A stretch of 64,000 nt of DNA, from the NCBI GenBank assembly GCA_017462015.1, contig JAFTRX010000078.1, positions 42,740 through 106,739 of the forward strand. Reading direction: 5' to 3'. This DNA is from Lentisphaeria bacterium. Lineage in GTDB: Bacteria > Verrucomicrobiota > Lentisphaeria > Victivallales > Victivallaceae. Positions within the stretch are counted from its first letter, which is position 1. Each line of letters begins with the position of its first letter. The notes below the pieces were generated by a model, which did not search any database, was not told where the DNA came from, and worked only from the letters and a program-made list of their open reading frames with translations. Shown in pieces: positions 1-64,000 of this stretch. Both the position numbers and the translations under genes were made by a program.

Positions 1-1278
1 GAGCTTCATGATCGCCACCGCAGTCGGGTGGTTGCTGAACCGTTCCAGCGAGGCTGCGATTTTGAGCAATTCAGCACGGCTGACGCCCTCTTCGCCCTGA
101 ATTTTGACCACGGAAAGCAGACCGTCAGTCAGCGTACCGGTTTTATCAAACACAAAACTTGTGATCTTGCTCGCAAGCTCCAAGTGCGCGATATTCTTGA
201 TAAAGATTCCCAACCGCGCCGCCGCTGCGACCGCCGCGACGACTGCCGTCGGCGTTGCCAGCACCACTGCACACGGGCAGGAGATGACCAGAAACGCGAT
301 GACGGAATTCATATCCTTGCTGAACCACCAGGTGATCCACGCTATCATCAACACCGTCGGGGTGTAATATCCGGCATAGCGGTCGATCAACCGCACCACG
401 GGGGTACGGCTGGCTTCAGCTTGCAGGATCATCTCTTTGACTTTACCCAGTGTCGTGTCTCCGCCGACTTTGGTAACTTCCAGTTCCACGGCACCGGTCA
501 GATTCTGCGTACCGGCAAAGACATCGTCTCCGGCGCTCTTTTCAACGGGGACAGATTCACCGGTGATCGATGCCTGGTTAACGGTACTTTCACCGACGAT
601 GATACGCGCATCCACCGGAAAGTTTTCGCCGGGGCGCACCAGAATCCGGTCGCCGATAGCAAGCGTGGTCACCTGTACTTCGCTCTCTTTGCCATCGGCA
701 TCGAGCTTATGTGCCACATTGGGAGTAAGTTTGATCAACTCTTCGATGGAACGCTGGGCTCCGCTTGCGGTGCGGGTTTCGATAATGATCGTCACCAGCA
801 GGAAAAATGCGATGATACCTGCAGTCTGGAAGTCCGCGCTCACCATAGCCGCCAGAATTGCCAGCGCCACAAGTTCGTTCATGTAAACTTTGCCGCGCAG
901 CAAATCTTTGATTGCTGTAATGATGATCGGCAATGCCAGAATGAATGCACCGCATACCGCCGACATATCAGCGGCAAACGCCTGTTCCGGCAGGAAACGC
1001 TGGAGCAGAAAACTGTTGGCAGTCAGCATACCGCCGACCAGCGCAAAAAAGAGTCTGCCCATGGAACGGTCATGACCGACACCGCCTTCGGCTTTATGGT
1101 CGTGACCGCAGATACAGGTGCTGTCCATCTCATCATGGTCGTGATGATGACCGCAACCGCACTTGTCAGCGTGGTCATGGTCGTGACCGCAGCTGCACTT
1201 TCCGTCGTGGTCGTGATGGTGGTGATGGTCATGCGTTTCGCAGTGACCGTTGCAATTTTTATGCTCGAGTTCAGCCAT
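1..1278 (-). CDS. Heavy-metal translocating P1B-type ATPase, N-terminal part (C-terminal part lies beyond the window start)
   Basis: Own translation of the minus strand from ATG at 1278. The ORF runs off the edge, so it is absent from the ORF track. N-terminus reads MAELEHKNCNGHCETHDHHHHHDHDGKCSCGHDHDH... TGES (SITGESVPV), CPC (VISCPCAVVLATP) and DKTGTLT motifs occur in canonical order. An AAGGAGG lies upstream inside the end of the preceding gene. Confidence 0.9.
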   Translation of the reverse strand, partial: MAELEHKNCNGHCETHDHHHHHDHDGKCSCGHDHDHADKCGCGHHHDHDEMDSTCICGHDHKAEGGVGHDRSMGRLFFALVGGMLTANSFLLQRFLPEQAFAADMSAVCGAFILALPIIITAIKDLLRGKVYMNELVALAILAAMVSADFQTAGIIAFFLLVTIIIETRTASGAQRSIEELIKLTPNVAHKLDADGKESEVQVTTLAIGDRILVRPGENFPVDARIIVGESTVNQASITGESVPVEKSAGDDVFAGTQNLTGAVELEVTKVGGDTTLGKVKEMILQAEASRTPVVRLIDRYAGYYTPTVLMIAWITWWFSKDMNSVIAFLVISCPCAVVLATPTAVVAAVAAAARLGIFIKNIAHLELASKITSFVFDKTGTLTDGLLSVVKIQGEEGVSRAELLKIAASLERFSNHPTAVAIMKL

Positions 1279-1284
1279 GATGCG

Positions 1285-2424
1285 TTACTTCGCCTCCTTG
1301 CCGCTTTTGGGGTTGTCAGATTTCTTCGGTTCAGGATTCAGCTTGAAGCGTACCTGCTTCTTTTCGCCACGGGTGCCGAGGATGAATTTATCGCCATTCA
1401 GCTGGGCGGCAACATCGGTCAAGACTGCCGTGTAAAGCGCCATGGTGACACTGCTGCCGTACTTCCGGTACTTGGCGAGGATCTCTTTGAAATAGAACTC
1501 CTGTGCATCAGTCCGGGCGACCAGACGTTTTTTGTAAGTTTCCGCCTGAGCGATGATCTCAGCAACAGAAGCTTTGGTGTCGTTTTCAATTTGCACTTTG
1601 TACGCTTCAGCTTCGTTGTAAAGCTGACTGCGGGTGTTGCCGGCGGCGGTGACAGCATCGAATGCCGCTTTGGTTTTGCGCGGCGGATAGATCCGGTTCA
1701 AACCGACACTGTCGATTTTGATACCGCAATCAGCCTGATGCACCAGCGCGGTGAAACGTTTCTGCACCTCTTCGCTGTACGCGCCCTGTCCGGCGTAAAG
1801 AATTTCTCCGACCTGAGATGCCGCAGTGACATCGATCACGGCACGGCGGAACATGTTTCTCAGGAAGGTTTGCGGACCGCGGCTGCCTTTCATTCCGGCG
1901 AAATCGGTGATCTCATCGTCCGGAGTGACTTTGCCGTTTTTCACCGGCTCAGCCGGGGTCAGCAAGGTTTCATAATATTTTGCCGCATTGTCCACTCTGT
2001 ACGCGATAGTCCATGAACTGTGGACGATATTGGCATCACCGGTGAGCAGGAAGCTGTCCCGTCCCGGTTCCAGAGAAATTCCGGACTCATCCGCTGTTGC
2101 CAGTGTCGCCGGAACGAAGTCCACGTTGAGCAGCTGCTGGCTGGTCTGGACGCGGATGAACTGGTTTACCGGATAAGGCAGATACCAGTGGCCGCCGGAA
2201 TCGTGGGTGGCGATCACTTTGCCGAAACGCAGTACGATGACCGACTGCTGCGGTTCAACGGAGAAGTATCCGGCGCCGCTGAAGAAGTAGATCAGCGTAC
2301 CGATAATGCCGATCAGCAGCACAAAGAATGCTGCCCGCAGACTGCCGGCAAGCGACTTCAGACCTGCCTCATAACGGCCGGTACGGTCGAACTCGCCGGA
2401 GATTACGCTTTTGTTGTCACTCAT
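1285..2424 (-). CDS. SPFH/band-7 domain membrane protein, HflK-like
   Basis: 379-aa ORF with an N-terminal TM helix (AAFFVLLIGIIGTLIYFF). The SPFH core (VIVLRFGKV...) is followed by a coiled-coil tail (AEAYKVQIENDTKASVAEIIAQAE). Its stop is 6 nt before the ATPase start. Confidence 0.75.
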   Translation of the reverse strand: MSDNKSVISGEFDRTGRYEAGLKSLAGSLRAAFFVLLIGIIGTLIYFFSGAGYFSVEPQQSVIVLRFGKVIATHDSGGHWYLPYPVNQFIRVQTSQQLLNVDFVPATLATADESGISLEPGRDSFLLTGDANIVHSSWTIAYRVDNAAKYYETLLTPAEPVKNGKVTPDDEITDFAGMKGSRGPQTFLRNMFRRAVIDVTAASQVGEILYAGQGAYSEEVQKRFTALVHQADCGIKIDSVGLNRIYPPRKTKAAFDAVTAAGNTRSQLYNEAEAYKVQIENDTKASVAEIIAQAETYKKRLVARTDAQEFYFKEILAKYRKYGSSVTMALYTAVLTDVAAQLNGDKFILGTRGEKKQVRFKLNPEPKKSDNPKSGKEAK

Positions 2425-2445
2425 AAATTCTGCTCCGCAATGGTG

Positions 2446-3384
2446 TTACTTGTTCCGGGGAACCACCGGCAATTTGCCCTTGCCGTAATTCTTCGCCGCA
2501 TTGAGCAGATCAAAGGGCGGCACGTTGGTGTCGAAGACGATGGTGGTGCGGCCGCGGAGGATGACCCGCAACGCTTCGATCTTGCGCAGAAATTCTGCCA
2601 ATTCCGGATCACTGCTGAAGGTCTTGTAGGATTCTGCCGCTTTGGCATCGCCCTCAGCGCGGATGCGCTGGGCCTGTGCTTCAGCTTCTGCCAATGCGAT
2701 GGTGCGGTCGCGGTCGGCGGAGATCCGGATCTCGCGCGCCTTGCTCTTGCCTTCGGCGATGCTGCGGTCGGCGAACTGTTTGCGCTCGGCAACCATGCGG
2801 TCAAAGACCTTTTCGGTGATGGTCTTGGGGACGCCGAGGGTGTTGATTCCGACGCTGACGATCTCGATGCCGTACTTGGCGGTCTGGGCGATCAGGTTGC
2901 TCTTGATCTGCTCCTGAATTTCCTGAAGCTTCAACTTTTTGGGATCGGTGTTGACGATCTGGTTGAAGTTGTAGAGACCGAACGCGCTGTTTTTCTCACT
3001 GCGCATCTGATTGTTGAGCATCTCTTCGGCGTTGGGAACATCCTGAAGCTGTTTGAAGAAGAGTTCCGGATTGCTGATGCGGTAGTCCACATATATTCCG
3101 GCGAGGATGTTGTGTCCGTCGCGGGTGGCAGTTTCTTCCAGTTTGCCGGTGCTGCCTTCAAAACAGCGGATGCGCTTGTCGAAACGGTACACCTTCTGGA
3201 AGGGGAAGGGCCACCGGAAATGCAATCCGGCTTCCGTCACCACGGAGGGACGTCCGAAGGTGGTGATGATCGCTACTTCAGTCTGGTTGAGCTGGAATGA
3301 AAATACCGCCGTCAGCAGAATAACTGCCACGATCAGACCGAGCATCATTGTCGGCCAGTGTTTGAAGAAATTTCCTTTTGCCAT
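2446..3384 (-). CDS. SPFH/band-7 domain membrane protein, HflC-like
   Basis: ORF 2446..3402 has an N-terminal TM, an SPFH core (AIITTFGRPSVV...GLHFRWPFPFQKV) and an Ala/Glu-rich coil (ALAEAEAQAQRIRAEGDAKAAE). I moved the start to ATG 3384, which sits behind GGAGG. The track start at 3402 is a TTG overlapping that SD. Confidence 0.75.
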   Translation of the reverse strand: MAKGNFFKHWPTMMLGLIVAVILLTAVFSFQLNQTEVAIITTFGRPSVVTEAGLHFRWPFPFQKVYRFDKRIRCFEGSTGKLEETATRDGHNILAGIYVDYRISNPELFFKQLQDVPNAEEMLNNQMRSEKNSAFGLYNFNQIVNTDPKKLKLQEIQEQIKSNLIAQTAKYGIEIVSVGINTLGVPKTITEKVFDRMVAERKQFADRSIAEGKSKAREIRISADRDRTIALAEAEAQAQRIRAEGDAKAAESYKTFSSDPELAEFLRKIEALRVILRGRTTIVFDTNVPPFDLLNAAKNYGKGKLPVVPRNK

Positions 3385-3429
3385 GATTTTTATAACCTCC
3401 AAAATTATATTGTTTTCTTATTCACTTCA

Positions 3430-5385
3430 TCACTTGGCGGTCTGATTGCTCAACTCAGCAGAGTCGATATCGACCAGATCGATGCGTTCCCGGGTTTCGA
3501 AGTTCATCTCGTAGATTTCATCTTCCAATCCGGAACCGACGATATATTTGCGGATGGCTGCAGTTTCCTGTTCCAACACTTCCAGTTTGCTGTTCAGCTT
3601 GAACATCCCAGGAAGCATCCGGTACGCTGCCAGCTGGGATTTGAACCGGTCGCTCTCAGCCTTGGCAACGGTACTGACCCGGTTGCTGTAACTGCGCGCG
3701 GATTCAACGATTTCAAGTGCTGATGCCTGCGCTTCGGGGATGACGGTCGCGGCATACGCTTTGGCGGTGAGGATTTCAGTCTCTTTTTCTTCCAGTGCGC
3801 CGATAACTTCCTGATATGCGGGAGCAACTTTTTCCACCGGCGGATGGGCATCCATGATACCAACACGGATGATTTCGATGCCGAGCTTGTTGAGATCGGC
3901 AAGCTGCTGTATCCGCTTGGCGATGGCGCGTTCCGCCTGACGGCGGCCGTATGCCAGCAGTTCTTCCATGGTGGCGCCTGCCATGTATTCGGCGGCGGCC
4001 TGTTCTCCGATCATGCGGAGGATCTTCTCTGCTGATTCGTTGCCGTAAGCATAATTATAAACATCTTCAAATGTATCTCTGACCCGGTATTCGATGGGTA
4101 TGCCCATACGGACAAAGGAGATACTGGCATCGCCGTTGGCATCCTGCGCGTGCGTACTGCCATCGGTTGCCACGGCGACGACGAAGGGATCATCGGCACC
4201 GCCGTGTTCATTGGTCCACAAAACGACGGGAGCGGAAGCACGTTCTTCAGCTTTCTTGGAACTTTCACCGATGTAAATGCTCTTCATTTCGGTGCAGCTG
4301 AAACGCTTGACCGTGCCGAAGGGGTAGGGCAGTGTCCAGTAGACTCCGGGGGTGAGCAACTGCTGTTCGATCTTGCCGAAAGTTTCGCGGATACCGACCT
4401 GATTGGGACCGATTTCATGAACGGTGGTGAATCCCCAGAACAACACCGCCCAGAGGATGAGTACAGGGAAAAATGCGCGTTCAATAAAACCGTAAAGCCA
4501 GGTTCCGGAAACTTTGAATCCGAACTGGTAATCCAGCGCGGAGGCGATATTGCGCATCACTCCGCCGGGTTCGGTGAAAAATGCAAGTAACTGACTTTCA
4601 AAGACCGGACGGGCTTCCGCCAAAGTGCGCGGGCGGTAAAATTCAATGACGAAGTTCACTATAAACTCTGCACCGAGAACGATGAACACCCAGAAGAGTA
4701 TCCGGGAGCAGATCTTGTCAATACCGGTGATGTTGTTTGCCGTGCAGACAGAGGAAATACTCACCAGCAGCATCGCCACGAAGCCGGCAATGAGCCATGC
4801 GCCTGCCGGGCGGAGCCAGCGGAACTCTGCCACGCGGGATTGTCCGGCGAAAAACGCTCCGGCAAAGACACTTACCATCATCATCACTGCTGCAAGCAGT
4901 GCGGTGTGGATGGGAGAGGGGACATTGAGCTTGGCTTTTGCCGCCTCTTTTGCCGTAAGCTTTATAGCGGCAGCCATGTCGCTCTGGAACTTCCACAGCA
5001 TGAACGCCATCAGCAGCGCTGAGATCAGTGCCAAAGCAAACGGCGCGAACCGCTTGTAGTTGGCAAAACTTCTTCCGGCGGTGAAGCGGACATCTTCCTC
5101 CACGTTCAACGCGCGGCTTTCCATCCGTTTTGCCAAGAGTTTTTTCTCTTCATCTTCGTGGGCAACTGCGGTGCGCAAGATTCCGTAAACCACTGATGCC
5201 GCAGAGAATATCAATGCAAAAACGTACGGTATCGCTGCCAGTTTCAACGTTTCACTGCCCCGGCTTCCGCTGACTGCCAGTACGGTTACGAGCAGCAACA
5301 GCGAACCGATACCGGCAAACACCGATAATTTGGTCAGCAAACGTGAATTCTCAGCAGCACGGTTGAGATCATCACCATTTGTCAC
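3430..5385 (-). CDS. Polytopic membrane protein with C-terminal SPFH/band-7 domain (third SPFH paralog of the operon)
   Basis: 651-aa ORF with a GTG start. The first ~330 aa contain many hydrophobic helices. An SPFH-like core follows (GIRETFGKIEQQLLTPGVYWTLPYPFG ... GIEIIRVGIMDAHPP), then a coiled-coil tail. Confidence 0.7.
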   Translation of the reverse strand: MTNGDDLNRAAENSRLLTKLSVFAGIGSLLLLVTVLAVSGSRGSETLKLAAIPYVFALIFSAASVVYGILRTAVAHEDEEKKLLAKRMESRALNVEEDVRFTAGRSFANYKRFAPFALALISALLMAFMLWKFQSDMAAAIKLTAKEAAKAKLNVPSPIHTALLAAVMMMVSVFAGAFFAGQSRVAEFRWLRPAGAWLIAGFVAMLLVSISSVCTANNITGIDKICSRILFWVFIVLGAEFIVNFVIEFYRPRTLAEARPVFESQLLAFFTEPGGVMRNIASALDYQFGFKVSGTWLYGFIERAFFPVLILWAVLFWGFTTVHEIGPNQVGIRETFGKIEQQLLTPGVYWTLPYPFGTVKRFSCTEMKSIYIGESSKKAEERASAPVVLWTNEHGGADDPFVVAVATDGSTHAQDANGDASISFVRMGIPIEYRVRDTFEDVYNYAYGNESAEKILRMIGEQAAAEYMAGATMEELLAYGRRQAERAIAKRIQQLADLNKLGIEIIRVGIMDAHPPVEKVAPAYQEVIGALEEKETEILTAKAYAATVIPEAQASALEIVESARSYSNRVSTVAKAESDRFKSQLAAYRMLPGMFKLNSKLEVLEQETAAIRKYIVGSGLEDEIYEMNFETRERIDLVDIDSAELSNQTAK

Positions 5386-5442
5386 TTTTCCATCTTCTCC
5401 TTTTTTTTATTTTCAAAACAATACAAAATACTCTTTCTTATT

Positions 5443-5471
5443 ACAATACACCACAAATGCTGTTTTTTCAA
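5443..5471 (-). promoter_or_regulatory. Putative sigma-70 promoter of the SPFH/ATPase operon (TTGAAA-17-TATTGT)
   Basis: On the minus strand the sequence reads TTGAAA aaacagcatttgtggtg TATTGT, about 50 nt upstream of the GTG start at 5385. Hexamer match only. Confidence 0.35.
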
Positions 5472-5490
5472 CCCTCTGATTTGAAAAATA

Positions 5491-6732
5491 TTATCTTCCG
5501 GCCTCCGGCAGAGTGAGCCATTCCGGACAGCGCAGTTCCCGGATCTTATCGATCAACTCTCCGGCGGTGGCAGTCCGTTTTTCTTCGATGATCAATCCGC
5601 AGTTCCGCAGAATGTCGTTGTGGGATTCGCAGTTGAAAAGATTGCGGTAAGGCATCATCTCCAGATGGATTTTGCTGAAATCCCAGTTCTCATCCGGCTT
5701 GGGCATATCAAAAAGCCTTTGGAAATAATAGTTGGGCATTGTGTTGTAACACCATGAATCAAAAAGTTTTTCACAATATTCCATATCTTCAAAGGGGCGG
5801 CAGAGTTCGGCAAAATATGCCTTGAAGTCCGCTTCATCGTTTGCATTGAGCAGTTCGATGCTGTGCGGCATATTATAATAGGGGGTCAATTCCAGCTGCC
5901 ACGCTCCCTGAGAATCAAAACTGTAAACCGGCAGATAGCCCAGATGCCAGGGCTTAAAATCAGCAATACTGTAATCTTTGGTCGGGAAATAGAAATTTCC
6001 GCAACTGCCGACCACCGGTACTCCGTTGTGGATCTCGCAACCCAGCGGACAATGGGTGTGGGTGTTGAAAACCGCATCAGCACCGCCGTCTGCCAACGCC
6101 CGGAAAAGTTTCACCATCCGCGGCGAGGGGGCGGGGAAGTTTTCATGACCGCCGTGGAGCGTGACCAGCACCAGAAATCTCTGCTTTTTCAGTTCGCGGA
6201 TATGTTCAAGCAGTCCCGGCAGATCCAGACCGCAACTGCCGGGAGTATGGCGGCGGGCGAACCCGAATTCGTGTTCACAGGCGTTGAGAATGGCAAGTTT
6301 CATTCCTTTGGCTTCCACGATCAATGCCTTGGCGGCATCTTCGGCATCGGTTCCGGCACCGACCGTGGCAAATCCGGCGGATTCACACGCTTCAATGGTG
6401 TTCTGCAAAGCCTGTTCGCCGTAGTCTCCCGTGTGGTTGTTGGCGAGCATCAGTATTTGCGCTTTCAACTCTTTGGCAAAATCAAGTGCTTCTTTGCCGC
6501 AGCGCAGATTGGGGCCGCTTTTGGAAATAGGTTCTGAATCGGTGTCAATGGCGTTTTCCCAGTTGAGCAGCCGGATATCGGCACTGCTGTATACCGGAAG
6601 AATATTTTTGACGATAGCGGCCGCTTCACCGGCACATTGACCGGAATTTTTTTCACGCGGACAGAAATCACCTGCCACCGCAACGGTGAAAGTTTCTCCG
6701 ACCGGTTCCCGGAATTTCATTACGATACTCAT
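5491..6732 (-). CDS. CapA/PGA_cap family metallophosphoesterase-like protein
   Basis: Motifs VAVAGDF, LANNHTGDYG, LHGGHE and NTHTHCP fit the CapA/calcineurin-like family. Start placed at ATG 6732 (MSIVMKF), 10 nt behind AGGAG. The track start at 6762 would overlap galM. Confidence 0.7.
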   Translation of the reverse strand: MSIVMKFREPVGETFTVAVAGDFCPREKNSGQCAGEAAAIVKNILPVYSSADIRLLNWENAIDTDSEPISKSGPNLRCGKEALDFAKELKAQILMLANNHTGDYGEQALQNTIEACESAGFATVGAGTDAEDAAKALIVEAKGMKLAILNACEHEFGFARRHTPGSCGLDLPGLLEHIRELKKQRFLVLVTLHGGHENFPAPSPRMVKLFRALADGGADAVFNTHTHCPLGCEIHNGVPVVGSCGNFYFPTKDYSIADFKPWHLGYLPVYSFDSQGAWQLELTPYYNMPHSIELLNANDEADFKAYFAELCRPFEDMEYCEKLFDSWCYNTMPNYYFQRLFDMPKPDENWDFSKIHLEMMPYRNLFNCESHNDILRNCGLIIEEKRTATAGELIDKIRELRCPEWLTLPEAGR

Positions 6733-6748
6733 TGGGATTTGCTCCTGA

Positions 6749-7864
6749 TTAAAATGTTTCAAATTTCCATTCGGTGCAACTGCGGTAAGGCTCTTCCGGG
6801 GTGATGACCGGCGAGGGGAACTCCGGACGGTTTACTGCATCGGGCCAATTCTGCGTCTCCAGACAGAATCCGCCGAATTTGACATAATTGCCGCTGCGCC
6901 CGGGCTTGTTCTGCAAACAGTTAGCCATGTAGAACTGAATGCCGGGACGGTCGGTGCTGAGAACGAGCCGGATACCCGATTCCGGCGCGGATACCACCGC
7001 TGCCGCGTGGGTATAAATTCCGCACTTATCCTGCAAAACATAGTTGTCATCCAAGCCGTTGGGGAAATCTTTGCGGATATCGGCAAAATTGCGTTCTTTC
7101 TGCAAGTCGTAGGCGGTTCCGGCTACTTCCGGAATGTTTCCGGTCGGAATGAGCATTTCATTGACTTCGGTGCGGCGGGCGGCTTTCATCATAATCGAGT
7201 GATCGGAGCAATCGCCGCTGCCTTCGCCGTTGAGGTTCAAATAGACGTGGCTGGTGAAGTCAGCAACTGTTTTACGGTCGGGAACGGCGGTGATTTCCAG
7301 CGTGAGTTTGTGGTCATCGCTGACGGTGTAACGGGCGGTGATATCGAGGGTGCCGGGGAAGCCGCCGTCACCGTGCAGACTTTTCAAAGTGAGTACAAGT
7401 TCTTTATCAGTGTGCTTTTCAACCTGCCATAAACGTCCGGAAATACCGAATCCGCCGTGGAGGGAGTTGGTTTTGCGGTCATTGGGCAGCAGCTGATAAA
7501 CTTTGTCATCCAGCACGAAACGGGCATTGCTCACCCGGTTGGCGAGACGGCCGACCAGTGCGCCGAGGTAGATCGGATGGTTGATATAGCGTGCCGGATC
7601 TGCCCATGATAGTGCCACGTTGCGCAGTTTGCCGTTGCGGTCGGGGGTGTAAAGCGCGATGATGGTCGCTCCGTGATCGCTGATGTCAACGCCGAAGCCG
7701 TCGGCGCAGCGCAACTGATAAAGTTTGGCACTTCTGCCATCGGGATACTTGAAAAATTCACTGGATTTTGTTTGCATGATCTTATCCTCTTTTTTACTTT
7801 CAACAACGGCACACGAACAAAGCAGCAGCGGCAATGTTACGGCGATGAGATTTTTTATTTTCAA
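6749..7864 (-). CDS. galM: Aldose 1-epimerase (galactose mutarotase), probably a lipoprotein
   Basis: Mutarotase motifs are present: GRLANRVSNARFVLDDKVYQL, NSLHGGFGISGRLWQV and CLETQNWPDA. A TTG at 7864 behind AGGAGG gives the signal peptide M-KIKNLIAVTLPLLLC. The track GTG at 7894 is the alternative start. Confidence 0.8.
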   Translation of the reverse strand: MKIKNLIAVTLPLLLCSCAVVESKKEDKIMQTKSSEFFKYPDGRSAKLYQLRCADGFGVDISDHGATIIALYTPDRNGKLRNVALSWADPARYINHPIYLGALVGRLANRVSNARFVLDDKVYQLLPNDRKTNSLHGGFGISGRLWQVEKHTDKELVLTLKSLHGDGGFPGTLDITARYTVSDDHKLTLEITAVPDRKTVADFTSHVYLNLNGEGSGDCSDHSIMMKAARRTEVNEMLIPTGNIPEVAGTAYDLQKERNFADIRKDFPNGLDDNYVLQDKCGIYTHAAAVVSAPESGIRLVLSTDRPGIQFYMANCLQNKPGRSGNYVKFGGFCLETQNWPDAVNRPEFPSPVITPEEPYRSCTEWKFETF

Positions 7865-7880
7865 AATAACCTCCTGTGTT

Positions 7881-9839
7881 TCAGCGGTTTTCACTGTTTA
7901 TGCGGTCGTTTTCCAAACGCAACGCCTCCAGCTCAGTGGAAAATTTTTCCCACTCCTCTTCGGTGGCGGAAATCTCCTTGTCCAGCGCAGATAATTCGCT
8001 GTTCAGCTTGCCGAAATCCACCTTTTCTCCGGAGGATAACTTTGCCACCAGAACGCTTTTGCGCTCCGATTGCTTATCCAGCAGTGCTTCCAGCTCTTCG
8101 ACTTTCTTCTTTGCCGCCCGCAGTTCGCCCTGAATGGCACTGCGCGCCTGCGCCCGGGCGCGGCGGCGGTCTTTGGCACTTTCTCCGGACATCGGCGCGA
8201 TGGCGGCCGGCTGTACGGTACTGCCGTTGAGTTCGGCGGATTTTTCCAGAAAGTAGTCGTAATTGCCGAAATACTTCTTTACTCCATCCGGCGTTACCGC
8301 CCAGATCGTCGTTGCCACGTTGCGAACAAATTCAATATCGTGACTGACTGTTACCACCGTCCCCTGATAGCGCCGCAACGCTTCCTGAAGCAGTTCCCGT
8401 GCGGCAATATCCAAGTGGGTGGTCGGCTCGTCCAGAATCAGCAAATTAGGCGGATTGATAAATATCCTCGCCATCTGTAATCTTATCTTCTCTCCGCCGG
8501 ACAATACTCCGCACGGCTTTTTCATCGCATCACCGGAAAATCCGAATGAACCCAACACATTGGCAACACTTGCCAGACTTGCCGCCGGCGGCAGGCATTG
8601 CCGCACTGCATCATAGACCGAAAGTTCGTCGTTGAGCAGATCGGAAAACTCCTGTGACTGATAACCGATGATGATACGGTGGCCGATGACCACTCTGCCT
8701 TCCTGCGGTGTGAGCACGCCGGAGAGCAGTTTGAGCAGAGTGGTTTTTCCCATGCCGTTATATCCGATGACGGCAAGTTTATCTCCGGATGCGATCTCCA
8801 TGCTCAAATCGGTAAAGAGTTTTTCTCCGCCGGGATAACCGAAGGTGAGGTGTTCAAAGCGTGCCGCTTCCACTCCGCATCCCGGCGGTTCGGGGAAGCG
8901 GATGATGCCCCGGTAATCCAGTTCGTCCGGAAGTTCGATATCCTCCAACCGGTCGAGTTTTTTCTGCGCGCTTTTAGCGGCGGCAGCTTTGGTACTTTTG
9001 GCTTTGAAACGGTCGATCATCCGTTCCAGCTGTTCTTTTTTATGTTCGGTGTTCCGCTTCGCAGCTTCCAGTGAAATTTTGCGCTGCTCTTTTTCGTTGC
9101 GGTAAAAGTCGTAATTGCCCGGATAGCGGGTGACTTTGGTGTTGTTCACTTCCAGCGTTACCGACGTAAGTTTCCGCAACAGGAAGCGGTCGTGCGAAAT
9201 AAGCAGCAGCGTTCCTTTGAAGTTGGCAAGATAACGGCACAACCACTCCACTGCCGGAATATCCAGATAGTTGGACGGTTCGTCCAGCAGCAGTATATCC
9301 GGATGGGAGATCAGCACCCGTGCCAGTGCCGCGCGCATCTGCCACCCTCCGGAAAATGACGAAAGTTTGTCGTTGAGCCGGTTTACCGGAAAACCGAGAC
9401 TGGTCAGCGCTTCTTTCGCCTCCTGTTCCAGATGATAAACTCCCAGATGTTCGATGGTCGTCTGCAGAAATCCGTGCCGTTTGAGCAATGAGTCAAGTTC
9501 ATCGTCTCCGGAATTGTCCAACCGTGCTTCCAGCGATTCCAGTTCGGCGGAATAGCTTTTCAGTTCCGGAATGGCATCAGCGGTAAACTCCAGCACCGTC
9601 CGCTCCCGGTCGCAGTCGGCAATGTACTGCCGCATGATGCCGAGACGGAAATCTTTGGGGATGACGATCTCTCCGGCATCCGGGAGCATCTCTCCCGTGA
9701 CCATGGAAAAGAGCGTACTTTTACCCGCTCCGTTGGGACCGACGACACCGACACGCTCGCCGGTATTGATGCGGCAATTCACCTCTTTCAGGATATATAT
9801 GCCGCCGAAACTTTTAGAAAGGTTTTTAAAATCTATCAT
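7881..9839 (-). CDS. ABC-F family ATPase (two ABC domains, C-terminal coiled coil)
   Basis: Two Walker A motifs (GPNGAGKST, GYNGMGKTT) and two signature motifs (FSGGWQMR, LSGGEKIR). There are no TM segments. The charged coil tail fits ABC-F translation factors. Confidence 0.85.
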   Translation of the reverse strand: MIDFKNLSKSFGGIYILKEVNCRINTGERVGVVGPNGAGKSTLFSMVTGEMLPDAGEIVIPKDFRLGIMRQYIADCDRERTVLEFTADAIPELKSYSAELESLEARLDNSGDDELDSLLKRHGFLQTTIEHLGVYHLEQEAKEALTSLGFPVNRLNDKLSSFSGGWQMRAALARVLISHPDILLLDEPSNYLDIPAVEWLCRYLANFKGTLLLISHDRFLLRKLTSVTLEVNNTKVTRYPGNYDFYRNEKEQRKISLEAAKRNTEHKKEQLERMIDRFKAKSTKAAAAKSAQKKLDRLEDIELPDELDYRGIIRFPEPPGCGVEAARFEHLTFGYPGGEKLFTDLSMEIASGDKLAVIGYNGMGKTTLLKLLSGVLTPQEGRVVIGHRIIIGYQSQEFSDLLNDELSVYDAVRQCLPPAASLASVANVLGSFGFSGDAMKKPCGVLSGGEKIRLQMARIFINPPNLLILDEPTTHLDIAARELLQEALRRYQGTVVTVSHDIEFVRNVATTIWAVTPDGVKKYFGNYDYFLEKSAELNGSTVQPAAIAPMSGESAKDRRRARAQARSAIQGELRAAKKKVEELEALLDKQSERKSVLVAKLSSGEKVDFGKLNSELSALDKEISATEEEWEKFSTELEALRLENDRINSENR

Positions 9840-9895
9840 TTATCTTCAACAAATTGATTATAGAGTATCAATCCCCATAATTTAGCACATTTTTT

Positions 9896-10600
9896 TTACT
9901 TTGTCAACAACTCTTTGATTTCACTTTCGCTTAAATCCCGGTATTTTCCACAGGGAAGCGTTCCCAGTTCCACACTGCCGATGGCGACCCGGATCAGCCG
10001 TTTGGTCGGCGCTCCGGCGGCGGCGGTCAGGCGGCGGATCTCCCGCTTTTTGCCTTCGTTCAAAATAATCTCATAGCGGCACTTTGCCAACTCTTTTATC
10101 GAGATGACTTTGAGCATCTCTCCATCATCCATGATACCTGTGACCATCTGCTGCTGCCACTTGGGCGTGACCGGTTGTGCGGTGGTCACTTCGTACCGCT
10201 TCAAAACTCCGTATCTCGGATGCGCGAGGTGGTTGATAAACTCTCCGTCATCGGAAAAAATTATCGCGCCTTCGCTCTCTTTATCCAATCTTCCGGCAGA
10301 TACCATCCGCGCTCCGGGGATATCTATCAACTCCACCGCCAGTTTTTCGGCGTGGCTGTCGGCATTACTGCACACATAACCACGCGGTTTGTGCAGCAGA
10401 ACATAGTGCCGCTTCTCCGGCGGTGCCACCACTTTGCCGTCAAGCGTCACTTTCATTCCGGACTCCACTTTAAATGCCGGGTCGCAAATTTTTACGCCAT
10501 CGACTTCAACATGCCCGTTCCGGACTAACTCTTCTGCTTTGCGCCGCGATGCGGCACCGCATGAACTTATATATTTTACAATGTACATCATAATATTCAT
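9896..10600 (-). CDS. Pseudouridine synthase, RsuA/RluB family (S4 domain plus catalytic domain)
   Basis: S4-like N-terminus (GAASRRKAEELVRNGHVEVDG) and catalytic motif GRLDKESEGAIIFSDDGEF. The start is ambiguous among three nearby ATGs. Confidence 0.8.
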   Translation of the reverse strand: MNIMMYIVKYISSCGAASRRKAEELVRNGHVEVDGVKICDPAFKVESGMKVTLDGKVVAPPEKRHYVLLHKPRGYVCSNADSHAEKLAVELIDIPGARMVSAGRLDKESEGAIIFSDDGEFINHLAHPRYGVLKRYEVTTAQPVTPKWQQQMVTGIMDDGEMLKVISIKELAKCRYEIILNEGKKREIRRLTAAAGAPTKRLIRVAIGSVELGTLPCGKYRDLSESEIKELLTK

Positions 10601-10631
10601 AATTTATCACCACAGTGCAGTGATTGCAAGG

Positions 10632-10660
10632 TTGCCAAAAACAATTTCCGCATGTATATT
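10632..10660 (+). promoter_or_regulatory. Putative sigma-70 promoter of rsmI (TTGCCA-17-TATATT)
   Basis: TTGCCA at 10632-10637, a 17-nt spacer, and TATATT at 10655-10660. It lies 38 nt upstream of the rsmI ATG and is followed by AGGAGG. Confidence 0.45.
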
Positions 10661-10697
10661 ACCTTGTATGTACAATTTTTATCAGAAGGAGGTTTTT

Positions 10698-11363
10698 ATG
10701 CCCGGTCAGCTTTATGTGGTGAGTACGCCCATCGGTAATTTGGAAGATATAACTTTGCGCGCTTTGCGCATCCTGAAAGAAGTTGATATTATCGCCGCCG
10801 AAGATACCCGTCACACCCGCCAGCTTCTCAGCCACTTCGACATCCACGGCAAAAAACTTGTCAGCTGTCACGCCTTCAACGAACATGACAAAGTCTCCCA
10901 ACTCCTTGCCGACGTCGAAAACGGTTCCTCTCTCGCCCTTGTTTCCGATGCCGGAACACCTTCTGTTGCCGACCCCGGCTTTCTCCTCGTCCGCAGCGCT
11001 CTGGAACGCGGCTTGGAACCGGTGGTGATCCCCGGCGTTTCCGCTGTCACCTTTGCTGTCACCGCCTCCGGCTTGCCGGTGGACTCTTTCACTTTCCGCA
11101 ACTTCGCCCCGGTCAAGCCCGGTAAGCGCAGTAAATTTTTTGAGTCTCTCGTCTCCGATGAGCGCACCTCTTTCTTCTTTGAATCCCCCTTCCGTATTGA
11201 ACGCACTCTCAAAGAGCTTGCTGCGCTCAAACCCGATGCTCAAATTGCCGTTATCCGCGAAGCGACTAAACTCCACGAAGAGATCCTTCGCGGTTCCGCC
11301 TCCGATCTCGCCTCTCTCTCCCGCTCCTGGAAGGGCGAGTTAGTCATCGGCATCCATCCTTGA
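10698..11363 (+). CDS. rsmI: 16S rRNA (cytidine1402-2'-O)-methyltransferase RsmI
   Basis: MPGQLYVVSTPIGNLEDITLRALRILKEVDIIAAEDTRHTRQLL is the classic RsmI tetrapyrrole-methylase-like N-terminus. ATG at 10698 lies behind AGGAGG. The upstream part of track ORF 10434.. has no support. Confidence 0.9.
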   Translation: MPGQLYVVSTPIGNLEDITLRALRILKEVDIIAAEDTRHTRQLLSHFDIHGKKLVSCHAFNEHDKVSQLLADVENGSSLALVSDAGTPSVADPGFLLVRSALERGLEPVVIPGVSAVTFAVTASGLPVDSFTFRNFAPVKPGKRSKFFESLVSDERTSFFFESPFRIERTLKELAALKPDAQIAVIREATKLHEEILRGSASDLASLSRSWKGELVIGIHP

Positions 11364-11367
11364 TGGC

Positions 11368-11535
11368 GGGGCGGCGATCTCGCTTGCTCCCGCGAGCCTT
11401 GCGGTCGTCGCCGCTCGGGTCGAGGACAGTAGTCCACTCCCCTCGCTGCGTTTTTGGGGGCGGCGATCTTGCTTGCTCCCGCGAGCCTTGCGGTCGTCGC
11501 CGCTCGGGTCGAGGACAGTAGTCCACTCCCCTCGC
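11368..11535. repeat. Tandem direct repeat, two 79-nt GC-rich structured units with an 89-bp period
   Basis: Units 11368-11446 and 11457-11535 are identical except for one C/T difference (gatctCgc versus gatctTgc). Each unit contains GCGGCGA...TCGCCGC and CTCGC...GCGAG inverted repeats. Confidence 0.9.
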
Positions 11536-11657
11536 GGCTCCTCGGCAAAACTCGCGGATAGCGGCGCGATATCGCCGCCTATTGAGTTGGCTGGAGGGTG
11601 TGTCGCCTGTCGGCGACCAGGGTAGTGGTAGTGGGCGCCACCTGCCGGTGGCTTATG

Positions 11658-11679
11658 AACGCCTTGCGGCGTTTTTTTT
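11658..11679 (+). terminator. Rho-independent terminator (rsmI side)
   Basis: AACGCC-ttgc-GGCGTT hairpin immediately followed by a T8 run. Confidence 0.6.
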
Positions 11680-11732
11680 CGGCGTGCGCCCGTCCACTCC
11701 GCCCGTCCACTACGCCGCAGTGCGCCGGTTGC

Positions 11733-11760
11733 AAAAAAAAGCGGCAGGGAAGCCTGCCGC
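11733..11760 (-). terminator. Rho-independent terminator of the minus-strand glycan operon
   Basis: On the minus strand GCGGCAGG-cttc-CCTGCCGC is followed by T8. It lies 44 nt downstream of the stop at 11804. Confidence 0.7.
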
Positions 11761-11803
11761 TGATTTAAGTTGGCGCGCACTGGAACGCGCCGGAAACTTG
11801 CCC

Positions 11804-13936
11804 TTACTTGAGTTGGAAGAGTTCTGCTTTGCCCAGATCGATTTTGCCTTTGCCGGAGATCAGCATGGCGATCGCACCGATACCGGACGGAGCTTTGACC
11901 CGGACGACAGCTTTATAGACGTTGTTGCCCTGCGGGGTCAGATTGACGGTGTAGTGAAGAGCATCCTGTGTCCAGCGCATTTTCTCATTCATCCACTTGA
12001 CCGCCATGGAAACGGGCTGATCGGAACTTACCTGCAAAGTCAATTCGTAGCAGTTGCCGGGGACGGCTTTAACCGCCTGATAGATGAAACCGTTTTCCAG
12101 AACGCCCTTGATCTCACCTTTGCCGTTGGGCAGGTAGACAAACTTCTTTGCTCCGGGACTCCACGGGCGGTAGCTGGGACCGGGACGTTTGGCAGTGAAA
12201 TCCGGATTCATGAGCAAGTTGGCTCCGGTGCGGTTCATGCCGTCAGGAGTTTTGAGGATGGCGGGCATCGGTTTCTGAACGGCGGGTTTTGGTGCCGGTT
12301 TTTTGACAACTTTTTTCTTTGGCATCAACCGCTTGGGCGAATCGACCAGATCGGGGATCGGGAAAAGTTCACAGCTCTCGACGCAGCAGTTGTCGGCGGC
12401 ATCATTCTGATTTTTGCAGGTGAGGTTGAAGTGCAGAACCGGAGCTTCTTCGGGAACCGTGACCACCATCTTCACCGTTTCCAGCTTGCCGGTAGGCGGA
12501 ATCTCTGCTGAGACGCTTCTGCCGATGAACCAGTCGCTTTTGCCATTTTCAAAACGCCAGGTGAATCTGGCATGGAGCGAAACCGCAGGCGAAGCGGCGG
12601 TACGGGTGACTTTTCCCTTCAGCACCAGAAGGTAACGTTTATCCGGCTGAAGAGTGACCAACTGGGACAAATTGGTCTCTCCGGCATTGTGGAACACTGC
12701 CGCATTTTTGCCGTTGATTTGTTTGACAACAACACTGCCGTTGGAATTTTTGCCCTGCCACAATCCCCATTTGTTCGGGAATTTTTGGGCGTTGGGAGCA
12801 AAGGTCGGGTTGTTGAGTACATTTTTACTTTTGCTGCGGGCGATGATTTTTTCGGCGAAAGCAATGGGGTCATGTACACCTTCAAAAATTTCGGTTATGC
12901 CGGGGAGCCAGTTCTCCCAGGTTTTGGCAGTCCATCCGTCAACTTTGCCGCCGTGCCAGGAGCGGTATTCGCTCCAGGTCCAGACGTATTCATCGGAAAC
13001 GGCGATGCAGTTTTCGAGGTGGCGGCGGAGAAATTCGCTCATGCTGTATTTTTCCGATCCGAGGCGGACGATGCGGTTCCAGAGCATACCTTCCTGCTGA
13101 GGAATGACACATTCGAGGTAGATTGCCGGAGCAAAGCTGACCTGACTCAAATATTTAGTCCGGTGTTCGGGGGCGAAACGTGCCGCGCCCTTTTTGACTT
13201 CGTTGGCTCCGCGGTGGAGATCGGCAAGCGAACTTGCGGTGTAGCCGCGGCTTTCGTGACCATCGACCAGACGGGCGGTCGGCGGCAGAACGTCAAAAAC
13301 TCCGTTCATAAAGCCGACAAAGACCGGACTGTTGGCGTAGCTGTGCAGGAAGTAACAGAAAATCACGATATCAGGAAACTCTTTGAAGATGGCTTTGCCC
13401 CACGCCTGACCGCGTTCACGCGCTTTTGCGGCGATCTCGCCGATGGTGTGATTGCGCGTTCCGATGCGTCCCCAGAGGTGAGCGGAATACTCTTCCGGGT
13501 CAAAGATGATGCCCTTCATGCCGGTCTCTCTGGCGATTCTGGCAACGATACCGAAGTTGTTGACCACGCTCGCCCAGTCGCTGTCGTTGAACCACTCCAC
13601 ATCACCGGGCATCACCCCGGTACCGATAAAGTTGTCGGTGAACTTGACGAATTTGGTGTTTTTCAGGTTTTCGACATCCTGTTTGAACCATTCATACTTC
13701 CACGCCAGCTTGCCGAAGATCTGGCGGACACCGACACCTTTACCTTCGCCGGTACCTTCCAAGTGGATGCGGATACCCTGATAGGGGGTGGTTTTTTCCA
13801 TGTGGGCGATATTTTTCCGCAGGAAATCGGTACGCGGATTCGACCATGAACATTCAATGAATTTCTTCTTTACCGGCGCGGCGCTGACGGCGATCGCCGC
13901 CAGCACTGCACAGGAAGCGAACAATGTTTTTTTCAT
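11804..13936 (-). CDS. Secreted multi-domain protein of unknown family; probably carbohydrate-active, with two C-terminal beta-sandwich-like modules
   Basis: 710-aa ORF with a signal peptide (MKKTLFASCAVLAAIAVSAAP). A large N-terminal domain is followed by a Lys/Pro linker (PKKKVVKKPAPKPAVQKP) separating two ~130-aa modules. It is the last gene of the hydrolase operon. The function is inferred from context only. Confidence 0.55.
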   Translation of the reverse strand: MKKTLFASCAVLAAIAVSAAPVKKKFIECSWSNPRTDFLRKNIAHMEKTTPYQGIRIHLEGTGEGKGVGVRQIFGKLAWKYEWFKQDVENLKNTKFVKFTDNFIGTGVMPGDVEWFNDSDWASVVNNFGIVARIARETGMKGIIFDPEEYSAHLWGRIGTRNHTIGEIAAKARERGQAWGKAIFKEFPDIVIFCYFLHSYANSPVFVGFMNGVFDVLPPTARLVDGHESRGYTASSLADLHRGANEVKKGAARFAPEHRTKYLSQVSFAPAIYLECVIPQQEGMLWNRIVRLGSEKYSMSEFLRRHLENCIAVSDEYVWTWSEYRSWHGGKVDGWTAKTWENWLPGITEIFEGVHDPIAFAEKIIARSKSKNVLNNPTFAPNAQKFPNKWGLWQGKNSNGSVVVKQINGKNAAVFHNAGETNLSQLVTLQPDKRYLLVLKGKVTRTAASPAVSLHARFTWRFENGKSDWFIGRSVSAEIPPTGKLETVKMVVTVPEEAPVLHFNLTCKNQNDAADNCCVESCELFPIPDLVDSPKRLMPKKKVVKKPAPKPAVQKPMPAILKTPDGMNRTGANLLMNPDFTAKRPGPSYRPWSPGAKKFVYLPNGKGEIKGVLENGFIYQAVKAVPGNCYELTLQVSSDQPVSMAVKWMNEKMRWTQDALHYTVNLTPQGNNVYKAVVRVKAPSGIGAIAMLISGKGKIDLGKAELFQLK

Positions 13937-13948
13937 ATTTTCCTCCAG

Positions 13949-14695
13949 TTACATACCGAGTTTGCCGCTAAAGTAGAAATATTTTTTGATCTCATCATTT
14001 TTTACTAAACCATCACGTTCAGCAAGAGTCGTGGGAAGAGTGAGTGCAGATCCGTCAGCGCGGACTGCATTTGCTCCGCTGCGGTGGGTCTTGACTCCCA
14101 GGCGTTTGGCATGCGCAGTGGAGTTCCAGGAGAAGTACCAGCCGGTGGAGTCTTTGTTGTCCTTGTCTTTGTCTGCCATCATGATGAAGCTCAGGTTTTT
14201 AAGCTGAGAATATTTGCGGACGCGGAACCAGGTATTGTGCACATTCTGGTTCCAGTTGCCTGCTTCATAGTTGGGGACATAGGCTTTGGCATTCAAAACT
14301 TCATTCTGCCAGCCGGGGTTGACCAGAATATGGTTGGTCTGGTTGCGCAGCAGATGGTTTTCCGGACAGAACCAACCCGTCGGGATGGGGGATTTGTACT
14401 TTACGCCAAAATACGGCATGAAACAGAACCACGGACGGTATCCGCCGACGCTTGTGGTGTTGGCACTGTCGGTCATAGCCATGTATTCGTCATAATCTTT
14501 GGCATACTGCTGATAGGCGTTGCCGATCTGTTTAAAATTGTTGATGCAGCTTACAGAACGGGCGCGGGCGCGGGCGCTCTGCAGAGCGGGCAGCAATACT
14601 GCTGCCAATATCGCTATAATAGCAATCACGACCAGAAGTTCGATGAGGGTGAAGTGTTCACGCTTTTCTTTGGGGCATCGGGACAAATTTTTCAT
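13949..14695 (-). CDS. Prepilin-type N-terminal cleavage/methylation domain protein, H-X9-DG (DUF1559-like) family
   Basis: [24 protein letters not shown] is a class III signal and pilin helix. [10 protein letters not shown] motif follows. The C-terminal [12 protein letters not shown] matches H-X9-DG exactly. Confidence 0.85.
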
Positions 14696-14712
14696 AACCG
14701 TATTCTCCTTTT

Positions 14713-16263
14713 TTAAAACAAGGCGTTGATATCTTTTACACTTTCACGGACCACGATGTTGCCGCCGTCAAAGTTGACTCTGACACTTGAGGGCCAGCTT
14801 CCGTAACCGGCAGTACCGGAACGCATGCTCGGCAGATAACCTCCGGTACCGCAGGCAAGCTGGATAAGGAAGGTCTGCACCGCATTGCTTCCACCTTTGA
14901 TACGGTCGCCGTAGTCGAGGTAAAGTTCAAACGGATTGGTGGCAAAAACCATATCGCCCAGACGGATGGTATGCAGTTCCATCTTGAAATTTTCGGGCGG
15001 GTTTTTGAAACGCTCTATCACTCCGAGCTGTCCGGGGAGACTGCCATCGTAAACGGTTCCCTTGTCTTTGAAATATTTTTCCAGATATTTGGCTTTTTCC
15101 GTTGCCGCTTTGGCTTCGGCAGCGGTGATGAGCCGGGGCGGAAGCTCCAAAACGCGGCGGGAATATTTGAAAATCAAATCTCCGGTCGCGGTGGCACTGA
15201 TGGCGGGAATGACATCTTCCAATCCTGCCATGATGCGGCGGGCGATCTCTCTCCGGCGTGCCATGCCGTAATCGTGATCGTACACGCGGGTGATCCACTT
15301 CCAGTTGGGCAGAGCTTTGTTCTGCTGCTGCTTGAGGAGCATCATGCGTTCATCGGCGCGGCGGTTGAGTATCTTGTGCGGGCTGAGGTCACCGGCAGGA
15401 GAACACTGCGGCAGGATATAGACATTTTTACCGTAACGGCTGGCGACACTTTCTCTGACTTCGTTCCAGTAGTCCGCAGAAACGACCTTCCACGCTTCAC
15501 TCACCTGTGAGGGGCAAGCCAGATTGATGACCAGACCGGTCAGTTTGCCGCAGGGAGTGTAGGTGGCAAGGATGTTGAGCGAGTTATCGACGTGACCTTC
15601 AGCGTGGAGCATCCGGGGATCGTTTTCCATGCCGTACATCAGACCGCCGATCTTATCCATGGTGATGCGGCGACATTCGCCGATGGCGGCACTGCCCATG
15701 CCGTAAGCGACCTTTCCGGGAGCGCGGTTCTTCCACGCCTGAACGGCGGCGGCAGTGATCTGCTTGACCAGAAATTCAAAGTACATTTCGCTGTCAACAA
15801 AGTTGGGATATTTCTTCTTCATTGCCGCGACATCGACACCGCAGTTGCCTTTGCCCATGATTTTGCCTTTGCCGACCGGCTTGAAGAGCTTCATGCAATC
15901 TTCGATCGGGACCACGGCACCGTATTGCGGTGCGGTATGGGTGTGGGTAACAAAGGTGATGATATTTTCCGGAGCAAAGCCGATGGCAGCTTTGATGCTC
16001 TTGCGGACAGCGGCGAGCAGATAGGTGTCAAAGCCGCAATGGTCGAGAGAGATCATCATGACTTGAGTTTTGCCGTTATCCAGCACCAGAACCGTGGTGC
16101 TGATCGGGTCCAGAACTTCTGTCGCCAGACGATTGCTCTTCTGACCGTGGAGCATGGTTGGACCAGTGGGAGTGACATCCGCCTTGCCCCAACCGATCTT
16201 CAGCGGCGCAGCCATCAGCATAACGCCGGAGACCGCCAGAAACAGGATAATTGACTTTTTCAT
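14713..16263 (-). CDS. Neutral/alkaline ceramidase-like N-terminal-domain hydrolase, secreted paralog
   Basis: Signal peptide, then [11 protein letters not shown] and the HTH motif ([11 protein letters not shown]), as in the ceramidase-like family. It is a tandem paralog of 16282..17784. Confidence 0.6.
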
Positions 16264-16281
16264 TTAACACACCTCCTTATA

Positions 16282-17784
16282 TTAGAATAATTTATTGATT
16301 TCTTCAATCGTTTCCGCCGCCAGGATATTACCGCCTTCGCAGGAGACGATACAGCTTGATGGCCAGCTGCCGTAACCGCTGGTTCCGGAACGGGAACTGG
16401 GCAGGTAACTGCCGCGACCGGCGGCGAGCTGAACCAGAAAAGTTTGAACCGCTTTGCTTCCACCTTTGATACGGTCGCCGTAGTCGAGGTAAAGTTCAAA
16501 CGGATTGGTGGCAAAAACCGCATCGCCGATACGCATGACGTGGAGTTCCACATCGACCGGCGGCGGCGGATTTTTAAAGGTATCGACAACGCGCAGCTGC
16601 GCCGGAACGCAACCGTTGTAAACTTCGTTCCGGGCGGCAAAGAGTTTCTTGTTTTCCTCCGCTGATTTGGCGGCTGCCTCCGCTTCTTCGGCAGTAGCCA
16701 CTCTCGGCGGAAGAGCGAGCTGTTTGAACTCTTTCTTCAAGACCGGGGTGCTTTCGGCGGCGGAGGCGATGACGGGAAGGATATCTTCCAGAGCGACCGC
16801 GATGCGGCGGGCGATCTCCTTCCGGCGCGCCAGACCGTAATCCTGATTGTAAACGCGGGTCTGCCACTTCCAGTCGGGCAGAGCTTCATTCTGCTGTTGG
16901 CGCAGCAGCATCATGCGTTCATCGGCGCGGCGGCCGAGGAGCTTGTGGGGACTGATGTCACCGGCAGCACTGCACTGCGGCAGAATATAAATATCTTCAC
17001 CGAAACGGGCGGCGACCTCCAACCGGACTTCGTTCCAATAGTCCGCTGATATAACGCGCCACGCCTCGCCGACTTGGGCGGGGCAGGCGACATTCACCAG
17101 AATACCGGTGAGTTTGCCGCCGTTGTCATAAGTGGAAAGAACGTTGACGGTATGATCGACGTGACCTTCGGCGTGAAGTACATTGGGATCATCTTCCGGG
17201 GCATACATCAGACCGCCGCGATCTGCAGTGGTCAGACGGCGGCATTCGCCGACAACAGCAGTACCCTGACCGTAGGCGATCTTTCCGGGAACGCGGGTGT
17301 TCCACGCTTCGATGGCGGCACCGGAGATCTGTTCCAGCAGAAAGTCAAAATACTGCTCGCTGTCGATGAAATCGGGGTACTCTTTGCGTATTTCTTCCGG
17401 ATCGATACCCCGGTTGCCCAGATTGCCGAAACGTTTATCCTTTGACGGGAAATAGAGTTCCATGCACTTTTCCATCGGTACGATTTCCCCGTATTGCGGC
17501 GCACTGTGAGTGTGGGTCACCGAGAGCATGACCTTGTCTCCGGTAACGCCGGTCGCGGCAGTGATCTTTTCCCGGATGAGCTTCGGCAGATCACCGATGA
17601 TCGAAACCAGGTCGATGGAGATGATTATTGCACGATCTTCGCCGCTGTCGAAAGCAAGCGCCGTGGTGGTGAGTTTATCGATAACGCCTTCGGAAAAACG
17701 GTTGCCCATCTGCCCGGCGATCATAACGTGACCGGCGGGAGTGGTCTCCCGTCTTCCCCAACCGATTTTTATCTGTTCAGCCAT
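16282..17784 (-). CDS. Neutral/alkaline ceramidase-like N-terminal-domain hydrolase, paralog without an obvious signal peptide
   Basis: Starts MAEQIKIGWGRRETTP and carries VTHTHSAPQYG. It is colinear with the neighbouring paralog over its full length. Confidence 0.6.
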   Translation of the reverse strand: MAEQIKIGWGRRETTPAGHVMIAGQMGNRFSEGVIDKLTTTALAFDSGEDRAIIISIDLVSIIGDLPKLIREKITAATGVTGDKVMLSVTHTHSAPQYGEIVPMEKCMELYFPSKDKRFGNLGNRGIDPEEIRKEYPDFIDSEQYFDFLLEQISGAAIEAWNTRVPGKIAYGQGTAVVGECRRLTTADRGGLMYAPEDDPNVLHAEGHVDHTVNVLSTYDNGGKLTGILVNVACPAQVGEAWRVISADYWNEVRLEVAARFGEDIYILPQCSAAGDISPHKLLGRRADERMMLLRQQQNEALPDWKWQTRVYNQDYGLARRKEIARRIAVALEDILPVIASAAESTPVLKKEFKQLALPPRVATAEEAEAAAKSAEENKKLFAARNEVYNGCVPAQLRVVDTFKNPPPPVDVELHVMRIGDAVFATNPFELYLDYGDRIKGGSKAVQTFLVQLAAGRGSYLPSSRSGTSGYGSWPSSCIVSCEGGNILAAETIEEINKLF

Positions 17785-17798
17785 AGTATGTTTCCTTT

Positions 17799-19793
17799 TC
17801 AGATAGAGAGCAAATAGTAGATGGATGGATAGGTGTCGCCGATACGGATCTTGCGGATGCCGTCTTCAACCGTTGACGGAACGATACCGGTGTAAGCTCC
17901 ATCCGGGTCGATGCTCCACAACTTTGCGGCATTGGCACTGTTTTTCAACTTGATGTCGGCGTTGATGACCTCAAAGATGACCGGGCCGTGACCGATGTCG
18001 ATACGCTCCGTATGTTTGGGGTTGTAGACGGTGCCGCTGTTGTCGGCGCGGCCGACGGCAGTGATGAGGATCAAACGTGCGGAATTAAGATCTTCTCCGG
18101 TGAGAGAGGTAAGTGTCACCGTGGCAAAACCGCCATCGAAGGTGATGTCCATATCTTTGAGCGAAACCGTCTGGCCGGGTTTGAATCTGCCGTAGACCGA
18201 TTTGGTGCGGGCGGTGTCGATCCAGCCGTAACCATCCTTCCAGCTGCGGAAGAGTTCGCCGGTATCGGAGAGAACGTGGTCCTGATCCAGTTCGGCAGGA
18301 CCCATTTCATCCGGACCGATGGCGTTGGCGGGAATGTCACTTCCGGGGAGACGAAGTTCCGTTTTGTGTTTTTCGCAGTTGACCATCGCTTCGATGTTGG
18401 GCAGATTGTGGTTCGCCATACCGTGAACGGGATTGTAGATATCCTTTTCGGTCAAAGCGATGACCTGTGTCTCCTTTGCCGGGGCAACGTCACCGCGGCG
18501 GTACATCAGAGATGCCGCGTAGAACAAGCCGAATTTGGCAGGGTCCATAAAAGTTTCAAAGTTTCTCCGGTAGGCGATGCCGCCGAGGATGGTTCCGCCC
18601 ATGCAGTCCGCCGGAACCGAACGGTAACGGTAGGTGTGCAGTGTGGTTCCGCTCCACTCCTGGAACGCCGCCATTGATGCCACAAACAGTGGGGATTCAG
18701 CGCGCCATTCGTTGGGCCAGACCATATCCCATTCGGAGATGACCAGCGGTTTGCCTTCCAGACGGATCTTGGAGGGGACCATGCCGAAGACCTCTTTGCG
18801 TTCCGCGCACAAATCTTTGTTGTGACCTTCATCGCCCCAGAGATCCCAGTAAACGTTGGAGCAGGTGAAGTCCATATCCCGCAGTGCGGACGGCAGGGTC
18901 AGACCCCGGCTCCAGGTGTTGCCGGAGATCGGGATTTTCACTCCGATGGAACGCAGGTATGCGCTCATTTCATCGTAGTAGCTCTTCTGGATATCGTGAT
19001 AGAAGCGCAAAATGGTTTCATCCGGCTCTTTCTTGCGGAAATCGAAGGAGTAATCTTCCGGAATTTCCAGTCCGGGCATATTCTTTTCCGCCCAGGCGCG
19101 GAACTTGTTCAGCAGCCGGGTGCGGTACGGTTCGGCAACCACCGGGAAGGGCTGGTTGAACATGTCGTTTTCATTGGTCAGGGCGACCATCGCCATACCC
19201 GGGTCATCGACCAGTGCTTTGCCGGTGTAGGGGTTGACGTGGGTCAGAAGCTGGCTGGCATACTCTTTCTGAAGCGCGCGCAGATCATCGTCGAAGATGG
19301 AGTAAGGCTTGGCTCCGTTGGGGGCGAGATCGTAAACATTTTCCAGACCGTCGCCCTCTTTGAAGGTGCGGTAGACCAGAAGATCCATGAAGATGTAGAT
19401 ACCCTCTTTTTCCAGTGCGCTGATAAGGTAGTCAAAGCGGTCAAGACTGACCGGATCGAGTTTGCGCGTGCAGTCAAGAAGAGTGCCTTTGGTGAAGTGG
19501 AAGATGTTTGGGGTCGCCCACTCCGCATCGAACTGGTGCAGACGGACCATGTTGATACCGAACTTGGCAAGCCGCCGTGCGACTTTGTCCGCTTCGTGAT
19601 GTTCGGGGAAGCAGGCGGCGGAGTTGATAAGAACGCCCCAGAAGCGCGCGGTTTTGCCGTTTTCAAACTCAAACTGCCCATTGTTATTTTTAATAAATCC
19701 ATATTTTCCCGCCGGAACCTCATCGGCAAAAAGCGGGGAAATATCCAGAGGTGCATCATCCCAGCGGAATGTATACTCTGCCCATTTGCTCAT
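17799..19793 (-). CDS. Clan GH-A (GH5-like TIM barrel) glycoside hydrolase with a C-terminal beta-rich region
   Basis: GINMVRLHQFD, LTNENDMF (acid/base NE) and VISEWD (nucleophile E) are spaced as in clan GH-A. Start placed at ATG 19793 (MSKWAEY), 10 nt after GGAG. The track start is 19820. Confidence 0.7.
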   Translation of the reverse strand: MSKWAEYTFRWDDAPLDISPLFADEVPAGKYGFIKNNNGQFEFENGKTARFWGVLINSAACFPEHHEADKVARRLAKFGINMVRLHQFDAEWATPNIFHFTKGTLLDCTRKLDPVSLDRFDYLISALEKEGIYIFMDLLVYRTFKEGDGLENVYDLAPNGAKPYSIFDDDLRALQKEYASQLLTHVNPYTGKALVDDPGMAMVALTNENDMFNQPFPVVAEPYRTRLLNKFRAWAEKNMPGLEIPEDYSFDFRKKEPDETILRFYHDIQKSYYDEMSAYLRSIGVKIPISGNTWSRGLTLPSALRDMDFTCSNVYWDLWGDEGHNKDLCAERKEVFGMVPSKIRLEGKPLVISEWDMVWPNEWRAESPLFVASMAAFQEWSGTTLHTYRYRSVPADCMGGTILGGIAYRRNFETFMDPAKFGLFYAASLMYRRGDVAPAKETQVIALTEKDIYNPVHGMANHNLPNIEAMVNCEKHKTELRLPGSDIPANAIGPDEMGPAELDQDHVLSDTGELFRSWKDGYGWIDTARTKSVYGRFKPGQTVSLKDMDITFDGGFATVTLTSLTGEDLNSARLILITAVGRADNSGTVYNPKHTERIDIGHGPVIFEVINADIKLKNSANAAKLWSIDPDGAYTGIVPSTVEDGIRKIRIGDTYPSIYYLLSI

Positions 19794-19855
19794 TTTCAAT
19801 AAACTCCATAAATTCAACAATTCCCGCCGTCAAACCAAAAAAGCGGTCACCATTA

Positions 19856-19883
19856 AATATAACGAAAAACAGAAAATAAGCAA
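19856..19883 (-). promoter_or_regulatory. Putative promoter of the hydrolase operon (TTGCTT-16-TATATT)
   Basis: On the minus strand the sequence reads TTGCTT attttctgtttttcgt TATATT. It lies in the 133-nt gap between the araC-type gene and the GH gene. Confidence 0.35.
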
Positions 19884-19926
19884 TAGTTCCGACTTGGATT
19901 ATAGTATCAATAAATGCGAAATCGGC

Positions 19927-20736
19927 TCAATTCACTTTTTTTGGGGAAAAACCGAAATGATTTTTAAAAGTCCGGGAGAAATAAGCCGGATCGCTGTATC
20001 CGCACCGGGCGGCACATTCCGCTATGTTGAGCGCCCGTTCCCGGAGAAGATAAAACGCCTCCTGCATCCGGATCGAACGCAAATAGGAGTTGAAACTCAT
20101 ACCGCCGGCTTGGTGGAACGCCCGGAGCAAAGTAGCTCTGCTGGTGTGCAAATAAGAGGCAACACTGTTGATATCAATGTGTTCAGACAGATGTGCGATC
20201 ATATAATTGTGGGCAAAATTCACCATTCGTGAATAGTTGTCCGATTCACATGCGGCGGCACTTTTCATATCCGGAAATACGTTCCTCCAGGCGAGCGCCA
20301 GCAAGTGGGCGAGGCGGGCATCAGCGATGATGAGGCTCTCCGGAGAGTTGTACATATCAAGCCGCATCATGTCAAAGAGCAGCAGCAGTTCGCTTTTTTC
20401 TTTGGACGGCAGCGAGTGGAGGCAGTCCGGTTCGGCGGCGGAAAAGAATTTGCGGTCATCCTGCCACTTGAAAGAGAGGTGAAAGACTTCAACACCGCTT
20501 TTTATATCAAAGATGTCTTTATGCCGGACACCGCGGGGGATGAAGAGAGTGTCCTGTTTAGCGGCAGAGTACTCTTTGCCGTTTTCCAGAACCAGCTTCA
20601 TGGAACCGTCGATGATGTGCAGCAGCTCATTGTTTTCGTCGGCGTGGAACTTTTCCGAGTAACGCTGAGCGTAAAAAAGCCGGAGTACTTGAATTACCCG
20701 GGGCATGGCAAGGCGGTTGGGTGTGGTCGAAGGCAT
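19927..20736 (-). CDS. AraC family transcriptional regulator (cupin sensor plus HTH)
   Basis: The C-terminal region (IAECAARCGYSDPAYFSRTFKNHFGFSPKK) is the AraC HTH signature, and the N-terminal region is cupin-like. Start placed at ATG 20736 (MPSTTPN), 7 nt behind GGGAGA. Confidence 0.85.
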   Translation of the reverse strand: MPSTTPNRLAMPRVIQVLRLFYAQRYSEKFHADENNELLHIIDGSMKLVLENGKEYSAAKQDTLFIPRGVRHKDIFDIKSGVEVFHLSFKWQDDRKFFSAAEPDCLHSLPSKEKSELLLLFDMMRLDMYNSPESLIIADARLAHLLALAWRNVFPDMKSAAACESDNYSRMVNFAHNYMIAHLSEHIDINSVASYLHTSRATLLRAFHQAGGMSFNSYLRSIRMQEAFYLLRERALNIAECAARCGYSDPAYFSRTFKNHFGFSPKKVN

Positions 20737-20778
20737 CTTATATTCTCCCAAAAAGTGAAAACTCTGCTGTACGAACTT

Positions 20779-20807
20779 AATATAACGGCACAAATCTCTT
20801 TTGTCAA
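20779..20807 (-). promoter_or_regulatory. Putative sigma-70 promoter of the araC-type gene (TTGACA-17-TATATT)
   Basis: Consensus -35 TTGACA (minus strand, 20807-20802, overlapping the DUF790 stop), a 17-nt spacer, and TATATT (20784-20779). Confidence 0.55.
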
Positions 20808-21991
20808 CACTCTGTCTGCCTCAGCACCCGGAGCGTGTTCTCCACGCCGGGAAATTCGGAAAAGAGCCAGCAGCGCTTGCGGATATCCGGGAAATTGGAA
20901 AGTTTTTCATCCAGTTCAGCTTTGGTCATGATGGCACGGTCGATGCCGAGGATCAACGGAAGTTCCGGATGCTGTTTCAACAACTCCAAACGGGAGTTGA
21001 GTTGTCCCGCATGCCAGCGGTGAAAGAGTTCCAGATGGATGACTTTTCCGCTTTCTTGCGAGGCGAAAGATAGGTCCGGAAAGATAATTTGCTGATTGCC
21101 TGCATCCAGAAACGGAGTGTCGCCGACGATTTGCCAGTCGGCAGATTTTTCGGCAAAGTGGCGGTGATAGAGCCGTATCTCCTCCGGGACAAAAGAAGAA
21201 AAACTCCGTTTTGCCGAGTGCAGTCCCAGTTTCTCATCCAGTTTGAGTTTCAACTCCCGCTCCCGTAAAGTTATCACCGCTTCCAAAGACCACTTTTTCA
21301 GATTGACCAAGACCGGCAGCAGTGCGGCAAGCGAGATGGCATACTTCACCGATGGACCAAAGAGTGCGTAAGGGCCTGAGACGGAAATTTTTATCCCGTT
21401 CTGCTTCAATTTGGAGAACTCTGCCAGCAGCCGGAAGAATTTTACTGCTTTCATCACTTTGCGCAAAGCGGATACATCCGGGTCGGCAAGGCGCAGTTCC
21501 AGATGTGATGCGTAAATGAGCAATGCCTGACACTGGGCGAGGTTGTAAAGTTCCAGAAGCGCCTCCGGCGCGAGGGCTTCAAAGGCAGACACTTGCTCAA
21601 ATGCGGGCAGGTCGCCGTAAATATCCGGGGTTTCAGCTGACGGCGGAGATGAGAGTATCCCCTGTTTGAAAAGTTCTGCTGAACGGGAAAAGAGTTCTTT
21701 GCGGTACGCCGGATAATCCAGTTCTGCCGCCGGAGCGAACTCTGTCCGGTCGAGAAGCAGTTTGTTCAAACCGGAGGCGAGCTTTTCATCCGGGGAGGCG
21801 GAGATCACGCTTCCGGAGAGTTGTTCCAGAGCGCTTCTGGTCATGCCGGAGGTCAATGCTTCATTGTAAACAGCAAGCAGCGAGGAGGCGGTTTCCAAAC
21901 CGGATGGCGCGGCGGTATCGGTAAGTTGAGGTTTTACTCTGCCGGAGGCGATTTTGCAGCAAATGTGTTCTTTTTTCAGCATGAAAATCAT
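20804..21991 (-). CDS. DUF790/Bax1-like protein (putative XPB-associated nuclease)
   Basis: 395-aa ORF whose ATG overlaps the helicase stop (ATGA). Its C-terminal FPDLSF...VIHLELFHRWH...LILGIDR resembles the PDF...E.vGFW nuclease-like end of DUF790 as I remember it. The family call is from memory plus synteny. Confidence 0.55.
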   Translation of the reverse strand: MIFMLKKEHICCKIASGRVKPQLTDTAAPSGLETASSLLAVYNEALTSGMTRSALEQLSGSVISASPDEKLASGLNKLLLDRTEFAPAAELDYPAYRKELFSRSAELFKQGILSSPPSAETPDIYGDLPAFEQVSAFEALAPEALLELYNLAQCQALLIYASHLELRLADPDVSALRKVMKAVKFFRLLAEFSKLKQNGIKISVSGPYALFGPSVKYAISLAALLPVLVNLKKWSLEAVITLRERELKLKLDEKLGLHSAKRSFSSFVPEEIRLYHRHFAEKSADWQIVGDTPFLDAGNQQIIFPDLSFASQESGKVIHLELFHRWHAGQLNSRLELLKQHPELPLILGIDRAIMTKAELDEKLSNFPDIRKRCWLFSEFPGVENTLRVLRQTEC

Positions 21992-23379
21992 CTCCTTTTG
22001 CGGTAGGCGCGGTGTTCCCGGCGCCGTCCGGAGGTGTACTCTTCGGAGGTTCCGGCGCTGACCAGTTCATAGAGCATCGCCTGACTTTTCCCCGGTGACG
22101 GCCGGAGGATGCGTCCGAGGCGCTGGACATGTTCCCGGACACTGCCGGAACCGGAAAAGACTACGCCTACTGCCGCCGAGGGGATGTCAACGCCTTCATT
22201 GAGAACTTTACTGGTGACCAGCACCGGGTAATCCCCGGTACGGAAGGCATCCAGAAAGGCTTTGCGTTCGGCACTTTTGGTGTGATGGGTCAGTACCGGA
22301 AAGATGAAGCGCCGTCCGATCTCATAGGCGGTATCGTTGTCCGCAGTAAAAATGATTATCCGTTCGCCGGGATGGGTGAGCAGGATTTTTTCCAGCACTT
22401 CCAGTTTTGCCCGTCCCGCCCGGGCGATCTTGCGCTGTTCCAGAAAGGCGGCAAACGCCTCTTTTCCTCCGGCAAAGCGGCTGCAGGCGATAAGAAAATC
22501 CCGCCAGCCGTACCGGCTGGCAAAACTTATTCCGTACCGGCGGAGAAAACCGGTGTAAACGGCACGCTGTTCCCGGTAGAGCCGTTCTTCATCGCTGTTG
22601 AGCTGAACGAACATCCGCTTTACCTGATAATTTGACAGTACCTTGCCTTCAAGTTCGTCGATGCCGATGGAGTAGACTGTTTCCCCCAGCAGTTCGTGCA
22701 GAGTTGCGGTGCGCTCTTCGTCCATTTCCGGAGTCGCGGACAAGCCCAGCCGGAAGGGAGCTATCGCCATCGCCGCGCCAAGCTGGTATTCTGCGCCGGG
22801 GAGGTGGTGACACTCATCGGCAACGAGCAGTCCGAAGCGGTTGCCGATAAATTCGATGTTGAGTACGGCGGAATCGTAGGTGCTGACGGTCAGGTTTTGC
22901 ACATCGTGACTGCCGCCGCCCAGCATACCGATCGGGGCGCCGAAGAAGCGTTCCAGTACCGTTGCCCATTGGGTAAGCAGATCTATTGTCGGCACCAGAA
23001 CCAGAGCCGGACGGCGCAAACTGGCAATCGCAAGGACAGCGAGGATGGTTTTTCCGGCGCCGGTGGGAAGGGAGACGACACCGCGCCCGGAGTTGGCGAG
23101 CCACTTTTCCAGAGCGTGCTGCTGATGGGGATGGGGGGTGATTTTCTCTTTGAGTGCGAGATTTTTCAGATTAGAGTAAGCTCTGGCACAATCGGTAAAA
23201 GGGAAATCCTTCCGTTTCAATGTCAGGACGATTTTGGCATAATCGCACGCCCGCGCCCGGAAATTTCCGGTGCGGGGATCATGTTTGAACACTCCGGCAA
23301 GTTCAAAAGGGAAATCACCGGCATCCGCCAGTTCCAGCAGAAGTGTTCCGGCATCGAAACGGAGGATGTTACCGGACAT
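21988..23379 (-). CDS. XPB/ERCC3/Rad25-like superfamily 2 DNA helicase
   Basis: LPTGAGKT (Walker A), DECHH (motif II), SAT (motif III) and QRLGRILR (motif VI). An extra ~70-aa N-terminal domain and a total size of 463 aa fit short archaeal/bacterial XPB. Confidence 0.8.
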   Translation of the reverse strand: MSGNILRFDAGTLLLELADAGDFPFELAGVFKHDPRTGNFRARACDYAKIVLTLKRKDFPFTDCARAYSNLKNLALKEKITPHPHQQHALEKWLANSGRGVVSLPTGAGKTILAVLAIASLRRPALVLVPTIDLLTQWATVLERFFGAPIGMLGGGSHDVQNLTVSTYDSAVLNIEFIGNRFGLLVADECHHLPGAEYQLGAAMAIAPFRLGLSATPEMDEERTATLHELLGETVYSIGIDELEGKVLSNYQVKRMFVQLNSDEERLYREQRAVYTGFLRRYGISFASRYGWRDFLIACSRFAGGKEAFAAFLEQRKIARAGRAKLEVLEKILLTHPGERIIIFTADNDTAYEIGRRFIFPVLTHHTKSAERKAFLDAFRTGDYPVLVTSKVLNEGVDIPSAAVGVVFSGSGSVREHVQRLGRILRPSPGKSQAMLYELVSAGTSEEYTSGRRREHRAYRKRR

Positions 23380-23620
23380 AACGTTTCGGTTTGTGGGTGG
23401 CGCCGACCAGCAGTCCGGTTATTGCGCCGCAGATGGAAAAGCCGATGGCACTGCCGATGGGCGCGAAAAAGATGCCGAATAGAAAAAAGGCAATGCAGGT
23501 GAACGCCGCGACCATAGCGCCGCGTTTCCAGTTGAAACGTTGGGGAATGGATTCATTGATCTCTTTTTCAGCTTCCAGAAGTCTGAGTTTCAGTTCTGCG
23601 GGTATTTTCTCTTCATCCAT
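23369..23620 (-). CDS. Small membrane protein: amphipathic N-terminus plus a Gly-zipper hydrophobic hairpin
   Basis: 83 codons: MDEEKIPAELKLRLLEAEKEINESIPQRFNWKRGAMVAAFTCIAFFLFGIFFAPIGSAIGFSICGAITGLLVGATHKPKRYVR. AAGGAG lies 7-8 nt upstream. The ORF overlaps the RluA-type stop by 8 nt and the helicase start by 11 nt. Confidence 0.55.
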   Translation of the reverse strand: MDEEKIPAELKLRLLEAEKEINESIPQRFNWKRGAMVAAFTCIAFFLFGIFFAPIGSAIGFSICGAITGLLVGATHKPKRYVR

Positions 23621-24581
23621 GATAATTTTCTCCTTGAGGAATGTGATGTTCAACAAAATCTGCAAGTTCCGGCGGCAGCGGATCGGTGAAGTTGAGAATT
23701 TCGCCGCTTGCGGGGTGGCGAAGCGACAGCGCCGTACTGTGAAGCGCCTGACGCGGAAGCATAAGTTTTTCCAGGTCTGCCGGAGTGAAATCTTCTGTTT
23801 TCTGCTTGAGAAAGAGCAGTTCGTCCACGCCGTAAAGTTTGTCTCCGGCGACCGGATATCCCAGCGAACAGCACGTTGCCCGGATCTGGTGGGTCCTTCC
23901 GGTGCCGAGAACGGCTCTGACCAGAGAAAAGTTTTCGCCCGATTTTTCAGGTGAAAGATAAGTGACAGAAGTTTCGCCGGGTAGATTTTTCGGATTTTCT
24001 CTGATAAACTGCCGCTTTTTGCGGATGACGCTGTTGGCACTTACCAGAAAGCCGGAAGCATTGATCTTTTCAGCAAAATTACCGTGGACGATCACCTGAT
24101 AAGTTTTGTCAAAAACCGCATCGGTCTCAGCTATCTTTGCCGCAGCTTCCGGATTTTTTGCGGCAACGAGAAGCCCGCTGGTCTCCCGGTCGAGCCGGTT
24201 GATGAAGTGGATGTTGGCGTACTTCTGCCGGAGCTGATACCACAAGGTATTCTGATAAAAGGGACCCGACGGATGGACGCACAGATTGCCCGGCTTGCTG
24301 ATAACCAGAAGTGTCTCATCTTCAAAGACGGTACGGTAATTGAGCTGTGCCGGAGGTTCGGGGATGTCCTGCGGATGGTATTCGATACAATCGTGCATCT
24401 GCAAAATATATTCCGGAGAAACCGGCTTGCCGTTGAGGGTGATTTCACCTGATTTTATCCGTTCGCTCCACTCTTCAAGCGTGCGGTAGGTGAAACGTCC
24501 GGCGAGGAATTGCACTAAAACCATGCCGGTATTGCTCCAATCGACCGAGGTGCGGATGATACGTTTGCCGGGAGCTGCCAT
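23613..24581 (-). CDS. RluA family pseudouridine synthase
   Basis: Motifs NRLDRETSGLLV and GRTHQIRA, with an S4-like N-terminal region. Confidence 0.85.
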   Translation of the reverse strand: MAAPGKRIIRTSVDWSNTGMVLVQFLAGRFTYRTLEEWSERIKSGEITLNGKPVSPEYILQMHDCIEYHPQDIPEPPAQLNYRTVFEDETLLVISKPGNLCVHPSGPFYQNTLWYQLRQKYANIHFINRLDRETSGLLVAAKNPEAAAKIAETDAVFDKTYQVIVHGNFAEKINASGFLVSANSVIRKKRQFIRENPKNLPGETSVTYLSPEKSGENFSLVRAVLGTGRTHQIRATCCSLGYPVAGDKLYGVDELLFLKQKTEDFTPADLEKLMLPRQALHSTALSLRHPASGEILNFTDPLPPELADFVEHHIPQGENYHG

Positions 24582-24584
24582 AAC

Positions 24585-25184
24585 TTAAAAGACATCTCCG
24601 ATGGCGGCAAGTTCATTTTCCACAAAGTCCACCGCATTGGCAAAAGCGCGGGCGCGGTGACTGATCTGGTTTTTGACCTCCTGCGGCAACTCTCCGAAGG
24701 TCTGGTCGTAACCGTCCGGCTGGAAGACCGGATCGTAACCGAAGCCGCCTTCTCCGCGCGGAGCGAGGGTGATGTTTCCTTCGACCGTGCCTTCAAACGT
24801 TTCCAGAACTTCACCGTTGAAGGCGATGGAAATGGCACAAACGAACCGGGCGCGGCGGTTTCCGCAGCCATCCAGTTCAGAAAGCAGTTTGGCAATGCGT
24901 TCCGGATCGGTCGTCGCGTAGCGGGAAGAGTAGATGCCGGGACGTTTGTCCAGAGCATCGACTTCCAGTCCGGAGTCATCGGCAAAAGCGGGCGCTCCGG
25001 TGAATTTACTGGCGGCAAGCGCTTTGATTTCAGCATTTTCTTTGAATGTTGAACCGTTTTCTTCAATTTCCGGCATATCCGGGAAATCGGCAAGCGATTT
25101 TATTTCAACATCAATATCCCCCAGCAGTTTTTTGTACTCTTCAACCTTATGGGCATTCGCAGTGGCGGCGACGATAAACGACAT
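24585..25184 (-). CDS. rdgB: Non-canonical purine NTP pyrophosphatase (dITP/XTP), RdgB/HAM1 family
   Basis: IVAATANAHKVEEY, FADDSGLEVDAL, RARFVCAI, GFGYDPVF and SHRARA are all typical of RdgB. Confidence 0.9.
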   Translation of the reverse strand: MSFIVAATANAHKVEEYKKLLGDIDVEIKSLADFPDMPEIEENGSTFKENAEIKALAASKFTGAPAFADDSGLEVDALDKRPGIYSSRYATTDPERIAKLLSELDGCGNRRARFVCAISIAFNGEVLETFEGTVEGNITLAPRGEGGFGYDPVFQPDGYDQTFGELPQEVKNQISHRARAFANAVDFVENELAAIGDVF

Positions 25185-25222
25185 GATTTTTTACCTTTCG
25201 TTAAAATTTTTATCGGAAAATT

Positions 25223-25250
25223 TTGCATAATTTTCCGGCGGGTATATATT
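25223..25250 (+). promoter_or_regulatory. Putative promoter of tilS (TTGCAT-16-TATATT)
   Basis: TTGCAT at 25223-25228, a 16-nt spacer, and TATATT at 25245-25250. Confidence 0.4.
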
Positions 25251-25276
25251 ATAGAGCATGAAAGGTGAAATTGCAA
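25248..25276 (-). promoter_or_regulatory. Putative promoter of the rdgB..DUF790 operon (TTGCAA-17-TATAAT)
   Basis: On the minus strand the sequence reads TTGCAA tttcacctttcatgctc TATAAT. Its -10 overlaps the -10 of the divergent tilS promoter. Confidence 0.45.
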
Positions 25277-26590
25277 ATGGAAGATGAGAAAAAAACATTT
25301 CTGGTCGGGTTTTCCGGCGGTGCTGACAGTACTGCCGCACTTTTGCTGCTCCATGAACACATGGAGCAGGGCAACCGTCTGGTCGCTGTCCATTTCAATC
25401 ACCATTTGCGCGGCGCTGAATCGGATGCCGAAGCGGAAAACGCTTCCCGCTTTGCCGCTGAACGCAAGATAGAATTCCGTTTGATCGACCTCGATATCGC
25501 CCCGGGGGGCAATCTTGAAGCACGGGCGCGGCAGGCGCGGCTGGATGCGTGGAAAAAGTTGGTTGCAGAATATGAAAATGCGGTCGTGGTCACCGGACAC
25601 CATAAAGACGACTGCATTGAAAATATGTTTCTCCGTATCGGTCGGGGGAGCAACGTTTCCGGATTGACCGGATTGCAGATTACTTCCGAAGTCGAAGGGG
25701 TGAAGTTTTTCCGTCCGCTGATAATTTACAGCCGGAGTGAGATCGAAGCATTCCTTCTGAAACGCGGAGTGAAACAGTGGGCGGTCGACTCCAGCAACCT
25801 TGAGTGCGATTACACCCGTAATGTGTTGCGCAATAAGATTTTGCCGGAATTGTATGAGCTTTTTCCCGGCGGCAGAAAGGCTTTCGGTAAAACTCTGGAT
25901 AATTTGTGCGATGATGCCGCCTTTATCGAGCAGGAGGCGTATTCCCGTTATAAAAACAGTGAAGACCGGCATACCATCGCTTTCTGGGCAGATCAGCCGC
26001 GGGCGCTGCAGGTCAGGATGCTCAAACATTTGAGCAAAGAATTTTTCAATGATGAACGTCCTCTGACTTCCGGAGCAGTCGAAAGTTTTGAAGCGATGGT
26101 CGAATCCCGTTCTTCCGGCATTTGTGAACTGGATGAAAAGCGCAAACTTTACTTCGCCGATGGTAAAATCCATCCCTTTGAACCGATAGCAAAGTTTGAT
26201 TTGTCATGGGATTTCCGCCGACAGCCGGAGCTGGTTCTTCCGGGAAAGTGGACGTTTCGTTGCGAAATGGTCAAAGCTCTGCCGGAGACGTGTGGAGCGT
26301 GGGAAGCTTTTTTTGACATGGATGCATTGCCGGAAACATTGACCGTAACACCGGCATCCCCCGGGGAGAAAATGGTTCCTTTCGGCAGGGCAAATCCGGT
26401 GTCGTTGAAAAAATTACGGGTCGATGCCAAAGTTCCGGCACACCTTGCACCTCCGGTGTTAAAGGGGGAAAATCAAATCATCTGGTTCCCCGGTGTGAGG
26501 CGGTCAAATCTGGCTCCGGTGGGGGGAAAAAGCCGGATTATCAGATTTTTTATAGAAAAAAACGTTTTTTTGCCCGGGAAAAACTTGTAA
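25277..26590 (+). CDS. tilS: tRNA(Ile)-lysidine synthetase TilS
   Basis: PP-loop FLVGFSGGADSTALL followed by TGHHKDD. ATG 25277 lies behind AAGGTGA and is preferred over the track GTG at 25265, which would leave almost no leader. Confidence 0.85.
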   Translation: MEDEKKTFLVGFSGGADSTAALLLLHEHMEQGNRLVAVHFNHHLRGAESDAEAENASRFAAERKIEFRLIDLDIAPGGNLEARARQARLDAWKKLVAEYENAVVVTGHHKDDCIENMFLRIGRGSNVSGLTGLQITSEVEGVKFFRPLIIYSRSEIEAFLLKRGVKQWAVDSSNLECDYTRNVLRNKILPELYELFPGGRKAFGKTLDNLCDDAAFIEQEAYSRYKNSEDRHTIAFWADQPRALQVRMLKHLSKEFFNDERPLTSGAVESFEAMVESRSSGICELDEKRKLYFADGKIHPFEPIAKFDLSWDFRRQPELVLPGKWTFRCEMVKALPETCGAWEAFFDMDALPETLTVTPASPGEKMVPFGRANPVSLKKLRVDAKVPAHLAPPVLKGENQIIWFPGVRRSNLAPVGGKSRIIRFFIEKNVFLPGKNL

Positions 26591-26612
26591 ATTTTGCCAA
26601 CGGGTGTATAGT
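26585..26612 (+). promoter_or_regulatory. Putative promoter (TTGTAA-16-TATAGT) of the nagB-like/PIG-L pair
   Basis: Hexamers with a 16-nt spacer lie 45 nt upstream of ATG 26657, which has an AGGAGG SD. Confidence 0.35.
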
Positions 26613-26656
26613 TTTATGAAGTCAACGCCACAATAAACTTTAACAGGAGGATAAAA

Positions 26657-27586
26657 ATGCGTGCGTTTTCCAAAATTTCTGCTGATTGGTGGGATTACAC
26701 AACTCTGGATCGTGAGATCCTCGATGCTGCCGCCAGAATCACTATCGACAACCTGAAGAGCTTTGAACGTCCCGGGTTCAAGATCAATCTCTATGATACC
26801 TATCAGGAGTTCTATTGTGCTGAAGCTCTCGAATACATCCGCTGCTGGCAGAAGGCCACCGCTGACAATCCCTGCGGTATCTGCGGTCCCATCGGTCCCA
26901 CGGAACAGCTTCCGCTGGTTGCCCAGATGGTCAACGAAATGGGTCTGAGCTTGAAGAATGCCCACTTCTGGGGCATGGACGAATGGGCTCTGGACGGAGA
27001 CGTCCCCGCTGGAATGGACTTCCCCCTCGGCTTTGCCAAAGCTGACTGGGATCTCTGCTTCTCCCGCATCCGTCCGGAACTGCGCATGCCTGCTGAAAAC
27101 ATGCACTTCCCCAACGGCGACATCGCCGCTTATGAAAAATCCTACGATGAAGCCAACTGCCTCATCATGCAGGGCGGTCAGGGCGAAACCAAGCACTGGG
27201 CGTTCAACGACCCCGTCCGCCGCGACGGAAAGTACAAAGATAATCCCCCGACCCCCGCTGAATACCGTCAGCTCGGTACCCGTCTGGTCAATCTGCACCC
27301 CATCACCCTGATCCAGAACGCCCGTACCTCCGGCGGCGGTACTGTCCAGAACGTGCCTTCCCGCGCCTTCACCGTCGGTCCCGTCCAGACCTGGAAGTCC
27401 AAACAGGTCTCCATCTGGCATCCCGGCCACCACGACAACCCCTTCGGTATGCGTCTGACCACTTTCATGATCTCCCAGAAGATCGCTGACAGCTGCGTGC
27501 CGATGAGCTTGCTGAGCGAACACGATGATGTTGTCTTCAACTTCTATCGTCCCGGATTTGGCGTTTGCGACGTGGAGATGCATTGA
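26657..27586 (+). CDS. Glucosamine-6-phosphate deaminase/isomerase-like (NagB superfamily) protein
   Basis: By eye it aligns with E. coli NagB blocks. GPIGPT matches GLPTGGTP, FWGMDEW matches [24 protein letters not shown] matches MGGVGNDGHIAFNEP, and AFTVGPV matches ALTVGVG. Confidence 0.65.
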
Positions 27587-27588
27587 TC

Positions 27589-28350
27589 ATGGCTAAACGG
27601 GCATTTGCAATTGCATCCCATCCGGATGATATCGAGTTCATGATGGCGGGTACTCTTATCCGCCTCAAAGAACTCGGTTATGAGATCCACTACATGAATA
27701 TTGCCGACGGCGCGCTCGGCGGCACTATGCTCAACCACCGGGAACTGGCTGCCCGCCGCCGCGAAGAGGCGATGGAAGCTGCCAAGATCATCGGTGCGGT
27801 GTTTCACGAATCCATCACCCACGACCTCGAAGTGTTTTACAACACTGAACAGCTGACCAAAGTCGTGCGTGAAGTTCGTGCTGTTGATCCGGAAATTGTG
27901 TTGACCCACGGTCCCTTTGACTACATGGAAGACCATATCAACGCCGGACGTCTGGCGGTTTCCGCCGCGTTCTGCCGCGGCATGGGCAACTTCCGCGGAG
28001 CAGAGGATATTCCGCCGGTGATGACGGATGTTGCGGTCTATCACAGTCTGCCGCTGTCATTGAAGGATCAGCTCAACCGCCCGGTCACTCCGGATATTTT
28101 CGTTGATGTCACCTCCACCATCCCGACCAAGCGTGCGATGCTCAACTGTCACCAGACCCAGAAACAGTGGCTGGATGAAAGTCAGGGCATGGATGCCTAT
28201 CTCGAAGATATGGTCTCCCGCGCCAAGGCGATGGGTGATCTTTGCGGCTTCTGCGATTATGCGGAAGGCTGGATCCGGCACAACCCCAACGGCTTCTGTC
28301 CGGATAATTTCGATCCGCTCGGCGTTATTGCACGTCCGGCAGTGAAATAA
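27589..28350 (+). CDS. PIG-L/LmbE family N-acetylglucosaminyl deacetylase
   Basis: AIASHPDDIEFMMAGT (the HPDD motif) and an HxxH-type region (DYMEDHINAG). The ATG lies 2 nt after the upstream stop. Confidence 0.8.
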   Translation: MAKRAFAIASHPDDIEFMMAGTLIRLKELGYEIHYMNIADGALGGTMLNHRELAARRREEAMEAAKIIGAVFHESITHDLEVFYNTEQLTKVVREVRAVDPEIVLTHGPFDYMEDHINAGRLAVSAAFCRGMGNFRGAEDIPPVMTDVAVYHSLPLSLKDQLNRPVTPDIFVDVTSTIPTKRAMLNCHQTQKQWLDESQGMDAYLEDMVSRAKAMGDLCGFCDYAEGWIRHNPNGFCPDNFDPLGVIARPAVK

Positions 28351-28453
28351 AAGCTGGTATGGAATCGGGGGGAAGGGAAAGTTTTTTCCATTCTCCCCGT
28401 ACCGTTTTTTTGAAAAAAACCGGGACTTATACTTCGGATTTTTCCGCAAAATC

Positions 28454-29140
28454 ATGATGGATGATCTTTGGGTTATAATCGCCGCCGGCGGCAGTTCCAG
28501 ACGTTACGGTGAGCGGGATAAATTATTGGAGATACTGGGTGATATGCCGGTATTTCTCCACAGTATCAGGAACTTTTCGACGCTCTGCAAAGCGGAACAC
28601 ATAGTTGTCGTCGTACAGCGGGAGTCGCTGGAAAAATACCGGGAGTGTGCAGCGTACTATCTTCCGGAGTTGAAAATAAATTTTGTTCCGGGCGGCAGTG
28701 ACCGGAGCGGTTCAGTCCGGAACGGGCTGGATTTTATTCCGTCAAAAAGCGGGATCGTCGCTGTTCACGATGCGGCACGGCCGCTGGCAACTGCGGAACT
28801 GCTTGAACGTGTCGCCCGCAGGGCAGCTGAAACCGGCGGTGCCATCGCCGCAATAAAAGTGGTCGATTCTTTGAAATTGACCGGCAGAGACGGCAGAATA
28901 ATTTCTCCGGTGAGCCGGGATGATCTTTATCGGGCGGAAACGCCGCAGGTGTTTGATTTGGATTTGTTGCGTCAGGCGTATGATAAATGCAAAAGTGTCA
29001 GCGCTACTGACGATGCTGAAATAATGAGATTGGCTGGTTTCCCGGTCGAAGTGGTCGAGACAGGATCGTTCAATTTAAAACTGACCACAGCCGGGGATTT
29101 GGATTTATTGAAACTTTTTTATAACGCAGCAGGGAAGTGA
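28454..29140 (+). CDS. ispD: 2-C-methyl-D-erythritol 4-phosphate cytidylyltransferase IspD
   Basis: VIIAAGGSSRRYGERDKLL, VHDAARP and ETPQVF motifs. Confidence 0.85.
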   Translation: MMDDLWVIIAAGGSSRRYGERDKLLEILGDMPVFLHSIRNFSTLCKAEHIVVVVQRESLEKYRECAAYYLPELKINFVPGGSDRSGSVRNGLDFIPSKSGIVAVHDAARPLATAELLERVARRAAETGGAIAAIKVVDSLKLTGRDGRIISPVSRDDLYRAETPQVFDLDLLRQAYDKCKSVSATDDAEIMRLAGFPVEVVETGSFNLKLTTAGDLDLLKLFYNAAGK

Positions 29141-30492
29141 TGGGTACTATTCCGGATACGTCGCGTGGCGAACAGGATATTGATTCACTGGGCGTCTACA
29201 TGCGCGGACTCAATGAACTCGGGGAGTACTCTGCTGAACAGCAGGGCAGGTTGTGCCGCAGTTTTCAGGAGGTATCCGACCGGTTGCGGGAAGTTATTTG
29301 TACATTTGGATTTGTACCGCAGGAGTACTTGCGGATAATTGATAATATTCTGGAAAACGGAGCTGAGGTCGCGGATGCTTTTCTGGTCTCATCGCTGAAA
29401 GCCATGGGCGACAGCCGCCGTGAGCAGTTCGGTAATTTGCGGGTGTGGCGCAGTGAGATCAGCGATGCCATTGAGCAGCTGAATGGTGAGTTTGCTTCCG
29501 GAAGGGATTGTTCGCTTGTGCGTGTTAAACTTGCGGAAGTCATGATGCGTTACAAGCTGACATTGCAGCAAATATATATTTTGCTGGATGTCGGATGCAA
29601 CTATTTGCGCATGATCGACAAAACCTTTGAGTGGGGACGTGAGCTGCGGCTTCCGGAAGAGGGGGATTTTACTTTTATTGAGCAGAAATTTCTTCACCGA
29701 TGCTCCGAATTGCCGGGCAAAGCGCAGGTGTTGAGCGGGGCAATCGAAAATTTGCAGCAGGTGCGCAACGAACTGATTGAAGCCAATTTGAAGCTGGTCG
29801 TCAGCATCGCGCGCCGCTATTGTTCCCAAAAATTGCTCCTCGGCGATTTGATACAGGAGGGCAACCTCGGTTTGATGCGGGCGTTGGAGCGTATCGACTT
29901 TTCACTGGGGTATCGTTTCAGCACCTACGCCAGCTGGTGGATACGTCATCGCATTCTCCGTGCCGTGAACTGCACCGCGCGGGTGATACGCATGCCCATG
30001 CACATGATAAAGCTGATCAACGACATCAATCAGGCCGAACAGCGTTTTATTCAGCTCCACGACCGTGAACCGGAAATAGATGAGCTTGCCCGGATGCTTG
30101 AACTTCCTGTCGCCCGGGTCAGTGCGGTTCGCAAGATGGTGGTGCAGACGGTATCTTTGCAATCCCATGTCAGCAACGGTGATGATTCTGCGGAACTTGG
30201 CGACTTTATCGCCGACAGCACCTCCCGGTCGCCGGAGGCAGAGCTTAACCGCAAGGTGTTGACGGAGCGGCTTCAGCTGATGCTGGAAACTCTGCCGGAA
30301 CGGGAACAGCAGTTATTGATAATGCGTTTCGGACTTTTCGGTCAGCCGGTGTTCACACTGGCGGAAATCAGCGCGCACTTTAAATTGACCAGAGAACGGA
30401 TACGGCAGATCGAGCTGCGTTTGCTCGCAAAACTGCGGACTCCGGAGAAGTTGAAATTTATCGACGGATCGGTCGATTTTGATGATTTTTAA
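29140..30492 (+). CDS. RNA polymerase sigma-70 family factor (RpoD-like, divergent)
   Basis: Region 2 reads DLIQEGNLGLMRALERIDFSLGYRFSTYASWWIRHRI. Region 3 and region 4.2 (TLAEISAHFKLTRERIRQIELRLLAKLR) are present. A long non-conserved insert sits between the 1.2-like region and region 2. The start overlaps the ispD stop (GTGATG). Confidence 0.85.
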   Translation: MGTIPDTSRGEQDIDSLGVYMRGLNELGEYSAEQQGRLCRSFQEVSDRLREVICTFGFVPQEYLRIIDNILENGAEVADAFLVSSLKAMGDSRREQFGNLRVWRSEISDAIEQLNGEFASGRDCSLVRVKLAEVMMRYKLTLQQIYILLDVGCNYLRMIDKTFEWGRELRLPEEGDFTFIEQKFLHRCSELPGKAQVLSGAIENLQQVRNELIEANLKLVVSIARRYCSQKLLLGDLIQEGNLGLMRALERIDFSLGYRFSTYASWWIRHRILRAVNCTARVIRMPMHMIKLINDINQAEQRFIQLHDREPEIDELARMLELPVARVSAVRKMVVQTVSLQSHVSNGDDSAELGDFIADSTSRSPEAELNRKVLTERLQLMLETLPEREQQLLIMRFGLFGQPVFTLAEISAHFKLTRERIRQIELRLLAKLRTPEKLKFIDGSVDFDDF

Positions 30493-30507
30493 CAGGAATG
30501 GAGAATT

Positions 30508-31530
30508 ATGGGAACTGTATTACTTAAAAACATTTGCAAAAGTTTTACTCCGGGAGTTCCGGTGTTGGATGATCTCAATTTGGAGATCAAGTCCGGGGAG
30601 TTGTTTTTTTTGCTCGGTCCCTCCGGGTGCGGCAAATCGACTCTGATGCGGATTTTGTCCGGATTGACGTCGGCAGATTCCGGCAGTATCAGCTTTGACG
30701 GCGTTGAAGTTCAGGATCTGCCGCCGGAAAAACGTCAGGCGGCAATGGTGTTCCAGAACTACGCGTTGTGGCCGCACATGACGGTTTTTGAAAACGTTGC
30801 TTTCGGTCTCAAGATCCGCAAACTGCCCCGCAAGGAGGTGCAGGAACGGGTGATGGAAGCACTGGAGATGGTTCATCTCGCCGATTGTGCCGACCGCAAA
30901 GCGCCGCAGCTTTCCGGCGGACAGCAGCAGCGCGTGGCATTGGCGCGCGCGCTGGCGGTCGATCCGCCGCTGCTGCTGCTGGATGAACCGTTGTCCAATT
31001 TGGATGCCCGGTTGCGTGATGCCATGCGCGAGGAGATTTCGTCGATTTGTGCCAAGCGCGGATTTACGGCACTGTATGTGACCCATGACCGTCAGGAGGC
31101 GCTGAGCATGGCGGATCGGATGGGAGTGATGAAAGATGGTAAGATCCGGCAGATCGGCACGCCGCGCGAATTGTATGAACACCCCGGAGACCGGTTTTGT
31201 GCAGAGTTTCTCGGCGATATAAATTTCATTGACGGCAAAGTTGACAACGGTAATTTTTCCTGCAGTTTCGGAACATTTCCGGTCGCAGGAGATTTTTCCG
31301 GGACGCATACCGCCGCCATCCGGCCGGAGCGGATCGCGTTTGCCGCTGACGGTGAAGATGGTTTTGATGCGGAATTGATTTCCGGCAGTTACCTCGGCGA
31401 TTGCAGCAGCTGGATCTGCCGTGCCGGTGGTGTTGACCTGGTGGTGCGGGAGTTTGCACCGGAAGAACGTGCCGCCGGAGAGCAGGTGCGGTTGAAGTTT
31501 GCTCCCGGACGGCTGCTGATACTGGAGTAA
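30508..31530 (+). CDS. ABC importer ATP-binding protein (PotA/FbpC-like)
   Basis: GPSGCGKST, LSGGQQQRVALARAL and LLLDEP, plus a C-terminal TOBE-like regulatory domain. Confidence 0.85.
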   Translation: MGTVLLKNICKSFTPGVPVLDDLNLEIKSGELFFLLGPSGCGKSTLMRILSGLTSADSGSISFDGVEVQDLPPEKRQAAMVFQNYALWPHMTVFENVAFGLKIRKLPRKEVQERVMEALEMVHLADCADRKAPQLSGGQQQRVALARALAVDPPLLLLDEPLSNLDARLRDAMREEISSICAKRGFTALYVTHDRQEALSMADRMGVMKDGKIRQIGTPRELYEHPGDRFCAEFLGDINFIDGKVDNGNFSCSFGTFPVAGDFSGTHTAAIRPERIAFAADGEDGFDAELISGSYLGDCSSWICRAGGVDLVVREFAPEERAAGEQVRLKFAPGRLLILE

Positions 31531-31536
31531 AGTCAA

Positions 31537-33099
31537 ATGCTGCGCAGACTTGTAATTTGTCTTATTCTGTTTGCTTTGCTGCTGGCAGTACCGTTTTATT
31601 TCCGCACGACCGATGAAGTACCTCCGGTGGAGGATGGTGCTGACCGTCTGGTCATCGTTACTGCCCATAACAAAAGTGTCCGGGACGAGTATGAGATAGC
31701 GTTCCGTAAGCACTACAAGGCAAAGTACGGCAAAGATATTGTGCTGGATTTCCGGTCGCCCGGAGGAACGTCGGATATAGTCCGCTATATTGAGGACAGC
31801 TTCACGGCAAAATTCCGGCAATATTGTGAAGAGAAAAACATCCCCTGGCAGACGGAGTATGCGGATATTTTCCGTAATCCTGCCATGGCATCCCATCCGA
31901 TACGGAAAGAGTTTTTGAAATCTGATGTCAGTATCGGCATCGATATCTTTGCCGGAGGAGGAACCTTCAACCATGACCGGCTTGCCAAGCGCGGATACGC
32001 GGTTGACGGCAAGGTGAAAGAGCGTCATCCGGAATTCTTTAAACCTGAATCCATGCCGCAAAACTTCGGTGGAGATACAATATATGACCCGGAGGGACGT
32101 TATTACGGCGTGGTGTTGACCACTTTCGGCATGTTGTACAACATCGACCGGATGCGGGAGATGAAGGACCCGACTCCGCCTGAACGGTGGAAAGATATCG
32201 GAGAAGCGCGCTTCTTCCGGCAGGTCATCGTTGCCGACCCCAGCAAGTCCGGTTCCGCCAATAAATGTTTTGAAATCATCCTCCAGCAGTGCATGGCGGA
32301 GGCGGGAGAACCGGTAAAAGGCTGGTTCAACGGCATCAATTTGCTGAAACGCATCTTTGCCAATGCGCGCACGATCACCGATTCTGCAAGTAAAGTTGTG
32401 CGCGATGTCGGCATCGGAGAAGGTGCAGTCGGAACGGCGATCGATACTTACGGGTTTACTGAAGTCGAGTGGAGCGAAAAGATTTTCGACGGTAAATCAC
32501 GGGTGGTATATGTTACCCCGAAAGGAGGAACTGCCGTCTCCAGTGACCCGGTTCAGATATTGCGCGGTGCGCCCAACCGGAAGGCGGCGGAAGAGTTTGT
32601 CGATTTTCTGCTTTCGATAGAAGGACAAAAACTGCACTCGTTCAAAGCCGGTACTCCCGGCGGGGCGGTCAAGGCTTCGATAAGCCGTCCGGCGGTACGG
32701 CGGGAACTGTATGCTCCGGAGTACCGGAAGTATTTGTTCCAACCGGATTATGACCCGTACAAATCGGGCGCTGACTTCAAGTACCGTCCGCAATGGACAG
32801 GCAGATATTACTCTTTGCTGCAAATGGTGATAAAGAGCATCATGCTCGACACCCATTTGGAACTTCAGCAGGCGTGGGAAGCGATAATCGCCGCCGGAGG
32901 TCCGGAGGCGGTCCCGGAGGCGATGAAATACTTCAACGCACTGCCATTCAGCTATAAAGAGGCGGCTGCTGCCGCAGGAAAACTGCGCAAAAGCAAAGAC
33001 CGTACTGCCGCAGATGTAGCGGCAGAGTTGCGGAAGTGGAACGATTTTGCCCGGGAAAATTACCGTAAGGCAGAAAAACTTGCGAGAGAGAAGAAATGA
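31537..33099 (+). CDS. ABC transporter substrate-binding protein (membrane-anchored, Fe(III)/polyamine-type fold)
   Basis: 520 aa with an N-terminal hydrophobic anchor. It lies between the ATPase and permease genes and its stop overlaps the permease start (ATGA). The substrate is unknown. Confidence 0.6.
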   Translation: MLRRLVICLILFALLLAVPFYFRTTDEVPPVEDGADRLVIVTAHNKSVRDEYEIAFRKHYKAKYGKDIVLDFRSPGGTSDIVRYIEDSFTAKFRQYCEEKNIPWQTEYADIFRNPAMASHPIRKEFLKSDVSIGIDIFAGGGTFNHDRLAKRGYAVDGKVKERHPEFFKPESMPQNFGGDTIYDPEGRYYGVVLTTFGMLYNIDRMREMKDPTPPERWKDIGEARFFRQVIVADPSKSGSANKCFEIILQQCMAEAGEPVKGWFNGINLLKRIFANARTITDSASKVVRDVGIGEGAVGTAIDTYGFTEVEWSEKIFDGKSRVVYVTPKGGTAVSSDPVQILRGAPNRKAAEEFVDFLLSIEGQKLHSFKAGTPGGAVKASISRPAVRRELYAPEYRKYLFQPDYDPYKSGADFKYRPQWTGRYYSLLQMVIKSIMLDTHLELQQAWEAIIAAGGPEAVPEAMKYFNALPFSYKEAAAAAGKLRKSKDRTAADVAAELRKWNDFARENYRKAEKLAREKK

Positions 33100-34769
33100 A
33101 GATAAACCGGATTTTTCAATATGGGACAATGGCGGCGCTGACACTTTTTTTGAGTGTGTTTCTGCTGCTGCCGGTGTTTATTGTCATTCAGGTCGGTTGT
33201 GACTGGTCGCTGATAATGGAGGTGTGCCGCAGTCAGGTGTACCGGGAGGGATTGCTCAACAGTTTGCAGATAGCAGTGGTGACGACCCTCATGGTGGCGT
33301 TGATATCTGTTCCGCTGGCTCTGCTCTATGACCGGTTTGATTTTCCGGGACGGGAGTTGTGTTCGCTGGCGATGTTATTGCCGATGATACTGCCGCCGTT
33401 TGTGGGCGCGCTGGGATTTCAACAGCTGCTTGGTCATTACGGTGTGTTCAACTCGATACTGGCGGCGCTGGGCTTTGAACGGGTGGATTTCCTCAGCGGA
33501 AACGGTGTATTCTGGTCGGTGTGTTTCATCGAGGCACTGCATTTATACCCCATATTTTATTTGAATATCGTTACCGCACTGGGAAATATCGACCCGGCAC
33601 TGAATGAAGCCGGAGCCAACCTCGGCGGTAATAAGTGGCAGCGCTTCTTCCGCATAACTTTGCCCTTGATGCGGCCGGGATTGCTGGCAGGTGGAAGTAT
33701 CGTTCTCGTGTGGAGCTTTACGGAAATGGGGACGCCGCTGATGTTCGGATTCACCCGGGTCGCACCGGTGCAGATACTCAACGGCTTGAACGAGCTTGAA
33801 ACCAATCCGCTTCCGTATACGCTGGTACTGATAATGCTGATCGTGTCGGCACTGCTCTACCTGGTATCCCGGCTGGCGCTGGGCGGCACTGCCAATGCCA
33901 CTCCCGTCAAAGGAAATACCAGTTCGACGGCGGTGAAACTTGCTTCGTGGAAAAAATTTCTGCCGGGGGCGGCATTTGTACTGGTTTCATTTTGTGCAGT
34001 ACTGCCCCATCTGGCACTGTTGGGAATAGCCTTCGGTAAAAACTATTACAACACCATTTTGCCGCAGGGATTTACTCTTGCTCACTTTGACAGCGCATTG
34101 TCGAATGTATTGGTGCTGCCCTCCATCGGCAACAGTTTGCGTTACTCGCTTCTGGCGATGTTTATCGCCGTTGTCATCGGAGTGGTGGTGGCGCTGGCAT
34201 CGGTGCGGTGGAAATTGCGCGGTTCAGTTGCGCTGGATTTGCTTTCCATGCTGCCGCTGGCGGTGCCGGGAGTGGTGGTTGCGTTCGGATTTCTCGGTAT
34301 GACGGTGAAATTTTCCTGGGCGGCGGCGTTGTTTGATCCGGTGGAAAATCCATTGTGGCTGTTGTCTATAGCGTATGCGGTGCGGCGGATACCGTACGTT
34401 GTGCGTTCTGTCGGCTCCGGTTTGGAACAGACTCCGGAAGAGCTGGAAAATGCGGCGCGCAACTTCGGTGCTACGGCGTGGCAGGTGTTGTGCAAAATAA
34501 CGTTGCCATTGATCGTTGCCAACTTGCTGGTGGGCGGGTTGTTTGCGTTCAGTTTCTCCATGCTGGAGGTGTCGGATTCGTTGATATTGGCGCAAAAGAG
34601 TGAATTTTTCCCCATTACCAAAGCGCTGTTTGAATTGTCGCAAATACTGGGTTCAGGGCCGAGTTCGGCAAGTGCATTCGGTGTCTGGGCGATGTGTTTT
34701 CTGGCTGTTACGCTGATTGCCGCCGGAATCTTGCTCGGAAAAAGGATCGGCAGTATCTTCAAATTTTGA
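33096..34769 (+). CDS. ABC transporter permease, fused two-module (FbpB/ThiP-like) type
   Basis: 557 aa and about 12 TM helices. There are two EAA-like loops (NEAGANLGGNKWQRFFRITLPL and ENAARNFGATAWQVLCKITLPL). Confidence 0.8.
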   Translation: MKINRIFQYGTMAALTLFLSVFLLLPVFIVIQVGCDWSLIMEVCRSQVYREGLLNSLQIAVVTTLMVALISVPLALLYDRFDFPGRELCSLAMLLPMILPPFVGALGFQQLLGHYGVFNSILAALGFERVDFLSGNGVFWSVCFIEALHLYPIFYLNIVTALGNIDPALNEAGANLGGNKWQRFFRITLPLMRPGLLAGGSIVLVWSFTEMGTPLMFGFTRVAPVQILNGLNELETNPLPYTLVLIMLIVSALLYLVSRLALGGTANATPVKGNTSSTAVKLASWKKFLPGAAFVLVSFCAVLPHLALLGIAFGKNYYNTILPQGFTLAHFDSALSNVLVLPSIGNSLRYSLLAMFIAVVIGVVVALASVRWKLRGSVALDLLSMLPLAVPGVVVAFGFLGMTVKFSWAAALFDPVENPLWLLSIAYAVRRIPYVVRSVGSGLEQTPEELENAARNFGATAWQVLCKITLPLIVANLLVGGLFAFSFSMLEVSDSLILAQKSEFFPITKALFELSQILGSGPSSASAFGVWAMCFLAVTLIAAGILLGKRIGSIFKF

Positions 34770-34797
34770 AAAAGTGCGATGCCGGGAAGGGATGGCC

Positions 34798-34826
34798 TTG
34801 AATTCATCCTCCCGGCGGTGTATATT
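34798..34826 (+). promoter_or_regulatory. Putative promoter of the rsmE operon (TTGAAT-17-TATATT)
   Basis: TTGAAT at 34798-34803, a 17-nt spacer, and TATATT at 34821-34826. The spacer forms the right arm of a 12-bp stem-loop (34781-34816) that follows the permease gene. Confidence 0.45.
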
Positions 34827-34860
34827 TACTGTTTATAGAAATTGAACAGCAGGAAGTTTT

Positions 34861-36057
34861 ATGCACAGAATATTTTGTCAGGAAATTCCCGGAGAAGAGA
34901 CCGTGTTTTCTCCGGAAGCGCGGGAGGCGGAACATCTTTTCAAGGTGTTCCGGGCGCGGCCCGGCGATGCGGTCGAACTGCTTGACGGCAGGGGAAACCG
35001 CGCCCGGGGGGAGGTGCTGCCCCAGCGGCAGATACGGGTTTTGCAGCATGAGCATGTTGCCGAACCTGTTGAGAAACTCCATTTGTGCTGTGCGCTTCCC
35101 CGGCGGCAGAAATTGGATTCTCTGCTGAAACAGGCAACTGAACTCGGGGCATGGACGATACGTCCGGTGCATTGTGAACGTTCCGTGGCAGAAGGCAACC
35201 CCCGGGAACGGTGGGAAATTTTGTTGAAAGAAGCGTGCAAGCAGTCCGGAAATGCCTATCTCCCGGAGATACATTGCGAACAGAAACTCAGTGTTGTATT
35301 GGCAGAATTGAAAGCAGAAGGCGTTGATATTTTTTACGGCAGTGTCAAGCCGCTGCCCGCCGATTACGGCAATCCGGAAAAGGAGCGCGCCAAAGCGGTG
35401 TTTATCGGTCCGGAAGGTGGTTTCACCGATGAAGAGATCGCCGAGATCGAAGCTGCCGGAGGAAAACCGTTGAATCTGGGACCGCATATTTTGCGTTTGG
35501 AAACGGCGGCAGTCGCGGCGCTGGCGGTGCTGCGTTTTTTGAGTGTGCTTTTCTGTTTGGGAGTGATGATGCTGACCGCTGCCGGATGCGAGCAGAAGGA
35601 TATGAAAAAAAATCCGCTGTTTTTAAAAGCGGAGAAACTGCGTAATGATGGAAGTTTTGAAGATGCAAGGCGTTTTTTGCGTCAGGCTGTTGCCCGGTAT
35701 CCGGAATCAGCGGAGGCATATCTGGCGTTGGGAAAACTTTGTGAAGAAGAGCTGAATGACAAGTTGGAGGCGGTCTATTGTTACCGCAACTTTCTGCAGT
35801 TTGCCCCGGCAGATGATTACCGGAGAGCCGGGGTGGAAAAATTTATCGCCAATTTGGAAAATGATCTGGCGAAAGAGTTTGTCGCCAAGTCGCCGGAAGT
35901 GGCACAGTTGAAAAAAGATAATCACAATTTACTGACGGAATTGAATCTCGCCAAGCGCCTGATAATGAGCAATCAGAAAAAAATAAAGGCATTGAACAGC
36001 CAGTTGAAGGCAGCGCAGGCACAGCAGCGGCGGGGCGGCAAAAGGAGAAGTCGATGA
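34861..36057 (+). CDS. rsmE: 16S rRNA m3U1498 methyltransferase RsmE, continuous in frame with a lipobox-bearing TPR/coiled-coil segment
   Basis: The first ~225 aa are RsmE (PUA-like N-terminus, VFIGPEGGFTDEE, PHILRLETAAVAALA). With no intervening stop the ORF continues into (V)LRFLSVLFCLGVMMLTAAGC, then TPR-like and coiled-coil sequence. An in-frame GTG lies at 35527. Confidence 0.75.
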   Translation: MHRIFCQEIPGEETVFSPEAREAEHLFKVFRARPGDAVELLDGRGNRARGEVLPQRQIRVLQHEHVAEPVEKLHLCCALPRRQKLDSLLKQATELGAWTIRPVHCERSVAEGNPRERWEILLKEACKQSGNAYLPEIHCEQKLSVVLAELKAEGVDIFYGSVKPLPADYGNPEKERAKAVFIGPEGGFTDEEIAEIEAAGGKPLNLGPHILRLETAAVAALAVLRFLSVLFCLGVMMLTAAGCEQKDMKKNPLFLKAEKLRNDGSFEDARRFLRQAVARYPESAEAYLALGKLCEEELNDKLEAVYCYRNFLQFAPADDYRRAGVEKFIANLENDLAKEFVAKSPEVAQLKKDNHNLLTELNLAKRLIMSNQKKIKALNSQLKAAQAQQRRGGKRRSR

Positions 36058-36581
36058 TGAAAAGAGTTGTTGAATGTACAGTCATGCTGGCAGTGGCAGT
36101 TGCCGCCGGGGGATGCTTCTTTTCCCGGGCACCGCAGTTGGAGATCAACGAATATGCTCCGGAATTGCGTCCGGCATCCCGGATGTTGACGGCAATGCAG
36201 ATCGGCAGTGTGGTAAATCTTTCCGGTTCCGGCAGAGAGTTCGTCATCCGGAAGAAAAATGGCAAAGTGATTTGCGATGAGAGCCGCAGATGGCTCATCG
36301 CGCCGGAGCAGATGTTGAAAAATGCGATGCTTATTCACAGCAGCAGTACCGGAGCAGACCGGGTAAGCGCAGAGATATTGAAGTTTGAGTTTTCGTCAGA
36401 TATGGGCGAATTGTCCACGCTGGTGCGGTTCCGGTTCCGCTCCGTGAACAGCCGGAATGAAATGTGCTGTGTTGCCGCCGTCGCGGTAAAGGTGAGCGAT
36501 GGCGATTACGGCAGAAGCGCTGCCGCATTGTGGGAAAAGTTGTTAAATGAAACATTCAATAAGGATAAGATGGTAAAATGA
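36054..36581 (+). CDS. Lipoprotein, unknown function
   Basis: The signal peptide has a lipobox (MLAVAVAAGGC). The start overlaps the upstream stop (ATGA). Confidence 0.6.
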   Translation: MMKRVVECTVMLAVAVAAGGCFFSRAPQLEINEYAPELRPASRMLTAMQIGSVVNLSGSGREFVIRKKNGKVICDESRRWLIAPEQMLKNAMLIHSSSTGADRVSAEILKFEFSSDMGELSTLVRFRFRSVNSRNEMCCVAAVAVKVSDGDYGRSAAALWEKLLNETFNKDKMVK

Positions 36582-37000
36582 AAAAAATCTGGTTGTTTGC
36601 AGTTGCGGCGATACTCTCTGGCGGCGGATGTGTCAGAACTTCCACGTTGGAGTGGTCAAAACCGGTTCCGGGAGCGGTCAGCAGTTCCGGTACTCCGGTG
36701 GTGTGGCAGTTGAAAGCGCGTAATTGCGGAGTGTATTTGTTCAACGTCGTTCCCATCTGGTCAGGTAAAGAGAGCCGTCCCAACCGCAAAGATTACCGCA
36801 TCGGACAGGATCGTGTCAATGAATGGGATATGCGGAGACTGCTTGATTCTCAACTGCATAAATTGGGTGCGGATCGGGTCGAAGATATAAAAATGAGCAG
36901 CTATTCCAGCGGCGCATGGGGATTGTGGATTTTTTGGAAAAAGTCCATGGTTGCTACCGGATTGGCGGTCAAAAATGCTTCAAAACAAAAAAAACGGTAA
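36578..37000 (+). CDS. Lipoprotein, unknown function
   Basis: MKKIWLFAVAAILSGGGC lipobox. The start overlaps the upstream stop (ATGA). Confidence 0.6.
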   Translation: MKKIWLFAVAAILSGGGCVRTSTLEWSKPVPGAVSSSGTPVVWQLKARNCGVYLFNVVPIWSGKESRPNRKDYRIGQDRVNEWDMRRLLDSQLHKLGADRVEDIKMSSYSSGAWGLWIFWKKSMVATGLAVKNASKQKKR

Positions 37001-37018
37001 TAGAATTCACAACATTGC

Positions 37019-37047
37019 TTGAAAAAAGTACCCAGTGGTGCTATATT
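37019..37047 (+). promoter_or_regulatory. Putative promoter of tpiA-secG and downstream genes (TTGAAA-17-TGcTATATT)
   Basis: TTGAAA at 37019-37024, a 17-nt spacer ending in an extended-10 TG, and TATATT at 37042-37047. It lies in an AT-rich gap 95 nt upstream of tpiA. Confidence 0.5.
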
Positions 37048-37141
37048 CCGTATGCGCTGTATTGTGCAGACGGAAATTTTTATGTTTTTAAAAAAATTTG
37101 GATATTATAAGTAATTAAAAAAAAGAAAAGGAAAAGTTAAA

Positions 37142-37912
37142 ATGAGCCGTAAAGTTATTATCGCCGGAAACTGGAAGATGAACAAGACCGCTGCCGAAGG
37201 TTGCGAATTGGTCAATGCTCTCAAAGAAAAGCTCGGTTGCAGCTGCTATGACAACGTGGATATCGTTGTCTGCCCGCCCTTTACCACTCTGGGTGCGGTG
37301 GTGGAAGCTGCCAAAGGCAGCCGCATCAAAGTCGGTGCGCAGAACGTCCACTGGGCGGAAAGCGGAGCCTTCACCGGTGAAATTTCTGCTGAAATGCTCA
37401 AAACTTCCGGCGTTGAATATGTCATCATCGGTCACAGTGAACGCCGTCAGTATTTCGGCGAAACCGATGCCACCGTCAACAGCCGTCTGAAAGCTGCGTT
37501 GAATGCCGGTCTCAAACCGATCGTCTGCATCGGTGAATTGCTGGAAGAACGCGAAGGCGGATTGACTGAGAAAGTTCTGACCACCCAGATCCGCGGCGGA
37601 TTTGACGGAATCACCGGTGAGCAGATGGCGAACATCGTTGTCGCTTACGAACCGGTTTGGGCTATCGGTACCGGCAAAACTGCCACCCCGGATATCGCTC
37701 AGGAAACCCACGCGCACATCCGCAAAGAACTCGAAGCCATGTTCGGTGCCGAAGTTGCCGGTAAAGTCCGCATCCAGTATGGCGGCAGCATGAAAGCTGA
37801 TAACGCCCGCGAACTGGTTGCGCAGGCTGACATCGACGGCGGGCTGATCGGCGGTGCCGCGTTGAAAGCTGACAGTTTTGCCGCGCTTATCGATGAAGCG
37901 ATGGGAAAATAA
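37142..37912 (+). CDS. tpiA: Triosephosphate isomerase
   Basis: IIAGNWKMNKT, IGHSERR, AYEPVWAIGTG and YGGS motifs. Confidence 0.95.
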   Translation: MSRKVIIAGNWKMNKTAAEGCELVNALKEKLGCSCYDNVDIVVCPPFTTLGAVVEAAKGSRIKVGAQNVHWAESGAFTGEISAEMLKTSGVEYVIIGHSERRQYFGETDATVNSRLKAALNAGLKPIVCIGELLEEREGGLTEKVLTTQIRGGFDGITGEQMANIVVAYEPVWAIGTGKTATPDIAQETHAHIRKELEAMFGAEVAGKVRIQYGGSMKADNARELVAQADIDGGLIGGAALKADSFAALIDEAMGK

Positions 37913-37930
37913 AAGTTTTTTTGAGATTTG

Positions 37931-37962
37931 TCCTTGTGCCGATTTGCATTTTGGCACAAGGA
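37931..37962 (+). other. 10-bp stem-loop between tpiA and secG (possible attenuator or weak terminator)
   Basis: TCCTTGTGCC - 12-nt loop - GGCACAAGGA. It is followed by only a weak T tract (gtattatctttt). Confidence 0.3.
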
Positions 37963-38031
37963 GTATTATCTTTTAAGAAAAGTAGGCAAAAATTTATCAA
38001 ATCCGTGATTTGATGAGAAAAGAGTAAAGCT

Positions 38032-38373
38032 ATGAGTATTTTGACCATTTTATGCTACGCGTTGATCGTGGTGATCGCGCTTTTGCTGATCGGGTTGATC
38101 ATGATTCAACCGTCAAAATCCGGCGGAATGGGTGCTGCATTCGGCGGTATCGGTGAGACATTCGGCGGCAAGGCCGGAAGTCATTTGACCAAAACGACCG
38201 TCATCCTGACTGCGCTATTTTTTGCCGTGGCGCTGGCGTTGGCAGCATTCATCGGACATGGCGGCGGAAGCGCGAAGGTGTCGGATGAGTTTGCCGCTGA
38301 GTTGAACCGGAGTGAGGAAGCCAAGCCGGAAGTTAAATCCGAAGCGAAGCCGGAAGCCAAGCCGGCGAAGTAA
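38032..38373 (+). CDS. secG: Preprotein translocase subunit SecG
   Basis: The first TM, then IMIQPSKSGGMGAAFGG, then a second TM. It sits in the classic position after tpiA. Confidence 0.85.
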   Translation: MSILTILCYALIVVIALLLIGLIMIQPSKSGGMGAAFGGIGETFGGKAGSHLTKTTVILTALFFAVALALAAFIGHGGGSAKVSDEFAAELNRSEEAKPEVKSEAKPEAKPAK

Positions 38374-38388
38374 GAAAGAGGCATTATA

Positions 38389-39168
38389 ATGTTCAGTGCA
38401 GCCAAAAGAATTGCAGTTTCAACCGTGTTGTTCACCCTTTTTGCTCTCGAAGCAGCAGGGGTCGGCAATGTTGTTTTTGAGCGCGTTCACATCAAGGTTT
38501 CACTGATCGAAGCGGCAGAGGTGCGTTACAATGCATCTTTGCCGTTGAATATGGGACGGCGGCAGCCGGAAAACCGTTGGGTGATGATTGCCGTCGAGTA
38601 TACTCCCAAAACGAAAAATGTAACTTACGGCAAACGACGTGATAAGTCTGATGCCTACCTGCGGCATCAGCAATCCTGGCTGGATAATGTGGATCTCCGT
38701 TTGCGTGTGATTTTTGACAGTATCGGTTCAGACGGCAAACAGGAGAAGGTCATGCTGGATGGCATCACCAGTTTCTGGACAGTGAAGCTGGATGATACCA
38801 AACATGTTGCCGTCATGTTTATTCCGGCGTATCTGATCGATCGCCACTATGTGCAAATTCCGCGCAGCAGCAAAGCCCAGCGTAATCGCAAAGTCAATGT
38901 TTCGGGTATTGTCGCACGGAAGATCAAAGAGAGTGATTTGGTTGTGGAAGCTGTATTCACTGCGGACGGTGAGGAACTTGCCAGTGCATACTGTAATGTT
39001 GGCGTGAGCAATCTTGTCAGAGCGAAGAATAAATTTGAACGGATGGTCGGGCAGGTTCCCGGACATCTGTATTTCAAGGGGGCGGTGCTTTCCAAAGGTA
39101 AATCACCGTGGGCGTTCTATAATATCAATCATTTTGACCCGGAAAAACCCGCAGTGCAGAACAGGTGA
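38389..39168 (+). CDS. Exported protein of unknown family, first gene of the pilus-like cluster
   Basis: 259 aa with an N-terminal hydrophobic signal/anchor (RIAVSTVLFTLFALEAAG). AAGAAAGAGG lies upstream. The start is 15 nt after secG. Confidence 0.6.
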   Translation: MFSAAKRIAVSTVLFTLFALEAAGVGNVVFERVHIKVSLIEAAEVRYNASLPLNMGRRQPENRWVMIAVEYTPKTKNVTYGKRRDKSDAYLRHQQSWLDNVDLRLRVIFDSIGSDGKQEKVMLDGITSFWTVKLDDTKHVAVMFIPAYLIDRHYVQIPRSSKAQRNRKVNVSGIVARKIKESDLVVEAVFTADGEELASAYCNVGVSNLVRAKNKFERMVGQVPGHLYFKGAVLSKGKSPWAFYNINHFDPEKPAVQNR

Positions 39169-39204
39169 CCGCGGCAGGGCAGCAGAAAAGTGTGGTATTG
39201 AAAT

Positions 39205-41031
39205 ATGACAAAAGAAAATAAAGTTCTGACGATAGACATCGGCGGAGAAAATCTCAAGATGGCGGAATTTCATTTCCCGGAAAACGGTGGTATGGTTATG
39301 CATGCCTTCGCTTTCCGGAAAATGGTTCGTGAAGAGGGGGAGAGCAGCCGCGATATGTTCAGCCGTTATTACAACGAGCTGATTGCAGAAGGCGGTTTTA
39401 CCGCGACCAATGTGCGTCTTTCGCTTTCTGCACAAAACTCTTTTCAGCGGTTGAGCAAACTGCCGCCGGTTCTCGGCAGCCGTGATGCTATCGACCGGTT
39501 GATCGAATTTGAAGCCTCGCAGACCATGCCCTACGCTATTGAAGATATCGAATGGGGATATCAGCTGCTCTATCATGAATGGGATGAAATGGTTCCTGAA
39601 GAGCAGGAAGATGGTTCCATCGCTGAAATCAGCGTTCACCGCAGTGAAAATGAAGCGCTTTTTATCGCGATGAAGAGTGATGATGTTGTTCCCTTTACCG
39701 AGGTCATTGAAGATTCCGGTAAAGTTGTTCTTTCTGTTGATGCAGCTCCCGTTGCGCTCTTCAACGCGGCGATGGCGGCGCAGATCAAAGATGATGAGTG
39801 CGCACTGCTGGTCAACATCGGTGGCGGTGCCACCAGTTTGATGATTGCGGACAAGCACCGGGTGTTCTTGCGTAATATTCCTACTGCCGGTGAATCAGTC
39901 ACTGCGCAGATCGCCCGTGAGTTTTCCATTGATAACAATCAGGCGGAAGACTTCAAGCGCCGTTACGGATTTGTTGCCCTCGGCGGTGCGTATGAAGAAC
40001 CTGAATCAGAGCTGGCATCCAAGATATCCAAAATCACCCGTAACGTTATGACCCGTCTGCATGGTGAAATCAGCCGTTCCGTCAGTTTGTGGCGGGCGCA
40101 GCACGGCGGATCTGCGCCGACGCGGATCCTGCTCGCCGGTGGCGGTTCCACGATGCAGTATACGACTGAGTTTTTCAATGAAAAGCTCCGTATTCCGGCT
40201 GAATATCTCAACACCTTCCCGCTGATCGGTATCGGCAGTGGTGTGGACAAGAACCTTCTTCAGTCGGTTGCGCCGATGTCACAGGCGTTGATCGGTCTGG
40301 GATTGCGGGAACTCGGACACGCGCCGCTGGACATCTCTTTGCTGCCGAAGGTCATCAAAAAGCAGTTTGACTTGAACAGCCGCAAGCCGTTTTTGTATGC
40401 CGCCGTCGGTACGCTTATCAGCAGTTTGCTTATCTTCGTTTTTGGATTGATGCTGCTGCGTACCCACGAGCAGAACCGGGTTGCCGCGATCCAGCAGGAC
40501 GTGGTCAAAGCTGAGAATGAAACCCGGAAGATCCAGCAGCTCAACAACGAATTGCTCAATTTGCAGGGGCAATTTGATGAGTCCATGAATTTCCTGCGCG
40601 ACCGCAACACCTGGGCGCGCATGATTTCCGAAATCCAGCGCAAGATGCCGGCAAATGTGTGGCTGGTTGCATTGGAGTATGACGGTGACCGCAAACTCAA
40701 CACCGTCGACACCGGCGAAAGTTTGGGCGGAGAAGAGGGCGAAATGAATTTGAACAAGGCAGACAATCCCAACAAGCGTATGTCGTTGAAAAATATTTCC
40801 AATCTTCAGAATATTACCAAAGTGCGTCTGGTCGGTTATGCCCGGGACAGTCACGATGATGGCGGTGCATCTATCAACGCATTTATTGAAGCGCTCCGCA
40901 AAGAGAGTCCGGAAGCACCGAGTTTCTTTGATGTCAACAACGTCAACCTCAACCGCAACCGGGTGGACGGAGTTTACAATTTGTCCTATTTTGAAATAAT
41001 ATTGACGCTCAAAGAGCAGCTCAGAAAGTAA
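39205..41031 (+). CDS. PilM-like actin-fold ATPase fused to a PilN-like bitopic segment
   Basis: PilM blocks are VLTIDIGGENLKMAEF, SVDAAPVALFNA, LVNIGGGATSLMIA, IPTAGESVTAQIAREFSIDNNQAEDFKR and ILLAGGGS. Then come ISLLPKV, a TM helix (FLYAAVGTLISSLLIFVFGLMLL) and a coiled coil, as in PilN. Confidence 0.75.
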   Translation: MTKENKVLTIDIGGENLKMAEFHFPENGGMVMHAFAFRKMVREEGESSRDMFSRYYNELIAEGGFTATNVRLSLSAQNSFQRLSKLPPVLGSRDAIDRLIEFEASQTMPYAIEDIEWGYQLLYHEWDEMVPEEQEDGSIAEISVHRSENEALFIAMKSDDVVPFTEVIEDSGKVVLSVDAAPVALFNAAMAAQIKDDECALLVNIGGGATSLMIADKHRVFLRNIPTAGESVTAQIAREFSIDNNQAEDFKRRYGFVALGGAYEEPESELASKISKITRNVMTRLHGEISRSVSLWRAQHGGSAPTRILLAGGGSTMQYTTEFFNEKLRIPAEYLNTFPLIGIGSGVDKNLLQSVAPMSQALIGLGLRELGHAPLDISLLPKVIKKQFDLNSRKPFLYAAVGTLISSLLIFVFGLMLLRTHEQNRVAAIQQDVVKAENETRKIQQLNNELLNLQGQFDESMNFLRDRNTWARMISEIQRKMPANVWLVALEYDGDRKLNTVDTGESLGGEEGEMNLNKADNPNKRMSLKNISNLQNITKVRLVGYARDSHDDGGASINAFIEALRKESPEAPSFFDVNNVNLNRNRVDGVYNLSYFEIILTLKEQLRK

Positions 41032-41046
41032 GCGGGGGGTGACACT

Positions 41047-42474
41047 GTGAACAGATTTACCAAAAAGAATATGGTGTTTATTTCGGTACTCTCCGCGTCC
41101 GGAGCTGTTGCCGCGATTTTGTTGATTTTCGCCGCGATCGTGTTGTTCGGTCTTCTGGACAGCATGGGAGAGACCAAGAATGCCCGCGCCCGCGTGGAGA
41201 AACTTACCCGCGCAAAACCGGCTCCGGGTGTGGAAAATGAAGAGCGTATCAAGAAAGACATCGAAGTCTATAAAGATGCCGCCAAGGGTATCCGTAAAGG
41301 ATTCAGCACTCCGTTGCAGCCGGCGGTGGATGCGTTCATCAAGGAGCTTGCCGCACCGGGAACACAGCAGATGAGCGAAGATCAGCAGGAGCGTTACCGG
41401 GTCAGAGACCCCAAAATCGATGAGATGGATGACGCGCAGAAGAAAAAACTGCCGATGCGCAAGTTGACGCTGGATGAGTTTAAAGAGTTCTACCGGGAAC
41501 GTTTTGAAGTTGAATGCGGCAATTACAGCGACCAGCGCAAAGATGCGTTGTCAACGCAGTCATTCTTCATCAACAACTTCCGTAAAAACTTCAGCAACTG
41601 GCAGAGTGCGGTCAGCAAATTTGTCGCAACTGCGCGCACAATTACTGCTGAACCTATCGGTACTACCAACGCCGTGGCGTTGTTGCTCAACGCGATGGGT
41701 TTTGTCCGTGCCGTGCCGGAAGAAGCAGAATTCAGCCGCCTGATGGAAGATTACCGCAGTGTGATAGAGAAAAAAGCGGAAAAAGGAAAACTCGGCATGC
41801 AGGCTGAAGCTGCCAACTTTATGTTGGGCAACAGCGGCAGTCAGAATGACAATGCGGTGAACCGCGGTTATGCTGCGGCTGATATCCGGGATGTCTTTTT
41901 CCACTGGGATGTTTTCGGCAACATCGTCGATCATCTTTGCAATGGAAAGATAAAGATTCTTCACAACATCCGTGTCCGTGATTTTGCAGAAAATCCGGAA
42001 GAAGGACGCAAGCTCGGTAACTTTCGGGAGACTGTCGGCAGTTATCAGGTGTATCACTACACGGTCGAAGTTTCCGGTTCCATGGAGAGTATTCGTGCGT
42101 TTTGCCAGAGCTTGGATCAGTCCTGGAAGCAGCGGAGATTTTATGTGGTTCGCGCGGTTACGCTTTACGCAGAAGAAAATGGTGCTGCTATTCTGATGAA
42201 GCAGGAAGCAATTGCCAAGAGCGAGAATAATTCCGGCAGCGGCGAGGAAGAAGTTTCCCGCGGCCGGCGCCTCCGCCGCCGTACCACGCAGAACAACAGT
42301 GATGATGCCAATAATCAGCAGAACGAAGAGGATTTGCGCCGTCAGGAAGCTGAACGTATCAAACGGATGAAAGTTCATGAACGTCCGGGATACGGTGCAG
42401 TGCTGATCGGTATCGGTGATATGTATCGTGCATTTGTTGACTTTGACTATGTCGTTCTCGACAAAAATCAGTAA
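41047..42474 (+). CDS. N-terminally anchored protein of unknown family (possible PilO/Amuc_1100-like role)
   Basis: 475 aa with a GTG start behind a G-rich SD. One TM (MVFISVLSASGAVAAILLIFAAIVLFGLL) is followed by charged helical regions. The C-terminal portion is alpha/beta-like (YHYTVEVSGSMESIRAFCQSL...FYVVRAVTLYAE). Confidence 0.6.
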   Translation: MNRFTKKNMVFISVLSASGAVAAILLIFAAIVLFGLLDSMGETKNARARVEKLTRAKPAPGVENEERIKKDIEVYKDAAKGIRKGFSTPLQPAVDAFIKELAAPGTQQMSEDQQERYRVRDPKIDEMDDAQKKKLPMRKLTLDEFKEFYRERFEVECGNYSDQRKDALSTQSFFINNFRKNFSNWQSAVSKFVATARTITAEPIGTTNAVALLLNAMGFVRAVPEEAEFSRLMEDYRSVIEKKAEKGKLGMQAEAANFMLGNSGSQNDNAVNRGYAAADIRDVFFHWDVFGNIVDHLCNGKIKILHNIRVRDFAENPEEGRKLGNFRETVGSYQVYHYTVEVSGSMESIRAFCQSLDQSWKQRRFYVVRAVTLYAEENGAAILMKQEAIAKSENNSGSGEEEVSRGRRLRRRTTQNNSDDANNQQNEEDLRRQEAERIKRMKVHERPGYGAVLIGIGDMYRAFVDFDYVVLDKNQ

Positions 42475-42486
42475 GGGGAGGCGGTT

Positions 42487-43806
42487 GTGAATTTCTTTAA
42501 GCGTTATTATGACAAAGTTATTCTTTTGTCGTTGTTTGTGCTTTTTGTGGCACTGATGATCACGGTGTTGTCTGTTCATCAGCAGACCCGTGAAATCACC
42601 CCGGAGCAGTTGCGGCTGCCCCGGCGCCGTCCGGACCACGTTTGCGTGACCCCGGAACACGATGTATACAAATATAACAGCAGATGGAACGAGCTGCAGA
42701 TGAAATGGCAGCCCGCCGGTAATAATTCCGACTTGGTCAGCCCGCAGAAGTTGGCGGTGTGTCCGTATTGCGCGGAAAAGGTGAACAGTGCACGTTTGAC
42801 GTTGATCCCGTTTTCTGCATTCGATGGAAAAAAATCCTGCCCCGTTTGTGCGACAAAGTTGGAAAAGCCCACTGAAACCCAGATGTCCGGTCGTGTTATC
42901 ACCGCCAACGACAGTGATGGTGACGGTATTTCCAATGAAGATGAACGCAAATATGGTTTGAATCCGGAAGATGAACGTGATGCCGCGTATGATATGGACG
43001 GCGATGGTTTCAGCAACCGGTACGAAATCGCGCAGAAAAAGCGTCCCAACGATGCGACCGACCATCCGCCGCTCTGGTATCGTCTCCGTGTCGTTGACGT
43101 GCGTACGGTTGAATTGCCCATCCGCTTCATGGGTGTAAACACCAACAACAAGAGCGATAAAAAGAGCTGGGAGATCCAGTACAATTTGCCGCGTACATCA
43201 CGCCGCGGCAAGGTGCGTATCGAAAGTAACTTCGTCTATATCGGTGATGAAATTTCCGTTGACGAAAATGATAACCGCCGTTATGTGATCGTCGATGTTC
43301 AGCGTCTGCCTGATAGTGCCGATAAGGGTGATGAACAGGATAAGAAGGATAAAGCCGCCGCCAAGAGTGACGGCGCTGAAAATGAATCTTCCAACACCGG
43401 TAAGTTTAAGATCAAACTCCGTGAAGTTTTGGAGCCCGGCAGCAAAGCGCGTCCGGAGGAGTTGGAACCGATCACCCGCGAACCGACATATTCTAACGAC
43501 TTGCGTCCGGTGCTGCAGGATACCGGTCGTCCCGGTTCGCAGCCGATCGTCAGACGTATCAACGCCGAGGTCGTGATCGAGCGTACGGTTCAGGTCGCCC
43601 GCGGTCGTCGTCCTTACCGGGAAAGATACCGTATCGTCAAGGTTGATCACAAGACCAAGCATGTGACCATTGTCAAAGGCGGCAGTATGGATGACGAAGA
43701 TGATAAAAATGTTGAAAAGTTCGTCATCACGCCGGAAGGCAAAGTCCCGCGTGAAGACTGGGTCGTTGAAGGTAAGACGCAGGAAAATGCTTCTGCTGAA
43801 CAATAA
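42487..43806 (+). CDS. N-terminally anchored protein with a CxxC-X26-CxxC zinc ribbon and two DxDGDG calcium-loop motifs
   Basis: 439 aa with a GTG start behind AGGGGAGG. The TM is VILLSLFVLFVALMITVLSV. It carries CPYCAEK...CPVCATK, plus NDSDGDGISNEDE and DMDGDGFSNRYE. Confidence 0.6.
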   Translation: MNFFKRYYDKVILLSLFVLFVALMITVLSVHQQTREITPEQLRLPRRRPDHVCVTPEHDVYKYNSRWNELQMKWQPAGNNSDLVSPQKLAVCPYCAEKVNSARLTLIPFSAFDGKKSCPVCATKLEKPTETQMSGRVITANDSDGDGISNEDERKYGLNPEDERDAAYDMDGDGFSNRYEIAQKKRPNDATDHPPLWYRLRVVDVRTVELPIRFMGVNTNNKSDKKSWEIQYNLPRTSRRGKVRIESNFVYIGDEISVDENDNRRYVIVDVQRLPDSADKGDEQDKKDKAAAKSDGAENESSNTGKFKIKLREVLEPGSKARPEELEPITREPTYSNDLRPVLQDTGRPGSQPIVRRINAEVVIERTVQVARGRRPYRERYRIVKVDHKTKHVTIVKGGSMDDEDDKNVEKFVITPEGKVPREDWVVEGKTQENASAEQ

Positions 43807-43853
43807 TTTCTGAAATGAATTAAAAATATAATATATCGGAAGGGATTGTGGAA

Positions 43854-46457
43854 ATGATGAAACCATCCATCGTAGTTGCGGGAATGTGTTCGCTTTTGTT
43901 CTGCTTCCAGGCCGGAGCTGCTGAAGCAGCCGGTGCCGGAGCGGGAACAGCAGCTCCCGTCAGCAAAGCAGAAGCAGATCACCGCAGTGATCTGGTCGCA
44001 ATGTACGAAGGTCAGGAAGACCGGATAAAGCAAGCCAGAGAGTTGGTCAAAAAAGGTAAATATCCGGAAGCGATCGACCTCTATCTTGATGTCCAGGGTG
44101 AACTTGATCTGCTGTGCAACGGTTCGGGAGCTGTCGAAAGCTGGAAAGCGCGCAAACGCTATGCCGAAGTTGGTGCTGAGCTGAATAAAGTCAGACGCCA
44201 GTTCGGAGAGATTTTGTTGCGTAAATCCAAAAATGCTTTCAACGACGCCAAGTACAATGATGCGATTTCGTTCGCAACAGAGCTCGCCAAGTTCTGTCCG
44301 GCGATGCTGGAAGATGCTGAAGAGATGAAGGTTCTCTCCCAGAGCAGACAGCGCGGTGAAGAACGGCTCAATGATGCCTCTCCGGATCGGCTTTATCCTG
44401 ATCTGAAAGGTAATGAACAGAAGATTGCCGCCGCGCTTGCTGAAGCCAAAGTATTTATGCGTAATCGTAAATTTGAAGAGGCGCGCCGCCGGATCGAAGC
44501 GGTCTACAAGCTCAATCCGTTCAACGCGGAAGCGGCATATCTTGCCAATCAGATTTACTCAGAATACTACACCGCCGGTTATCATCGCGCGCAGGCTGAT
44601 GTGCGCAGTCTGATGGCGTTTGAAGCGTGGCAGTGGGTGGAACCTGTCTTTTACCGTAATGTCAGCAAGGTCGATGTTGATGATGGACAAATCAAGGGTG
44701 TCAGCGATGAGCGCATCCAGAGTCTTTTGGATACTATCGTTTTCCCGACGGTCAAATACACTGAAACCAACATCCGCGACGTGGTCAAGCATTTGATGCG
44801 TCTCAGCGCGAATCTGGACAACAGCACCGAACAGAAAGACAAAAAAGGTGTTATTATCGACTATATCGCCATGAGCGCCGCTGCCGAAAAGGCCGCAGAA
44901 GAGGCGAAGAAGGCGGCCGCGGCTGCCGATGCTGCCAGAGATAGTGATGCGGCGGAGAATCTTGATGCTCCCCCCGCTCCGACTCCTGCCAAAGGTGAAA
45001 ATGCCGATGCCGCAGCTCTGGAGGAACCGCAGGAAAAATTGGTTACGCTCAACGTCAGCAACGCAACGTTGCGTGAAGTGCTGGATTACATCTCATTCTT
45101 GACCGATCTTCCTTACCGTGTATTGCCTGACCGCATCGTTATCGGTGCCGTCGGTGACAACGTGACGGAAGAAGTTTTTGTGGTCGCACCGGAAGCGGTC
45201 GCGATGATTACCGGTGACACCAACAACCAGCCTGATGATGCCGGTGAGGCAGAAGGTGAAAAAGATGGTGGCAAAGGCGGTGACAGTGAAGGTGAATTGA
45301 CTACCGGAAAAGTGCTGGATGTCGATATCAACCCGGATTTGCTCAAAAAGTTTTTTGAAGGCTTCGGAGTCAGTTTCCCCGAAGGCAGCAGCGTGGTTTA
45401 TGAAAACGGTAAGATCCGCATGGTGAACTCGCAGGAGAATCTTAATAAGGTCAGTGAACTGCTCCGCCAGCTCAATGCGCCGCAGCCGATGGTGCAGATC
45501 GAACTCAAGAGTATTGAAATTTCTGAAAATGATATGGAAGAACTCGGTTTCAACTGGTCACTGGGAACTATCGGACGCAGCAATGGTCACGAGAGCTCCT
45601 GGAGTTCCGGTCAGGGAATCAATGCTCAGATGGGCAGGGCGTTGAATGCGCTTAGCAGTTCCATTACCGGTGCCGGTGCGACACTGGTCGATAACTTGAG
45701 CATCTTCCCGGATCTGTTCGGTTCCATCAAGCCGTTCGATTCCGATACCGCGCTCAACCTTTCTCTGACGATCAACGCACTTGACCGCAGTGACCGTACT
45801 GAAATGATCTCTGCTCCCAGTGTTATCGTTGCCGATCAGAAGACGGCAGACGTCAACTTGAGTACTGTTTACTACTTCCCGGAAAGCTGGGAAGAACTGG
45901 AAGTTGAATTGGATGGCGGTGACGGCGACAGTGGTTACCGGGTCACCATTACGGCTCCGATGCCGGAATTTGACGAACAGACTGACGTCGGTACGGTGTT
46001 CAAGGTTACTCCGCATATCAAAAAGAACCGTATCATCGGTCTCCATCTGATTCCTAAGGTTTCGAGTTATGTCGGCAAGGACAGCTTTGCAGTTCCGGTT
46101 GTGATTGAACGTTACAATACGCAGAATAGGCGTTTTGAAGTGGATAATGCGCTTTCCAAGAGCTTTGAGGTCTGGAAGCCGGTTATTGCCAACCGGGCGC
46201 TGGATGTCCAAGTCAACGTGTTTGACGGAGAAACGCTGGTGTTGGGAGGATTGTCCGACAGTATTGTTTCAACGCGTCTGGATAAGATTCCGATTCTTGG
46301 AGACATTCCTTTCATCGGACGGTTGTTCCAGTCTCAGTCTGAAATGTCCACCCGCAAGAACATGTTGATTTTTGTTACGGCGCGTCTGGTCGATAATGCC
46401 GGCTTGCCGATCAATGCATTGGAAAAACATGGCGGCATTCCGGATGTTAACCGTTAA
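43854..46457 (+). CDS. Secretin (GspD/PilQ superfamily) with a TPR-like N-terminal module, copy 1
   Basis: The C-terminal secretin signature reads LVLGGLSDS...KIPILGDIPFIGRLFQSQSEMSTRKNMLIFVTARLV. It has a signal peptide (MMKPSIVVAGMCSLLFCFQAGAAEA). The track GTG at 43848 is an alternative start. Confidence 0.85.
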   Translation: MMKPSIVVAGMCSLLFCFQAGAAEAAGAGAGTAAPVSKAEADHRSDLVAMYEGQEDRIKQARELVKKGKYPEAIDLYLDVQGELDLLCNGSGAVESWKARKRYAEVGAELNKVRRQFGEILLRKSKNAFNDAKYNDAISFATELAKFCPAMLEDAEEMKVLSQSRQRGEERLNDASPDRLYPDLKGNEQKIAAALAEAKVFMRNRKFEEARRRIEAVYKLNPFNAEAAYLANQIYSEYYTAGYHRAQADVRSLMAFEAWQWVEPVFYRNVSKVDVDDGQIKGVSDERIQSLLDTIVFPTVKYTETNIRDVVKHLMRLSANLDNSTEQKDKKGVIIDYIAMSAAAEKAAEEAKKAAAAADAARDSDAAENLDAPPAPTPAKGENADAAALEEPQEKLVTLNVSNATLREVLDYISFLTDLPYRVLPDRIVIGAVGDNVTEEVFVVAPEAVAMITGDTNNQPDDAGEAEGEKDGGKGGDSEGELTTGKVLDVDINPDLLKKFFEGFGVSFPEGSSVVYENGKIRMVNSQENLNKVSELLRQLNAPQPMVQIELKSIEISENDMEELGFNWSLGTIGRSNGHESSWSSGQGINAQMGRALNALSSSITGAGATLVDNLSIFPDLFGSIKPFDSDTALNLSLTINALDRSDRTEMISAPSVIVADQKTADVNLSTVYYFPESWEELEVELDGGDGDSGYRVTITAPMPEFDEQTDVGTVFKVTPHIKKNRIIGLHLIPKVSSYVGKDSFAVPVVIERYNTQNRRFEVDNALSKSFEVWKPVIANRALDVQVNVFDGETLVLGGLSDSIVSTRLDKIPILGDIPFIGRLFQSQSEMSTRKNMLIFVTARLVDNAGLPINALEKHGGIPDVNR

Positions 46458-46478
46458 TTCTGCCGAAGGAGTGATAAC

Positions 46479-48713
46479 ATGTTGAAAAATAAAGTTATGT
46501 TTCTGGTGCCCGGGCTTTTGCTGGGCGTGTCCACTTTCGCAGCCCCCAAGACCCCGGCTCCGAAGGTTCCTGCCGGCAGTCCGGATTTCACTGTCCGCCG
46601 GGATCATGTCGGCCGTCAGGAAGTGTTGCGTAATACCGATGCCGAAGTTGCGCGAGCCAACCGTCTGGTCGTTGAAGGCAAATTCGATGAGGCGATCGAG
46701 CTTTACCGCGCGGTTGCCAAGAGCTTGGAAAATTTTGCCGGACAGCGTTTCGTTGAACGGCGTAAAATTTGCGAAAAGCGTATCCGCATGAGCTACTTCA
46801 AGAAAGCTGAAGCTGCCATGCGTAAAGCCGATGATACTGTTACTATCGGTGACTTTGAAGCGGCGATCCGTCTGTGCAAAGAAGCGTTGATGTACTGCCC
46901 GGAAAAGAAAGAAGAGCTGGAAAAGAAAATTGCGATGTACGAGATCCGCAGCAAAGCCGCGCGTACTCGCGAAGGTCGTGATATCGCCAACCTCGCTCCC
47001 GGTCTGGAAGCGCAGAATTATCAGATCCAGGTTCTGATCGAACAGGGTCGTGCGCTGGTGCGCCGTCAGGAATATATGAAGGCAAAACGCAAATTTGAAG
47101 AAGTTTTGCTGATCGATCCGTACAATGATGTCGCTATGCAGGATCTGCTCGGTGTCAATACCATGATCCGCAATGCCGCCCGTTTGCGTGCCAACGCGAC
47201 TGCCCGCCGTTTTGTCGGTGGAACCGTCTGGGGCAAAGCGATTCCCGTGGTCACGGACAAGATGTCCATGGATTCCGACAATCAGTTGGACAGTCCGGCA
47301 GTGAAAACAGTTGAATCTGAGTTGGAGAAAAAACTCCGCTCCATCCGCACTACGGTTTCATTTGAAGGTAAGAATATTTACCAGATCATGGAAATTTTGT
47401 CCAAAGAGTGTCTGCGTCATGACCCGGCACGTCTGGGCGTGAACTTTGTTATCAAAAGCAAACCCGGTATTACTGCCGATACTGAAGAACAGCCTATGGT
47501 GGATCAGTTCTTCAAGCGCAATGCCTCGATCTATGACATTTTGTTCGACCTTCAGCACTCGAAAAAGTTCCTGACGTTCCGTGTCGACCGCAATGCGGTG
47601 TATGTTGCTGCTGCCGGTGTTCCGCTGGAAAAGATGGAGGTCAAGATTTTCAACATCTCACTTCCTGCCAAGATTTCCCGCAACCTCAAGACCAGTCTTG
47701 AAACCCGTAATATCAAGTTTGATAAAGAAGCGTATGTCAAAGTCAATGGCAACTACGTCATTGCTTACAACACTCCGGACAACTTGAAGAAGATCGAAAA
47801 TGCGTTGCTCAACATCAGTACGCAGGAACCGGATATGGTTCAGCTGATGTTCAAGTTCCTCGAAGTCAAGCAGGACGACCTGGATGAGCTGGCATTCAAC
47901 TGGCAGTACAGCCGTTCCGGCAACAAAGTGCATTTCGGTACCAACGCCGGAAACGCGCTGCTCCGCCATTACAGCTATGATGCCTCCGGCGGCGGTAAGC
48001 GTTCCGACGGTATGCCGGTCGGTGGTAATCAGGATGATGCCAACTATTATTTCAACTGGAGTGACCGCAAGAACAACTTATCTTTCCAGCTCTATGCGCT
48101 GGATTGGGCTGACAACGCCAACGTTCTGTACGCGCCGCGTATCACCACGCTTTCCGATCAGTTGGCTAAAATCGACATGTCCGAACAGCATTACTATCCG
48201 GAAGACTGGGAATCGGTCGATGCTGAAAGTTCTGACAACCTCCGTTTCAGCGGCGCTGTGCAGCCGGACTTGGAAGATGAGCAGAAGCTTGGTATCAACT
48301 TTGAAGTTCAGCCCCGGGTCGTCGGACAGCGCATCACCGTTCCGATCAACATCCCCATTATGCAGTTCAGTGAATGGTTGACCTTCGATAACGGTGATGA
48401 AGAAGACCGCGAATATGTGAAGAAACCGATCTTCACCAAACGTCAGATCAAGACGGATGTCACGGTCAAAGATGGTGAAACGATTTTCGTTGGCGGTGTG
48501 GTTTCCGACCTCTCAACGACCGTCCATGACAAGATTCCTATTCTGGGCGACATTCCCTTTATCGGACGTCTCTTCCAGTCCAAATACACCAAGTCGCAGA
48601 AGATCAATCTGATGGTTTTCCTCACTTGCCGCATTGTCAAACCGGACGGCTCCGTGCGTTATCCGGAAAACACGTTGGATGACGGTATCCCCGACTTCCC
48701 GCGCAACCAGTAA
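46479..48713 (+). CDS. Secretin (GspD/PilQ superfamily) with a TPR-like N-terminal module, copy 2
   Basis: The signature reads IFVGGVVSD...KIPILGDIPFIGRLFQSKYTKSQKINLMVFLTCRIV. It has a signal peptide and a GAAGGAG SD. It is colinear with copy 1. Confidence 0.85.
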   Translation: MLKNKVMFLVPGLLLGVSTFAAPKTPAPKVPAGSPDFTVRRDHVGRQEVLRNTDAEVARANRLVVEGKFDEAIELYRAVAKSLENFAGQRFVERRKICEKRIRMSYFKKAEAAMRKADDTVTIGDFEAAIRLCKEALMYCPEKKEELEKKIAMYEIRSKAARTREGRDIANLAPGLEAQNYQIQVLIEQGRALVRRQEYMKAKRKFEEVLLIDPYNDVAMQDLLGVNTMIRNAARLRANATARRFVGGTVWGKAIPVVTDKMSMDSDNQLDSPAVKTVESELEKKLRSIRTTVSFEGKNIYQIMEILSKECLRHDPARLGVNFVIKSKPGITADTEEQPMVDQFFKRNASIYDILFDLQHSKKFLTFRVDRNAVYVAAAGVPLEKMEVKIFNISLPAKISRNLKTSLETRNIKFDKEAYVKVNGNYVIAYNTPDNLKKIENALLNISTQEPDMVQLMFKFLEVKQDDLDELAFNWQYSRSGNKVHFGTNAGNALLRHYSYDASGGGKRSDGMPVGGNQDDANYYFNWSDRKNNLSFQLYALDWADNANVLYAPRITTLSDQLAKIDMSEQHYYPEDWESVDAESSDNLRFSGAVQPDLEDEQKLGINFEVQPRVVGQRITVPINIPIMQFSEWLTFDNGDEEDREYVKKPIFTKRQIKTDVTVKDGETIFVGGVVSDLSTTVHDKIPILGDIPFIGRLFQSKYTKSQKINLMVFLTCRIVKPDGSVRYPENTLDDGIPDFPRNQ

Positions 48714-48723
48714 CGATGCTCTT

Positions 48724-48752
48724 CACCCCGGAATTTCCGGGGTGATTTTTTT
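48724..48752 (+). terminator. Rho-independent terminator after the second secretin
   Basis: CACCCCGGA-att-TCCGGGGTG is a 9-bp stem, followed by A and T7. Confidence 0.7.
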
Positions 48753-48754
48753 CT

Positions 48755-49546
48755 ATGGAAACATACACATTCAATGTTATCGGCAAGGTACGCTGTGGGG
48801 AGCAGTACAAGTTTGAAGCACCGCGGCAGGGGGTGTTTTCCTCAGCTTCAGCGGTTATCGAATTGGACTCATGTTATGGCGGAGATGCCATTGCCGATCT
48901 TGCCGGGTTTGAACGTATCTGGGTGGTGTTTGTCTTTCACCGCAACATTGATGCCAAATGGAAAGCACGGGTACAGCCGCCGTGCGCGCCGGAAAAGCGT
49001 AAATACAGTATCTTTGCCACGCGCTCACCGTATCGCCCCAATCCGGTGGGGATGAGCTGTGTTAAACTGGAGCGTATCGACGGCAGAAAATTGTATATCA
49101 GCGGTCATGATCTGCTGGACGGAACACCGGTGTTGGATATAAAGCCGTATATCCCATGTGCGGATGCGTTTCCGGAGGCGGCGGCAGGGTGGCGGGATGA
49201 GTTGGTTGTGCCGGAGTGGACGCTGAGTTACGCTGAGAAATTTCTTCAGCAGGCGGAGTTTTTGCGTATGAACGGGGCGCCGGATATGGTGAATTTCTGC
49301 GACGTGCAGCTGGTGCGCGATCCGTTGGACCGGAAGCGGCACCGGGTGGCGGTGGAAGCGGACGGACGCGGGTACATCGGATGCCGGACGTGGCGACTGC
49401 ATTTCCGGTTCAATGTTGAAACACACTGCATTTGCATGGTGGAGATACGGTCGAATTACCGTGATGATGAGCTTATTTCCGGATGTGCGGACCAATATGG
49501 AGACAAGGAACTCCATCGCAAATACCGGGAAGTATTTGTTCCGTAA
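48755..49546 (+). CDS. trmO: tRNA (t6A37-N6)-methyltransferase TrmO (TsaA/YaeB family) with a C-terminal extension
   Basis: The N-terminus VIGKVRCGEQYKFEAPRQG matches the YaeB pattern. It also has IWVVFVFH, RSPYRPNPVGMSCVKL and GTPVLDIKPYIP. Confidence 0.8.
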   Translation: METYTFNVIGKVRCGEQYKFEAPRQGVFSSASAVIELDSCYGGDAIADLAGFERIWVVFVFHRNIDAKWKARVQPPCAPEKRKYSIFATRSPYRPNPVGMSCVKLERIDGRKLYISGHDLLDGTPVLDIKPYIPCADAFPEAAAGWRDELVVPEWTLSYAEKFLQQAEFLRMNGAPDMVNFCDVQLVRDPLDRKRHRVAVEADGRGYIGCRTWRLHFRFNVETHCICMVEIRSNYRDDELISGCADQYGDKELHRKYREVFVP

Positions 49547-49566
49547 CACCACCGGGCAGAGAAGAG

Positions 49567-51582
49567 TTATCCTTCGTAAAGTTTGGCTTTCCCGGAGGCA
49601 GAGAGACGGATGCAGGGATAACCGCCGCGCTCCACGCGTTCCAGCAGACCGGATGCGATAAGTGAGCGGATAAGTTCTTCGACTTTTGCCGCTTTCAATT
49701 TTCTCAATGCGCCGAAGCAGACGTTGCGGTGGTAGTTCCCGGCGATGATACCGGCACTGCGGCTCCCCGCCAGGATTTGAGCAAGTTTGACTGCGCCGAT
49801 CCTGCCGTTGAAAAGTTCTGCACCGCGTAGCGCCACGCGGATATCATTTTCGCTTATGCCGGAGGCGAGCAGTGCTTCCGGCGAATGGCCGGCGCAGTTG
49901 TCGCAGCAGTTGCATTGCCAATTATCCGGCTTCTCTCCGAAATAGCCGATAAGCTCCTTCTGGCGGCAATCGGATGTGGTCGCGTAATGGATAACGGCGT
50001 TGAGCCGCTGCTCTTCATATTCGCGGCGGAAATTTAATTCTTTGTCATCCAGCGGTGCTTCCGTCATATTGTTGTCGGCAAGCTCGATCGCTCTGCCGGA
50101 AAAGCCGCTTTCCCAGAGAAGAATATCGTTGTTGAGTGCAGTTATCACCCGCTTGATTTGTTCCGGAGAAAGCTGGCACATCTCCGCCATGGAATCGATA
50201 TTTACCGGGAGAAAATCTTTCAGTGCGCTGCCGTAACGTACTGTCATACGGTGGATGAAACGCGAGCGCTGGGTCTTTTCCTCCTGATGGAGTACGCGCA
50301 GAGAATCGACATCCTGAATAAATTTGAGTTTACCGGTTCCGGTTTGGCGGGATTTGCGGATAATGGCACCGGCTTTTTCCAATATGCCCAGTGCCGCAGA
50401 AATTTGCCCGTCACTTGCGGATTCCGGAATGTGGCGCTGAAGTTCGGCGGCACTGATTTCCAGTTCGGCGGCAGTTGAGGATGCCAGCAATCCGCGAACC
50501 GTGCGATACACGGAGCGGATGACTGCCGGAGGCGGGTTGTTCATCTCAATGAGGAAATTCTGGATGTAACGGTCGGCGTAGCTGAAGAGTAAAATACACT
50601 CAGCGCTCTCGCCGTCACGTCCGGCTCTGCCGGCTTCCTGATAGTAGGCTTCCAGCGAACCGGGAAGCTGATAATGGATGACCATTCTGACATCCGGGCG
50701 GTCGATACCCATGCCGAATGCGTTGGTTGCCGCCAGAACCGGAGCCGGATCGGTCATGAAATATTCCTGCGCGCACTTGCGTTCATCGTTGCTCATACCG
50801 GCGTGATAACCACGGATGCCGGGAAGGGCAGAGAGTTCATCGACAGCCTGCCGGGTGGCGGCATAGATGATGACGGCACCGGAGGTTTTCTTTTCCAGCA
50901 GTTTTTTTATGGCGGAAAGTTTGGCATCTTTGCCGCCTTTGCACTCCTGAACTTTAAAGGTGAGATTGGGACGGCGGAAACCGGCGGCGACCAGTTGCAT
51001 TTCCGGTGACTTGAGCTGCACGGCGATGTCCGCGCAGACATCCGGAGTTGCGGTTGCCGTAAAGGCGCATATATGCTTTATTCCGGCACGCTCGGCAATG
51101 GTTCCGATACGGCGGTAACTCGGGCGGAAATCATGACCCCATTCACTGATACAGTGTGCTTCATCGACGACCAGCGTGGCGGGTTTGTTGCGGCAGAGAA
51201 AATCGTAAAAAAAGTCCGTCTGCAACCGTTCCGGAGCGACATAGAGGAGCTTGATCCTGCCGTTTTCAGTTTCGCGTACAGCGTGGAGTTGTTCGGCAAA
51301 GGAGATCGAACTGTTGATGAATGCTGCCGGAATGTTGCGGCGCTGCAGCGCTGCCACCTGATCTGCCATCAAGGCGATAAGCGGGGAGATGACCAGCGTG
51401 TATGAGTCATTCAGCATCGCCGGAAGCTGATAACAGAGCGATTTTCCTGCACCGGTCGGCATGACGACACAGAGGTTTTCTCCGGCGGCAATGCGGTGGA
51501 CGATATCCTTCTGATGGTCGAGAAATCCTTCAAAGCCGAAATACTTCCGCAACAAATTTTCCAAATCAGGCAGAGAATTCAT
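49567..51582 (-). CDS. recQ: ATP-dependent DNA helicase RecQ
   Basis: MPTGAGKSLCYQLPA and DEAHCISEWGHDFRPSY. It has a Zn-binding Cys cluster (CRQKELIGYFGE...CNCCDNC) and RQC/HRDC-length C-terminal domains. Confidence 0.9.
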   Translation of the reverse strand: MNSLPDLENLLRKYFGFEGFLDHQKDIVHRIAAGENLCVVMPTGAGKSLCYQLPAMLNDSYTLVISPLIALMADQVAALQRRNIPAAFINSSISFAEQLHAVRETENGRIKLLYVAPERLQTDFFYDFLCRNKPATLVVDEAHCISEWGHDFRPSYRRIGTIAERAGIKHICAFTATATPDVCADIAVQLKSPEMQLVAAGFRRPNLTFKVQECKGGKDAKLSAIKKLLEKKTSGAVIIYAATRQAVDELSALPGIRGYHAGMSNDERKCAQEYFMTDPAPVLAATNAFGMGIDRPDVRMVIHYQLPGSLEAYYQEAGRAGRDGESAECILLFSYADRYIQNFLIEMNNPPPAVIRSVYRTVRGLLASSTAAELEISAAELQRHIPESASDGQISAALGILEKAGAIIRKSRQTGTGKLKFIQDVDSLRVLHQEEKTQRSRFIHRMTVRYGSALKDFLPVNIDSMAEMCQLSPEQIKRVITALNNDILLWESGFSGRAIELADNNMTEAPLDDKELNFRREYEEQRLNAVIHYATTSDCRQKELIGYFGEKPDNWQCNCCDNCAGHSPEALLASGISENDIRVALRGAELFNGRIGAVKLAQILAGSRSAGIIAGNYHRNVCFGALRKLKAAKVEELIRSLIASGLLERVERGGYPCIRLSASGKAKLYEG

Positions 51583-52502
51583 GGCTGTTTCCGGTAACGG
51601 CGCGCCCGGTTTATCCGGGAGGTTGAACTCCAGAACGCGCGTAATTCGCGTTCAAGCTGTTTGAGATCGAACTCTTTTTTCAGGACATTCAGCGCCTTGA
51701 ACTGGTCGCGGTAACGCCGGAGCAGATGAACATAGCGGACTGGAATCTTGGCAAAAGGAGAATTTTCTGATGCGGCGCCAACGTAGAGGTAGAACATCAA
51801 AGCGTTGGCAAAACGGTAGTTGAGATTACGGTTCTTTGCTTCATAGAACTGCTTGTAATCTTTTTTCATAAAGGTGTACAAATCTCCGTGGAACATCCTG
51901 ACCGCCTTGACAAGCTCATTTTCTTTTTTGCGCGGAATCGCGATATTGCCGCTGTTTTGAATATCTTCAAAAACCTGCGCACTGCCTTCGTTGAACCACA
52001 TGCCGGGCATTACTTTATTTTCAAGGATGGAGGCAAGATATTGATGGAAACCTTCATGGTAGATGACAGTTGACGTGTACTTGCGGTAGGCGTTCCGGCT
52101 GCTTTCGCCGGGGGGCGGGGAGATTTCAAGGGTCTTGCCGTTCCAGACACCGGAACTCCAACTGAACTCTTTGCCGACCGCACTCAAATACTGCTGCCGG
52201 GTACGGTATATATTTACTATTCCCCGTTCCGGAACAACTCCGGGCGGCGGCGGCAGAAAAAGTTCAAATTGGGAGCGGGCGTTTTCCAGATTGTTGAGTA
52301 CTTTGCGGAACAGACTTTTTCTGGAATCGTAAATATAGAAATTATAATTCCGGGACTTCAGACCGCGTGTCCAGACTTTCTTTGCCGCTTGCGCCGGGAG
52401 GGTGGAACACAACAACAGCAAAACGGCGGTACAAAGGTATACCGCCGGATGAAATTTGGATATTTGCTGTTGTGTTAAATACCGCAATTTATCGCTCCGC
52501 AC
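51579..52502 (-). CDS. Exported gluzincin-motif protein (HEXXH-X18-E; DUF1570-like putative metallopeptidase)
   Basis: IYHEGFHQYLASILENKVMPGMWFNEGSAQ fits HEXXH-X18-E exactly. It has an N-terminal signal-like helix. The start codon is uncertain (GTG 52502 or a TTG shortly downstream). Its stop overlaps the recQ start (ATGA). Confidence 0.55.
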   Translation of the reverse strand: MRSDKLRYLTQQQISKFHPAVYLCTAVLLLLCSTLPAQAAKKVWTRGLKSRNYNFYIYDSRKSLFRKVLNNLENARSQFELFLPPPPGVVPERGIVNIYRTRQQYLSAVGKEFSWSSGVWNGKTLEISPPPGESSRNAYRKYTSTVIYHEGFHQYLASILENKVMPGMWFNEGSAQVFEDIQNSGNIAIPRKKENELVKAVRMFHGDLYTFMKKDYKQFYEAKNRNLNYRFANALMFYLYVGAASENSPFAKIPVRYVHLLRRYRDQFKALNVLKKEFDLKQLERELRAFWSSTSRINRARRYRKQP

Positions 52503-53615
52503 TTACTTGGCAACAGCTGCCGGTTTCAACAGAGCTTCTGCCTGAGTCCAAATTTCGTAAGCCGTCGTGTTGAGCAGTTTGATCGCTTCAGCACGTTTGC
52601 CGCTGTCGAGAAGTTTGCGCGCCTGCACTTTGGCAGCGGCATATTTTTTCATGGCATCAGCTTCAAACTTCTGCCATTCCGCGGGGATGGGCGCAGTGTA
52701 GCCGACCTTGTCGCCGCGTTTGAACGAAGCAAGTGACCAGGAGTACGATGCCATGGAAGGCAGGACTTTTTCAGTACAAATGGGAATGGGAACACAGACC
52801 GTGTTGCGGGGATTGCCGATATACGCATAGAGCGTGGAAAGCACATCGGGATATTTGATGTCGATTTCCATGGTACTGCCGGAGTTGGTACTCTTGCCAC
52901 AAACGGAGCGTTCGGGATATACGCCGCTGGGGAGTTTGCAGTGGCGGGAAAGTTCAGAAATGGCGGGAACCGTGATCTTGCCGTATTTATCCATGATCTG
53001 ATTCAAGCCGGAAAGCGCGATATAGGCTCTGGCGCTGCTGTGGAGATAGCTTTTGTAAGAACCGCGGGCGCGGGCAATCATGCCGGGGTTCTGCCAGATG
53101 TTGGCGCGGACAGCAAAGGTGCTGTCGTAACGCTGAACCGACATGTGTTTGGTGGTAAATTCGCAGATATAACCCTCTTTGGTGTCAAGGAAGAAGAAGG
53201 TAGAGCCGGAATTATTGTGGTAATAGTCACCGGCTTTGACCAGTTCTTCCAGTTTTTTTACCGCCTGCGCCGCTGTATCGCAGGAATTAAGGATGACAAG
53301 GAGCAATGCGGGGGTGGGTTTTTTATCCTTGGGATTGGGGGCATCAAGAGTCTTTTCGCCGCTGTTCATCGCACCGGCAAGACCGGAACTGTTCACTCCG
53401 GAATTGGTAAGTCCGATGGTGCCGATGGCAACCCATTTGCGTTTGGCACCGGCGGGGCTGATGTATGCCGCGACCCGGCGCTCTTTGGAATCGCGGTTCT
53501 TGTGAAGAATGTTGGTGTTGTTCTTGGTGAAATCCTTGAAGACCATCCAGCTGGTGCAGGCAAAAACCGGCATCGCCAGAACAGAGAGTACCAGCAGCAA
53601 AACAAATTTTTTCAT
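52503..53615 (-). CDS. Secreted Ntn-hydrolase superfamily protein (peptidase C69/C45-like, Cys nucleophile)
   Basis: The signal peptide ends ...AMPVFA|CTSWMV, so Cys would be the first mature residue, as in C69/choloylglycine-type Ntn hydrolases. HKNRD lies nearby. Confidence 0.5.
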   Translation of the reverse strand: MKKFVLLLVLSVLAMPVFACTSWMVFKDFTKNNTNILHKNRDSKERRVAAYISPAGAKRKWVAIGTIGLTNSGVNSSGLAGAMNSGEKTLDAPNPKDKKPTPALLLVILNSCDTAAQAVKKLEELVKAGDYYHNNSGSTFFFLDTKEGYICEFTTKHMSVQRYDSTFAVRANIWQNPGMIARARGSYKSYLHSSARAYIALSGLNQIMDKYGKITVPAISELSRHCKLPSGVYPERSVCGKSTNSGSTMEIDIKYPDVLSTLYAYIGNPRNTVCVPIPICTEKVLPSMASYSWSLASFKRGDKVGYTAPIPAEWQKFEADAMKKYAAAKVQARKLLDSGKRAEAIKLLNTTAYEIWTQAEALLKPAAVAK

Positions 53616-53640
53616 AATGTCCCCCGGCGTATATGATATT

Positions 53641-54297
53641 TCAACAATTTTTGCTCAACTCAACTGCGGCAGAGACGGCGGATTTGATGGCATCCCAGTT
53701 GCCGCTTTCGATATCACTGCTCTTGCCGAGCCAGGTGCCGCCGACGGCGACCACCTCTTTGAGTTTCAAATATTCAGCCACGTTTCCGGTGGAGACACCG
53801 CCGGTGGGCATGAAACGCACACCGAGATGCTTGTACGGGGCGATGAGCGACTTGAGGAAATTCACGCCGCCGGAAGCCTCTGCCGGGAAGAATTTGAGGA
53901 AGCGGCAGCCGAATTCCATTGCCTGCTCCGCTTCGCTGGGGGTGCAGACACCCGGGGCGAAAGCGAAACCGTTGGCGACCGCTTCTTTGACGATGGTCGG
54001 ATTGAAGCCCGGAGCAACGGCAAACTTGGCACCGGCATCAAAGGCGCGGTGCAGATCGCGGGTGTTGAGAATGGTTCCGGCACCGAGATAGAGTTCCGGG
54101 AAACGGCTGGCGGCAGCTTTGATAACGGCTTCTGCCGCCGTGGTACGGAAGGTGATTTCGGCGGCGGGGAGTCCACATTCAGCGAGGACTTCGCACATTT
54201 TCAAACCGGAATCGACATCGTTCAATACCAGAACGGGAACGATTTTTATTGCCGAAAGTTTCTCAATTGCAGCTTGAGTATTTTTCTGAAAACTCAT
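53641..54297 (-). CDS. eda: KDPG / 4-hydroxy-2-oxoglutarate aldolase
   Basis: IVPVLV, AEITFRT, GAGTIL, PGVCTPSE, LKFFPA and PTGGV blocks. Start placed at ATG 54297 (MSFQKN) behind GGAG. The track start is 54333. Confidence 0.85.
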   Translation of the reverse strand: MSFQKNTQAAIEKLSAIKIVPVLVLNDVDSGLKMCEVLAECGLPAAEITFRTTAAEAVIKAAASRFPELYLGAGTILNTRDLHRAFDAGAKFAVAPGFNPTIVKEAVANGFAFAPGVCTPSEAEQAMEFGCRFLKFFPAEASGGVNFLKSLIAPYKHLGVRFMPTGGVSTGNVAEYLKLKEVVAVGGTWLGKSSDIESGNWDAIKSAVSAAVELSKNC

Positions 54298-54316
54298 GAT
54301 CTTATTCTCCGTTGAA

Positions 54317-56596
54317 TTAAAGTTTGTCCGCAAGAGCGCGGAGTTTTACCAAATCAAGTTTTCCGCTGCCCAGAAGCGGAAGTCCATCGATTTTGACAAA
54401 GTCATCAGCTTTGGGGATCCAGATGTTGGGCAGACCTTCTTTGCGCATGGCATCGATCACCGCAGGAATATCAAAGTCATCGGCAGTGTAGAAGACCACC
54501 AGACGTTCACCCTTGCGGCTGTCACCGCGTCCGGCGACAGCGATTTCCCGGACTTCCCGGTTACGGATGCGGGAGATGGTCTCTTCCACACCTTCATGCG
54601 GAACCATTTCGCCGCCGATCTTGCTGAAACGGCTGGCGCGGCCGGTGATGTAAACGTAGCCGTCGAGGTCCATTTTTGCAATATCACCGGTGTCATAATA
54701 ACCGTCCTGAAGGACGCGGGCGGTGAGTTCTTCGTCGTTGAGGTAGCCTTTCATTACGGAACCTGCCATGACCTGCATCCTGCCGCTCTGTCCCGGGGCG
54801 AGTTCCACGCCGGTATCGGGATCGACGATGCGGATGTGGATACCCGGAAGCGGACAACCGATACTGCCCGGATGGTCAGCTTTTTTACCGAGAGCGTAGA
54901 TGGAGTTGCTCAAGTTGATGGTGGCGATGGGGGACAATTCGGTACATCCGTAACCTTCGATGATGTCTCTGCCGGTCATGTCGTGGAACTTGGCGGCGAG
55001 TTCCGGACGGAGTTTTTCCGCGCCGGTGATGACCAGACGGAGGGTCTTGAAGTCCTCGCCGGTGGCTTTGGTCATATATTTTTGGAGGAAGGTCGGAGTG
55101 GCGGTCAGGATGGTGAGTTTGAAATCACGCACTGATTTCACCAGCATCGCCGCATCCAGAGGATTGGGAATAAGCGCCGTCATGGTGCCGAAAATCGACG
55201 GGAAGGCGAAACCGACCATGAAGCCGTAGGCGTGGAACATCGGCAAATTTCCGGCGATGCGGTCGATATTGCGCGCCCAGTCGATGACACGGACAAAGGA
55301 CAAGGTGTTGCAGGTCAGGTTGTGGTGGGTGAGCATGACCGCTTTCGGCTGTCCGGTGGAACCGCTGGAGAAGAGCAGAACTGCCTGATTGTGCATGTTG
55401 TGACAGCTGGAGGGGGCAAGGTTGCGGACGATGGTACGTCCGGGCAGGAAGAGTGCCATCAGAAGCGCCTTGATTTTGTCAGATTTTTTGATTTGTGGAA
55501 CGAGGTCTTCGAGGAAGACCATCTCCGGAGAGACTTCCCATTTGAGTTTTTCCAGGAATCTCCGGCTGGTGAGGATCTTTTTGATACCGGCGCGACGGGC
55601 GGCGGCGAGGGCCACTTCCTGACCGCTGGAAAAGTTGATCATTGCCGGAGTCCGGTCAGAACACATCACTGCCAGAAGAGCAACTGCGGCAATGGGCATG
55701 TTGGGGAGCAGAACACCGGTATATTGGGTGTTGTCACCGGCGTTGAGTTTCCGGAGCAGACGGGAGAAGATGATGACCCGGACCAAGGTGTTGAAGTTGT
55801 TTACCATATCGCCGGTGGCGCCATCGGCAAAGGTGGTTTTGAACGGGTGGCGCTTGGCGTTGAAGACGAAGTTGGTGTGCAGCGGACGTTCACCGGGCTG
55901 GATCTGTCTTTCGGCAATGGCACCCAGCTTGGAGATGGTCTGACGCAGTTCAAAAGCGGAAAGTTTGGCGGAGATGGGGGCGCCGACCAGAATGGAGTAG
56001 TCGACCGGCCAGCTCAAGGGGGTGCGCAGATGGAGTTTACCGTCATGGATGCCGGACATTCTGCCGGAGACCATGCCCAGACGGATCGGGATGATCGGAA
56101 CGTCAAGTTCCGGCGGAAGCAGCGGGGACACACCGGAACGGAAACGCATCAGACTTCCGTTGCCGGAGATGGCACCTTCCGGGAAAAAGCAGAGCATTTC
56201 TCCTTTGCGCAAGCGTCTTTTGGATTCTTCAAAGAACTTGACCATTGCTTTGGGGCGGCGGATGTTGGGAACTTCCATCACGCCGAGATAACGGAATATC
56301 CAGCGGATCGGGAGGAAGCTGACTAAACTGGTGTGAACCATGAAGCGGACTTTTCTCCGGGCGATCGCCTGGATCATGATCAAATCGAGCAGAGAGATGT
56401 GATTTGATACCAGCAGTACCGGGCCGGAATAGGGGATGTTTGCCGTACCGTTGATGCGCACGCGCAACATGACGATACGCAATATCCAGCCGGCAATTCT
56501 GAGCATGAGTTTCGGGGAAATTAGCACCCAGAGAATGATAAGCGCCAGCACCGCGTAAACGATGGACAACCAGTGTTCAGACAACCATTGAATCAT
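54317..56596 (-). CDS. aas: Bifunctional acyltransferase / acyl-ACP (AMP-forming) synthetase, Aas-like
   Basis: The N-terminal PlsC-type domain has NHISLLD (HX4D) and FPEG. The C-terminal adenylate-forming domain has LFSSGSTGQPKAV, GYGCTE, TGD and GGEMV. Confidence 0.8.
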   Translation of the reverse strand: MIQWLSEHWLSIVYAVLALIILWVLISPKLMLRIAGWILRIVMLRVRINGTANIPYSGPVLLVSNHISLLDLIMIQAIARRKVRFMVHTSLVSFLPIRWIFRYLGVMEVPNIRRPKAMVKFFEESKRRLRKGEMLCFFPEGAISGNGSLMRFRSGVSPLLPPELDVPIIPIRLGMVSGRMSGIHDGKLHLRTPLSWPVDYSILVGAPISAKLSAFELRQTISKLGAIAERQIQPGERPLHTNFVFNAKRHPFKTTFADGATGDMVNNFNTLVRVIIFSRLLRKLNAGDNTQYTGVLLPNMPIAAVALLAVMCSDRTPAMINFSSGQEVALAAARRAGIKKILTSRRFLEKLKWEVSPEMVFLEDLVPQIKKSDKIKALLMALFLPGRTIVRNLAPSSCHNMHNQAVLLFSSGSTGQPKAVMLTHHNLTCNTLSFVRVIDWARNIDRIAGNLPMFHAYGFMVGFAFPSIFGTMTALIPNPLDAAMLVKSVRDFKLTILTATPTFLQKYMTKATGEDFKTLRLVITGAEKLRPELAAKFHDMTGRDIIEGYGCTELSPIATINLSNSIYALGKKADHPGSIGCPLPGIHIRIVDPDTGVELAPGQSGRMQVMAGSVMKGYLNDEELTARVLQDGYYDTGDIAKMDLDGYVYITGRASRFSKIGGEMVPHEGVEETISRIRNREVREIAVAGRGDSRKGERLVVFYTADDFDIPAVIDAMRKEGLPNIWIPKADDFVKIDGLPLLGSGKLDLVKLRALADKL

Positions 56597-56652
56597 ATAA
56601 AACTCCTTAAAAATTTTTTAAATTACTTTTCACTGAAAGATAACATTCCCAT

Positions 56653-56681
56653 AATATAACACCGGAACTGTTCTTTTTCAA
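56653..56681 (-). promoter_or_regulatory. Putative promoter of aas-eda-...-recQ (TTGAAA-17-TGtTATATT)
   Basis: On the minus strand the sequence reads TTGAAA aagaacagttccggtgt TATATT with an extended-10 TG. It lies about 55 nt upstream of ATG 56596, which has an AAGGAG SD. Confidence 0.5.
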
Positions 56682-56691
56682 TAGCAGTACG

Positions 56692-58593
56692 TCAGAAAAG
56701 TTCCCCCCGGTCCCATGCCGCGCTGAAATCTTCCGGTTCTGTTTTTGCATCTTTTTGTACAGTTTCAGGTTGCGGAGTGCCGGAGAGGAATTCATCGAGG
56801 GAGAGGATGGTGACATTGAATCTGGCGGCAGCTTTCAGTTTGGAACTGCCGGAAGCGGGGTCTGCCGCCACCAGAAAAGTCAGCGTTGAAGAAACCGCAT
56901 CCACCGGGCGCAGGTTGCGTTCCCGGGCGAGATTTTCGTAGAAGGAACGTTTTTCGGGCATTTTCCCGGTAAAGCAGATCGTCGGCATGTCGCCGGAAAC
57001 GGCTTGCTGCCGGAGCGGGGTGGTGACTGCAAGCAGACGGTCGATATCCTCTTTTTCAGTGGTAAAGGTCTCCGTGATGGCACTGGCACGCTCCGGACCG
57101 ATGCCGGGGATGGCGGCAAGAGTGGTTTCATCGAGGGTGCGGAGCTGGGAGATGGAATAATTTTCCAGGAGCAGAGCGGCGATGTTGATTCCGACATTGG
57201 GAATGTTCAAAGCGGCGATGATGTTGGCTTCCGGCGCTTGTTTGCGCTTGGCGATCTCATTGGCGAGATTGCCGGCACTGCGCTCTTTGAAGCCTTCGAT
57301 TTGCATAAGGTCACTTGCGGTCAGAGTCAATATTTCATGGAGCTTGGTGATGTGGAACTTTTCCATAAGTTTCCGCAAAGTCGGTTCTCCCAGCCGTTCG
57401 ATGCCGAAGTTACGGACGGCGGCAAGGAGGTTGAACAGTATCGTTTCCGGGCAATCGCGGTTGGGACAGCACAGCTCCGGGCCGCGCCGGACAAGTTTTG
57501 TGCCGCAGGAGGGACACCCGGTTATCCACGGAGAAGAACGGAACAAGCCGGGAGAACAGTCGCTGATATAAGGTATGACATCTCCTGCGCGTTCAACGGT
57601 CACGGTGTCCCCGATCATTATCTGCATCTCTTCAATATTCTGAGCATTGTGCAGAGAAGCCCGCTTGATGGTGATGCCGGAGAGGTCGACCGGTTCCAGC
57701 TGTGCCACCGGAGTGAGGCAGTTTTTGCCGAAACTCCACTCGATGCCGGTCAAAGTGGTCTGGCATTTCAAATTGGTGAATTTGTAGGCGATTTCCCCGC
57801 GGGGATGGTGAGAGGTGGAGCCCAGACTCTTGCGAAACTCTTCATCGGCGAATTTGAGGACGATACCGTCCATGGGGTAGGGGAGTTCTGCCAGTTCAGC
57901 TTTCAGATTTTCCCAGCGGCGCGCAAGATCTTCCAGTGGAACTTTTATGGAGATGAGTCGGTAATCGACCAGAGTGAGTTTTGCCTTCTGCACGAGCATT
58001 TCAGAAATATCTTTCAACCCCATGATACCGGCGACGGCGTTGCGGGAATTTTTATAAGTACCGCCGCCTTTTTTGCGGATGGTGGAATAGAGGTTTTTGA
58101 AGTCGTCGTTCCGGATGATGATCTCTCCCCGCGCCGGGCGATCGACTTTGCCGGTGTAACCGGGAGCTTCCAGTTCGATCAGAGGGAGTTTGCCGGAGAT
58201 GTTTTCCCCGGTTTCGCCATCGCCGCGTGTGGAGAGGATTTTTCCGTCAAAACCGGCAGAAATGCCGTCGTACTTGGGTTCGACCAGAAGCAGTTCCCCG
58301 GGGGAGCGGGCATATTTGTTTGCCCATTCCAGAAGAGCTTCCAGAGAGTAGGCTTTATCCAGAGAGAGCATGGGTTCAGTGTGGCGCACTTTGCCGGAAC
58401 TTTCCACAGTGACGGAGTGTACAGCATTGACCAGCTCGTGGTTCGGGGCAAGTTTTTTCAAGGCTTCGAGCAGGCGGTCATAATCGGCATCGCTGATCTC
58501 AGGAGCATTGGCATCCCAGTAGAGCTGATTGTGATATTTTATCAGCTCTTCAAGCTGGGAAATATTCATCTTTTCCGGTTCAAAAGTGGTCAT
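56692..58593 (-). CDS. ligA: NAD-dependent DNA ligase LigA
   Basis: It has the adenylation motif VEPKYDGIS and the Zn finger CPSCGTKLVRRGPELCCPNRDCP. HhH repeats and a C-terminal BRCT-like region (ICFTGKM...) follow. Confidence 0.9.
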   Translation of the reverse strand: MTTFEPEKMNISQLEELIKYHNQLYWDANAPEISDADYDRLLEALKKLAPNHELVNAVHSVTVESSGKVRHTEPMLSLDKAYSLEALLEWANKYARSPGELLLVEPKYDGISAGFDGKILSTRGDGETGENISGKLPLIELEAPGYTGKVDRPARGEIIIRNDDFKNLYSTIRKKGGGTYKNSRNAVAGIMGLKDISEMLVQKAKLTLVDYRLISIKVPLEDLARRWENLKAELAELPYPMDGIVLKFADEEFRKSLGSTSHHPRGEIAYKFTNLKCQTTLTGIEWSFGKNCLTPVAQLEPVDLSGITIKRASLHNAQNIEEMQIMIGDTVTVERAGDVIPYISDCSPGLFRSSPWITGCPSCGTKLVRRGPELCCPNRDCPETILFNLLAAVRNFGIERLGEPTLRKLMEKFHITKLHEILTLTASDLMQIEGFKERSAGNLANEIAKRKQAPEANIIAALNIPNVGINIAALLLENYSISQLRTLDETTLAAIPGIGPERASAITETFTTEKEDIDRLLAVTTPLRQQAVSGDMPTICFTGKMPEKRSFYENLARERNLRPVDAVSSTLTFLVAADPASGSSKLKAAARFNVTILSLDEFLSGTPQPETVQKDAKTEPEDFSAAWDRGELF

Positions 58594-58635
58594 GGGGCAG
58601 GGTTCCTTTAAATTTGTTGAAATATTTTGCCTTGA

Positions 58636-58664
58636 AATATAACTCTTGAGATTGAATTTTTCAA
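58636..58664 (-). promoter_or_regulatory. Putative ligA promoter (TTGAAA-17-TATATT)
   Basis: On the minus strand the sequence reads TTGAAA aattcaatctcaagagt TATATT. It is interdigitated with the asd promoter. Confidence 0.45.
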
Positions 58665-58680
58665 CCTTGAGAATTATATT
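58652..58680 (+). promoter_or_regulatory. Putative asd promoter (TTGAAT-17-TATATT)
   Basis: TTGAAT at 58652-58657, a 17-nt spacer, and TATATT at 58675-58680, 80 nt upstream of the asd ATG. Confidence 0.45.
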
Positions 58681-58759
58681 ATAAAGCTATTAATGCGCTT
58701 TTGAGCAAAAACGGTACAAAAAATTTATCCGTAATCGTCAAAGAAAGAGAAAAAAGAGT

Positions 58760-59764
58760 ATGTCAAAAAGCTACACTGTTGCTGTTGCCGGTGCCACTGG
58801 TGCAGTCGGCGTCGAAATGGTCAAAACGCTGGAAAAACGTAATTTTCCGGTGAAAAATCTTAAACTTCTGGCTTCTGCCCGCTCTGCCGGTAAAACTATG
58901 GAGTTCCGCGGTGAAAAGCTGGTCATTGAAGAGATGACAGAAAACTCTTTCAAAGGAGTCGACATCGCCCTCTTCTCCGCCGGCGGTGATATCTCCCGCG
59001 CGTACCGTCAGATCGTGGTCGATTCCGGCGCGGTGATGGTCGATAACTCCAGCGCGTTCCGTATGGATGACGATGTGCCGCTGGTCGTGCCCGAAGTCAA
59101 CCCCGAAGATGTCGCCAAACACAACGGCGTTATCGCCAACCCCAACTGCACCACCGCCATCATGCTGGTCGCCGTTGCTCCGCTGCACCGTGCCAAAAAG
59201 CTCCGCCGTCTGGTCGCTTCGACCTATCAGGCTGCCAGCGGTGCCGGTGCCAAAGGTATGCAGGAACTTATTGAACAGACCCGTCAGATTCTCAATGGCG
59301 AAGCGATCGATCCCAAGGCGTTTGCCCACCGTATCGCGTTCAATTTGATCCCCCACATCGACTCCTTCTGTGCCAACGGTTACACCAAGGAAGAGTTGAA
59401 GATGGTCAATGAATCCCGCAAGATGCTGCATATTCCCGATTTGATGGTGAGCTGCACCAGTGTCCGTATCCCGGCGCTGCGCGCACACTCCGAATCGTTG
59501 AACATGGAATTTGTTGAAGACATCACTCCGGAAGAGGTTCGTGCCATTCTGGAAGCTGCTCCCGGCGTGACCGTGGTCGATGATCCGGAAGCCAAGCGTT
59601 ATCCGATGCCGGTCGATGCTACGGAAAAATATGATGTGCTTGCCGGACGTATCCGTCAGGACATCTCCCGCAACGATAAAAAGGGTATCGAGATGTTTGT
59701 CTCCGGCGATCAGCTGCTCAAAGGCGCCGCGCTCAACGCGGTTCAGATCGCTGAACTGCTCTGA
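58760..59764 (+). CDS. asd: Aspartate-semialdehyde dehydrogenase
   Basis: VAVAGATGAVG, the active site NPNCTT, and SGAG / VRIPALRAHSES blocks. Confidence 0.95.
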   Translation: MSKSYTVAVAGATGAVGVEMVKTLEKRNFPVKNLKLLASARSAGKTMEFRGEKLVIEEMTENSFKGVDIALFSAGGDISRAYRQIVVDSGAVMVDNSSAFRMDDDVPLVVPEVNPEDVAKHNGVIANPNCTTAIMLVAVAPLHRAKKLRRLVASTYQAASGAGAKGMQELIEQTRQILNGEAIDPKAFAHRIAFNLIPHIDSFCANGYTKEELKMVNESRKMLHIPDLMVSCTSVRIPALRAHSESLNMEFVEDITPEEVRAILEAAPGVTVVDDPEAKRYPMPVDATEKYDVLAGRIRQDISRNDKKGIEMFVSGDQLLKGAALNAVQIAELL

Positions 59765-59775
59765 AAATATCGATT

Positions 59776-61389
59776 ATGAAACGCACATATCCGGAAACTT
59801 GCAGAAAAAGTTTTTCCGCAGTGCTGCTCCTGTTGGTGACGGCACTGCTTGCCGGATGTGTGCCGAAAACTGCCGATTCCGCCCGATTCAATGCCATATC
59901 TGCGCATCTTGAACCGGGCGGAAGCAATTATGCAGTATGGAACAGTGCGAGTCTGTTTTCCGTTTTGGAACGGCGCGCGCTTAAATTTGAACGGGACTTG
60001 CAGTCGTCCAAACTCTCCGCCGCCGGAAAAGCTGAAATGCAGCGCAAACTGGTGCTTTTCCGCTTGCTTTTGGAAATATCCGGATTGCGTGATTTGCAGG
60101 GCATTGGTGCAAGTTCAGTCAAAGTTGCTCAAGAGTATTACCGGAGCCGGGTGTTTGCCGCCATGCCGCCGGATGCGGGAGGCTTGCTGAATAATCTTGT
60201 GTCAAAGCAGAGTTCGCCGCGTGATGCGGTCATTGGAGAGCTGCCGGCATCTGTTCAGTATGTCGTTGCCGCTGATCTTTCATTGAAAGCGGTGATCGAT
60301 GCCTTTGTTGCGACCGGAGATGTCGGAATACAGTTCGTTTCACAGTTGGCACTGCCGAAAAATGTTGATTTATCTGTGCTGAACAAAGTCAACGGCTATG
60401 TGGTACTGGCATTTGCGCGAAAAGCCGGACACGCGCCGGAAGACGAAGGTTTCATGTTGAGTTTCCCTGATGAAAAAGGTGAATTGTTCGAGGCTGTAAT
60501 CAATGCGTTGCGCTTGCAGAGCCGGGTGGATAAGAAGTCCAAACGGATGGAGCTGCCGGGGCGCAATGGTGACGGAGCTGTCATCTGTCACAAGGACAGA
60601 AGAATGTACTTTTACAGCGATGCGCAAGGTGAAAAAATCTTTGCATTGTCACCGGATGTGCCGCGTTTGAAAGATGATAAAGATTTTATCAAATGGAACA
60701 CCGGCTTGCCGGAATCCGGATGCGCGTTCCTCTATATCCGTTCCGGTGCCAAAGTCTTCGGTGAAAAATTTTTGCCGGACAGTGTAGTGCTTACCAGAGA
60801 GAAGGATGGACTTTTGCTGGTGCGCAACAGCAGTAATGATTTTTCCGGAGAAGCGTTTGAATTGTTGTTGAACCGGTGGCAGAAGCGGTTGCTGACCCCG
60901 GTAAAAGGTATTGATGTTCCGGCTGAAGTCCGGAAGAAAAAGAGCGTTCAGCCGGATAAAAAGGCGGTCGCAGTGCCGCAGATTGATTGCCGTAAAAATA
61001 TGTTGGAAATATTCAAAGAGCTGAAAGCTTATGCCGGAAAAAATGGCGGAGCGTTCCCCGCTGAAGCCGGTTTGGGCGGATTGAAAAAGCTCCGGTCAGT
61101 CAACGTACAGAAACTTGCCGGCAGTAAAAAATATTTCTATCTCGGATATAACAAAAACTTTGCCGCAGAGAAGAATATTCCGCTTCTCATTGACAGCAGG
61201 AGTCATTCCGGCCGGATATGTGTGCTTTACACCGATGGGGTCATGCGTCACTTTGATTTGTCAAATCCCGGTCATTGCCGGAGAGTTATAAGTTTCCTTT
61301 TTACCGTGCACCGGTGGAAGATGGATGTGTTTCAATTCCTGGTAAGACAGGCGGATATCCTGGATAATGCAACCTTGAACAAGGAGTGA
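59776..61389 (+). CDS. Lipoprotein with a C-terminal H-X9-DG (DUF1559-like) module but no pilin helix
   Basis: It has the lipobox LLVTALLAGC. The C-terminal CRKNMLEIFKELKAYAGKNGGAFP and HSGRICVLYTDG (H-X9-DG) mirror the pseudopilin-like protein at 13949..14695. Confidence 0.6.
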   Translation: MKRTYPETCRKSFSAVLLLLVTALLAGCVPKTADSARFNAISAHLEPGGSNYAVWNSASLFSVLERRALKFERDLQSSKLSAAGKAEMQRKLVLFRLLLEISGLRDLQGIGASSVKVAQEYYRSRVFAAMPPDAGGLLNNLVSKQSSPRDAVIGELPASVQYVVAADLSLKAVIDAFVATGDVGIQFVSQLALPKNVDLSVLNKVNGYVVLAFARKAGHAPEDEGFMLSFPDEKGELFEAVINALRLQSRVDKKSKRMELPGRNGDGAVICHKDRRMYFYSDAQGEKIFALSPDVPRLKDDKDFIKWNTGLPESGCAFLYIRSGAKVFGEKFLPDSVVLTREKDGLLLVRNSSNDFSGEAFELLLNRWQKRLLTPVKGIDVPAEVRKKKSVQPDKKAVAVPQIDCRKNMLEIFKELKAYAGKNGGAFPAEAGLGGLKKLRSVNVQKLAGSKKYFYLGYNKNFAAEKNIPLLIDSRSHSGRICVLYTDGVMRHFDLSNPGHCRRVISFLFTVHRWKMDVFQFLVRQADILDNATLNKE

Positions 61390-61395
61390 ACTGTT

Positions 61396-61947
61396 ATGGA
61401 GCAGTCAGATAAAAACGGACAGCGGGATGTCCGCAAGCTGAACAATGATTTTTTCCGCGCACTTGATAACTACGCCGAAGCCCTTTCTCTGGAGGAGCTT
61501 TCCCAGCTTTCCGGCGTGAAGATCGAACTGTTGCGCCGCTATCTTGACCGGAAAGTCCGGACTATCCGGGCGGAGACCTGGGATCGCATTTATCCGGCAT
61601 TGAAACCCTATCTCGAAGGACCGGAACCGATGCCGGAACCGCCGCCGCGTATCGGCAGTGCCTACCGGCGCCACCCGGAATTGGTGGAAATGCTCAGTGA
61701 ACAGAAGGTGCTTCTGGATGAGTTTGCCATCTTTTCGGAATCGGAAAAGAAAGAGATCATCGCCGGTTTTGCTTCCGCATTGGGCAGCAGTGCGGAACCT
61801 GCGGGGTATTCCAGTTTGTCGGCGCAGGAAAACAAACTTATGGGCATTTTTCTTGCGATGAGCAAAGAGATGCAGGATGAACAACTTGCCATTCTCACCA
61901 CCCGTGCCACGCAGGAAGCGCGCCGCCGCCGGGAAAACCTTTTTTGA
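61396..61947 (+). CDS. Hypothetical cytoplasmic protein, possible HTH near the N-terminus
   Basis: 183-aa ORF that starts 6 nt after the upstream stop. LSLEELSQLSGVKIELLRRYLDRK looks HTH-like. I recognise no family. Confidence 0.45.
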   Translation: MEQSDKNGQRDVRKLNNDFFRALDNYAEALSLEELSQLSGVKIELLRRYLDRKVRTIRAETWDRIYPALKPYLEGPEPMPEPPPRIGSAYRRHPELVEMLSEQKVLLDEFAIFSESEKKEIIAGFASALGSSAEPAGYSSLSAQENKLMGIFLAMSKEMQDEQLAILTTRATQEARRRRENLF

Positions 61948-61983
61948 TCGAATCACCAAACCTAAATTACGGAGGATTTTATT

Positions 61984-62619
61984 ATGTATATCGGAAGAAT
62001 CGTTGCTTTCGGAATGACTAAAGACGGCCGTCCCTGCGCCATGTACCGGGTCTCATCCCGTTCTTTCCCCAACCGCCGCGCGGTTGAAAACAACGGCAAT
62101 ATCGCCATCATTCCCCGTGAAGGTGCCGAAGGCGACCTTGCCAAGAATCCGTATATCAGCTACAACTGTCTGCGCATAGCCGGTGAATGGGCCATTGCCA
62201 CCAACGGTTCCCAGACTGACCCCATCACGGAAAAGATCGCCGCCGGAATGCCGGTGCGTGATGCCATCACCATGTGTCTGCTGGCGATGGATTATGAGAA
62301 AGACTCCCTTGACACTCCGCGTGTGGTTGCCGTTGCCGGCAGAGAATCCAAACTCGGTTATCTCGGCATCGTCCGCAAGGATGCGGTGATGGTGCGGGAA
62401 TTCAAGATGGAACCGGGCGTGGCGCGTTATATCTCCACCTACGAGTGCAATGCTCCCTGCGATACCAATGTCGATACCAACTTCGATGCAGCGTGCGAAA
62501 ACTGCGCGGTCAAGTACGTTGTTGACGGCGGTGTTTTTGCCGGTTTTGAAAACCCGGTCACCAGTGCCGCGGCGATCGCCACGGAAGATGGCTTCGCTCT
62601 GGCGACGCTTGTTTGCTGA
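61984..62619 (+). CDS. purO: Archaeal-type IMP cyclohydrolase PurO
   Basis: MYIGRIVAFG...YRVSSRSFPNR...NPYISYNCLRI...TNGSQTDPI...LLAMDYEKDSLDTPRV closely matches the PurO family as I remember it. A GGAGGA SD lies 7 nt upstream. Confidence 0.8.
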   Translation: MYIGRIVAFGMTKDGRPCAMYRVSSRSFPNRRAVENNGNIAIIPREGAEGDLAKNPYISYNCLRIAGEWAIATNGSQTDPITEKIAAGMPVRDAITMCLLAMDYEKDSLDTPRVVAVAGRESKLGYLGIVRKDAVMVREFKMEPGVARYISTYECNAPCDTNVDTNFDAACENCAVKYVVDGGVFAGFENPVTSAAAIATEDGFALATLVC

Positions 62620-62648
62620 ACAACTGAAACATTCTTCGGAGAAGCAGG

Positions 62649-64000
62649 ATGATTGACCGTATTACTGCGGTTGAGATCACGGGAGAGAATGCAGAGATTT
62701 TCTGCCGTGATGAGGTCGGGGAATGTGTGAAAAAAACAGTGCCCTTTTCTCCGTGGCTGCTCGCGGAGAAAGGGGGTGTTGTCCCCCCGAATGCGCATGC
62801 AGTGGAACTTGCCGGAAAGGCGCCGCTGAATCTCCGTTGGGAGTTTGACAACGTAGCAGATTACGATGCCGCGTGTGAAGCGGTGAAGAAAAGTCCCGGT
62901 GTGCTGACGGTAAGGGAGTTGAGTACCCAATTCCTCAGCATCAGCGGGAACCGTTTTTTTAGCGGCATGGATTTTTATGAGCTGCACCGGATGCAGTTTG
63001 CCGTGACTTCTGACGGTGATGCTGCTGAAATCATGTCGATCGAAGTTGCTGACAACCGTGGATACTTTGCCCGCTTTGATGCACTTGAGTGCGGTGGTGA
63101 AGCGGCGGTGTTGGCAAAATTCAACGCTGCGGTCAAAGAATGTGACCCCGATCTGCTTGAGGGTTACAATATTTTTAAAGAAGCCCTGCCGCTGATTGAA
63201 AAGCGGGCGAAAAAGTTGAAATTCAGTTTCGACTGCGGACGGGACGGCGGGGGATTTTCCTCCCGGAAAAGCCGTTTTTCAGTAGCGGAAAAACAGATTT
63301 CCTGTACCCGATATTTTCTTTACGGCAGACAGCTTGCCGATGTGGCGCATCTGGTGTTGTTTTACGATGCCGCGCACCGGGATATGGAAAATTTTGAACT
63401 GGATTATTTGCGGGAATATTTTTCCATCGGATGCAGTGAAGAAACGCAAGTGGTGCAGGAGCTGTCCAATTTACTTTCTCCGGCAAGTTTTTACAAATGC
63501 TGTACTTTGCCGCTGACGTTCCAGGATTGTGTACTGCGCGGCAGCGGTGCGGCGCTGGATGCATTTTTCATTGCCGAATATCAGCGCGCCGGGTATGCAG
63601 TTCCGTATCCGGAGGAGGCGCGGCGTTTTGCCGGAGCGCTGACCGGGGCCGGAGAAGCCGGCGTGTATCATAATGTCCGGCACTGTGACGTGCGGTCACT
63701 GTATCCATCGGTGCTGTTGTATTTGAACCGCTCTCCGGAACGGGATGAGCTTGGAGTTTTTCTGACTGCGCTCTCCCGGTTGCGGCAATTCCGGCTTGAT
63801 GCCAAAGATCAGGCAAAGGCGCTGCCGGAGGGGCGGGAAAAACAGCGGTTGAACGCGTTGCAGTCCACGTTTAAGATATTGATAAACTCTTTTTACGGAT
63901 ACCTCGGTTTTGCGCAGGGCAGTTTCAATGATTACTCTCTTGCGGAAAGTGTCACTGCTTACGGACGGGAGTTGCTGGGGAAACTTGCGGAAAAACTTTC
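62649..64000 (+). CDS. Family B DNA polymerase, N-terminal ~450 aa (continues beyond the window end)
   Basis: Own translation from ATG 62649, open to the window end and absent from the ORF track. Pol motif A reads HCDVRSLYPSVLL and motif B reads KILINSFYGYLG. The exonuclease-domain region aligns by eye with E. coli Pol II (PDLLEGYNIF versus PDVIIGWNVV). Confidence 0.85.
   Translation, partial: MIDRITAVEITGENAEIFCRDEVGECVKKTVPFSPWLLAEKGGVVPPNAHAVELAGKAPLNLRWEFDNVADYDAACEAVKKSPGVLTVRELSTQFLSISGNRFFSGMDFYELHRMQFAVTSDGDAAEIMSIEVADNRGYFARFDALECGGEAAVLAKFNAAVKECDPDLLEGYNIFKEALPLIEKRAKKLKFSFDCGRDGGGFSSRKSRFSVAEKQISCTRYFLYGRQLADVAHLVLFYDAAHRDMENFELDYLREYFSIGCSEETQVVQELSNLLSPASFYKCCTLPLTFQDCVLRGSGAALDAFFIAEYQRAGYAVPYPEEARRFAGALTGAGEAGVYHNVRHCDVRSLYPSVLLYLNRSPERDELGVFLTALSRLRQFRLDAKDQAKALPEGREKQRLNALQSTFKILINSFYGYLGFAQGSFNDYSLAESVTAYGRELLGKLAEKL

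What the first reader, a model, noticed from the sequence alone, without database searches (positions are those of the whole stretch)
20804..25184. Bacterial XPB-like helicase with a DUF790/Bax1-like partner in a five-gene translationally coupled string
All five genes are on the minus strand and are nearly all overlapping. RdgB to RluA-type has a 3-nt gap. RluA-type to the small membrane protein has an 8-nt overlap. The small protein to the XPB-like helicase has an 11-nt overlap. The helicase to the DUF790-like gene has an ATGA overlap. The XPB-Bax1 helicase-nuclease pair is established in archaea. A compact bacterial version hard-wired to a nucleotide-pool sanitiser and an RNA-modifying enzyme is unusual. 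It may be a horizontally acquired repair or nucleic-acid surveillance module. Where XPB proteins carry the RED motif after motif III, this helicase has SATPEMDEER.
Basis: partly seen in the sequence, partly recalled or inferred. Interest (0 to 1): 0.6.

Follow-up and report, generated by a model that had tools for sequence, protein, structure and literature searches.

The report
Bacterial XPB-Bax1 helicase-nuclease operon
A gut Lentisphaeria bacterium carries the archaeal-type XPB helicase and its Bax1 nuclease partner as an old, vertically inherited DNA-repair-like pair that here merely shares a promoter with two housekeeping genes; the one unexpected fixture is a tiny membrane-protein gene that sits in front of the helicase throughout the family.

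Summary
The five minus-strand genes and their junctions are real, with one correction: the Bax1 start is probably ATG 21982, which turns the ATGA overlap into a 5-nt gap. The helicase is an archaeal-type XPB (E 3.5e-101 to A. fulgidus XPB, DRD domain, gap-free thumb region, intact ATPase motifs). The 392-aa protein is a Bax1 by Pfam, by fold (the top eight PDB matches are all Bax1) and by its invariant E268/D303/E318 site. The two are predicted to bind (0.65 against 0.01 for controls). They co-occur perfectly in 41 relatives (29 with both, 12 with neither).

The pair is not recently imported. Codon usage is normal, and the XPB tree is monophyletic for Lentisphaeria and follows taxonomy. rdgB and the rluA-type gene are passengers: the five-gene order exists only in a subclade of one genus, a secreted peptidase-like gene is often inserted, and genomes that lost XPB-Bax1 keep rdgB and rluA elsewhere.

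Two twists are real. The RED arginine is lost genus-wide. The 83-aa membrane-protein gene lies directly upstream of XPB in at least 11 genera, even where Bax1 has moved away.

This scan has already reported bacterial XPB-Bax1 pairs on other DNA (62 findings), one of them in Lentisphaerota.

The parts
25248..25276 (-). promoter-like site TTGCAA-17-TATAAT for the rdgB..bax1 transcription unit, in the 94-nt gap to the divergent tilS gene
   Evidence: consensus scan, 10/12 matches; sequence read; tilS identified on the + strand 25277-26590 (PP-loop + TilS_C). Pattern match only.
24585..25184 (-). rdgB (XTP/dITP diphosphatase, 199 aa); first gene of the unit, housekeeping passenger
   Evidence: Ham1p_like 4.3e-67; TIGR00042 192.5 bits against a cut-off of 145; retained next to tilS in genus members that lack XPB-Bax1
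23613..24581 (-). RluA-family pseudouridine synthase (322 aa, catalytic motif NRLDRETSG at 128-136); housekeeping passenger
   Evidence: PseudoU_synth_2 4e-24; TIGR00005 186 bits, just under the 192.7 cut-off; motif seen; orthologue (50-54% identity) kept at another locus in XPB/Bax1-less relatives
23369..23620 (-). small membrane protein (83 aa): acidic amphipathic N-terminal helix, two-helix hydrophobic hairpin, basic tail; conserved upstream neighbour of XPB
   Evidence: no Pfam, NCBIfam or PADLOC hit; alignment A1 of 14 homologues; dN/dS 0.07-0.36; directly upstream of XPB in 21 of 26 Victivallaceae genomes with a profile hit, in at least 11 genera
21988..23379 (-). archaeal-type XPB helicase (463 aa): DRD 6-64, HD1 with TGAGKT (106) and DECHH (188), SAT (214), thumb region about 246-337, HD2 with QRLGR (419), basic tail
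   Evidence: Pfam domains including XPB_DRD 40.9 bits against a cut-off of 26; phmmer E 3.5e-101 to AfXPB 2FWR/6P66_A and 3e-85 to StXPB2, gap-free through the thumb; motif positions
22711..22740 (-). motif III plus the degenerate RED motif (SATPEMDEER; M-D-E in place of R-E-D)
   Evidence: alignment to AfXPB and StXPB2; the arginine is lost in all 11 genus sequences but kept as R-x-D in 4 of 5 sequences from sister families; 61 of 133 wider family representatives keep R
20804..21982 (-). Bax1/DUF790 nuclease (392 aa from ATG 21982; the alternative ATG 21991 gives 395 aa): N-terminal XPB-binding domain, Cas2-like middle domain, PD-(D/E)xK nuclease domain; no archaeal C-terminal domain
   Evidence: PF05626 1.2e-53; phmmer to PDB Bax1 chains 6e-12 to 2e-8; AF2 model pLDDT 86.9; Foldseek top 8 hits all Bax1, TM 0.59-0.63, E 1e-18 to 1e-20
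20933..21199 (-). Bax1 nuclease domain with acidic triad E268 (21179-21181), D303 (21074-21076), E318 (21029-21031)
   Evidence: residues align to AfBax1 E275/D305/E318 (residue roles from PMC7293015); invariant in 19 and in 30 Lentisphaeria homologues; codons verified

Best explanation
The core of the finding is a resident, vertically inherited XPB-Bax1 helicase-nuclease module of the class Lentisphaeria. In this family it is preceded by a small membrane-protein gene.

Shown here:
- XPB is an orthologue of archaeal short XPB, with a damage-recognition domain, two RecA domains, a thumb insertion and intact ATPase motifs.
- Bax1 has the archaeal Bax1 fold minus the C-terminal domain, and keeps the E/D/E metal site and the Y-x-D / Y-N patch that contacts XPB in the crystal structures.
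- The two genes are kept or lost together.

Inferred from the archaeal structures and biochemistry (PMC7293015, PMC7672443): Bax1's N-terminal domain docks on XPB HD2/thumb. XPB uses ATP to translocate on duplex DNA and wedge open a bubble or fork. Bax1's PD-(D/E)xK domain then nicks at the single/double-strand junction. The most likely role is auxiliary, dispensable structure-specific DNA repair working beside UvrABC.

In this genus the arginine of the RED motif is gone. That predicts a weaker junction grip and weaker DNA-stimulated ATPase than in RED-bearing XPBs.

rdgB and the rluA-type gene are unrelated housekeeping genes. In one subclade of the genus they came to share a promoter with small-XPB-bax1; they are operon passengers, not parts of the machine.
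For: Identity of the parts:
- Searches give Pfam, PDB sequence and fold matches. The top 8 fold hits are all Bax1.
- Catalytic and interface residues are invariant.

Predicted heterodimer:
- ipSAE 0.65/0.65/0.67 against a best control of 0.01. In calibration the mark was reached by 55 of 80 solved complexes and 3 of 110 mismatched pairs.
- The interface uses XPB 330-386 (HD2) and Bax1 91-127 and 184-213, as in the archaeal complexes.

Co-occurrence and linkage:
- The same 29 of 41 related genomes have both genes and 12 have neither. This includes genomes where the two genes are unlinked.
- The genes are adjacent in families f1, f2, f4, f5, f8 and f14.

Vertical descent:
- DUF790 is over the Pfam cut-off in 38 of 151 phylum genomes, all within the class.
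- The XPB tree is monophyletic (SH-aLRT 88) and mirrors taxonomy.
- Codon usage is normal.

Other points:
- UvrA and UvrB are present in the same genome, so the pair is additional to bacterial NER.
- The five small-genome genus members searched lack DUF790, and the four of them also searched for XPB lack that too, so the pair is dispensable.
- Passenger status of rdgB/rluA.
- There is no PADLOC hit for Bax1, the small gene, RluA or RdgB, and no phage hit.
- Contigs from animal-gut RNA libraries touch all five genes and bridge the XPB/Bax1 and rluA/small junctions. This is weak, because DNA carry-over is not excluded.
Against: - No biochemical or genetic data exist for any bacterial XPB-Bax1.
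- By my recollection (not checked here), XPB and Bax1 deletions in archaea give little or no UV phenotype, so 'repair' is itself unproven.
- The RED arginine, called absolutely conserved in XPBs (PMC3353954), is missing.
- The NCBIfam equivalog models for XPB and Bax1 are hit far below their cut-offs (172 against 610; 81 and 60 against 500).
- The complex prediction may score high from memory of the solved archaeal complexes.
- The helicase core also matches defence helicases (PbeA 7.5e-62, dnd_restrict_1 9e-47).
- Genome kinship inflates the co-occurrence count.
Confidence: 0.75

Rival explanations
1. Three-part membrane-associated machine. The small membrane protein is a dedicated partner (anchor or regulator) of XPB, so that XPB, with or without Bax1, acts on DNA at the cytoplasmic membrane. 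It could for example act on incoming DNA, segregating DNA or membrane-proximal DNA. This extends the main explanation and does not exclude it.
For: - The small gene lies directly upstream of XPB, on the same strand, in 21 of 26 Victivallaceae genomes with a profile hit, across at least 11 genera. Even hits at E about 1e-3 fall exactly there.
- It stays with XPB where Bax1 has moved away.
- Within the genus it is found in 20 of 21 XPB-bearing genomes and 0 of 4 XPB-less ones.
- It is under purifying selection (dN/dS 0.07-0.36).
- It overlaps the XPB start by 11 nt.
- The gene upstream of it varies (rluA-type, sugar-isomerase-like TIM barrel, GDSL lipase), so XPB is its only constant neighbour.
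Against: - The complex prediction with XPB and Bax1 gave 0.00, equal to the controls. That is no support, but small interfaces often fail this test.
- One genome (G140) keeps the small gene at 60% identity although XPB-Bax1 is gone.
- A secreted peptidase-like gene can sit between the small gene and XPB.
- It was not detected in other Lentisphaeria families that have XPB-Bax1.
- Archaeal XPB-Bax1 needs no such partner.
Confidence: 0.2
2. Five-gene nucleic-acid surveillance module. RdgB, the pseudouridine synthase and XPB-Bax1 cooperate. One version: XPB-Bax1 excises DNA that contains deaminated purines escaping RdgB.
For: The five genes are tightly packed under one promoter-like site. rdgB-rluA-small-(C39-like)-XPB-bax1 is kept in about 13 sampled genus members. 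Both RdgB and XPB-Bax1 concern DNA integrity.
Against: - The order is absent outside one subclade of one genus, whereas XPB-Bax1 is class-wide.
- G002 and G024 lack rdgB at the locus.
- An unrelated secreted peptidase-like gene is inserted in many genomes.
- Genomes without XPB-Bax1 keep rdgB (still next to tilS) and the rluA orthologue elsewhere.
- In other families XPB-Bax1 starts its own unit with varied neighbours.
Confidence: 0.06
3. Anti-phage or anti-plasmid defence system: an XPB-like translocase plus a PD-(D/E)xK nuclease acting as a restriction-like effector on foreign DNA.
For: The helicase core matches PbeA (7.5e-62) and the Dnd-associated restriction helicase TIGR04095 (9e-47). 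Helicase-nuclease pairs are a common defence architecture. A PIN-domain gene abuts XPB in one relative. The 2005 analysis did not exclude a selfish character (PMC1189080).
Against: - The PbeA match covers only the helicase core (profile positions 241-635 of 672), and Bax1 has no PADLOC hit.
- The pair is single-copy, vertically inherited and follows taxonomy.
- It sits among housekeeping genes with no mobile elements, and its composition is normal.
- It is absent from 50,697 phage records. In the plasmid collection it is found only on Deinococcus and haloarchaeal replicons, 15 of 17 non-mobilizable.
- No modification gene is adjacent.
Confidence: 0.07
4. Transcription- or R-loop-related remodeller. 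XPB acts, as in TFIIH, as a duplex translocase at transcription bubbles or stalled RNA polymerase, and Bax1 resolves the resulting structures.
For: Eukaryotic XPB opens promoters. The weak archaeal NER phenotypes I recall leave room for other roles. Codon-usage score is high for XPB (91st percentile), which suggests steady expression. In one relative Mfd lies near Bax1 (L029).
Against: No direct evidence. The sigma-70 and Mfd neighbours are seen in single lineages only. The pair is dispensable in reduced genomes.
Confidence: 0.08

Closest known systems
Archaeal XPB-Bax1 helicase-nuclease complex (A. fulgidus 6P66; S. tokodaii XPB2-Bax1 6P4F/6P4O/6P4W; P. furiosus Bax1 8GY8)
   Same: - XPB architecture is the same (DRD, HD1, thumb, HD2), with E 3.5e-101 to AfXPB and a gap-free alignment.
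- Bax1 has the same fold (TM 0.59-0.63).
- The E/D/E nuclease site and the N-terminal Y-x-D / Y-N interface patch are kept.
- The genes are adjacent, and the predicted heterodimer uses HD2 and the Bax1 N-terminal domain.
   Different: - The host is a bacterium that also has UvrA and UvrB.
- The RED arginine is replaced (M-D-E), and this holds across the genus.
- Bax1 lacks the C-terminal domain, which corresponds to AfBax1 residues 400-468.
- A conserved small membrane-protein gene precedes XPB.
- The NCBIfam archaeal Bax1 equivalogs are hit far below their cut-offs.
Other bacterial DUF790-SF2 helicase pairs
   Same: Same two-gene unit, annotated in databases as 'DUF790 family protein' plus 'DEAD/DEAH box helicase family protein'. 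The function is uncharacterised in all of them.
   Different: This is the Lentisphaeria lineage, where the pair is chromosomal and class-wide. The nearest outside XPBs are only 45-51% identical. Unlike some earlier cases in this scan, both the ATPase motifs and the nuclease site are intact.
Actinobacterial and eukaryotic long XPB (M. tuberculosis XPB; TFIIH XPB/Ssl2)
   Same: Same SF2 helicase core and ERCC3/RAD25 C-terminal domain, with E 1e-18 to 1e-22 to TFIIH XPB chains.
   Different: Those proteins have a long N-terminal domain in place of the short DRD, a much shortened thumb, an invariant RED motif and no Bax1 partner (PMC3353954). The window protein has the opposite set of features.
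PbeA and Dnd-associated restriction helicases (phosphorothioate-dependent defence)
   Same: Homologous XPB-like helicase core (PADLOC PbeA 7.5e-62; TIGR04095 9e-47).
   Different: Only the core matches (profile positions 241-635 of 672). The window protein has no PbeA N-terminal region and no Pbe or Dnd partner among its neighbours. It has a DRD and a Bax1 partner instead.

Membership tests
Archaeal-type (short) XPB helicase | SF2 motifs I, II (DExH), III and VI intact | tested here: met
   TGAGKT at 106, DECHH at 188, SAT at 214, QRLGR at 419
Archaeal-type (short) XPB helicase | N-terminal damage-recognition domain (DRD) | tested here: met
   PF18458 XPB_DRD 40.9 bits against a cut-off of 26, residues 6-64
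Archaeal-type (short) XPB helicase | Thumb (ThM) insertion in HD2 | tested here: met
   Gap-free phmmer alignment to AfXPB and StXPB2 through residues about 246-337. This is sequence level only; no XPB model was built.
Archaeal-type (short) XPB helicase | RED motif (R-E/D-D) after motif III | tested here: not met
   M-D-E here. The arginine is lost in all 11 genus sequences and kept as R-x-D in sister families. 61 of 133 wider representatives keep R. The protein is an XPB orthologue by descent but a RED-less variant.
Archaeal-type (short) XPB helicase | Score above the curated NCBIfam equivalog cut-off (NF045503) | tested here: not met
   172.4 bits against a cut-off of 610, in two stretches. 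The model has 548 positions, longer than this 463-aa protein.
Archaeal-type (short) XPB helicase | DNA-dependent ATPase and 3'-5' unwinding activity | not testable with these tools
   Needs purified protein.
Bax1 (DUF790, PF05626) | Pfam DUF790 above the gathering score over nearly full length | tested here: met
   182.8 bits against 28.8; residues 4-358 match profile positions 1-361 of 387
Bax1 (DUF790, PF05626) | Fold: N-terminal helical domain, Cas2-like domain, PD-(D/E)xK nuclease domain | tested here: met
   AF2 model pLDDT 86.9. The top 8 Foldseek PDB hits are all Bax1 chains (E 8e-20 to 4e-18, TM 0.59-0.63); the next hit has E 6e-3.
Bax1 (DUF790, PF05626) | Acidic triad of the nuclease domain (AfBax1 E275, D305, E318) | tested here: met
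   E268, D303 and E318 are invariant in 19 and in 30 homologues. Residue roles are from PMC7293015.
Bax1 (DUF790, PF05626) | N-terminal XPB-interface / second-site residues (AfBax1 Y131, D133, Y155, N156) | tested here: met
   Y122, D124, Y146 and N147 are invariant or nearly so, and residues 120-127 are in the predicted interface. I matched these residues to the AfBax1 numbers by motif; the printed alignment does not show the numbering.
Bax1 (DUF790, PF05626) | C-terminal domain (AfBax1 400-468) | tested here: not met
   The protein ends at residue 392. It aligns best with the C-terminally truncated 373/374-residue constructs (TMt 0.66) and covers only part of the 467-481-residue chains (TMt 0.51-0.53).
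Bax1 (DUF790, PF05626) | Heterodimer with XPB | tested here: inconclusive
   Prediction only: ipSAE 0.65 against a best control of 0.01. The mark was reached by 55 of 80 solved complexes and 3 of 110 mismatched pairs. The score may reflect memory of the solved archaeal complexes.
Bax1 (DUF790, PF05626) | Genomic association with an XPB gene | tested here: met
   The genes are adjacent here and in six families. Presence and absence are identical in 41 genomes.
PbeA / Dnd-type defence helicase | Full-length match including the PbeA N-terminal region, plus Pbe/Dnd partner genes | tested here: not met
   The match covers profile positions 241-635 of 672 only. The four neighbouring proteins have no PADLOC hit.
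   The order is confined to a subclade of one genus. rdgB and rluA are retained where XPB-Bax1 is lost.

The most novel reading that the evidence does not exclude
In Victivallaceae the 83-aa two-helix membrane protein is a dedicated third component of the XPB system. On this reading it tethers or gates the helicase at the cytoplasmic membrane, so that this bacterial XPB(-Bax1) works as a membrane-associated DNA-processing machine rather than a free nucleoplasmic repair complex. The genus-wide loss of the RED arginine would then reflect a changed mode of DNA engagement.
Probability: 0.18. Interest if true: 0.55.

Novelty: new variant of a known kind. Interest (0 to 1): 0.3.

Why it matters
By my recollection, the cellular role of XPB-Bax1 is still unsettled even in archaea, where deletions give weak phenotypes. 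A class of mesophilic gut bacteria keeps both genes together, or loses both together, for as long as the class has existed, alongside a complete UvrAB system. That argues the pair does something UvrABC does not, and it offers natural knock-outs (the small-genome relatives) for comparison. The conserved small membrane-protein gene and the RED-less helicase are concrete, cheap hypotheses for biochemistry. The result also corrects an attractive but wrong reading: tight translational coupling of five genes here reflects operon accretion in a compact genome, not a functional module.

Tried and rejected
1. Recent horizontal transfer. GC, GC3 and codon-usage scores of all five genes are within the genome distribution, and the tree follows taxonomy. 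Rejected.
2. Defence system. PADLOC gives only helicase-core hits. There are no phage hits, and plasmid hits are limited to Deinococcus and haloarchaeal replicons. Judged unlikely.
3. A repair operon 'nfo-small-XPB' in the second genus subclade. The AP_endonuc_2 TIM-barrel gene upstream scores only with sugar isomerase, epimerase and dehydratase models, not endonuclease IV. Rejected.
4. The small protein as a predicted binder of XPB-Bax1. The score was 0.00, equal to the controls. This is no support, not evidence against.
5. The 357-aa minus-strand ORF upstream (25100-26173). It is the antisense shadow of tilS on the + strand; its tblastn 'conservation' in relatives is tilS.
6. Co-loss of the rluA-type gene with XPB-Bax1. 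It is not co-lost: orthologues at 50-54% identity are present elsewhere.
7. Taxon labels for the nearest non-Lentisphaeria XPBs. Only 3 of 10 looked-up representatives carried an organism name (Lambdaproteobacteria, Myxococcales, Thermoplasmata), so no donor can be named.
8. Transcript evidence. Only short contigs from animal-gut RNA libraries were available. They touch all five genes and bridge two junctions, but cannot exclude DNA carry-over or prove a single transcript.
9. The genome-contig scan with a single protein returned one locus only. It was useful only to name the family (Victivallaceae).

Full report
**Observation**

The region holds five minus-strand ORFs at the stated coordinates.
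- The junctions read as described: a 3-nt gap between rdgB and the rluA-type gene, an 8-nt overlap (ATGGATGA) between the rluA-type gene and the small ORF, and an 11-nt overlap between the small ORF and the helicase.
- The last junction needs a correction. GGAG lies 9 nt upstream of ATG 21982 and directly abuts ATG 21991. The database protein is 392 aa, and Pfam and all homologues align from residue 4. So Bax1 most likely starts at 21982, 5 nt after the XPB stop, with its ribosome-binding site inside the XPB tail.
- The unit begins at a TTGCAA-17-TATAAT site (25276-25248) in the 94-nt gap to a divergent gene. I identified that gene as tilS (+ strand 25277-26590; PP-loop and TilS_C).
- The 357-aa minus-strand ORF there is only the antisense shadow of tilS.
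- The Bax1 stop codon lies inside the -35 hexamer of the next promoter-like site, upstream of an AraC-type regulator.

**What the genes are**

- RdgB and the pseudouridine synthase are ordinary. RdgB scores TIGR00042 192 bits against a cut-off of 145. The synthase is RluA-subfamily with the catalytic motif NRLDRETSG.
- The helicase carries ResIII, Helicase_C, ERCC3_RAD25_C and the XPB damage-recognition domain.
- It matches A. fulgidus XPB at E 3.5e-101 and S. tokodaii XPB2 at about 3e-85, without gaps through the thumb region. TFIIH XPB chains score only 1e-18 to 1e-22.
- ATPase motifs I, II, III and VI are intact.
- The 392-aa protein matches Pfam DUF790 at 1.2e-53 and solved Bax1 chains at 6e-12 to 2e-8.
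- An AlphaFold model (pLDDT 86.9) finds only Bax1 structures in the PDB: eight hits at E 8e-20 to 4e-18 and TM 0.59-0.63, with the next hit at E 6e-3. It aligns best with the C-terminally truncated constructs, so the archaeal C-terminal domain is missing.
- E268, D303 and E318 correspond to AfBax1 E275, D305 and E318 (roles from PMC7293015). They are invariant in 19 and in 30 Lentisphaeria homologues.
- The Y-x-D and Y-N residues that form the XPB interface and second site in AfBax1 are conserved in the same way.
- A complex prediction gave 0.65/0.65/0.67 against a best control of 0.01. In calibration the mark was reached by 55 of 80 solved complexes and 3 of 110 mismatched pairs. The interface uses XPB HD2 and the Bax1 N-terminal domain. 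This supports binding but does not show it, and may partly reflect memory of the solved archaeal complexes.

**Where the pair occurs**

- The nearest named genome is a Victivallaceae MAG.
- In 41 relatives, DUF790 and XPB are present in exactly the same 29 genomes and absent from the same 12. This includes several genomes in which the two genes are unlinked.
- In 151 genomes of the phylum, DUF790 is over the Pfam cut-off in 38, all within the class Lentisphaeria. Among 14 control genomes it rings only in three archaea.
- In a tree of 30 Lentisphaeria XPBs with 70 wider representatives, the Lentisphaeria sequences fall on one side of a branch (SH-aLRT 88). The order inside follows taxonomy: other order, other families, family, genus.
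- GC, GC3 and codon usage of all five genes are typical of the genome.
- The pair is therefore an old resident, not a recent import.
- It is also dispensable. The five small-genome genus members searched (1.8-2.0 Mb) lack DUF790, and the four of them also searched for XPB lack that too.
- The genome has UvrA and UvrB, so the pair is additional to canonical bacterial excision repair.
- Outside the class, the closest XPBs are 45-51% identical. The few that carry names are from Lambdaproteobacteria, Myxococcales and a Thermoplasmata archaeon.
- ESM Atlas clusters of DUF790 are mostly bacterial, chiefly Myxococcota and Planctomycetota.
- Twelve Deinococcus plasmids, mostly over 90 kb, and some haloarchaeal ones carry DUF790 plus a helicase. 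No phage record does.
- The DUF790-SF2 helicase association, including in Cyanobacteria, was already noted in 2005 (PMC1189080). A 2012 paper on M. tuberculosis XPB stated that no such complex had been identified in bacteria (PMC3353954).
- I found no paper that characterises a bacterial pair.
- This scan has 62 earlier findings of bacterial XPB-Bax1 pairs on other DNA, one of them in Lentisphaerota.

**Is the five-gene string a module? No.**

- The order tilS | rdgB-rluA-small-XPB-bax1 is found in G000, G005, G017, G073 and G179.
- Eight further genus members carry an extra gene between the small gene and XPB. It encodes a signal-peptide-bearing Peptidase_C39_2-like protein of about 380 aa.
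- Two genomes lack rdgB at the locus.
- A second subclade has a sugar-isomerase-like TIM-barrel gene followed by small-XPB, with Bax1 elsewhere, next to sigma-70, AraC or other genes.
- In other families XPB-Bax1 stands alone with varied neighbours, often at the start of its own unit.
- Genomes that lost XPB-Bax1 keep tilS-rdgB, and they keep the rluA orthologue (50-54% identity) at a different locus.
- rdgB and rluA are therefore operon passengers.

**Two real peculiarities**

First, the RED motif. Where AfXPB has R-E-D and StXPB2 has R-D-D, this protein has M-D-E.
- The arginine is replaced in all 11 genus sequences examined. Sister families keep R-E-D, R-T-D, R-D-D or R-N-D.
- In 133 wider family members, 61 keep the arginine.
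- In StXPB2 the RED residues contact the junction, and their replacement lowers DNA binding and ATPase (PMC7672443). A weaker or altered junction grip is therefore predicted here.

Second, the 83-aa gene.
- It encodes an acidic amphipathic helix, a two-helix hydrophobic hairpin and a basic tail.
- It is under purifying selection (dN/dS 0.07-0.36).
- A profile of 14 homologues finds it in 20 of 21 XPB-bearing genus genomes and in none of 4 XPB-less ones.
- In a family-wide sample it has a hit in 26 of 61 genomes. 21 of those hits lie directly upstream of XPB on the same strand, in at least 11 genera, even where Bax1 has moved away.
- Its own upstream neighbour varies: rluA-type, TIM barrel or GDSL lipase.
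- Against a strict dependence: one genome keeps it without XPB-Bax1, and a three-chain complex prediction gave no support (0.00).

**Expression**

Contigs from three animal-gut RNA libraries match all five genes at 95-99% identity. Some bridge the XPB/Bax1 and rluA/small junctions. Contigs carry no strand information and DNA carry-over cannot be excluded, so this is only consistent with expression.

**Verdict**

- The identification as a bacterial XPB-Bax1 pair is correct.
- The proposed linkage to nucleotide-pool sanitation and RNA modification, and the suggestion of horizontal acquisition, are not supported.
- The most likely mechanism, inferred from the archaeal structures, is ATP-driven opening of distorted DNA by XPB, followed by junction incision by the docked Bax1 nuclease, as an auxiliary repair activity.
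- It is a lineage variant of a known system: RED-less, without the Bax1 C-terminal domain, and with a conserved small membrane-protein gene.
- It is of moderate-to-low general interest, and the small membrane protein is the lead most worth testing.

Noticed in passing
window 25100-26590: The 357-aa minus-strand ORF (25100-26173) that overlaps the rdgB start is the antisense shadow of tilS on the + strand (25277-26590; PP-loop and TilS_C). Its tblastn 'conservation' in relatives is tilS conservation.
   Followed up: yes
L023:3479-4624 (also L024-L028, L058, L059): A gene of about 380 aa is inserted between the small gene and XPB in eight genus members. It encodes a signal-peptide-bearing Peptidase_C39_2-like protein, and the inserted gene overlaps or abuts XPB. 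It is absent from the window.
   Followed up: partly
L037:4191-4583 (G036): A PIN-domain gene (PF01850, 1.7e-12) ends exactly at the XPB start in one relative from another family.
   Followed up: partly
L079:3133-3411 (G140) against L080 (G060): In one genome of a sister genus the GDSL-lipase gene and the small membrane-protein gene (60% identity) are retained in synteny. XPB and Bax1, which follow them in the sister genome, were not found anywhere in that genome. This looks like a natural deletion right behind the small gene.
   Followed up: partly
window 20779-20807: The Bax1 stop codon (TGA 20804-20806) lies inside the -35 hexamer TTGACA of an 11/12 promoter-like site for the downstream AraC-type regulator. 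That regulator's likely start is ATG 20735 rather than the TTG at 20793.
   Followed up: partly
G012:C266:3153-4517, G042:C4:96250-97626, G053:C12:24839-26212, G186:C6:30437-31801: XPB matches in four relatives contain a single in-frame stop (TGA three times, TAA once). In the three of them where I have both locations (G012, G042, G053), Bax1 lies on a different contig from XPB. These could be decaying genes or assembly errors.
   Followed up: no
plasmid hits H1-H12: Twelve Deinococcus plasmids (59-669 kb, most over 90 kb) carry an annotated DUF790 protein next to a DEAD/DEAH helicase, at about 24% identity to the window's Bax1. This is another bacterial lineage with the pair, here on secondary replicons of radiation-resistant species.
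   Followed up: no
L029:1119-4385 and 4630-5976 (G008): Where Bax1 is unlinked from XPB in G008, it sits directly behind a sigma-70 gene and near mfd (the transcription-repair coupling factor). This is seen in a single lineage only.
   Followed up: no

Follow-up and report, generated by a model that had tools for sequence, protein, structure and literature searches.

Gene content of the locus

Six genes, designated g1 to g6, were found at positions 38389–48713 of the analysed window (the whole 64-kb stretch of DNA), all on the same strand and directly downstream of tpiA and secG, with spacings that agree with the initial annotation. The source organism is a ruminant-gut member of the Lentisphaeria (Victivallales) and not Akkermansia. 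The genes and the neighboring signals are listed below.

37019..37047, + strand, sigma-70-like promoter match (TTGAAA-17-TATATT, 10/12 matches plus TG; consensus match only)
37142-37912, + strand, tpiA (TIM, E 2e-99)
38032-38373, + strand, secG (SecG, E 5e-16)
38389-39168, + strand, g1, 259 aa
39205-41031, + strand, g2, 608 aa
41047-42474, + strand, g3, 475 aa, GTG start
42487-43806, + strand, g4, 439 aa, GTG start
43848/43854-46457, + strand, g5, 869/867 aa
46479-48713, + strand, g6, 744 aa
48723..48755, + strand, intrinsic-terminator-like hairpin and T-run (TCACCCCGGAATTTCCGGGGTGA then TTTTTTT)

The intergenic gaps from secG through g6 were 15, 36, 15, 12, 41 or 47, and 21 nt, the g4–g5 gap being 47 nt when g5 starts at ATG 43854, the start used by the Logan gene call. 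For g3 and g4, the GTG starts are backed by the orthologs, in which the residues so added are invariant. A promoter had been proposed near 37019, and the sigma-70-like site is located there. Together with the strong hairpin at 48723–48745 (10-bp, GC-rich, followed by the T-run and situated before trmO; also a consensus match only), this site brackets the segment from tpiA to g6. The arrangement suggests that tpiA and secG, two housekeeping genes, are probably co-transcribed with the cluster, and a single transcript comprising tpiA-secG-g1..g6 from the 37019 site is possible. The GC content of the cluster (0.50–0.52) is that of the window, and composition gives no sign of horizontal transfer. 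Two small lipoproteins encoded at 36054–37000 were considered as possible pilotins for g5 and g6 and set aside, their linkage being lost in more distant cluster-bearing loci.

The array was found to recur in about 90 independent loci, with amino-acid identities of 21–93%, so g1–g6 can be regarded as real genes. The whole gene order, including both secretin genes, was kept in 36 loci, wherever the contig was long enough, and the named loci among these are all from Lentisphaerota, among them Victivallis lenta, which is in culture. Only Lentisphaerota relatives were obtained from the genome and metagenome scans, because the search patterns were derived from Lentisphaeria-conserved peptides. The tpiA-secG-cluster linkage was kept in most of the related loci and lost in the most distant ones.

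Exported and inner-membrane proteins

The g2 product displayed a PilM_2 domain (PF11104, E 1e-19) and an FtsA domain in Pfam, the PilM actin-like part extending over approximately residues 1–370, followed by a PilN part with an I-S-L-L-P motif at 377–381, one TM segment at 395–420 and a periplasmic coiled-coil/alpha-beta part. The PilN domain (PF05137) matched 16 of the 41 g2 orthologs, among which I377/L379/P381, D11/G13, G206 and G312/G313 are invariant. Against Amuc_1101_fam (NF045709), g2 scored 396 bits (E 3e-118; equivalog cut-off of 650 not reached), with residues 145–580 aligned to model positions 125–567 of 608, across the TM and periplasmic part, whereas the score against TIGR01175 was 90 bits, below the cut-off of 133. 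Judged from these alignments, g2 is a homolog in the Amuc_1101 family, with PilM fused to PilN. The fusion had been presented as a difference from Akkermansia, a view contradicted by the length of the Amuc_1101_fam model and by the extent of its alignment with g2.

The g3 product, bitopic and held in the inner membrane by an N-terminal TM anchor, contains long helices and an alpha/beta core. It matched Amuc_1100_fam (NF038287) with an E value of 2e-8, its score staying under the equivalog cut-off of 180, and PF28028 was recorded on 21 of 29 homologs. When the AlphaFold model of g3 (pLDDT 77.6) was submitted to Foldseek, the top 10 matches were all Amuc_1100 crystal structures (6LAD, 6LAF and 6KNY), with E values of 1.5e-5 to 1e-4 and TM values of 0.55–0.68. 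From these matches, g3 is assigned to the Amuc_1100 family as a PilO-like protein.

The g4 product is also bitopic, with an N-terminal TM anchor, TSP3-type Ca-binding repeats (TSP3_bac in 21 of 38 orthologs) and a C-terminal domain, and a periplasmic four-Cys zinc-ribbon-like motif (C92/C95/C118/C121) is formed by conserved Cys residues. Its score against Amuc_1099_fam (NF042425) was 60.3 bits, over the cut-off of 50, and the profile match places g4 in the Amuc_1099 family, in the PilP/GspC position of the cluster. No lipobox was found, and neither a 38-sequence profile run against PDB sequences nor Pfam scans of all members revealed PilP/GspC similarity. These searches lent no support to a PilP/GspC identity of g4, the Pfam and PDB profile matches being limited to zinc-ribbon, TSP3 and one repeat-like entry (6XI1, uninformative).

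The g1 product carries a Sec/SPI-type signal peptide and not a class III prepilin signal, as determined from the N-terminal alignment. Its AlphaFold model is a beta-sandwich of moderate confidence (pLDDT 69), for which the best three Foldseek matches were chains of 7DSZ (Amuc_1102), with an E value of 2.5e-6, a prob of 1.0 and a TM of ~0.5. Word-indexed searches gave only 5–12 close relatives of g1, and an exhaustive profile search was needed for the family. The resulting 75-sequence profile matched 7DSZ at E 0.0026, and NF042424 (Amuc_1102_rel) matched 23 of the 75 members, whereas g1 itself gave no direct NCBIfam match and no PDB sequence match. No PDB sequence was matched directly by g1, g3 or g4, nor by small lineage profiles. 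The model and the family profile point to g1 as a remote homolog of Amuc_1102 (MUL2A), an exported Ig-like protein. The initial annotation had left g1, g3 and g4 as three orphans outside any family; they belong instead to the Amuc_1102, Amuc_1100 and Amuc_1099 families, respectively.

Tandem secretins

Both g5 and g6 carry the secretin domain (PF00263, E 2e-29 and 2e-33, respectively), in line with the secretin duplication noted earlier. The g5 product comprises a signal peptide, a TPR-like N-terminal region, a low-complexity linker, the N-domain(s) and the secretin domain. The g6 product shares this architecture in a shorter form, with a Sec-type signal peptide and Pfam TPR matches. Against the Amuc_1098_fam model, g5 scored 244 bits and g6 200 bits, neither reaching the cut-off of 750, and the GspD, PilQ and MshL models matched g5 below their cut-offs. 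Domain content and profile matches identify g5 and g6 as Amuc_1098-type secretins with TPR-like N-terminal regions. Identity between the two proteins is 30% in the C-terminal part and 22% in the N-terminal part. The secretins form reciprocally monophyletic 'position 1' (g5) and 'position 2' (g6) clades, the pair being retained in the 36 complete loci, and this reciprocal monophyly indicates that the duplication is ancient and that both copies have been kept across the lineage. To keep two secretins in this way is unusual among type IV filament and T2SS systems and poses a concrete structural question; the searchable literature yielded no account of tandem or heteromeric secretins that are conserved.

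Motor genes and alternative machines

The cluster had been described as devoid of pilin, ATPase, platform and prepilin peptidase genes, and none was found in either the cluster or the 64-kb window. T2SSE, T2SSF and Peptidase_A24 domains were absent from every substantial ORF of the window, as were PilB/GspE, PilC and PilD genes from the window as a whole. No GspE Walker-A motif was detected in 1.14 Mb of window and related-locus flanks, and no ATPase, platform or pilin gene was present within 10 kb of the cluster in the approximately 90 loci. The sole prepilin-type protein of the window (DUF1559/N_methyl, 13949-14695, − strand) is encoded 24 kb from the cluster, and prepilin-like N-termini are scattered in the related flanks.

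The cluster could represent the alignment-complex and secretin half (PilMNOPQ) of a standard type IVa pilus split across the genome, with pilB, pilT, pilC, pilD and the pilins located elsewhere and with adhesion, twitching or DNA uptake, not glycan import, as its role. In common with PilM-PilN-PilO-PilP and PilQ of Pseudomonas and Myxococcus, it shows a PilM actin-like fold with ATP-binding motifs, an I-x-L-L-P motif (N-terminal in type IVa PilN), a TM segment and periplasmic domain behind this motif, a bitopic partner resembling PilO, a secretin gate and an inner-to-outer-membrane gene order. The PilM_2 and TIGR01175 matches, the PilN domain in the g2 orthologs, weak PilO-like fold matches of g3 (2RJZ, Foldseek E 0.78, prob 0.6; 3JC8_Oa) and the PilQ-model matches of both secretins are consistent with such a pilus, and the prepilin-type proteins of the genome and of the related flanks imply a prepilin peptidase. 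Nevertheless, every T4aP and T2SS equivalog model remained below its cut-off, g3 fits Amuc_1100 about 10^4-fold better than PilO, and no PilP-like lipoprotein was found, g4 being a zinc-ribbon/TSP3 bitopic protein with no PilP match. The cluster departs from the type IVa pilus in the fusion of PilM to PilN, in its two secretins and additional Amuc_1102-like gene, and in the lack of linked pilB, pilT, pilC, pilD and pilin genes, with pilB and pilC absent within 10 kb in all of the ~90 loci. The secretins also differ from PilQ in their TPR-like N-terminal regions, and no AMIN domains were detected in them. A true pilus is doubtful, since the signal peptide of g1 is of the ordinary Sec type and a pilin-type N-terminal helix is lacking. 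The split type IVa pilus is considered unlikely.

The adjacency of the cluster to secG would fit an export role, and a T2SS-like secretion gate releasing glycoside hydrolases and other exoproteins, with GspL-like g2, GspM-like g3, GspC-like g4 and GspD-like g5/g6, was also weighed. In layout, g2 (cytoplasmic actin-like domain, TM segment and periplasmic domain) corresponds to GspL, g4 shares its bitopic topology with GspC, and TIGR02517 (GspD) was the best non-Amuc secretin model, aligned to the secretin C-domain and the preceding N-domain of g5 and g6. The GspD scores of the two secretins (115 and 127 bits) are, however, far under the cut-off of 351, none of the Gsp models reaches its cut-off, g2 falls within the PilM sequence family and not that of GspL, and no Gsp family match was obtained for g2–g4. 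The GspE, GspF and pseudopilin genes of the T2SS operon are not linked to the cluster, and tpiA-secG is a common housekeeping pair, the linkage of which is lost in the most distant loci. In addition, the Akkermansia homologs are tied to uptake and not to secretion (PMC13174399, PMC13524802). A secretion gate is accordingly judged very unlikely. Still more improbable is a mainly structural or porin-like role for the secretins, as abundant parts of the outer membrane independent of a filament motor, with the inner-membrane proteins only anchoring them. The housekeeping context and the lack of nearby motor genes would suit such a role, but the conservation of the PilM ATP-binding fold and its fusion to PilN speak for a machine that is regulated and coupled to a motor.

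Relationship to the Akkermansia system

The Akkermansia cluster was reportedly called 'pili-like' by Ottman in 2017 and MUL2 by Davey in 2023, and Amuc_1100 is the PAS protein. Few loci of this next-generation probiotic have been studied as much as the Amuc_1100 cluster. Its gene order runs from Amuc_1102 to Amuc_1098 (PMC5332112, PMC6828834), and its proteins are abundant in the envelope (PMC5332112). According to three reports that cite Davey 2023 (PMC13174399, PMC12418764, PMC13524802), MUL2 is required for mucin use and uptake and is conserved with glycan uptake in Akkermansiaceae; the phenotype is known only from A. muciniphila transposon mutants (Davey 2023, as cited in PMC13174399 and PMC12418764).

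The resemblance to Amuc_1102..Amuc_1098, which the initial annotation had pointed out, is borne out by the matches of all four NCBIfam models for Amuc_1098–1101, with Amuc_1099_fam over its cut-off, and by the best fold matches of g1 (7DSZ) and g3 (6LAD, 6LAF and 6KNY). Five gene families are arranged identically, in order as in orientation (an exported Ig-like protein, the PilM-PilN fusion, the Amuc_1100-like and Amuc_1099-like proteins and a TPR-secretin), and both clusters are without linked ATPase, platform or pilin genes. The initial annotation took the Akkermansia machinery to be mechanistically obscure; the system has been named, with a mucin phenotype, since 2023 and is less obscure than supposed. 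The operon is thus a distant relative of the Akkermansia MUL2 system, a variant of a known but poorly understood system.

Akkermansia belongs to the Verrucomicrobiia, whereas the present cluster is from the Lentisphaeria/Victivallales, and the similarity is remote, three of the four NCBIfam models scoring below their cut-offs and most of the cluster proteins being alike only at the fold or sequence-profile level. The full Amuc-type module is nevertheless present across Lentisphaerota, a lineage deeply diverged from Akkermansia, and the features that the comparison reveals as conserved are PilM joined to PilN at an I-x-L-L-P junction, the core of Amuc_1100, the TSP3/HPPLW region of Amuc_1099, the combination of TPR and secretin parts, and the beta-sandwich of Amuc_1102. 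The g3 product is longer than the NCBIfam Amuc_1100 model (475 aa versus 326 positions), the four-Cys motif of g4 stands N-terminal to the part aligned with the Amuc_1099 model, and the flanking genes are tpiA-secG and trmO here and rho and dephospho-CoA kinase in Akkermansia (PMC13174399 supplement). The main peculiarity of the Lentisphaeria operon is the ancient tandem pair of secretin genes kept throughout the lineage, in contrast with the single Amuc_1098 described for Akkermansia in the literature (PMC5332112, PMC6828834, PMC10688800).

Proposed function

The locus is best read, with a probability of roughly 60%, as the Lentisphaeria (Victivallales) version of the MUL2 'pilus-like' system, a type-IV-filament-like envelope scaffold most likely involved in glycan capture and uptake. 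The predicted topologies, with N-terminal TM anchors in g3 and g4 and Sec-type signal peptides in g1, g5 and g6, fit a scaffold that crosses the periplasm and links the inner membrane with the outer one. In such an assembly, the cytoplasmic PilM ATP-binding domain of g2 would be covalently joined to the PilN TM/periplasmic segment, g3 would act as its PilO-like partner of the Amuc_1100 family, and g4, with its zinc ribbon and Ca-binding repeats, would take the PilP/GspC position as a bitopic periplasmic connector. The two presumably non-redundant secretins with TPR-like N-terminal regions would provide the outer-membrane gate, and g1 would add an Ig-like exported protein from the Amuc_1102 family. 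The operon would probably be expressed constitutively with tpiA-secG, and any ATPase, platform or (pseudo)pilins needed would be encoded elsewhere in the genome. By homology with MUL2, the system would most likely capture complex glycans of host or dietary origin and pass them through the outer membrane to the periplasm. The analysis shows the gene anatomy, the family assignments, the membrane topology, the synteny and the ancient origin of the secretin pair; the assembly of the parts, co-transcription and glycan uptake are inferred, the last by homology only. To assume a shared function is an extrapolation across classes, because the Amuc_1101, Amuc_1100 and Amuc_1098 scores are far below the equivalog cut-offs.

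A more speculative and quite unlikely extension is that the two secretins, anciently diverged and always adjacent, together make up an obligate two-component gate in the outer membrane, as a hetero-oligomer or as two coupled rings, belonging to an inward glycan-polymer importer and not to a pilus extruder, with a PilM-PilN-PilO-like scaffold and with the Ig-like Amuc_1102-type protein in place of classical pilins. If true, this would represent a class-wide, inward-directed use of a type-IV-filament scaffold. Victivallis lenta offers a second culturable host for testing the mechanism.

Cluster Layout and Transcription

The six plus-strand open reading frames of the pilus-like cluster (g1–g6, 38389-48713) were found to follow tpiA and secG exactly as the initial annotation had claimed, its coordinates and gaps being confirmed. 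The intergenic distances from secG to g6 were 15, 36, 15, 12, 41 or 47, and 21 nt, and the GC content of the cluster (0.50–0.52) was similar to that of the remainder of the window.

Features of the cluster and its flanks
37019-37047, plus strand, sigma-70-like site 5' of tpiA
37142-37912, plus strand, tpiA, upstream of g1
38032-38373, plus strand, secG, upstream of g1
38389-39168, plus strand, g1, 259 aa
39205-41031, plus strand, g2, 608 aa
41047-42474, plus strand, g3, 475 aa, GTG start
42487-43806, plus strand, g4, 439 aa, GTG start
43848-46457, plus strand, g5, 869 aa; start placed at ATG 43854 in the Logan gene call
46479-48713, plus strand, g6, 744 aa
48723-48745, plus strand, 10-bp GC-rich hairpin with a T-run, 3' of the g6 stop codon and before trmO at 48755

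Invariance of the added residues among orthologs supported the GTG start in both g3 and g4. As read from the sequence, a single transcript from tpiA to g6 is plausible, owing to the sigma-70-like site 5' of tpiA and the hairpin with its T-run after g6, and expression of the cluster would probably be constitutive, together with housekeeping genes. A 12-bp hairpin with a weak T tail was also present between tpiA and secG (37931-37962, plus strand) and may be an attenuator or RNA-processing site within the putative long transcript.

Akkermansia-Like Components

The g2 protein carried PilM_2 and FtsA domains (Pfam) and scored 396 bits against the NCBIfam model Amuc_1101_fam (cut-off 650). Its nucleotide-binding glycine sites D11/G13, G206 and G312/G313 were invariant among orthologs, as was the motif I377-x-L379-x-P381, reading I-S-L-L-P, which we take to be the counterpart of the PilM-binding N-terminal "INLLP" peptide of PilN. 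A transmembrane segment (residues 395-420) was followed by a coiled coil and an alpha/beta tail, and PF05137 (PilN) was found in 16 of 41 orthologs; g2 is a PilM-PilN fusion. Initially, this fusion had been thought to set the locus apart from Akkermansia, whereas the Amuc_1101 model, of 608 positions, also spans it; since g2 aligned to that model through position 567, the fusion is common to Akkermansia as well. Overall, the initial interpretation, a parallel with the Akkermansia cluster, was largely right.

The g1 protein had no match in Pfam, NCBIfam or PDB sequences. Its AlphaFold model (11 input sequences, pLDDT 69) gave only three Foldseek matches under E 0.001, all chains of 7DSZ, the structure of Amuc_1102 (best E 2.5e-6). 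An exhaustive profile search yielded 175 representative relatives; an alignment of 75 of them matched 7DSZ by sequence (E 0.0026), and 23 of these 75 matched NF042424, "Amuc_1102 family pilus-like protein". The N-terminus of g1, with a K/R-containing n-region, an h-region of 12-15 residues and an A-x-A-like c-region, looked like an ordinary Sec signal peptide and not a class III prepilin signal.

Similarly, g3 matched NCBIfam Amuc_1100_fam (E 2e-8), and the ten best Foldseek matches of its AlphaFold model (pLDDT 77.6) were Amuc_1100 crystal structures 6LAD, 6LAF and 6KNY, with E values of 1.5e-5 to 1e-4 and TM scores of 0.55-0.68; PilO (2RJZ and 3JC8 chain Oa) was matched weakly. The precomputed domain PF28028, "Amuc_1100", was present on 21 of 29 g3 homologs. 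A poly-arginine run, RRxRRR, at about residues 398-431 of g3 (window 42238-42340) was conserved in all g3 orthologs (L003-L009). It sits within a long charged-residue-rich region modelled at low confidence, the length of which differs by more than 80 residues among lineages.

The g4 protein exceeded the cut-off of 50 for NCBIfam Amuc_1099_fam (60.3 bits). It has an N-terminal transmembrane anchor and TSP3-type Ca-binding repeats, the latter detected in 21 of 38 orthologs, and both its C-P-x-C...C-P-x-C motif and its HPPLW segment are conserved. No similarity of g4 to PilP or GspC was found by sequence, and it is from position and topology only that g4 is considered a putative PilP/GspC-like connector.

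The Secretin Pair

Both g5 and g6 possess a signal peptide and an intact secretin domain, share the identical motif DKIPILGDIPFIGRLFQS and scored 244 and 200 bits, respectively, against NCBIfam Amuc_1098_fam (cut-off 750). The two are collinear paralogs, whose identity was 30% across the C-terminal 376 residues, against 22% in the N-terminal TPR-like region. Adjacent copies of both were present in 36 loci, with PilM-PilN identity down to 33%, and a neighbour-joining tree of these 72 secretins separated cleanly into a "position 1" clade (g5 and orthologs) and a "position 2" clade (g6 and orthologs) of mirrored internal topology, which means that the duplication is older than all sampled Lentisphaerota lineages and that the copies have been kept adjacent since. 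Such long side-by-side retention argues against redundancy of g5 and g6. The ancient tandem pair is the distinctive conserved feature of the locus, and a phrase search of the literature returned nothing relevant on tandem or heteromeric secretins. That the locus mainly provides a structural secretin was considered very improbable.

Two small lipoprotein genes without a Pfam family (36054-36581 and 36578-37000, plus strand; 175 and 140 aa; lipoboxes ...AAGGC and ...SGGGC) lie immediately 5' of tpiA, overlapping each other and the preceding rsmE. The second was kept at the same position in most nearer Victivallales loci and was missing in those most distant loci where the cluster itself is retained. 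They are possible candidate pilotins for g5 and g6.

Relatives and Comparison with Akkermansia

The g2 protein was 93% identical to one from the sheep-colon Lentisphaeria MAG RGIG5537 and shared 47-51% identity with proteins from further Lentisphaeria and Victivallaceae MAGs; the exact protein was present on a Logan contig of run SRR12529369. Exact-sequence look-up placed the PilM-PilN proteins of seven of ten more distant loci in named protein clusters, every name being Lentisphaerota or Victivallales; among them is the cultured Victivallis lenta, whose complete genome encodes the PilM protein AVM45452.1. The window is accordingly assigned to a Victivallales bacterium of the gut rather than to Akkermansia. 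Among loci of sufficient length, the order g1-like, PilM-PilN, g3-like, g4-like, secretins was the same in 8 of 8 from genomes and about 45 from metagenomes, with secretins scored as far as the contig extends. The nearer lineages retain tpiA-secG upstream and trmO downstream, both of which the most distant ones have lost.

Of the five gene families here, four were tied by NCBIfam to the Akkermansia cluster. Amuc_1098-1102 has been described as a "pili-like" cluster, with products abundant in the envelope fraction. Within the genus the order of its genes is conserved, and published drawings of it show a single secretin (PMC6828834, PMC10688800), in contrast to the two found here. Davey 2023, as cited in PMC13174399, PMC12418764 and PMC13524802, named Amuc_1099-1102 MUL2 and associated it with the use of mucin and with uptake into the periplasm. 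Synteny of MUL2 across Akkermansiaceae and Verrucomicrobiales was reported by Wilkie 2026, whose scope is the class Verrucomicrobiia only and leaves Lentisphaerota unmentioned; the Akkermansiaceae flanks are rho and dephospho-CoA kinase, unlike the tpiA-secG flank here (PMC13174399). The present locus belongs to a known family, which had no earlier description in this lineage. Victivallales are reported to be among those gut bacteria whose repertoires of enzymes for mucin-glycan breakdown are the largest (PMC12418764).

Proposed Machine and Alternatives

In the best-supported reading, the locus encodes the scaffold with which a type-IV-filament-like machine would span the envelope. This scaffold would consist of the PilM-PilN fusion, a partner resembling Amuc_1100/PilO, a connector of the Amuc_1099 type and two secretins, with the exported Amuc_1102-like Ig protein alongside. 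By homology to MUL2, it would likely capture complex glycans and pass them through the outer membrane.

No pilin, ATPase, platform or peptidase gene had been noted in the cluster, and the scans agreed: Pfam gave no T2SSE, T2SSF or Peptidase_A24 in any substantial ORF of the window, and no GspE/PilB Walker-A motif occurred in any frame of the window and 93 loci (1.14 Mb total). A T2SS-like exporter was judged quite improbable, and a standard T4aP split between loci unlikely. The sole prepilin-type protein in the window (N_methyl and DUF1559) is encoded at 13949-14695 (minus strand); near-identical DUF1559-type N-termini were sporadic and non-syntenic in related flanks. For the proposed scaffold, motor and filament components, if any, would be encoded elsewhere.

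Other Features in the Window

The prepilin-type gene forms part of a block on the minus strand, within 11804-20793, that encodes large exported proteins without a Pfam family and may be a glycan-utilisation locus.

Features of the minus-strand block
11804-13936, minus strand, exported protein
14713-16263 and 16282-17784, minus strand, exported paralogs of about 500 aa
17799-19820, minus strand, exported protein
19927-20793, minus strand, AraC/cupin regulator following the exported-protein block

At 20804-23379 (minus strand), a DUF790 protein (E 1e-53) adjoins a helicase of the XPB/ERCC3 type that carries an XPB damage-recognition domain, and the pair looks like a Bax1-XPB-type nuclease-helicase. 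Within 1-5385 (minus strand), a His-rich P-type (E1-E2) ATPase gene (1-1284), which runs off the window start, has three consecutive SPFH/Band-7 genes (1288-2445, 2449-3417 and 3430-5385) upstream of it; long plus-strand ORFs at 28-3300 are antisense shadows of the SPFH and ATPase genes. Finally, a family-B DNA polymerase (62649-63998, plus strand; PF00136, DxxSLYPS motif), cut by the window end, adjoins an archaeal-type IMP cyclohydrolase-like gene (61984-62619).

Follow-up and report, generated by a model that had tools for sequence, protein, structure and literature searches.

The 64,000-nucleotide stretch of Lentisphaeria DNA analysed here (the window) ends inside an open reading frame for a family B DNA polymerase. 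A first-pass annotation made from the letters alone had read the product as a bacterial PolB with intact polymerase motifs and a 3'-5' exonuclease apparently stripped of its catalytic residues. The locus raises the questions of whether proofreading has indeed been lost from an otherwise working polymerase, to which family B group the protein belongs and what such an enzyme might do in the cell.

A polymerase gene that runs past the window

The reading frame opens at position 62649 of the forward strand and has no stop codon at the window end. As the annotation had stated, the gene continues, and in the contig the whole product is 664 residues long. The gene, its motifs and its upstream neighbor are as follows.

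61984..62619, + strand, purO, IMP cyclohydrolase-like (PF07826, E 2.5e-58), directly 5' of polB
62638..62641, + strand, Shine-Dalgarno-like GGAG, 7 nt 5' of the polB ATG (sequence read directly)
62649..64000, + strand, polB coding sequence, codons 1-450 of 664 (PF00136, E 7.6e-23; AF2 and Foldseek)
L002:1-1995, whole polB including 643 nt outside the window (product P0002; stop codon at L002:1993-1995)
62991..63011, + strand, degenerate Exo I MQFAVTS, residues 115-121 (Asp to Ala118, Glu to Thr120)
63162..63197, + strand, degenerate Exo II GYNIFKEALPLI, residues 172-183 (Asn retained, Phe to Glu178, catalytic Asp to Ala179)
63432..63449, + strand, deletion site of Exo III (YxxxD), 26 residues gone, remnant CSEETQ, residues 262-267
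63687..63710, + strand, polymerase motif A DVRSLYPS, residues 347-354 (invariant across exo-dead and exo+ relatives)
63873..63899, + strand, polymerase motif B KILINSFYG, residues 409-417 (K409, N413 and Y416 invariant)
L002:1375-1392, just outside the window, polymerase motif C EMDTDG, residues 459-464 (intact)
just outside the window, KxY motif YKAKNYA, residues 503-509 (intact)

The exonuclease site is destroyed

All four carboxylates of the DEDD exonuclease site are gone from the window protein: two are replaced at Exo I (A118 and T120) and one at Exo II (A179), and Exo III is deleted. At Exo I the FDIET of relatives has become FAVTS, and at Exo II NIFKEA stands in place of their NIFRFD. 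The substitutions that the annotation had mapped by eye (Asp to Ala118 and Glu to Thr120 in Exo I; Phe to Glu178 and Asp to Ala179 in Exo II) were reproduced by phmmer, by a family profile and by a MAFFT alignment. In the phmmer comparison with solved structures, Thermococcales YNGDSFDLPYL (Exo II) pairs with YNIFKEALPLI of the window protein and Thermococcales YSMEDA (Exo III) pairs with CSEETQ, whereas in the profile of 45 family members FDIET of Pfu PolB falls on the FAVTS column.

A database search gave Lentisphaeria relatives of about 720-757 residues and about 43% identity that retain the site (exo+), including the Victivallis vadensis protein (P0103). In the MAFFT alignment these carry Exo I QFDIET, Exo II HNIFRFDLPYLE and Exo III YALDDVRET. 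The exo-dead forms are shorter (about 656-681 residues); their Exo I acids are replaced, Exo III has been removed by a 26-residue deletion and, in the window protein as in the others, a loop of 11-12 residues is deleted after the Exo I strand. The Exo II Asp is often retained among the exo-dead relatives, but the other carboxylates are not. The flanking segments GMxFxELRRMQF, DPDxLEGxN and GRDG are strongly conserved between exo-dead and exo+ forms, and thus the register of the exonuclease alignment is certain. The DNA_pol_B_exo1 profile (PF03104) gives the window protein only a partial match of 22.1 bits, just below the cut-off of 23, whereas the exo+ relatives score 72-77 bits.

The annotation had allowed that acids nearby, such as those of SDGD or SIEVAD, might occupy the catalytic positions. 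They do not: these positions are acidic in merely 13-77% of the exo-dead clade. Three acidic columns are specific to that clade (D245, E250 and D293). These were considered as a new nuclease site and rejected, as they look like modest drift within an HRxLESYxLK segment that exo+ forms have too. The comparisons confirm that the exonuclease site of the window polymerase has been destroyed, and the protein is predicted to lack exonuclease activity.

The polymerase half is intact and under selection

Motifs A and B, called intact in the annotation, are both present (residues 347-354 and 409-417), and motif C, which lay beyond its reach, has an intact DTD (EMDTDG) and so is not degenerate. The DNA_pol_B profile (PF00136) scores 81.4 bits against a cut-off of 23, and family B motifs A, B, C and KxY are all found. 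Ten residues (D347, Y352, K409, N413, Y416, E459, D461, D463, K504 and Y508) are invariant in two sets of exo-dead sequences (62 + 37), and the same ten are invariant in the exo+ sequences (54 + 13) except for one Lys-to-Arg change at K504. The core of the first reading, an exonuclease-dead bacterial PolB with intact polymerase motifs, is therefore supported; such an enzyme may, as was also suggested, be specialized.

Between the window gene and its nearest relative (86% amino acid identity) dN/dS is 0.145 for the N-terminal domain, 0.123 for the exonuclease domain, 0.079 for the polymerase domain and 0.065 for the thumb. Six further exo-dead pairs gave 0.05-0.24 for the exonuclease domain and 0.06-0.15 for the polymerase domain. 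These values show a live gene under purifying selection, and selection of such long standing argues that the polymerase itself is in use. The protein is predicted to have DNA polymerase activity. At equal polymerase-domain divergence the exonuclease domain of exo-dead forms lies 12-17 identity points below the polymerase domain, whereas exo+ forms conserve both domains equally. Constraint on the dead domain is relaxed yet clearly present, as expected of a domain retained for structure. An AF2 model built from the family alignment (mean pLDDT 91.7, pTM 0.82) has a confidently folded exonuclease region (residues 100-300), and Foldseek matches the model to archaeal PolB over its full length, exonuclease region included, with a TM score of about 0.8.

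The gene was also considered as a pseudogene and as an assembly artefact. The former was rejected given the open frame, the dN/dS of 0.06-0.24 and the genus-wide conservation, and the latter because about 20 independent gut-metagenome DNA runs contain the stretch (animal guts, 8 studies). Short contigs inside polB at >=95% identity were found in four metatranscriptome libraries from two studies. These are compatible with expression of polB, although carry-over of DNA could also explain them.

Exo-dead forms end before the clamp-like tail

Most exo+ relatives have a short tail (QPDLF, QDSLF, QPGLF, DDLFAGL or SPLGI) about 33 residues past a conserved RDEN. The exo-dead sequences (about 97) stop about 20 residues past RDEN, the window protein with ...KLDELYKQFK. 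A clamp-like C-terminal ending is found in none of the ~97 exo-dead sequences but in at least 39 of the ~65 exo+ forms; note that the P and L sequence sets overlap, so these counts are not independent. A few exo+ forms, that of Victivallis vadensis (P0103) among them, also have no QxxLF-like tail.

In complex predictions the exo+ G236 protein, paired with the DnaN of the same genome, reached 0.17 (controls, 0.00), and its sole confident contacts were those of the last five residues, QPDLF, with clamp residues 171-176, 242, 247, 320, 346 and 358-362. We take these to be the canonical peptide-binding pocket, by analogy with the E. coli beta clamp. For the window protein and the DnaN of its genome the score was 0.00, and there were no confident contacts. 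As both predictions lie below the 0.34 mark of the tool, the contrast between the exo+ and exo-dead proteins is merely suggestive. Clamp binding may have been lost from the window polymerase along with the tail, although an internal motif is possible.

The window polymerase fits group G3

The annotation took E. coli Pol II as its reference. The motif correspondences drawn from it stand, whereas the implied subfamily does not: the protein lacks the GWN signature and matches the bacterial G3 (EpsilonN-like) group defined by Kazlauskas et al. 2020. From sequence this placement is well supported, though not formally proven, and it is made because the motif C Glu and the Salinibacter and Nostoc phage homologues match the criteria of PMC7544198. 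In that survey a Glu conserved in motif C and common to PolEpsilonN and B10 marks G3, and the Salinibacter and Nostoc phage PolBs are the only non-bacterial members (PMC7544198). Residue E459, two residues before DTD and taken as the Glu meant in PMC7544198, is invariant in the family alignment and present in 104 of the 118 representatives described below. Searched by tblastn, the exo+ sister P0103 finds Salinibacter phages at the top (37.6% identity, E 1e-126), next Nostoc/Anabaena phages (E about 1e-37 to 1e-39) and then T4-like cyanophages (1e-13). Among solved structures, archaeal B3 enzymes and not Pol epsilon come nearest in HMM score; the PDB profile search gave 7e-54 for archaeal B3 against 2e-26 for Pol II, which also fell behind eukaryotic alpha/delta.

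Two other placements were rejected. Against a Pol II (G1) orthologue, the window protein has GYN at Exo II and its relatives GHN or GFN rather than the G1 signature GWN; on NF004421, the closest of the NCBIfam Pol II models, it scores 73 bits where 570 are required, and it falls far short of all the other Pol II cut-offs too, whereas archaeal B3 and G3-phage proteins are much nearer homologues. G2 is nested in archaeal B2, and members of G2/B2 keep a single conserved Asp in motif C, where a His is also conserved, and share a D(K/R) motif (PMC7544198). In our family both motif C aspartates are invariant, so the window protein is not a G2/PolB2 enzyme, and its nearest relatives are exo+ Lentisphaeria proteins of G3 type.

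G3 polymerases are experimentally uncharacterised and are described as having conserved active sites for exonuclease and polymerase, plus a motif for beta-clamp binding (Timinskas et al. 2026, PMC12926913). The conserved exonuclease active site is found in the exo+ sisters and not in the window protein. Lentisphaerae are mentioned neither in the text nor in the supplements of PMC7544198 and PMC12926913, and Victivallis does not occur in the supplements.

Distribution in Lentisphaeria and origin of the exo-dead form

A homologue is present in 244 of 351 genomes of the class and in 42 of the 51 genomes of the window's genus, the genomes of which are small (1.5-4 Mb); it was not found in the other 9 of the 51. 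The gene is dispensable, as several genomes of the genus and family that are 97% complete contain no PolB. The 32 sequences extracted from the genus are all exo-dead and show no variation in the polymerase motifs. Three further genera of the family also contain exo-dead forms; one of them, g26, includes exo+ species as well. In a tree of the polymerase half every exo-dead row falls in one clade (98/98), which also holds three exo+ g26 rows. A single origin of the exo-dead state was not rejected by the AU test (p 0.39), and the indels common to the exo-dead forms favor one loss event.

Exonuclease loss recurs beyond the genus

A search of 1.84 billion representatives, with the exo-dead protein itself as query, gave 395 proteins at E <= 1e-30. 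The 118 near-full-length representatives that were aligned comprise 72 with DEDD and 46 from which one or more of the four carboxylates are missing (three or four in most cases); the Asp triad of the polymerase and the Glu of motif C are retained in nearly all of the 46. On a polymerase-half tree of the 118, the exo-dead state takes 16 parsimony changes, or at least 9 when only strongly supported branches are trusted, with the reservation that the tree came from a quick ML search and that distant exonuclease motifs may be imperfectly aligned. Read in this way, the data need at least nine apparently independent events among database representatives in which the exonuclease was lost and the polymerase motifs were retained.

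One further exo-dead clade is metagenomic and holds 10 representatives of 720-840 residues (P0137...P0168). A phylum-wide search for this clade, which includes P0146, returned relatives of 40-46% identity only. Within the phylum the polymerase was found in 183 of 401 sampled genomes. Of 12 loci examined in other classes, 11 are exo+, whereas in the remaining one, G383, Exo I and Exo III have been lost independently.

Genomic context

In this 92.8%-complete genome polB is the sole PF00136 match. It lies in a same-strand array of asd, a lipoprotein gene, an unknown gene, purO, polB, an M20 peptidase gene and a DUF2079 gene. The purO stop codon and the polB start are 29 nt apart, and a consensus scan of this gap gave no promoter or terminator match. 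The two genes are probably co-transcribed. Nearly every exo-dead member of the genus has them side by side, but the arrangement is not conserved beyond it; purO is context rather than a functional partner of polB. The annotation had hoped for partners downstream. Instead the M20 peptidase and DUF2079 membrane-protein genes are kept among the closest relatives only, so no partner for polB is evident there, and no accessory or mutasome genes were found near polB in the neighborhood or by synteny across relatives.

Elsewhere in the genome are genes for a canonical Pol IV, for a second, divergent member of the Y family, for one DnaE and for two DnaQ-like (PF00929) proteins; neither DnaE2 nor an S24/LexA-type protein was found in it. 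As no LexA/S24 protein was found and polB follows purO in a housekeeping-looking same-strand array, there is no hint of damage-inducible regulation. Since Pol IV and another Y-family protein are already encoded in this genome, a translesion synthesis (TLS) role for the window PolB is not obviously needed.

Comparison with other polymerases

Like G3 enzymes in general, the window protein has the canonical N-terminal, exonuclease and polymerase architecture and is chromosomal, single-copy and dispensable; unlike them it lacks the exonuclease site, Exo III and the clamp-like C-terminal tail and is about 70 residues shorter. With G2 and archaeal PolB2 (Dpo2) it shares an Exo I that is not conserved and a missing Exo III, and by this likeness the expected consequence would be the same: no proofreading, and a candidate TLS or extender enzyme. 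Exonuclease-inactivated polymerases (G2/PolB2 and PolA2) have been interpreted as low-fidelity or TLS enzymes (PMC12926913, PMC7544198). In contrast to G2/PolB2, however, the window protein has a full DTD, nests among exo+ Lentisphaeria G3 proteins and has no adjacent mutasome genes, and its exonuclease loss is, on these characters, judged to be independent of theirs and convergent.

Actinobacterial PolA2/APEX is likewise a bacterial accessory lineage with a vestigial 3'-5' exonuclease domain that is interpreted as low-fidelity, but it belongs to family A and has gained a clamp motif inside the vestigial domain, whereas here the clamp motif has apparently been lost. E. coli Pol II (G1) is also a bacterial accessory family B polymerase with the same overall fold, but has an active DEDDy exonuclease, GWN, a C-terminal clamp motif and SOS regulation. 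The catalytic subunits of Pol zeta, a TLS extender, and of Pol alpha resemble the window protein in carrying a folded dead exonuclease domain beside an active polymerase, and they offer the most plausible likeness for how it would work. They differ in being of a Delta-like clade, multi-subunit and equipped with C-terminal metal-binding domains, and the link to them is one of family only.

Discussion

We consider it probable that the window encodes a G3 PolB that is folded and catalytically competent and has irreversibly lost both proofreading and the clamp tail, and that it serves as a non-proofreading accessory polymerase. The vestigial exonuclease domain would be retained as a structural module. 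Loss of the tail would mean that the enzyme is probably not clamp-tethered and hence distributive. Its likely jobs beside Pol IV would be short-patch repair, gap filling and extension past lesions or mismatches rather than accurate processive synthesis, and its working mode may be likened to that of a Pol II deprived of its exonuclease or, in a looser sense, to that of Pol zeta or PolB2. This cellular role is one that we infer by analogy with the enzymes compared above.

A serious alternative, although on balance a rather unlikely one, is that neutral decay is at work: in small host-associated genomes, with the accessory G3 polymerase only weakly selected, drift would have removed proofreading and clamp tethering and brought no new specialization, the ancestral G3 role would be kept and the gene would be heading for loss. 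The small genomes of the genus (1.5-4 Mb), the missing PolB in 9/51 of them and in several 97%-complete relatives, the relaxed constraint on the exonuclease and N-terminal domains and the recurrence of exonuclease loss in the group all fit this account. However, the exo-dead form has persisted through divergence to about 43% identity with invariant polymerase motifs, and omega values of about 0.06-0.16 in the polymerase domain and about 0.05-0.24 even in the dead exonuclease domain speak of long-term maintenance. Decay and a non-proofreading accessory polymerase are not strictly exclusive, as they differ only on whether the loss was adaptive.

We know of no bacterial family B polymerase that is proofread in trans, and it seems improbable that accurate synthesis has been kept here with a separate DnaQ-like exonuclease doing the editing. 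The genome does have two DnaQ-like (PF00929) genes, and such an arrangement is known for C-family polymerases (PMC12926913), but both genes lie on other contigs than polB, the sole conserved neighbor found for polB is purO, and DnaQ-like proteins would be expected for Pol III anyway. B-family relics sometimes lose both active sites together, and the C-terminal half of Pol epsilon offers a precedent for an inactive pseudo-polymerase with a structural or regulatory role; the invariance of the polymerase catalytic and nucleotide-binding residues examined, across 62 + 37 exo-dead sequences, makes this very improbable for the window protein. Finally, the acids of SDGD and SIEVAD and the clade-specific D245, E250 and D293 could be taken to mean that the alignments mislead and that the exonuclease works through shifted or alternative acidic residues. 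This is scarcely conceivable given that three independent alignments agree between strongly conserved flanks, that the nearby acids are not conserved and the clade-specific ones reflect modest drift, and that the Exo III helix has been physically deleted.

The exo-dead state has not been described for G3, the members of which have so far been reported with conserved exonuclease sites. A broader reading, which we put forward tentatively as a possibility, is that G3 polymerases have switched repeatedly (at least about nine times among database representatives), by giving up proofreading and often the clamp tail with it, from an accurate clamp-tethered enzyme to a mutagenic or lesion-tolerant one, and that the cases include this whole gut Lentisphaeria genus and a large metagenomic clade. 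If true, it would be a bacterial parallel to the transition from Pol delta to Pol zeta and would reveal an unrecognized class of bacterial TLS or extender polymerases.

G3 is the second-largest bacterial family B group, and both surveys that define it describe a high-fidelity, clamp-using enzyme. An exo-dead, tail-less lineage fixed in gut bacteria, together with the recurring losses elsewhere, makes G3 functionally heterogeneous. The natural pairs of exo+ and exo-dead orthologues at about 43% identity offer a biochemical route to the function of G3 and to what is gained by discarding proofreading, and they bear on the evolution of mutation rates in reduced, host-associated genomes.

Recurrent exonuclease loss among EpsilonN-like polymerases

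Loss of the exonuclease extends beyond the polB product P0002. Degenerate Exo motifs together with intact polymerase motifs were found in many other metagenomic polymerases of 700-840 aa (proteins P0135-P0235) resembling the EpsilonN-like group G3, to which P0002 is assigned, and likewise in the PolB of G383 (locus L063), a genome from another class of the same phylum. A quick tree of the G3-like PolBs required at least nine independent exonuclease losses.

Several homologues departed from the usual length or frame. In those of 1000-1740 aa (P0172, P0175, P0193, P0195, P0196 [1743 aa], P0198, P0229, P0231, P0257, P0261, P0267, and P0268) the query matched two to three separated stretches, a pattern suggesting that some G3-like PolBs contain inteins or additional fused domains. 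In G373, a genome from a different family of the same phylum, the PolB homologue (G373:C103:4499-6640) lies within a 1592-aa frame containing one in-frame TAG, possibly the result of fusion, frameshift, or recoding.

Sequence features of the exo-dead clade

The regions of P0002 that were compared with relatives are:
L002:1936-1995, beyond the window: C-terminus of PolB
Window 63381-63383, 63396-63398, and 63525-63527: acidic residues 245, 250, and 293

Most exonuclease-intact (exo+) Lentisphaeria relatives carry a QxxLF-like C-terminal tail (QPDLF, QDSLF, DDLFAGL, SPLGI, and others), probably a beta-clamp-binding motif, whereas the exo-dead forms lack it, as do a few exo+ forms, among them that of Victivallis vadensis. 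The three acidic residues are conserved within the exo-dead clade but not in the exo+ relatives (the segment compared reads HRDFESFELD in the former versus HRNLESYGLK in the latter). The pattern looks like drift or structural compensation beside the Exo III deletion.

Genomic setting and loss of polB

Two further genes were considered:
Window 61984-62619: archaeal-type purO, directly upstream of polB
L005:575-2113 (G000:C35), minus strand: second Y-family protein, 512 aa

Comparison of the window with loci L009-L057 showed that purO and polB are neighbours across the whole genus, an arrangement not shared by the other genera. Across the same genome pairs PurO is far more conserved (80-99% amino acid identity) than PolB (50-86%).

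No Peptidase_S24 (LexA/UmuD-type) protein was found in the whole genome of the window's organism (G000, 92.8% completeness), and a LexA-type SOS regulator may be absent from the lineage. Despite this, both Pol IV and the second Y-family gene are present. In the 512-aa protein the similarity to Pol IV models is confined to the part from about residue 117 onward and scores well under the cut-offs; the protein is a putative PolY, either divergent or N-terminally extended.

Five genomes belonging to this genus and family (G278, G286, G208, G214, and G217) have no detectable PolB even though they are near-complete (97%), and therefore the family has undergone several outright losses of polB.
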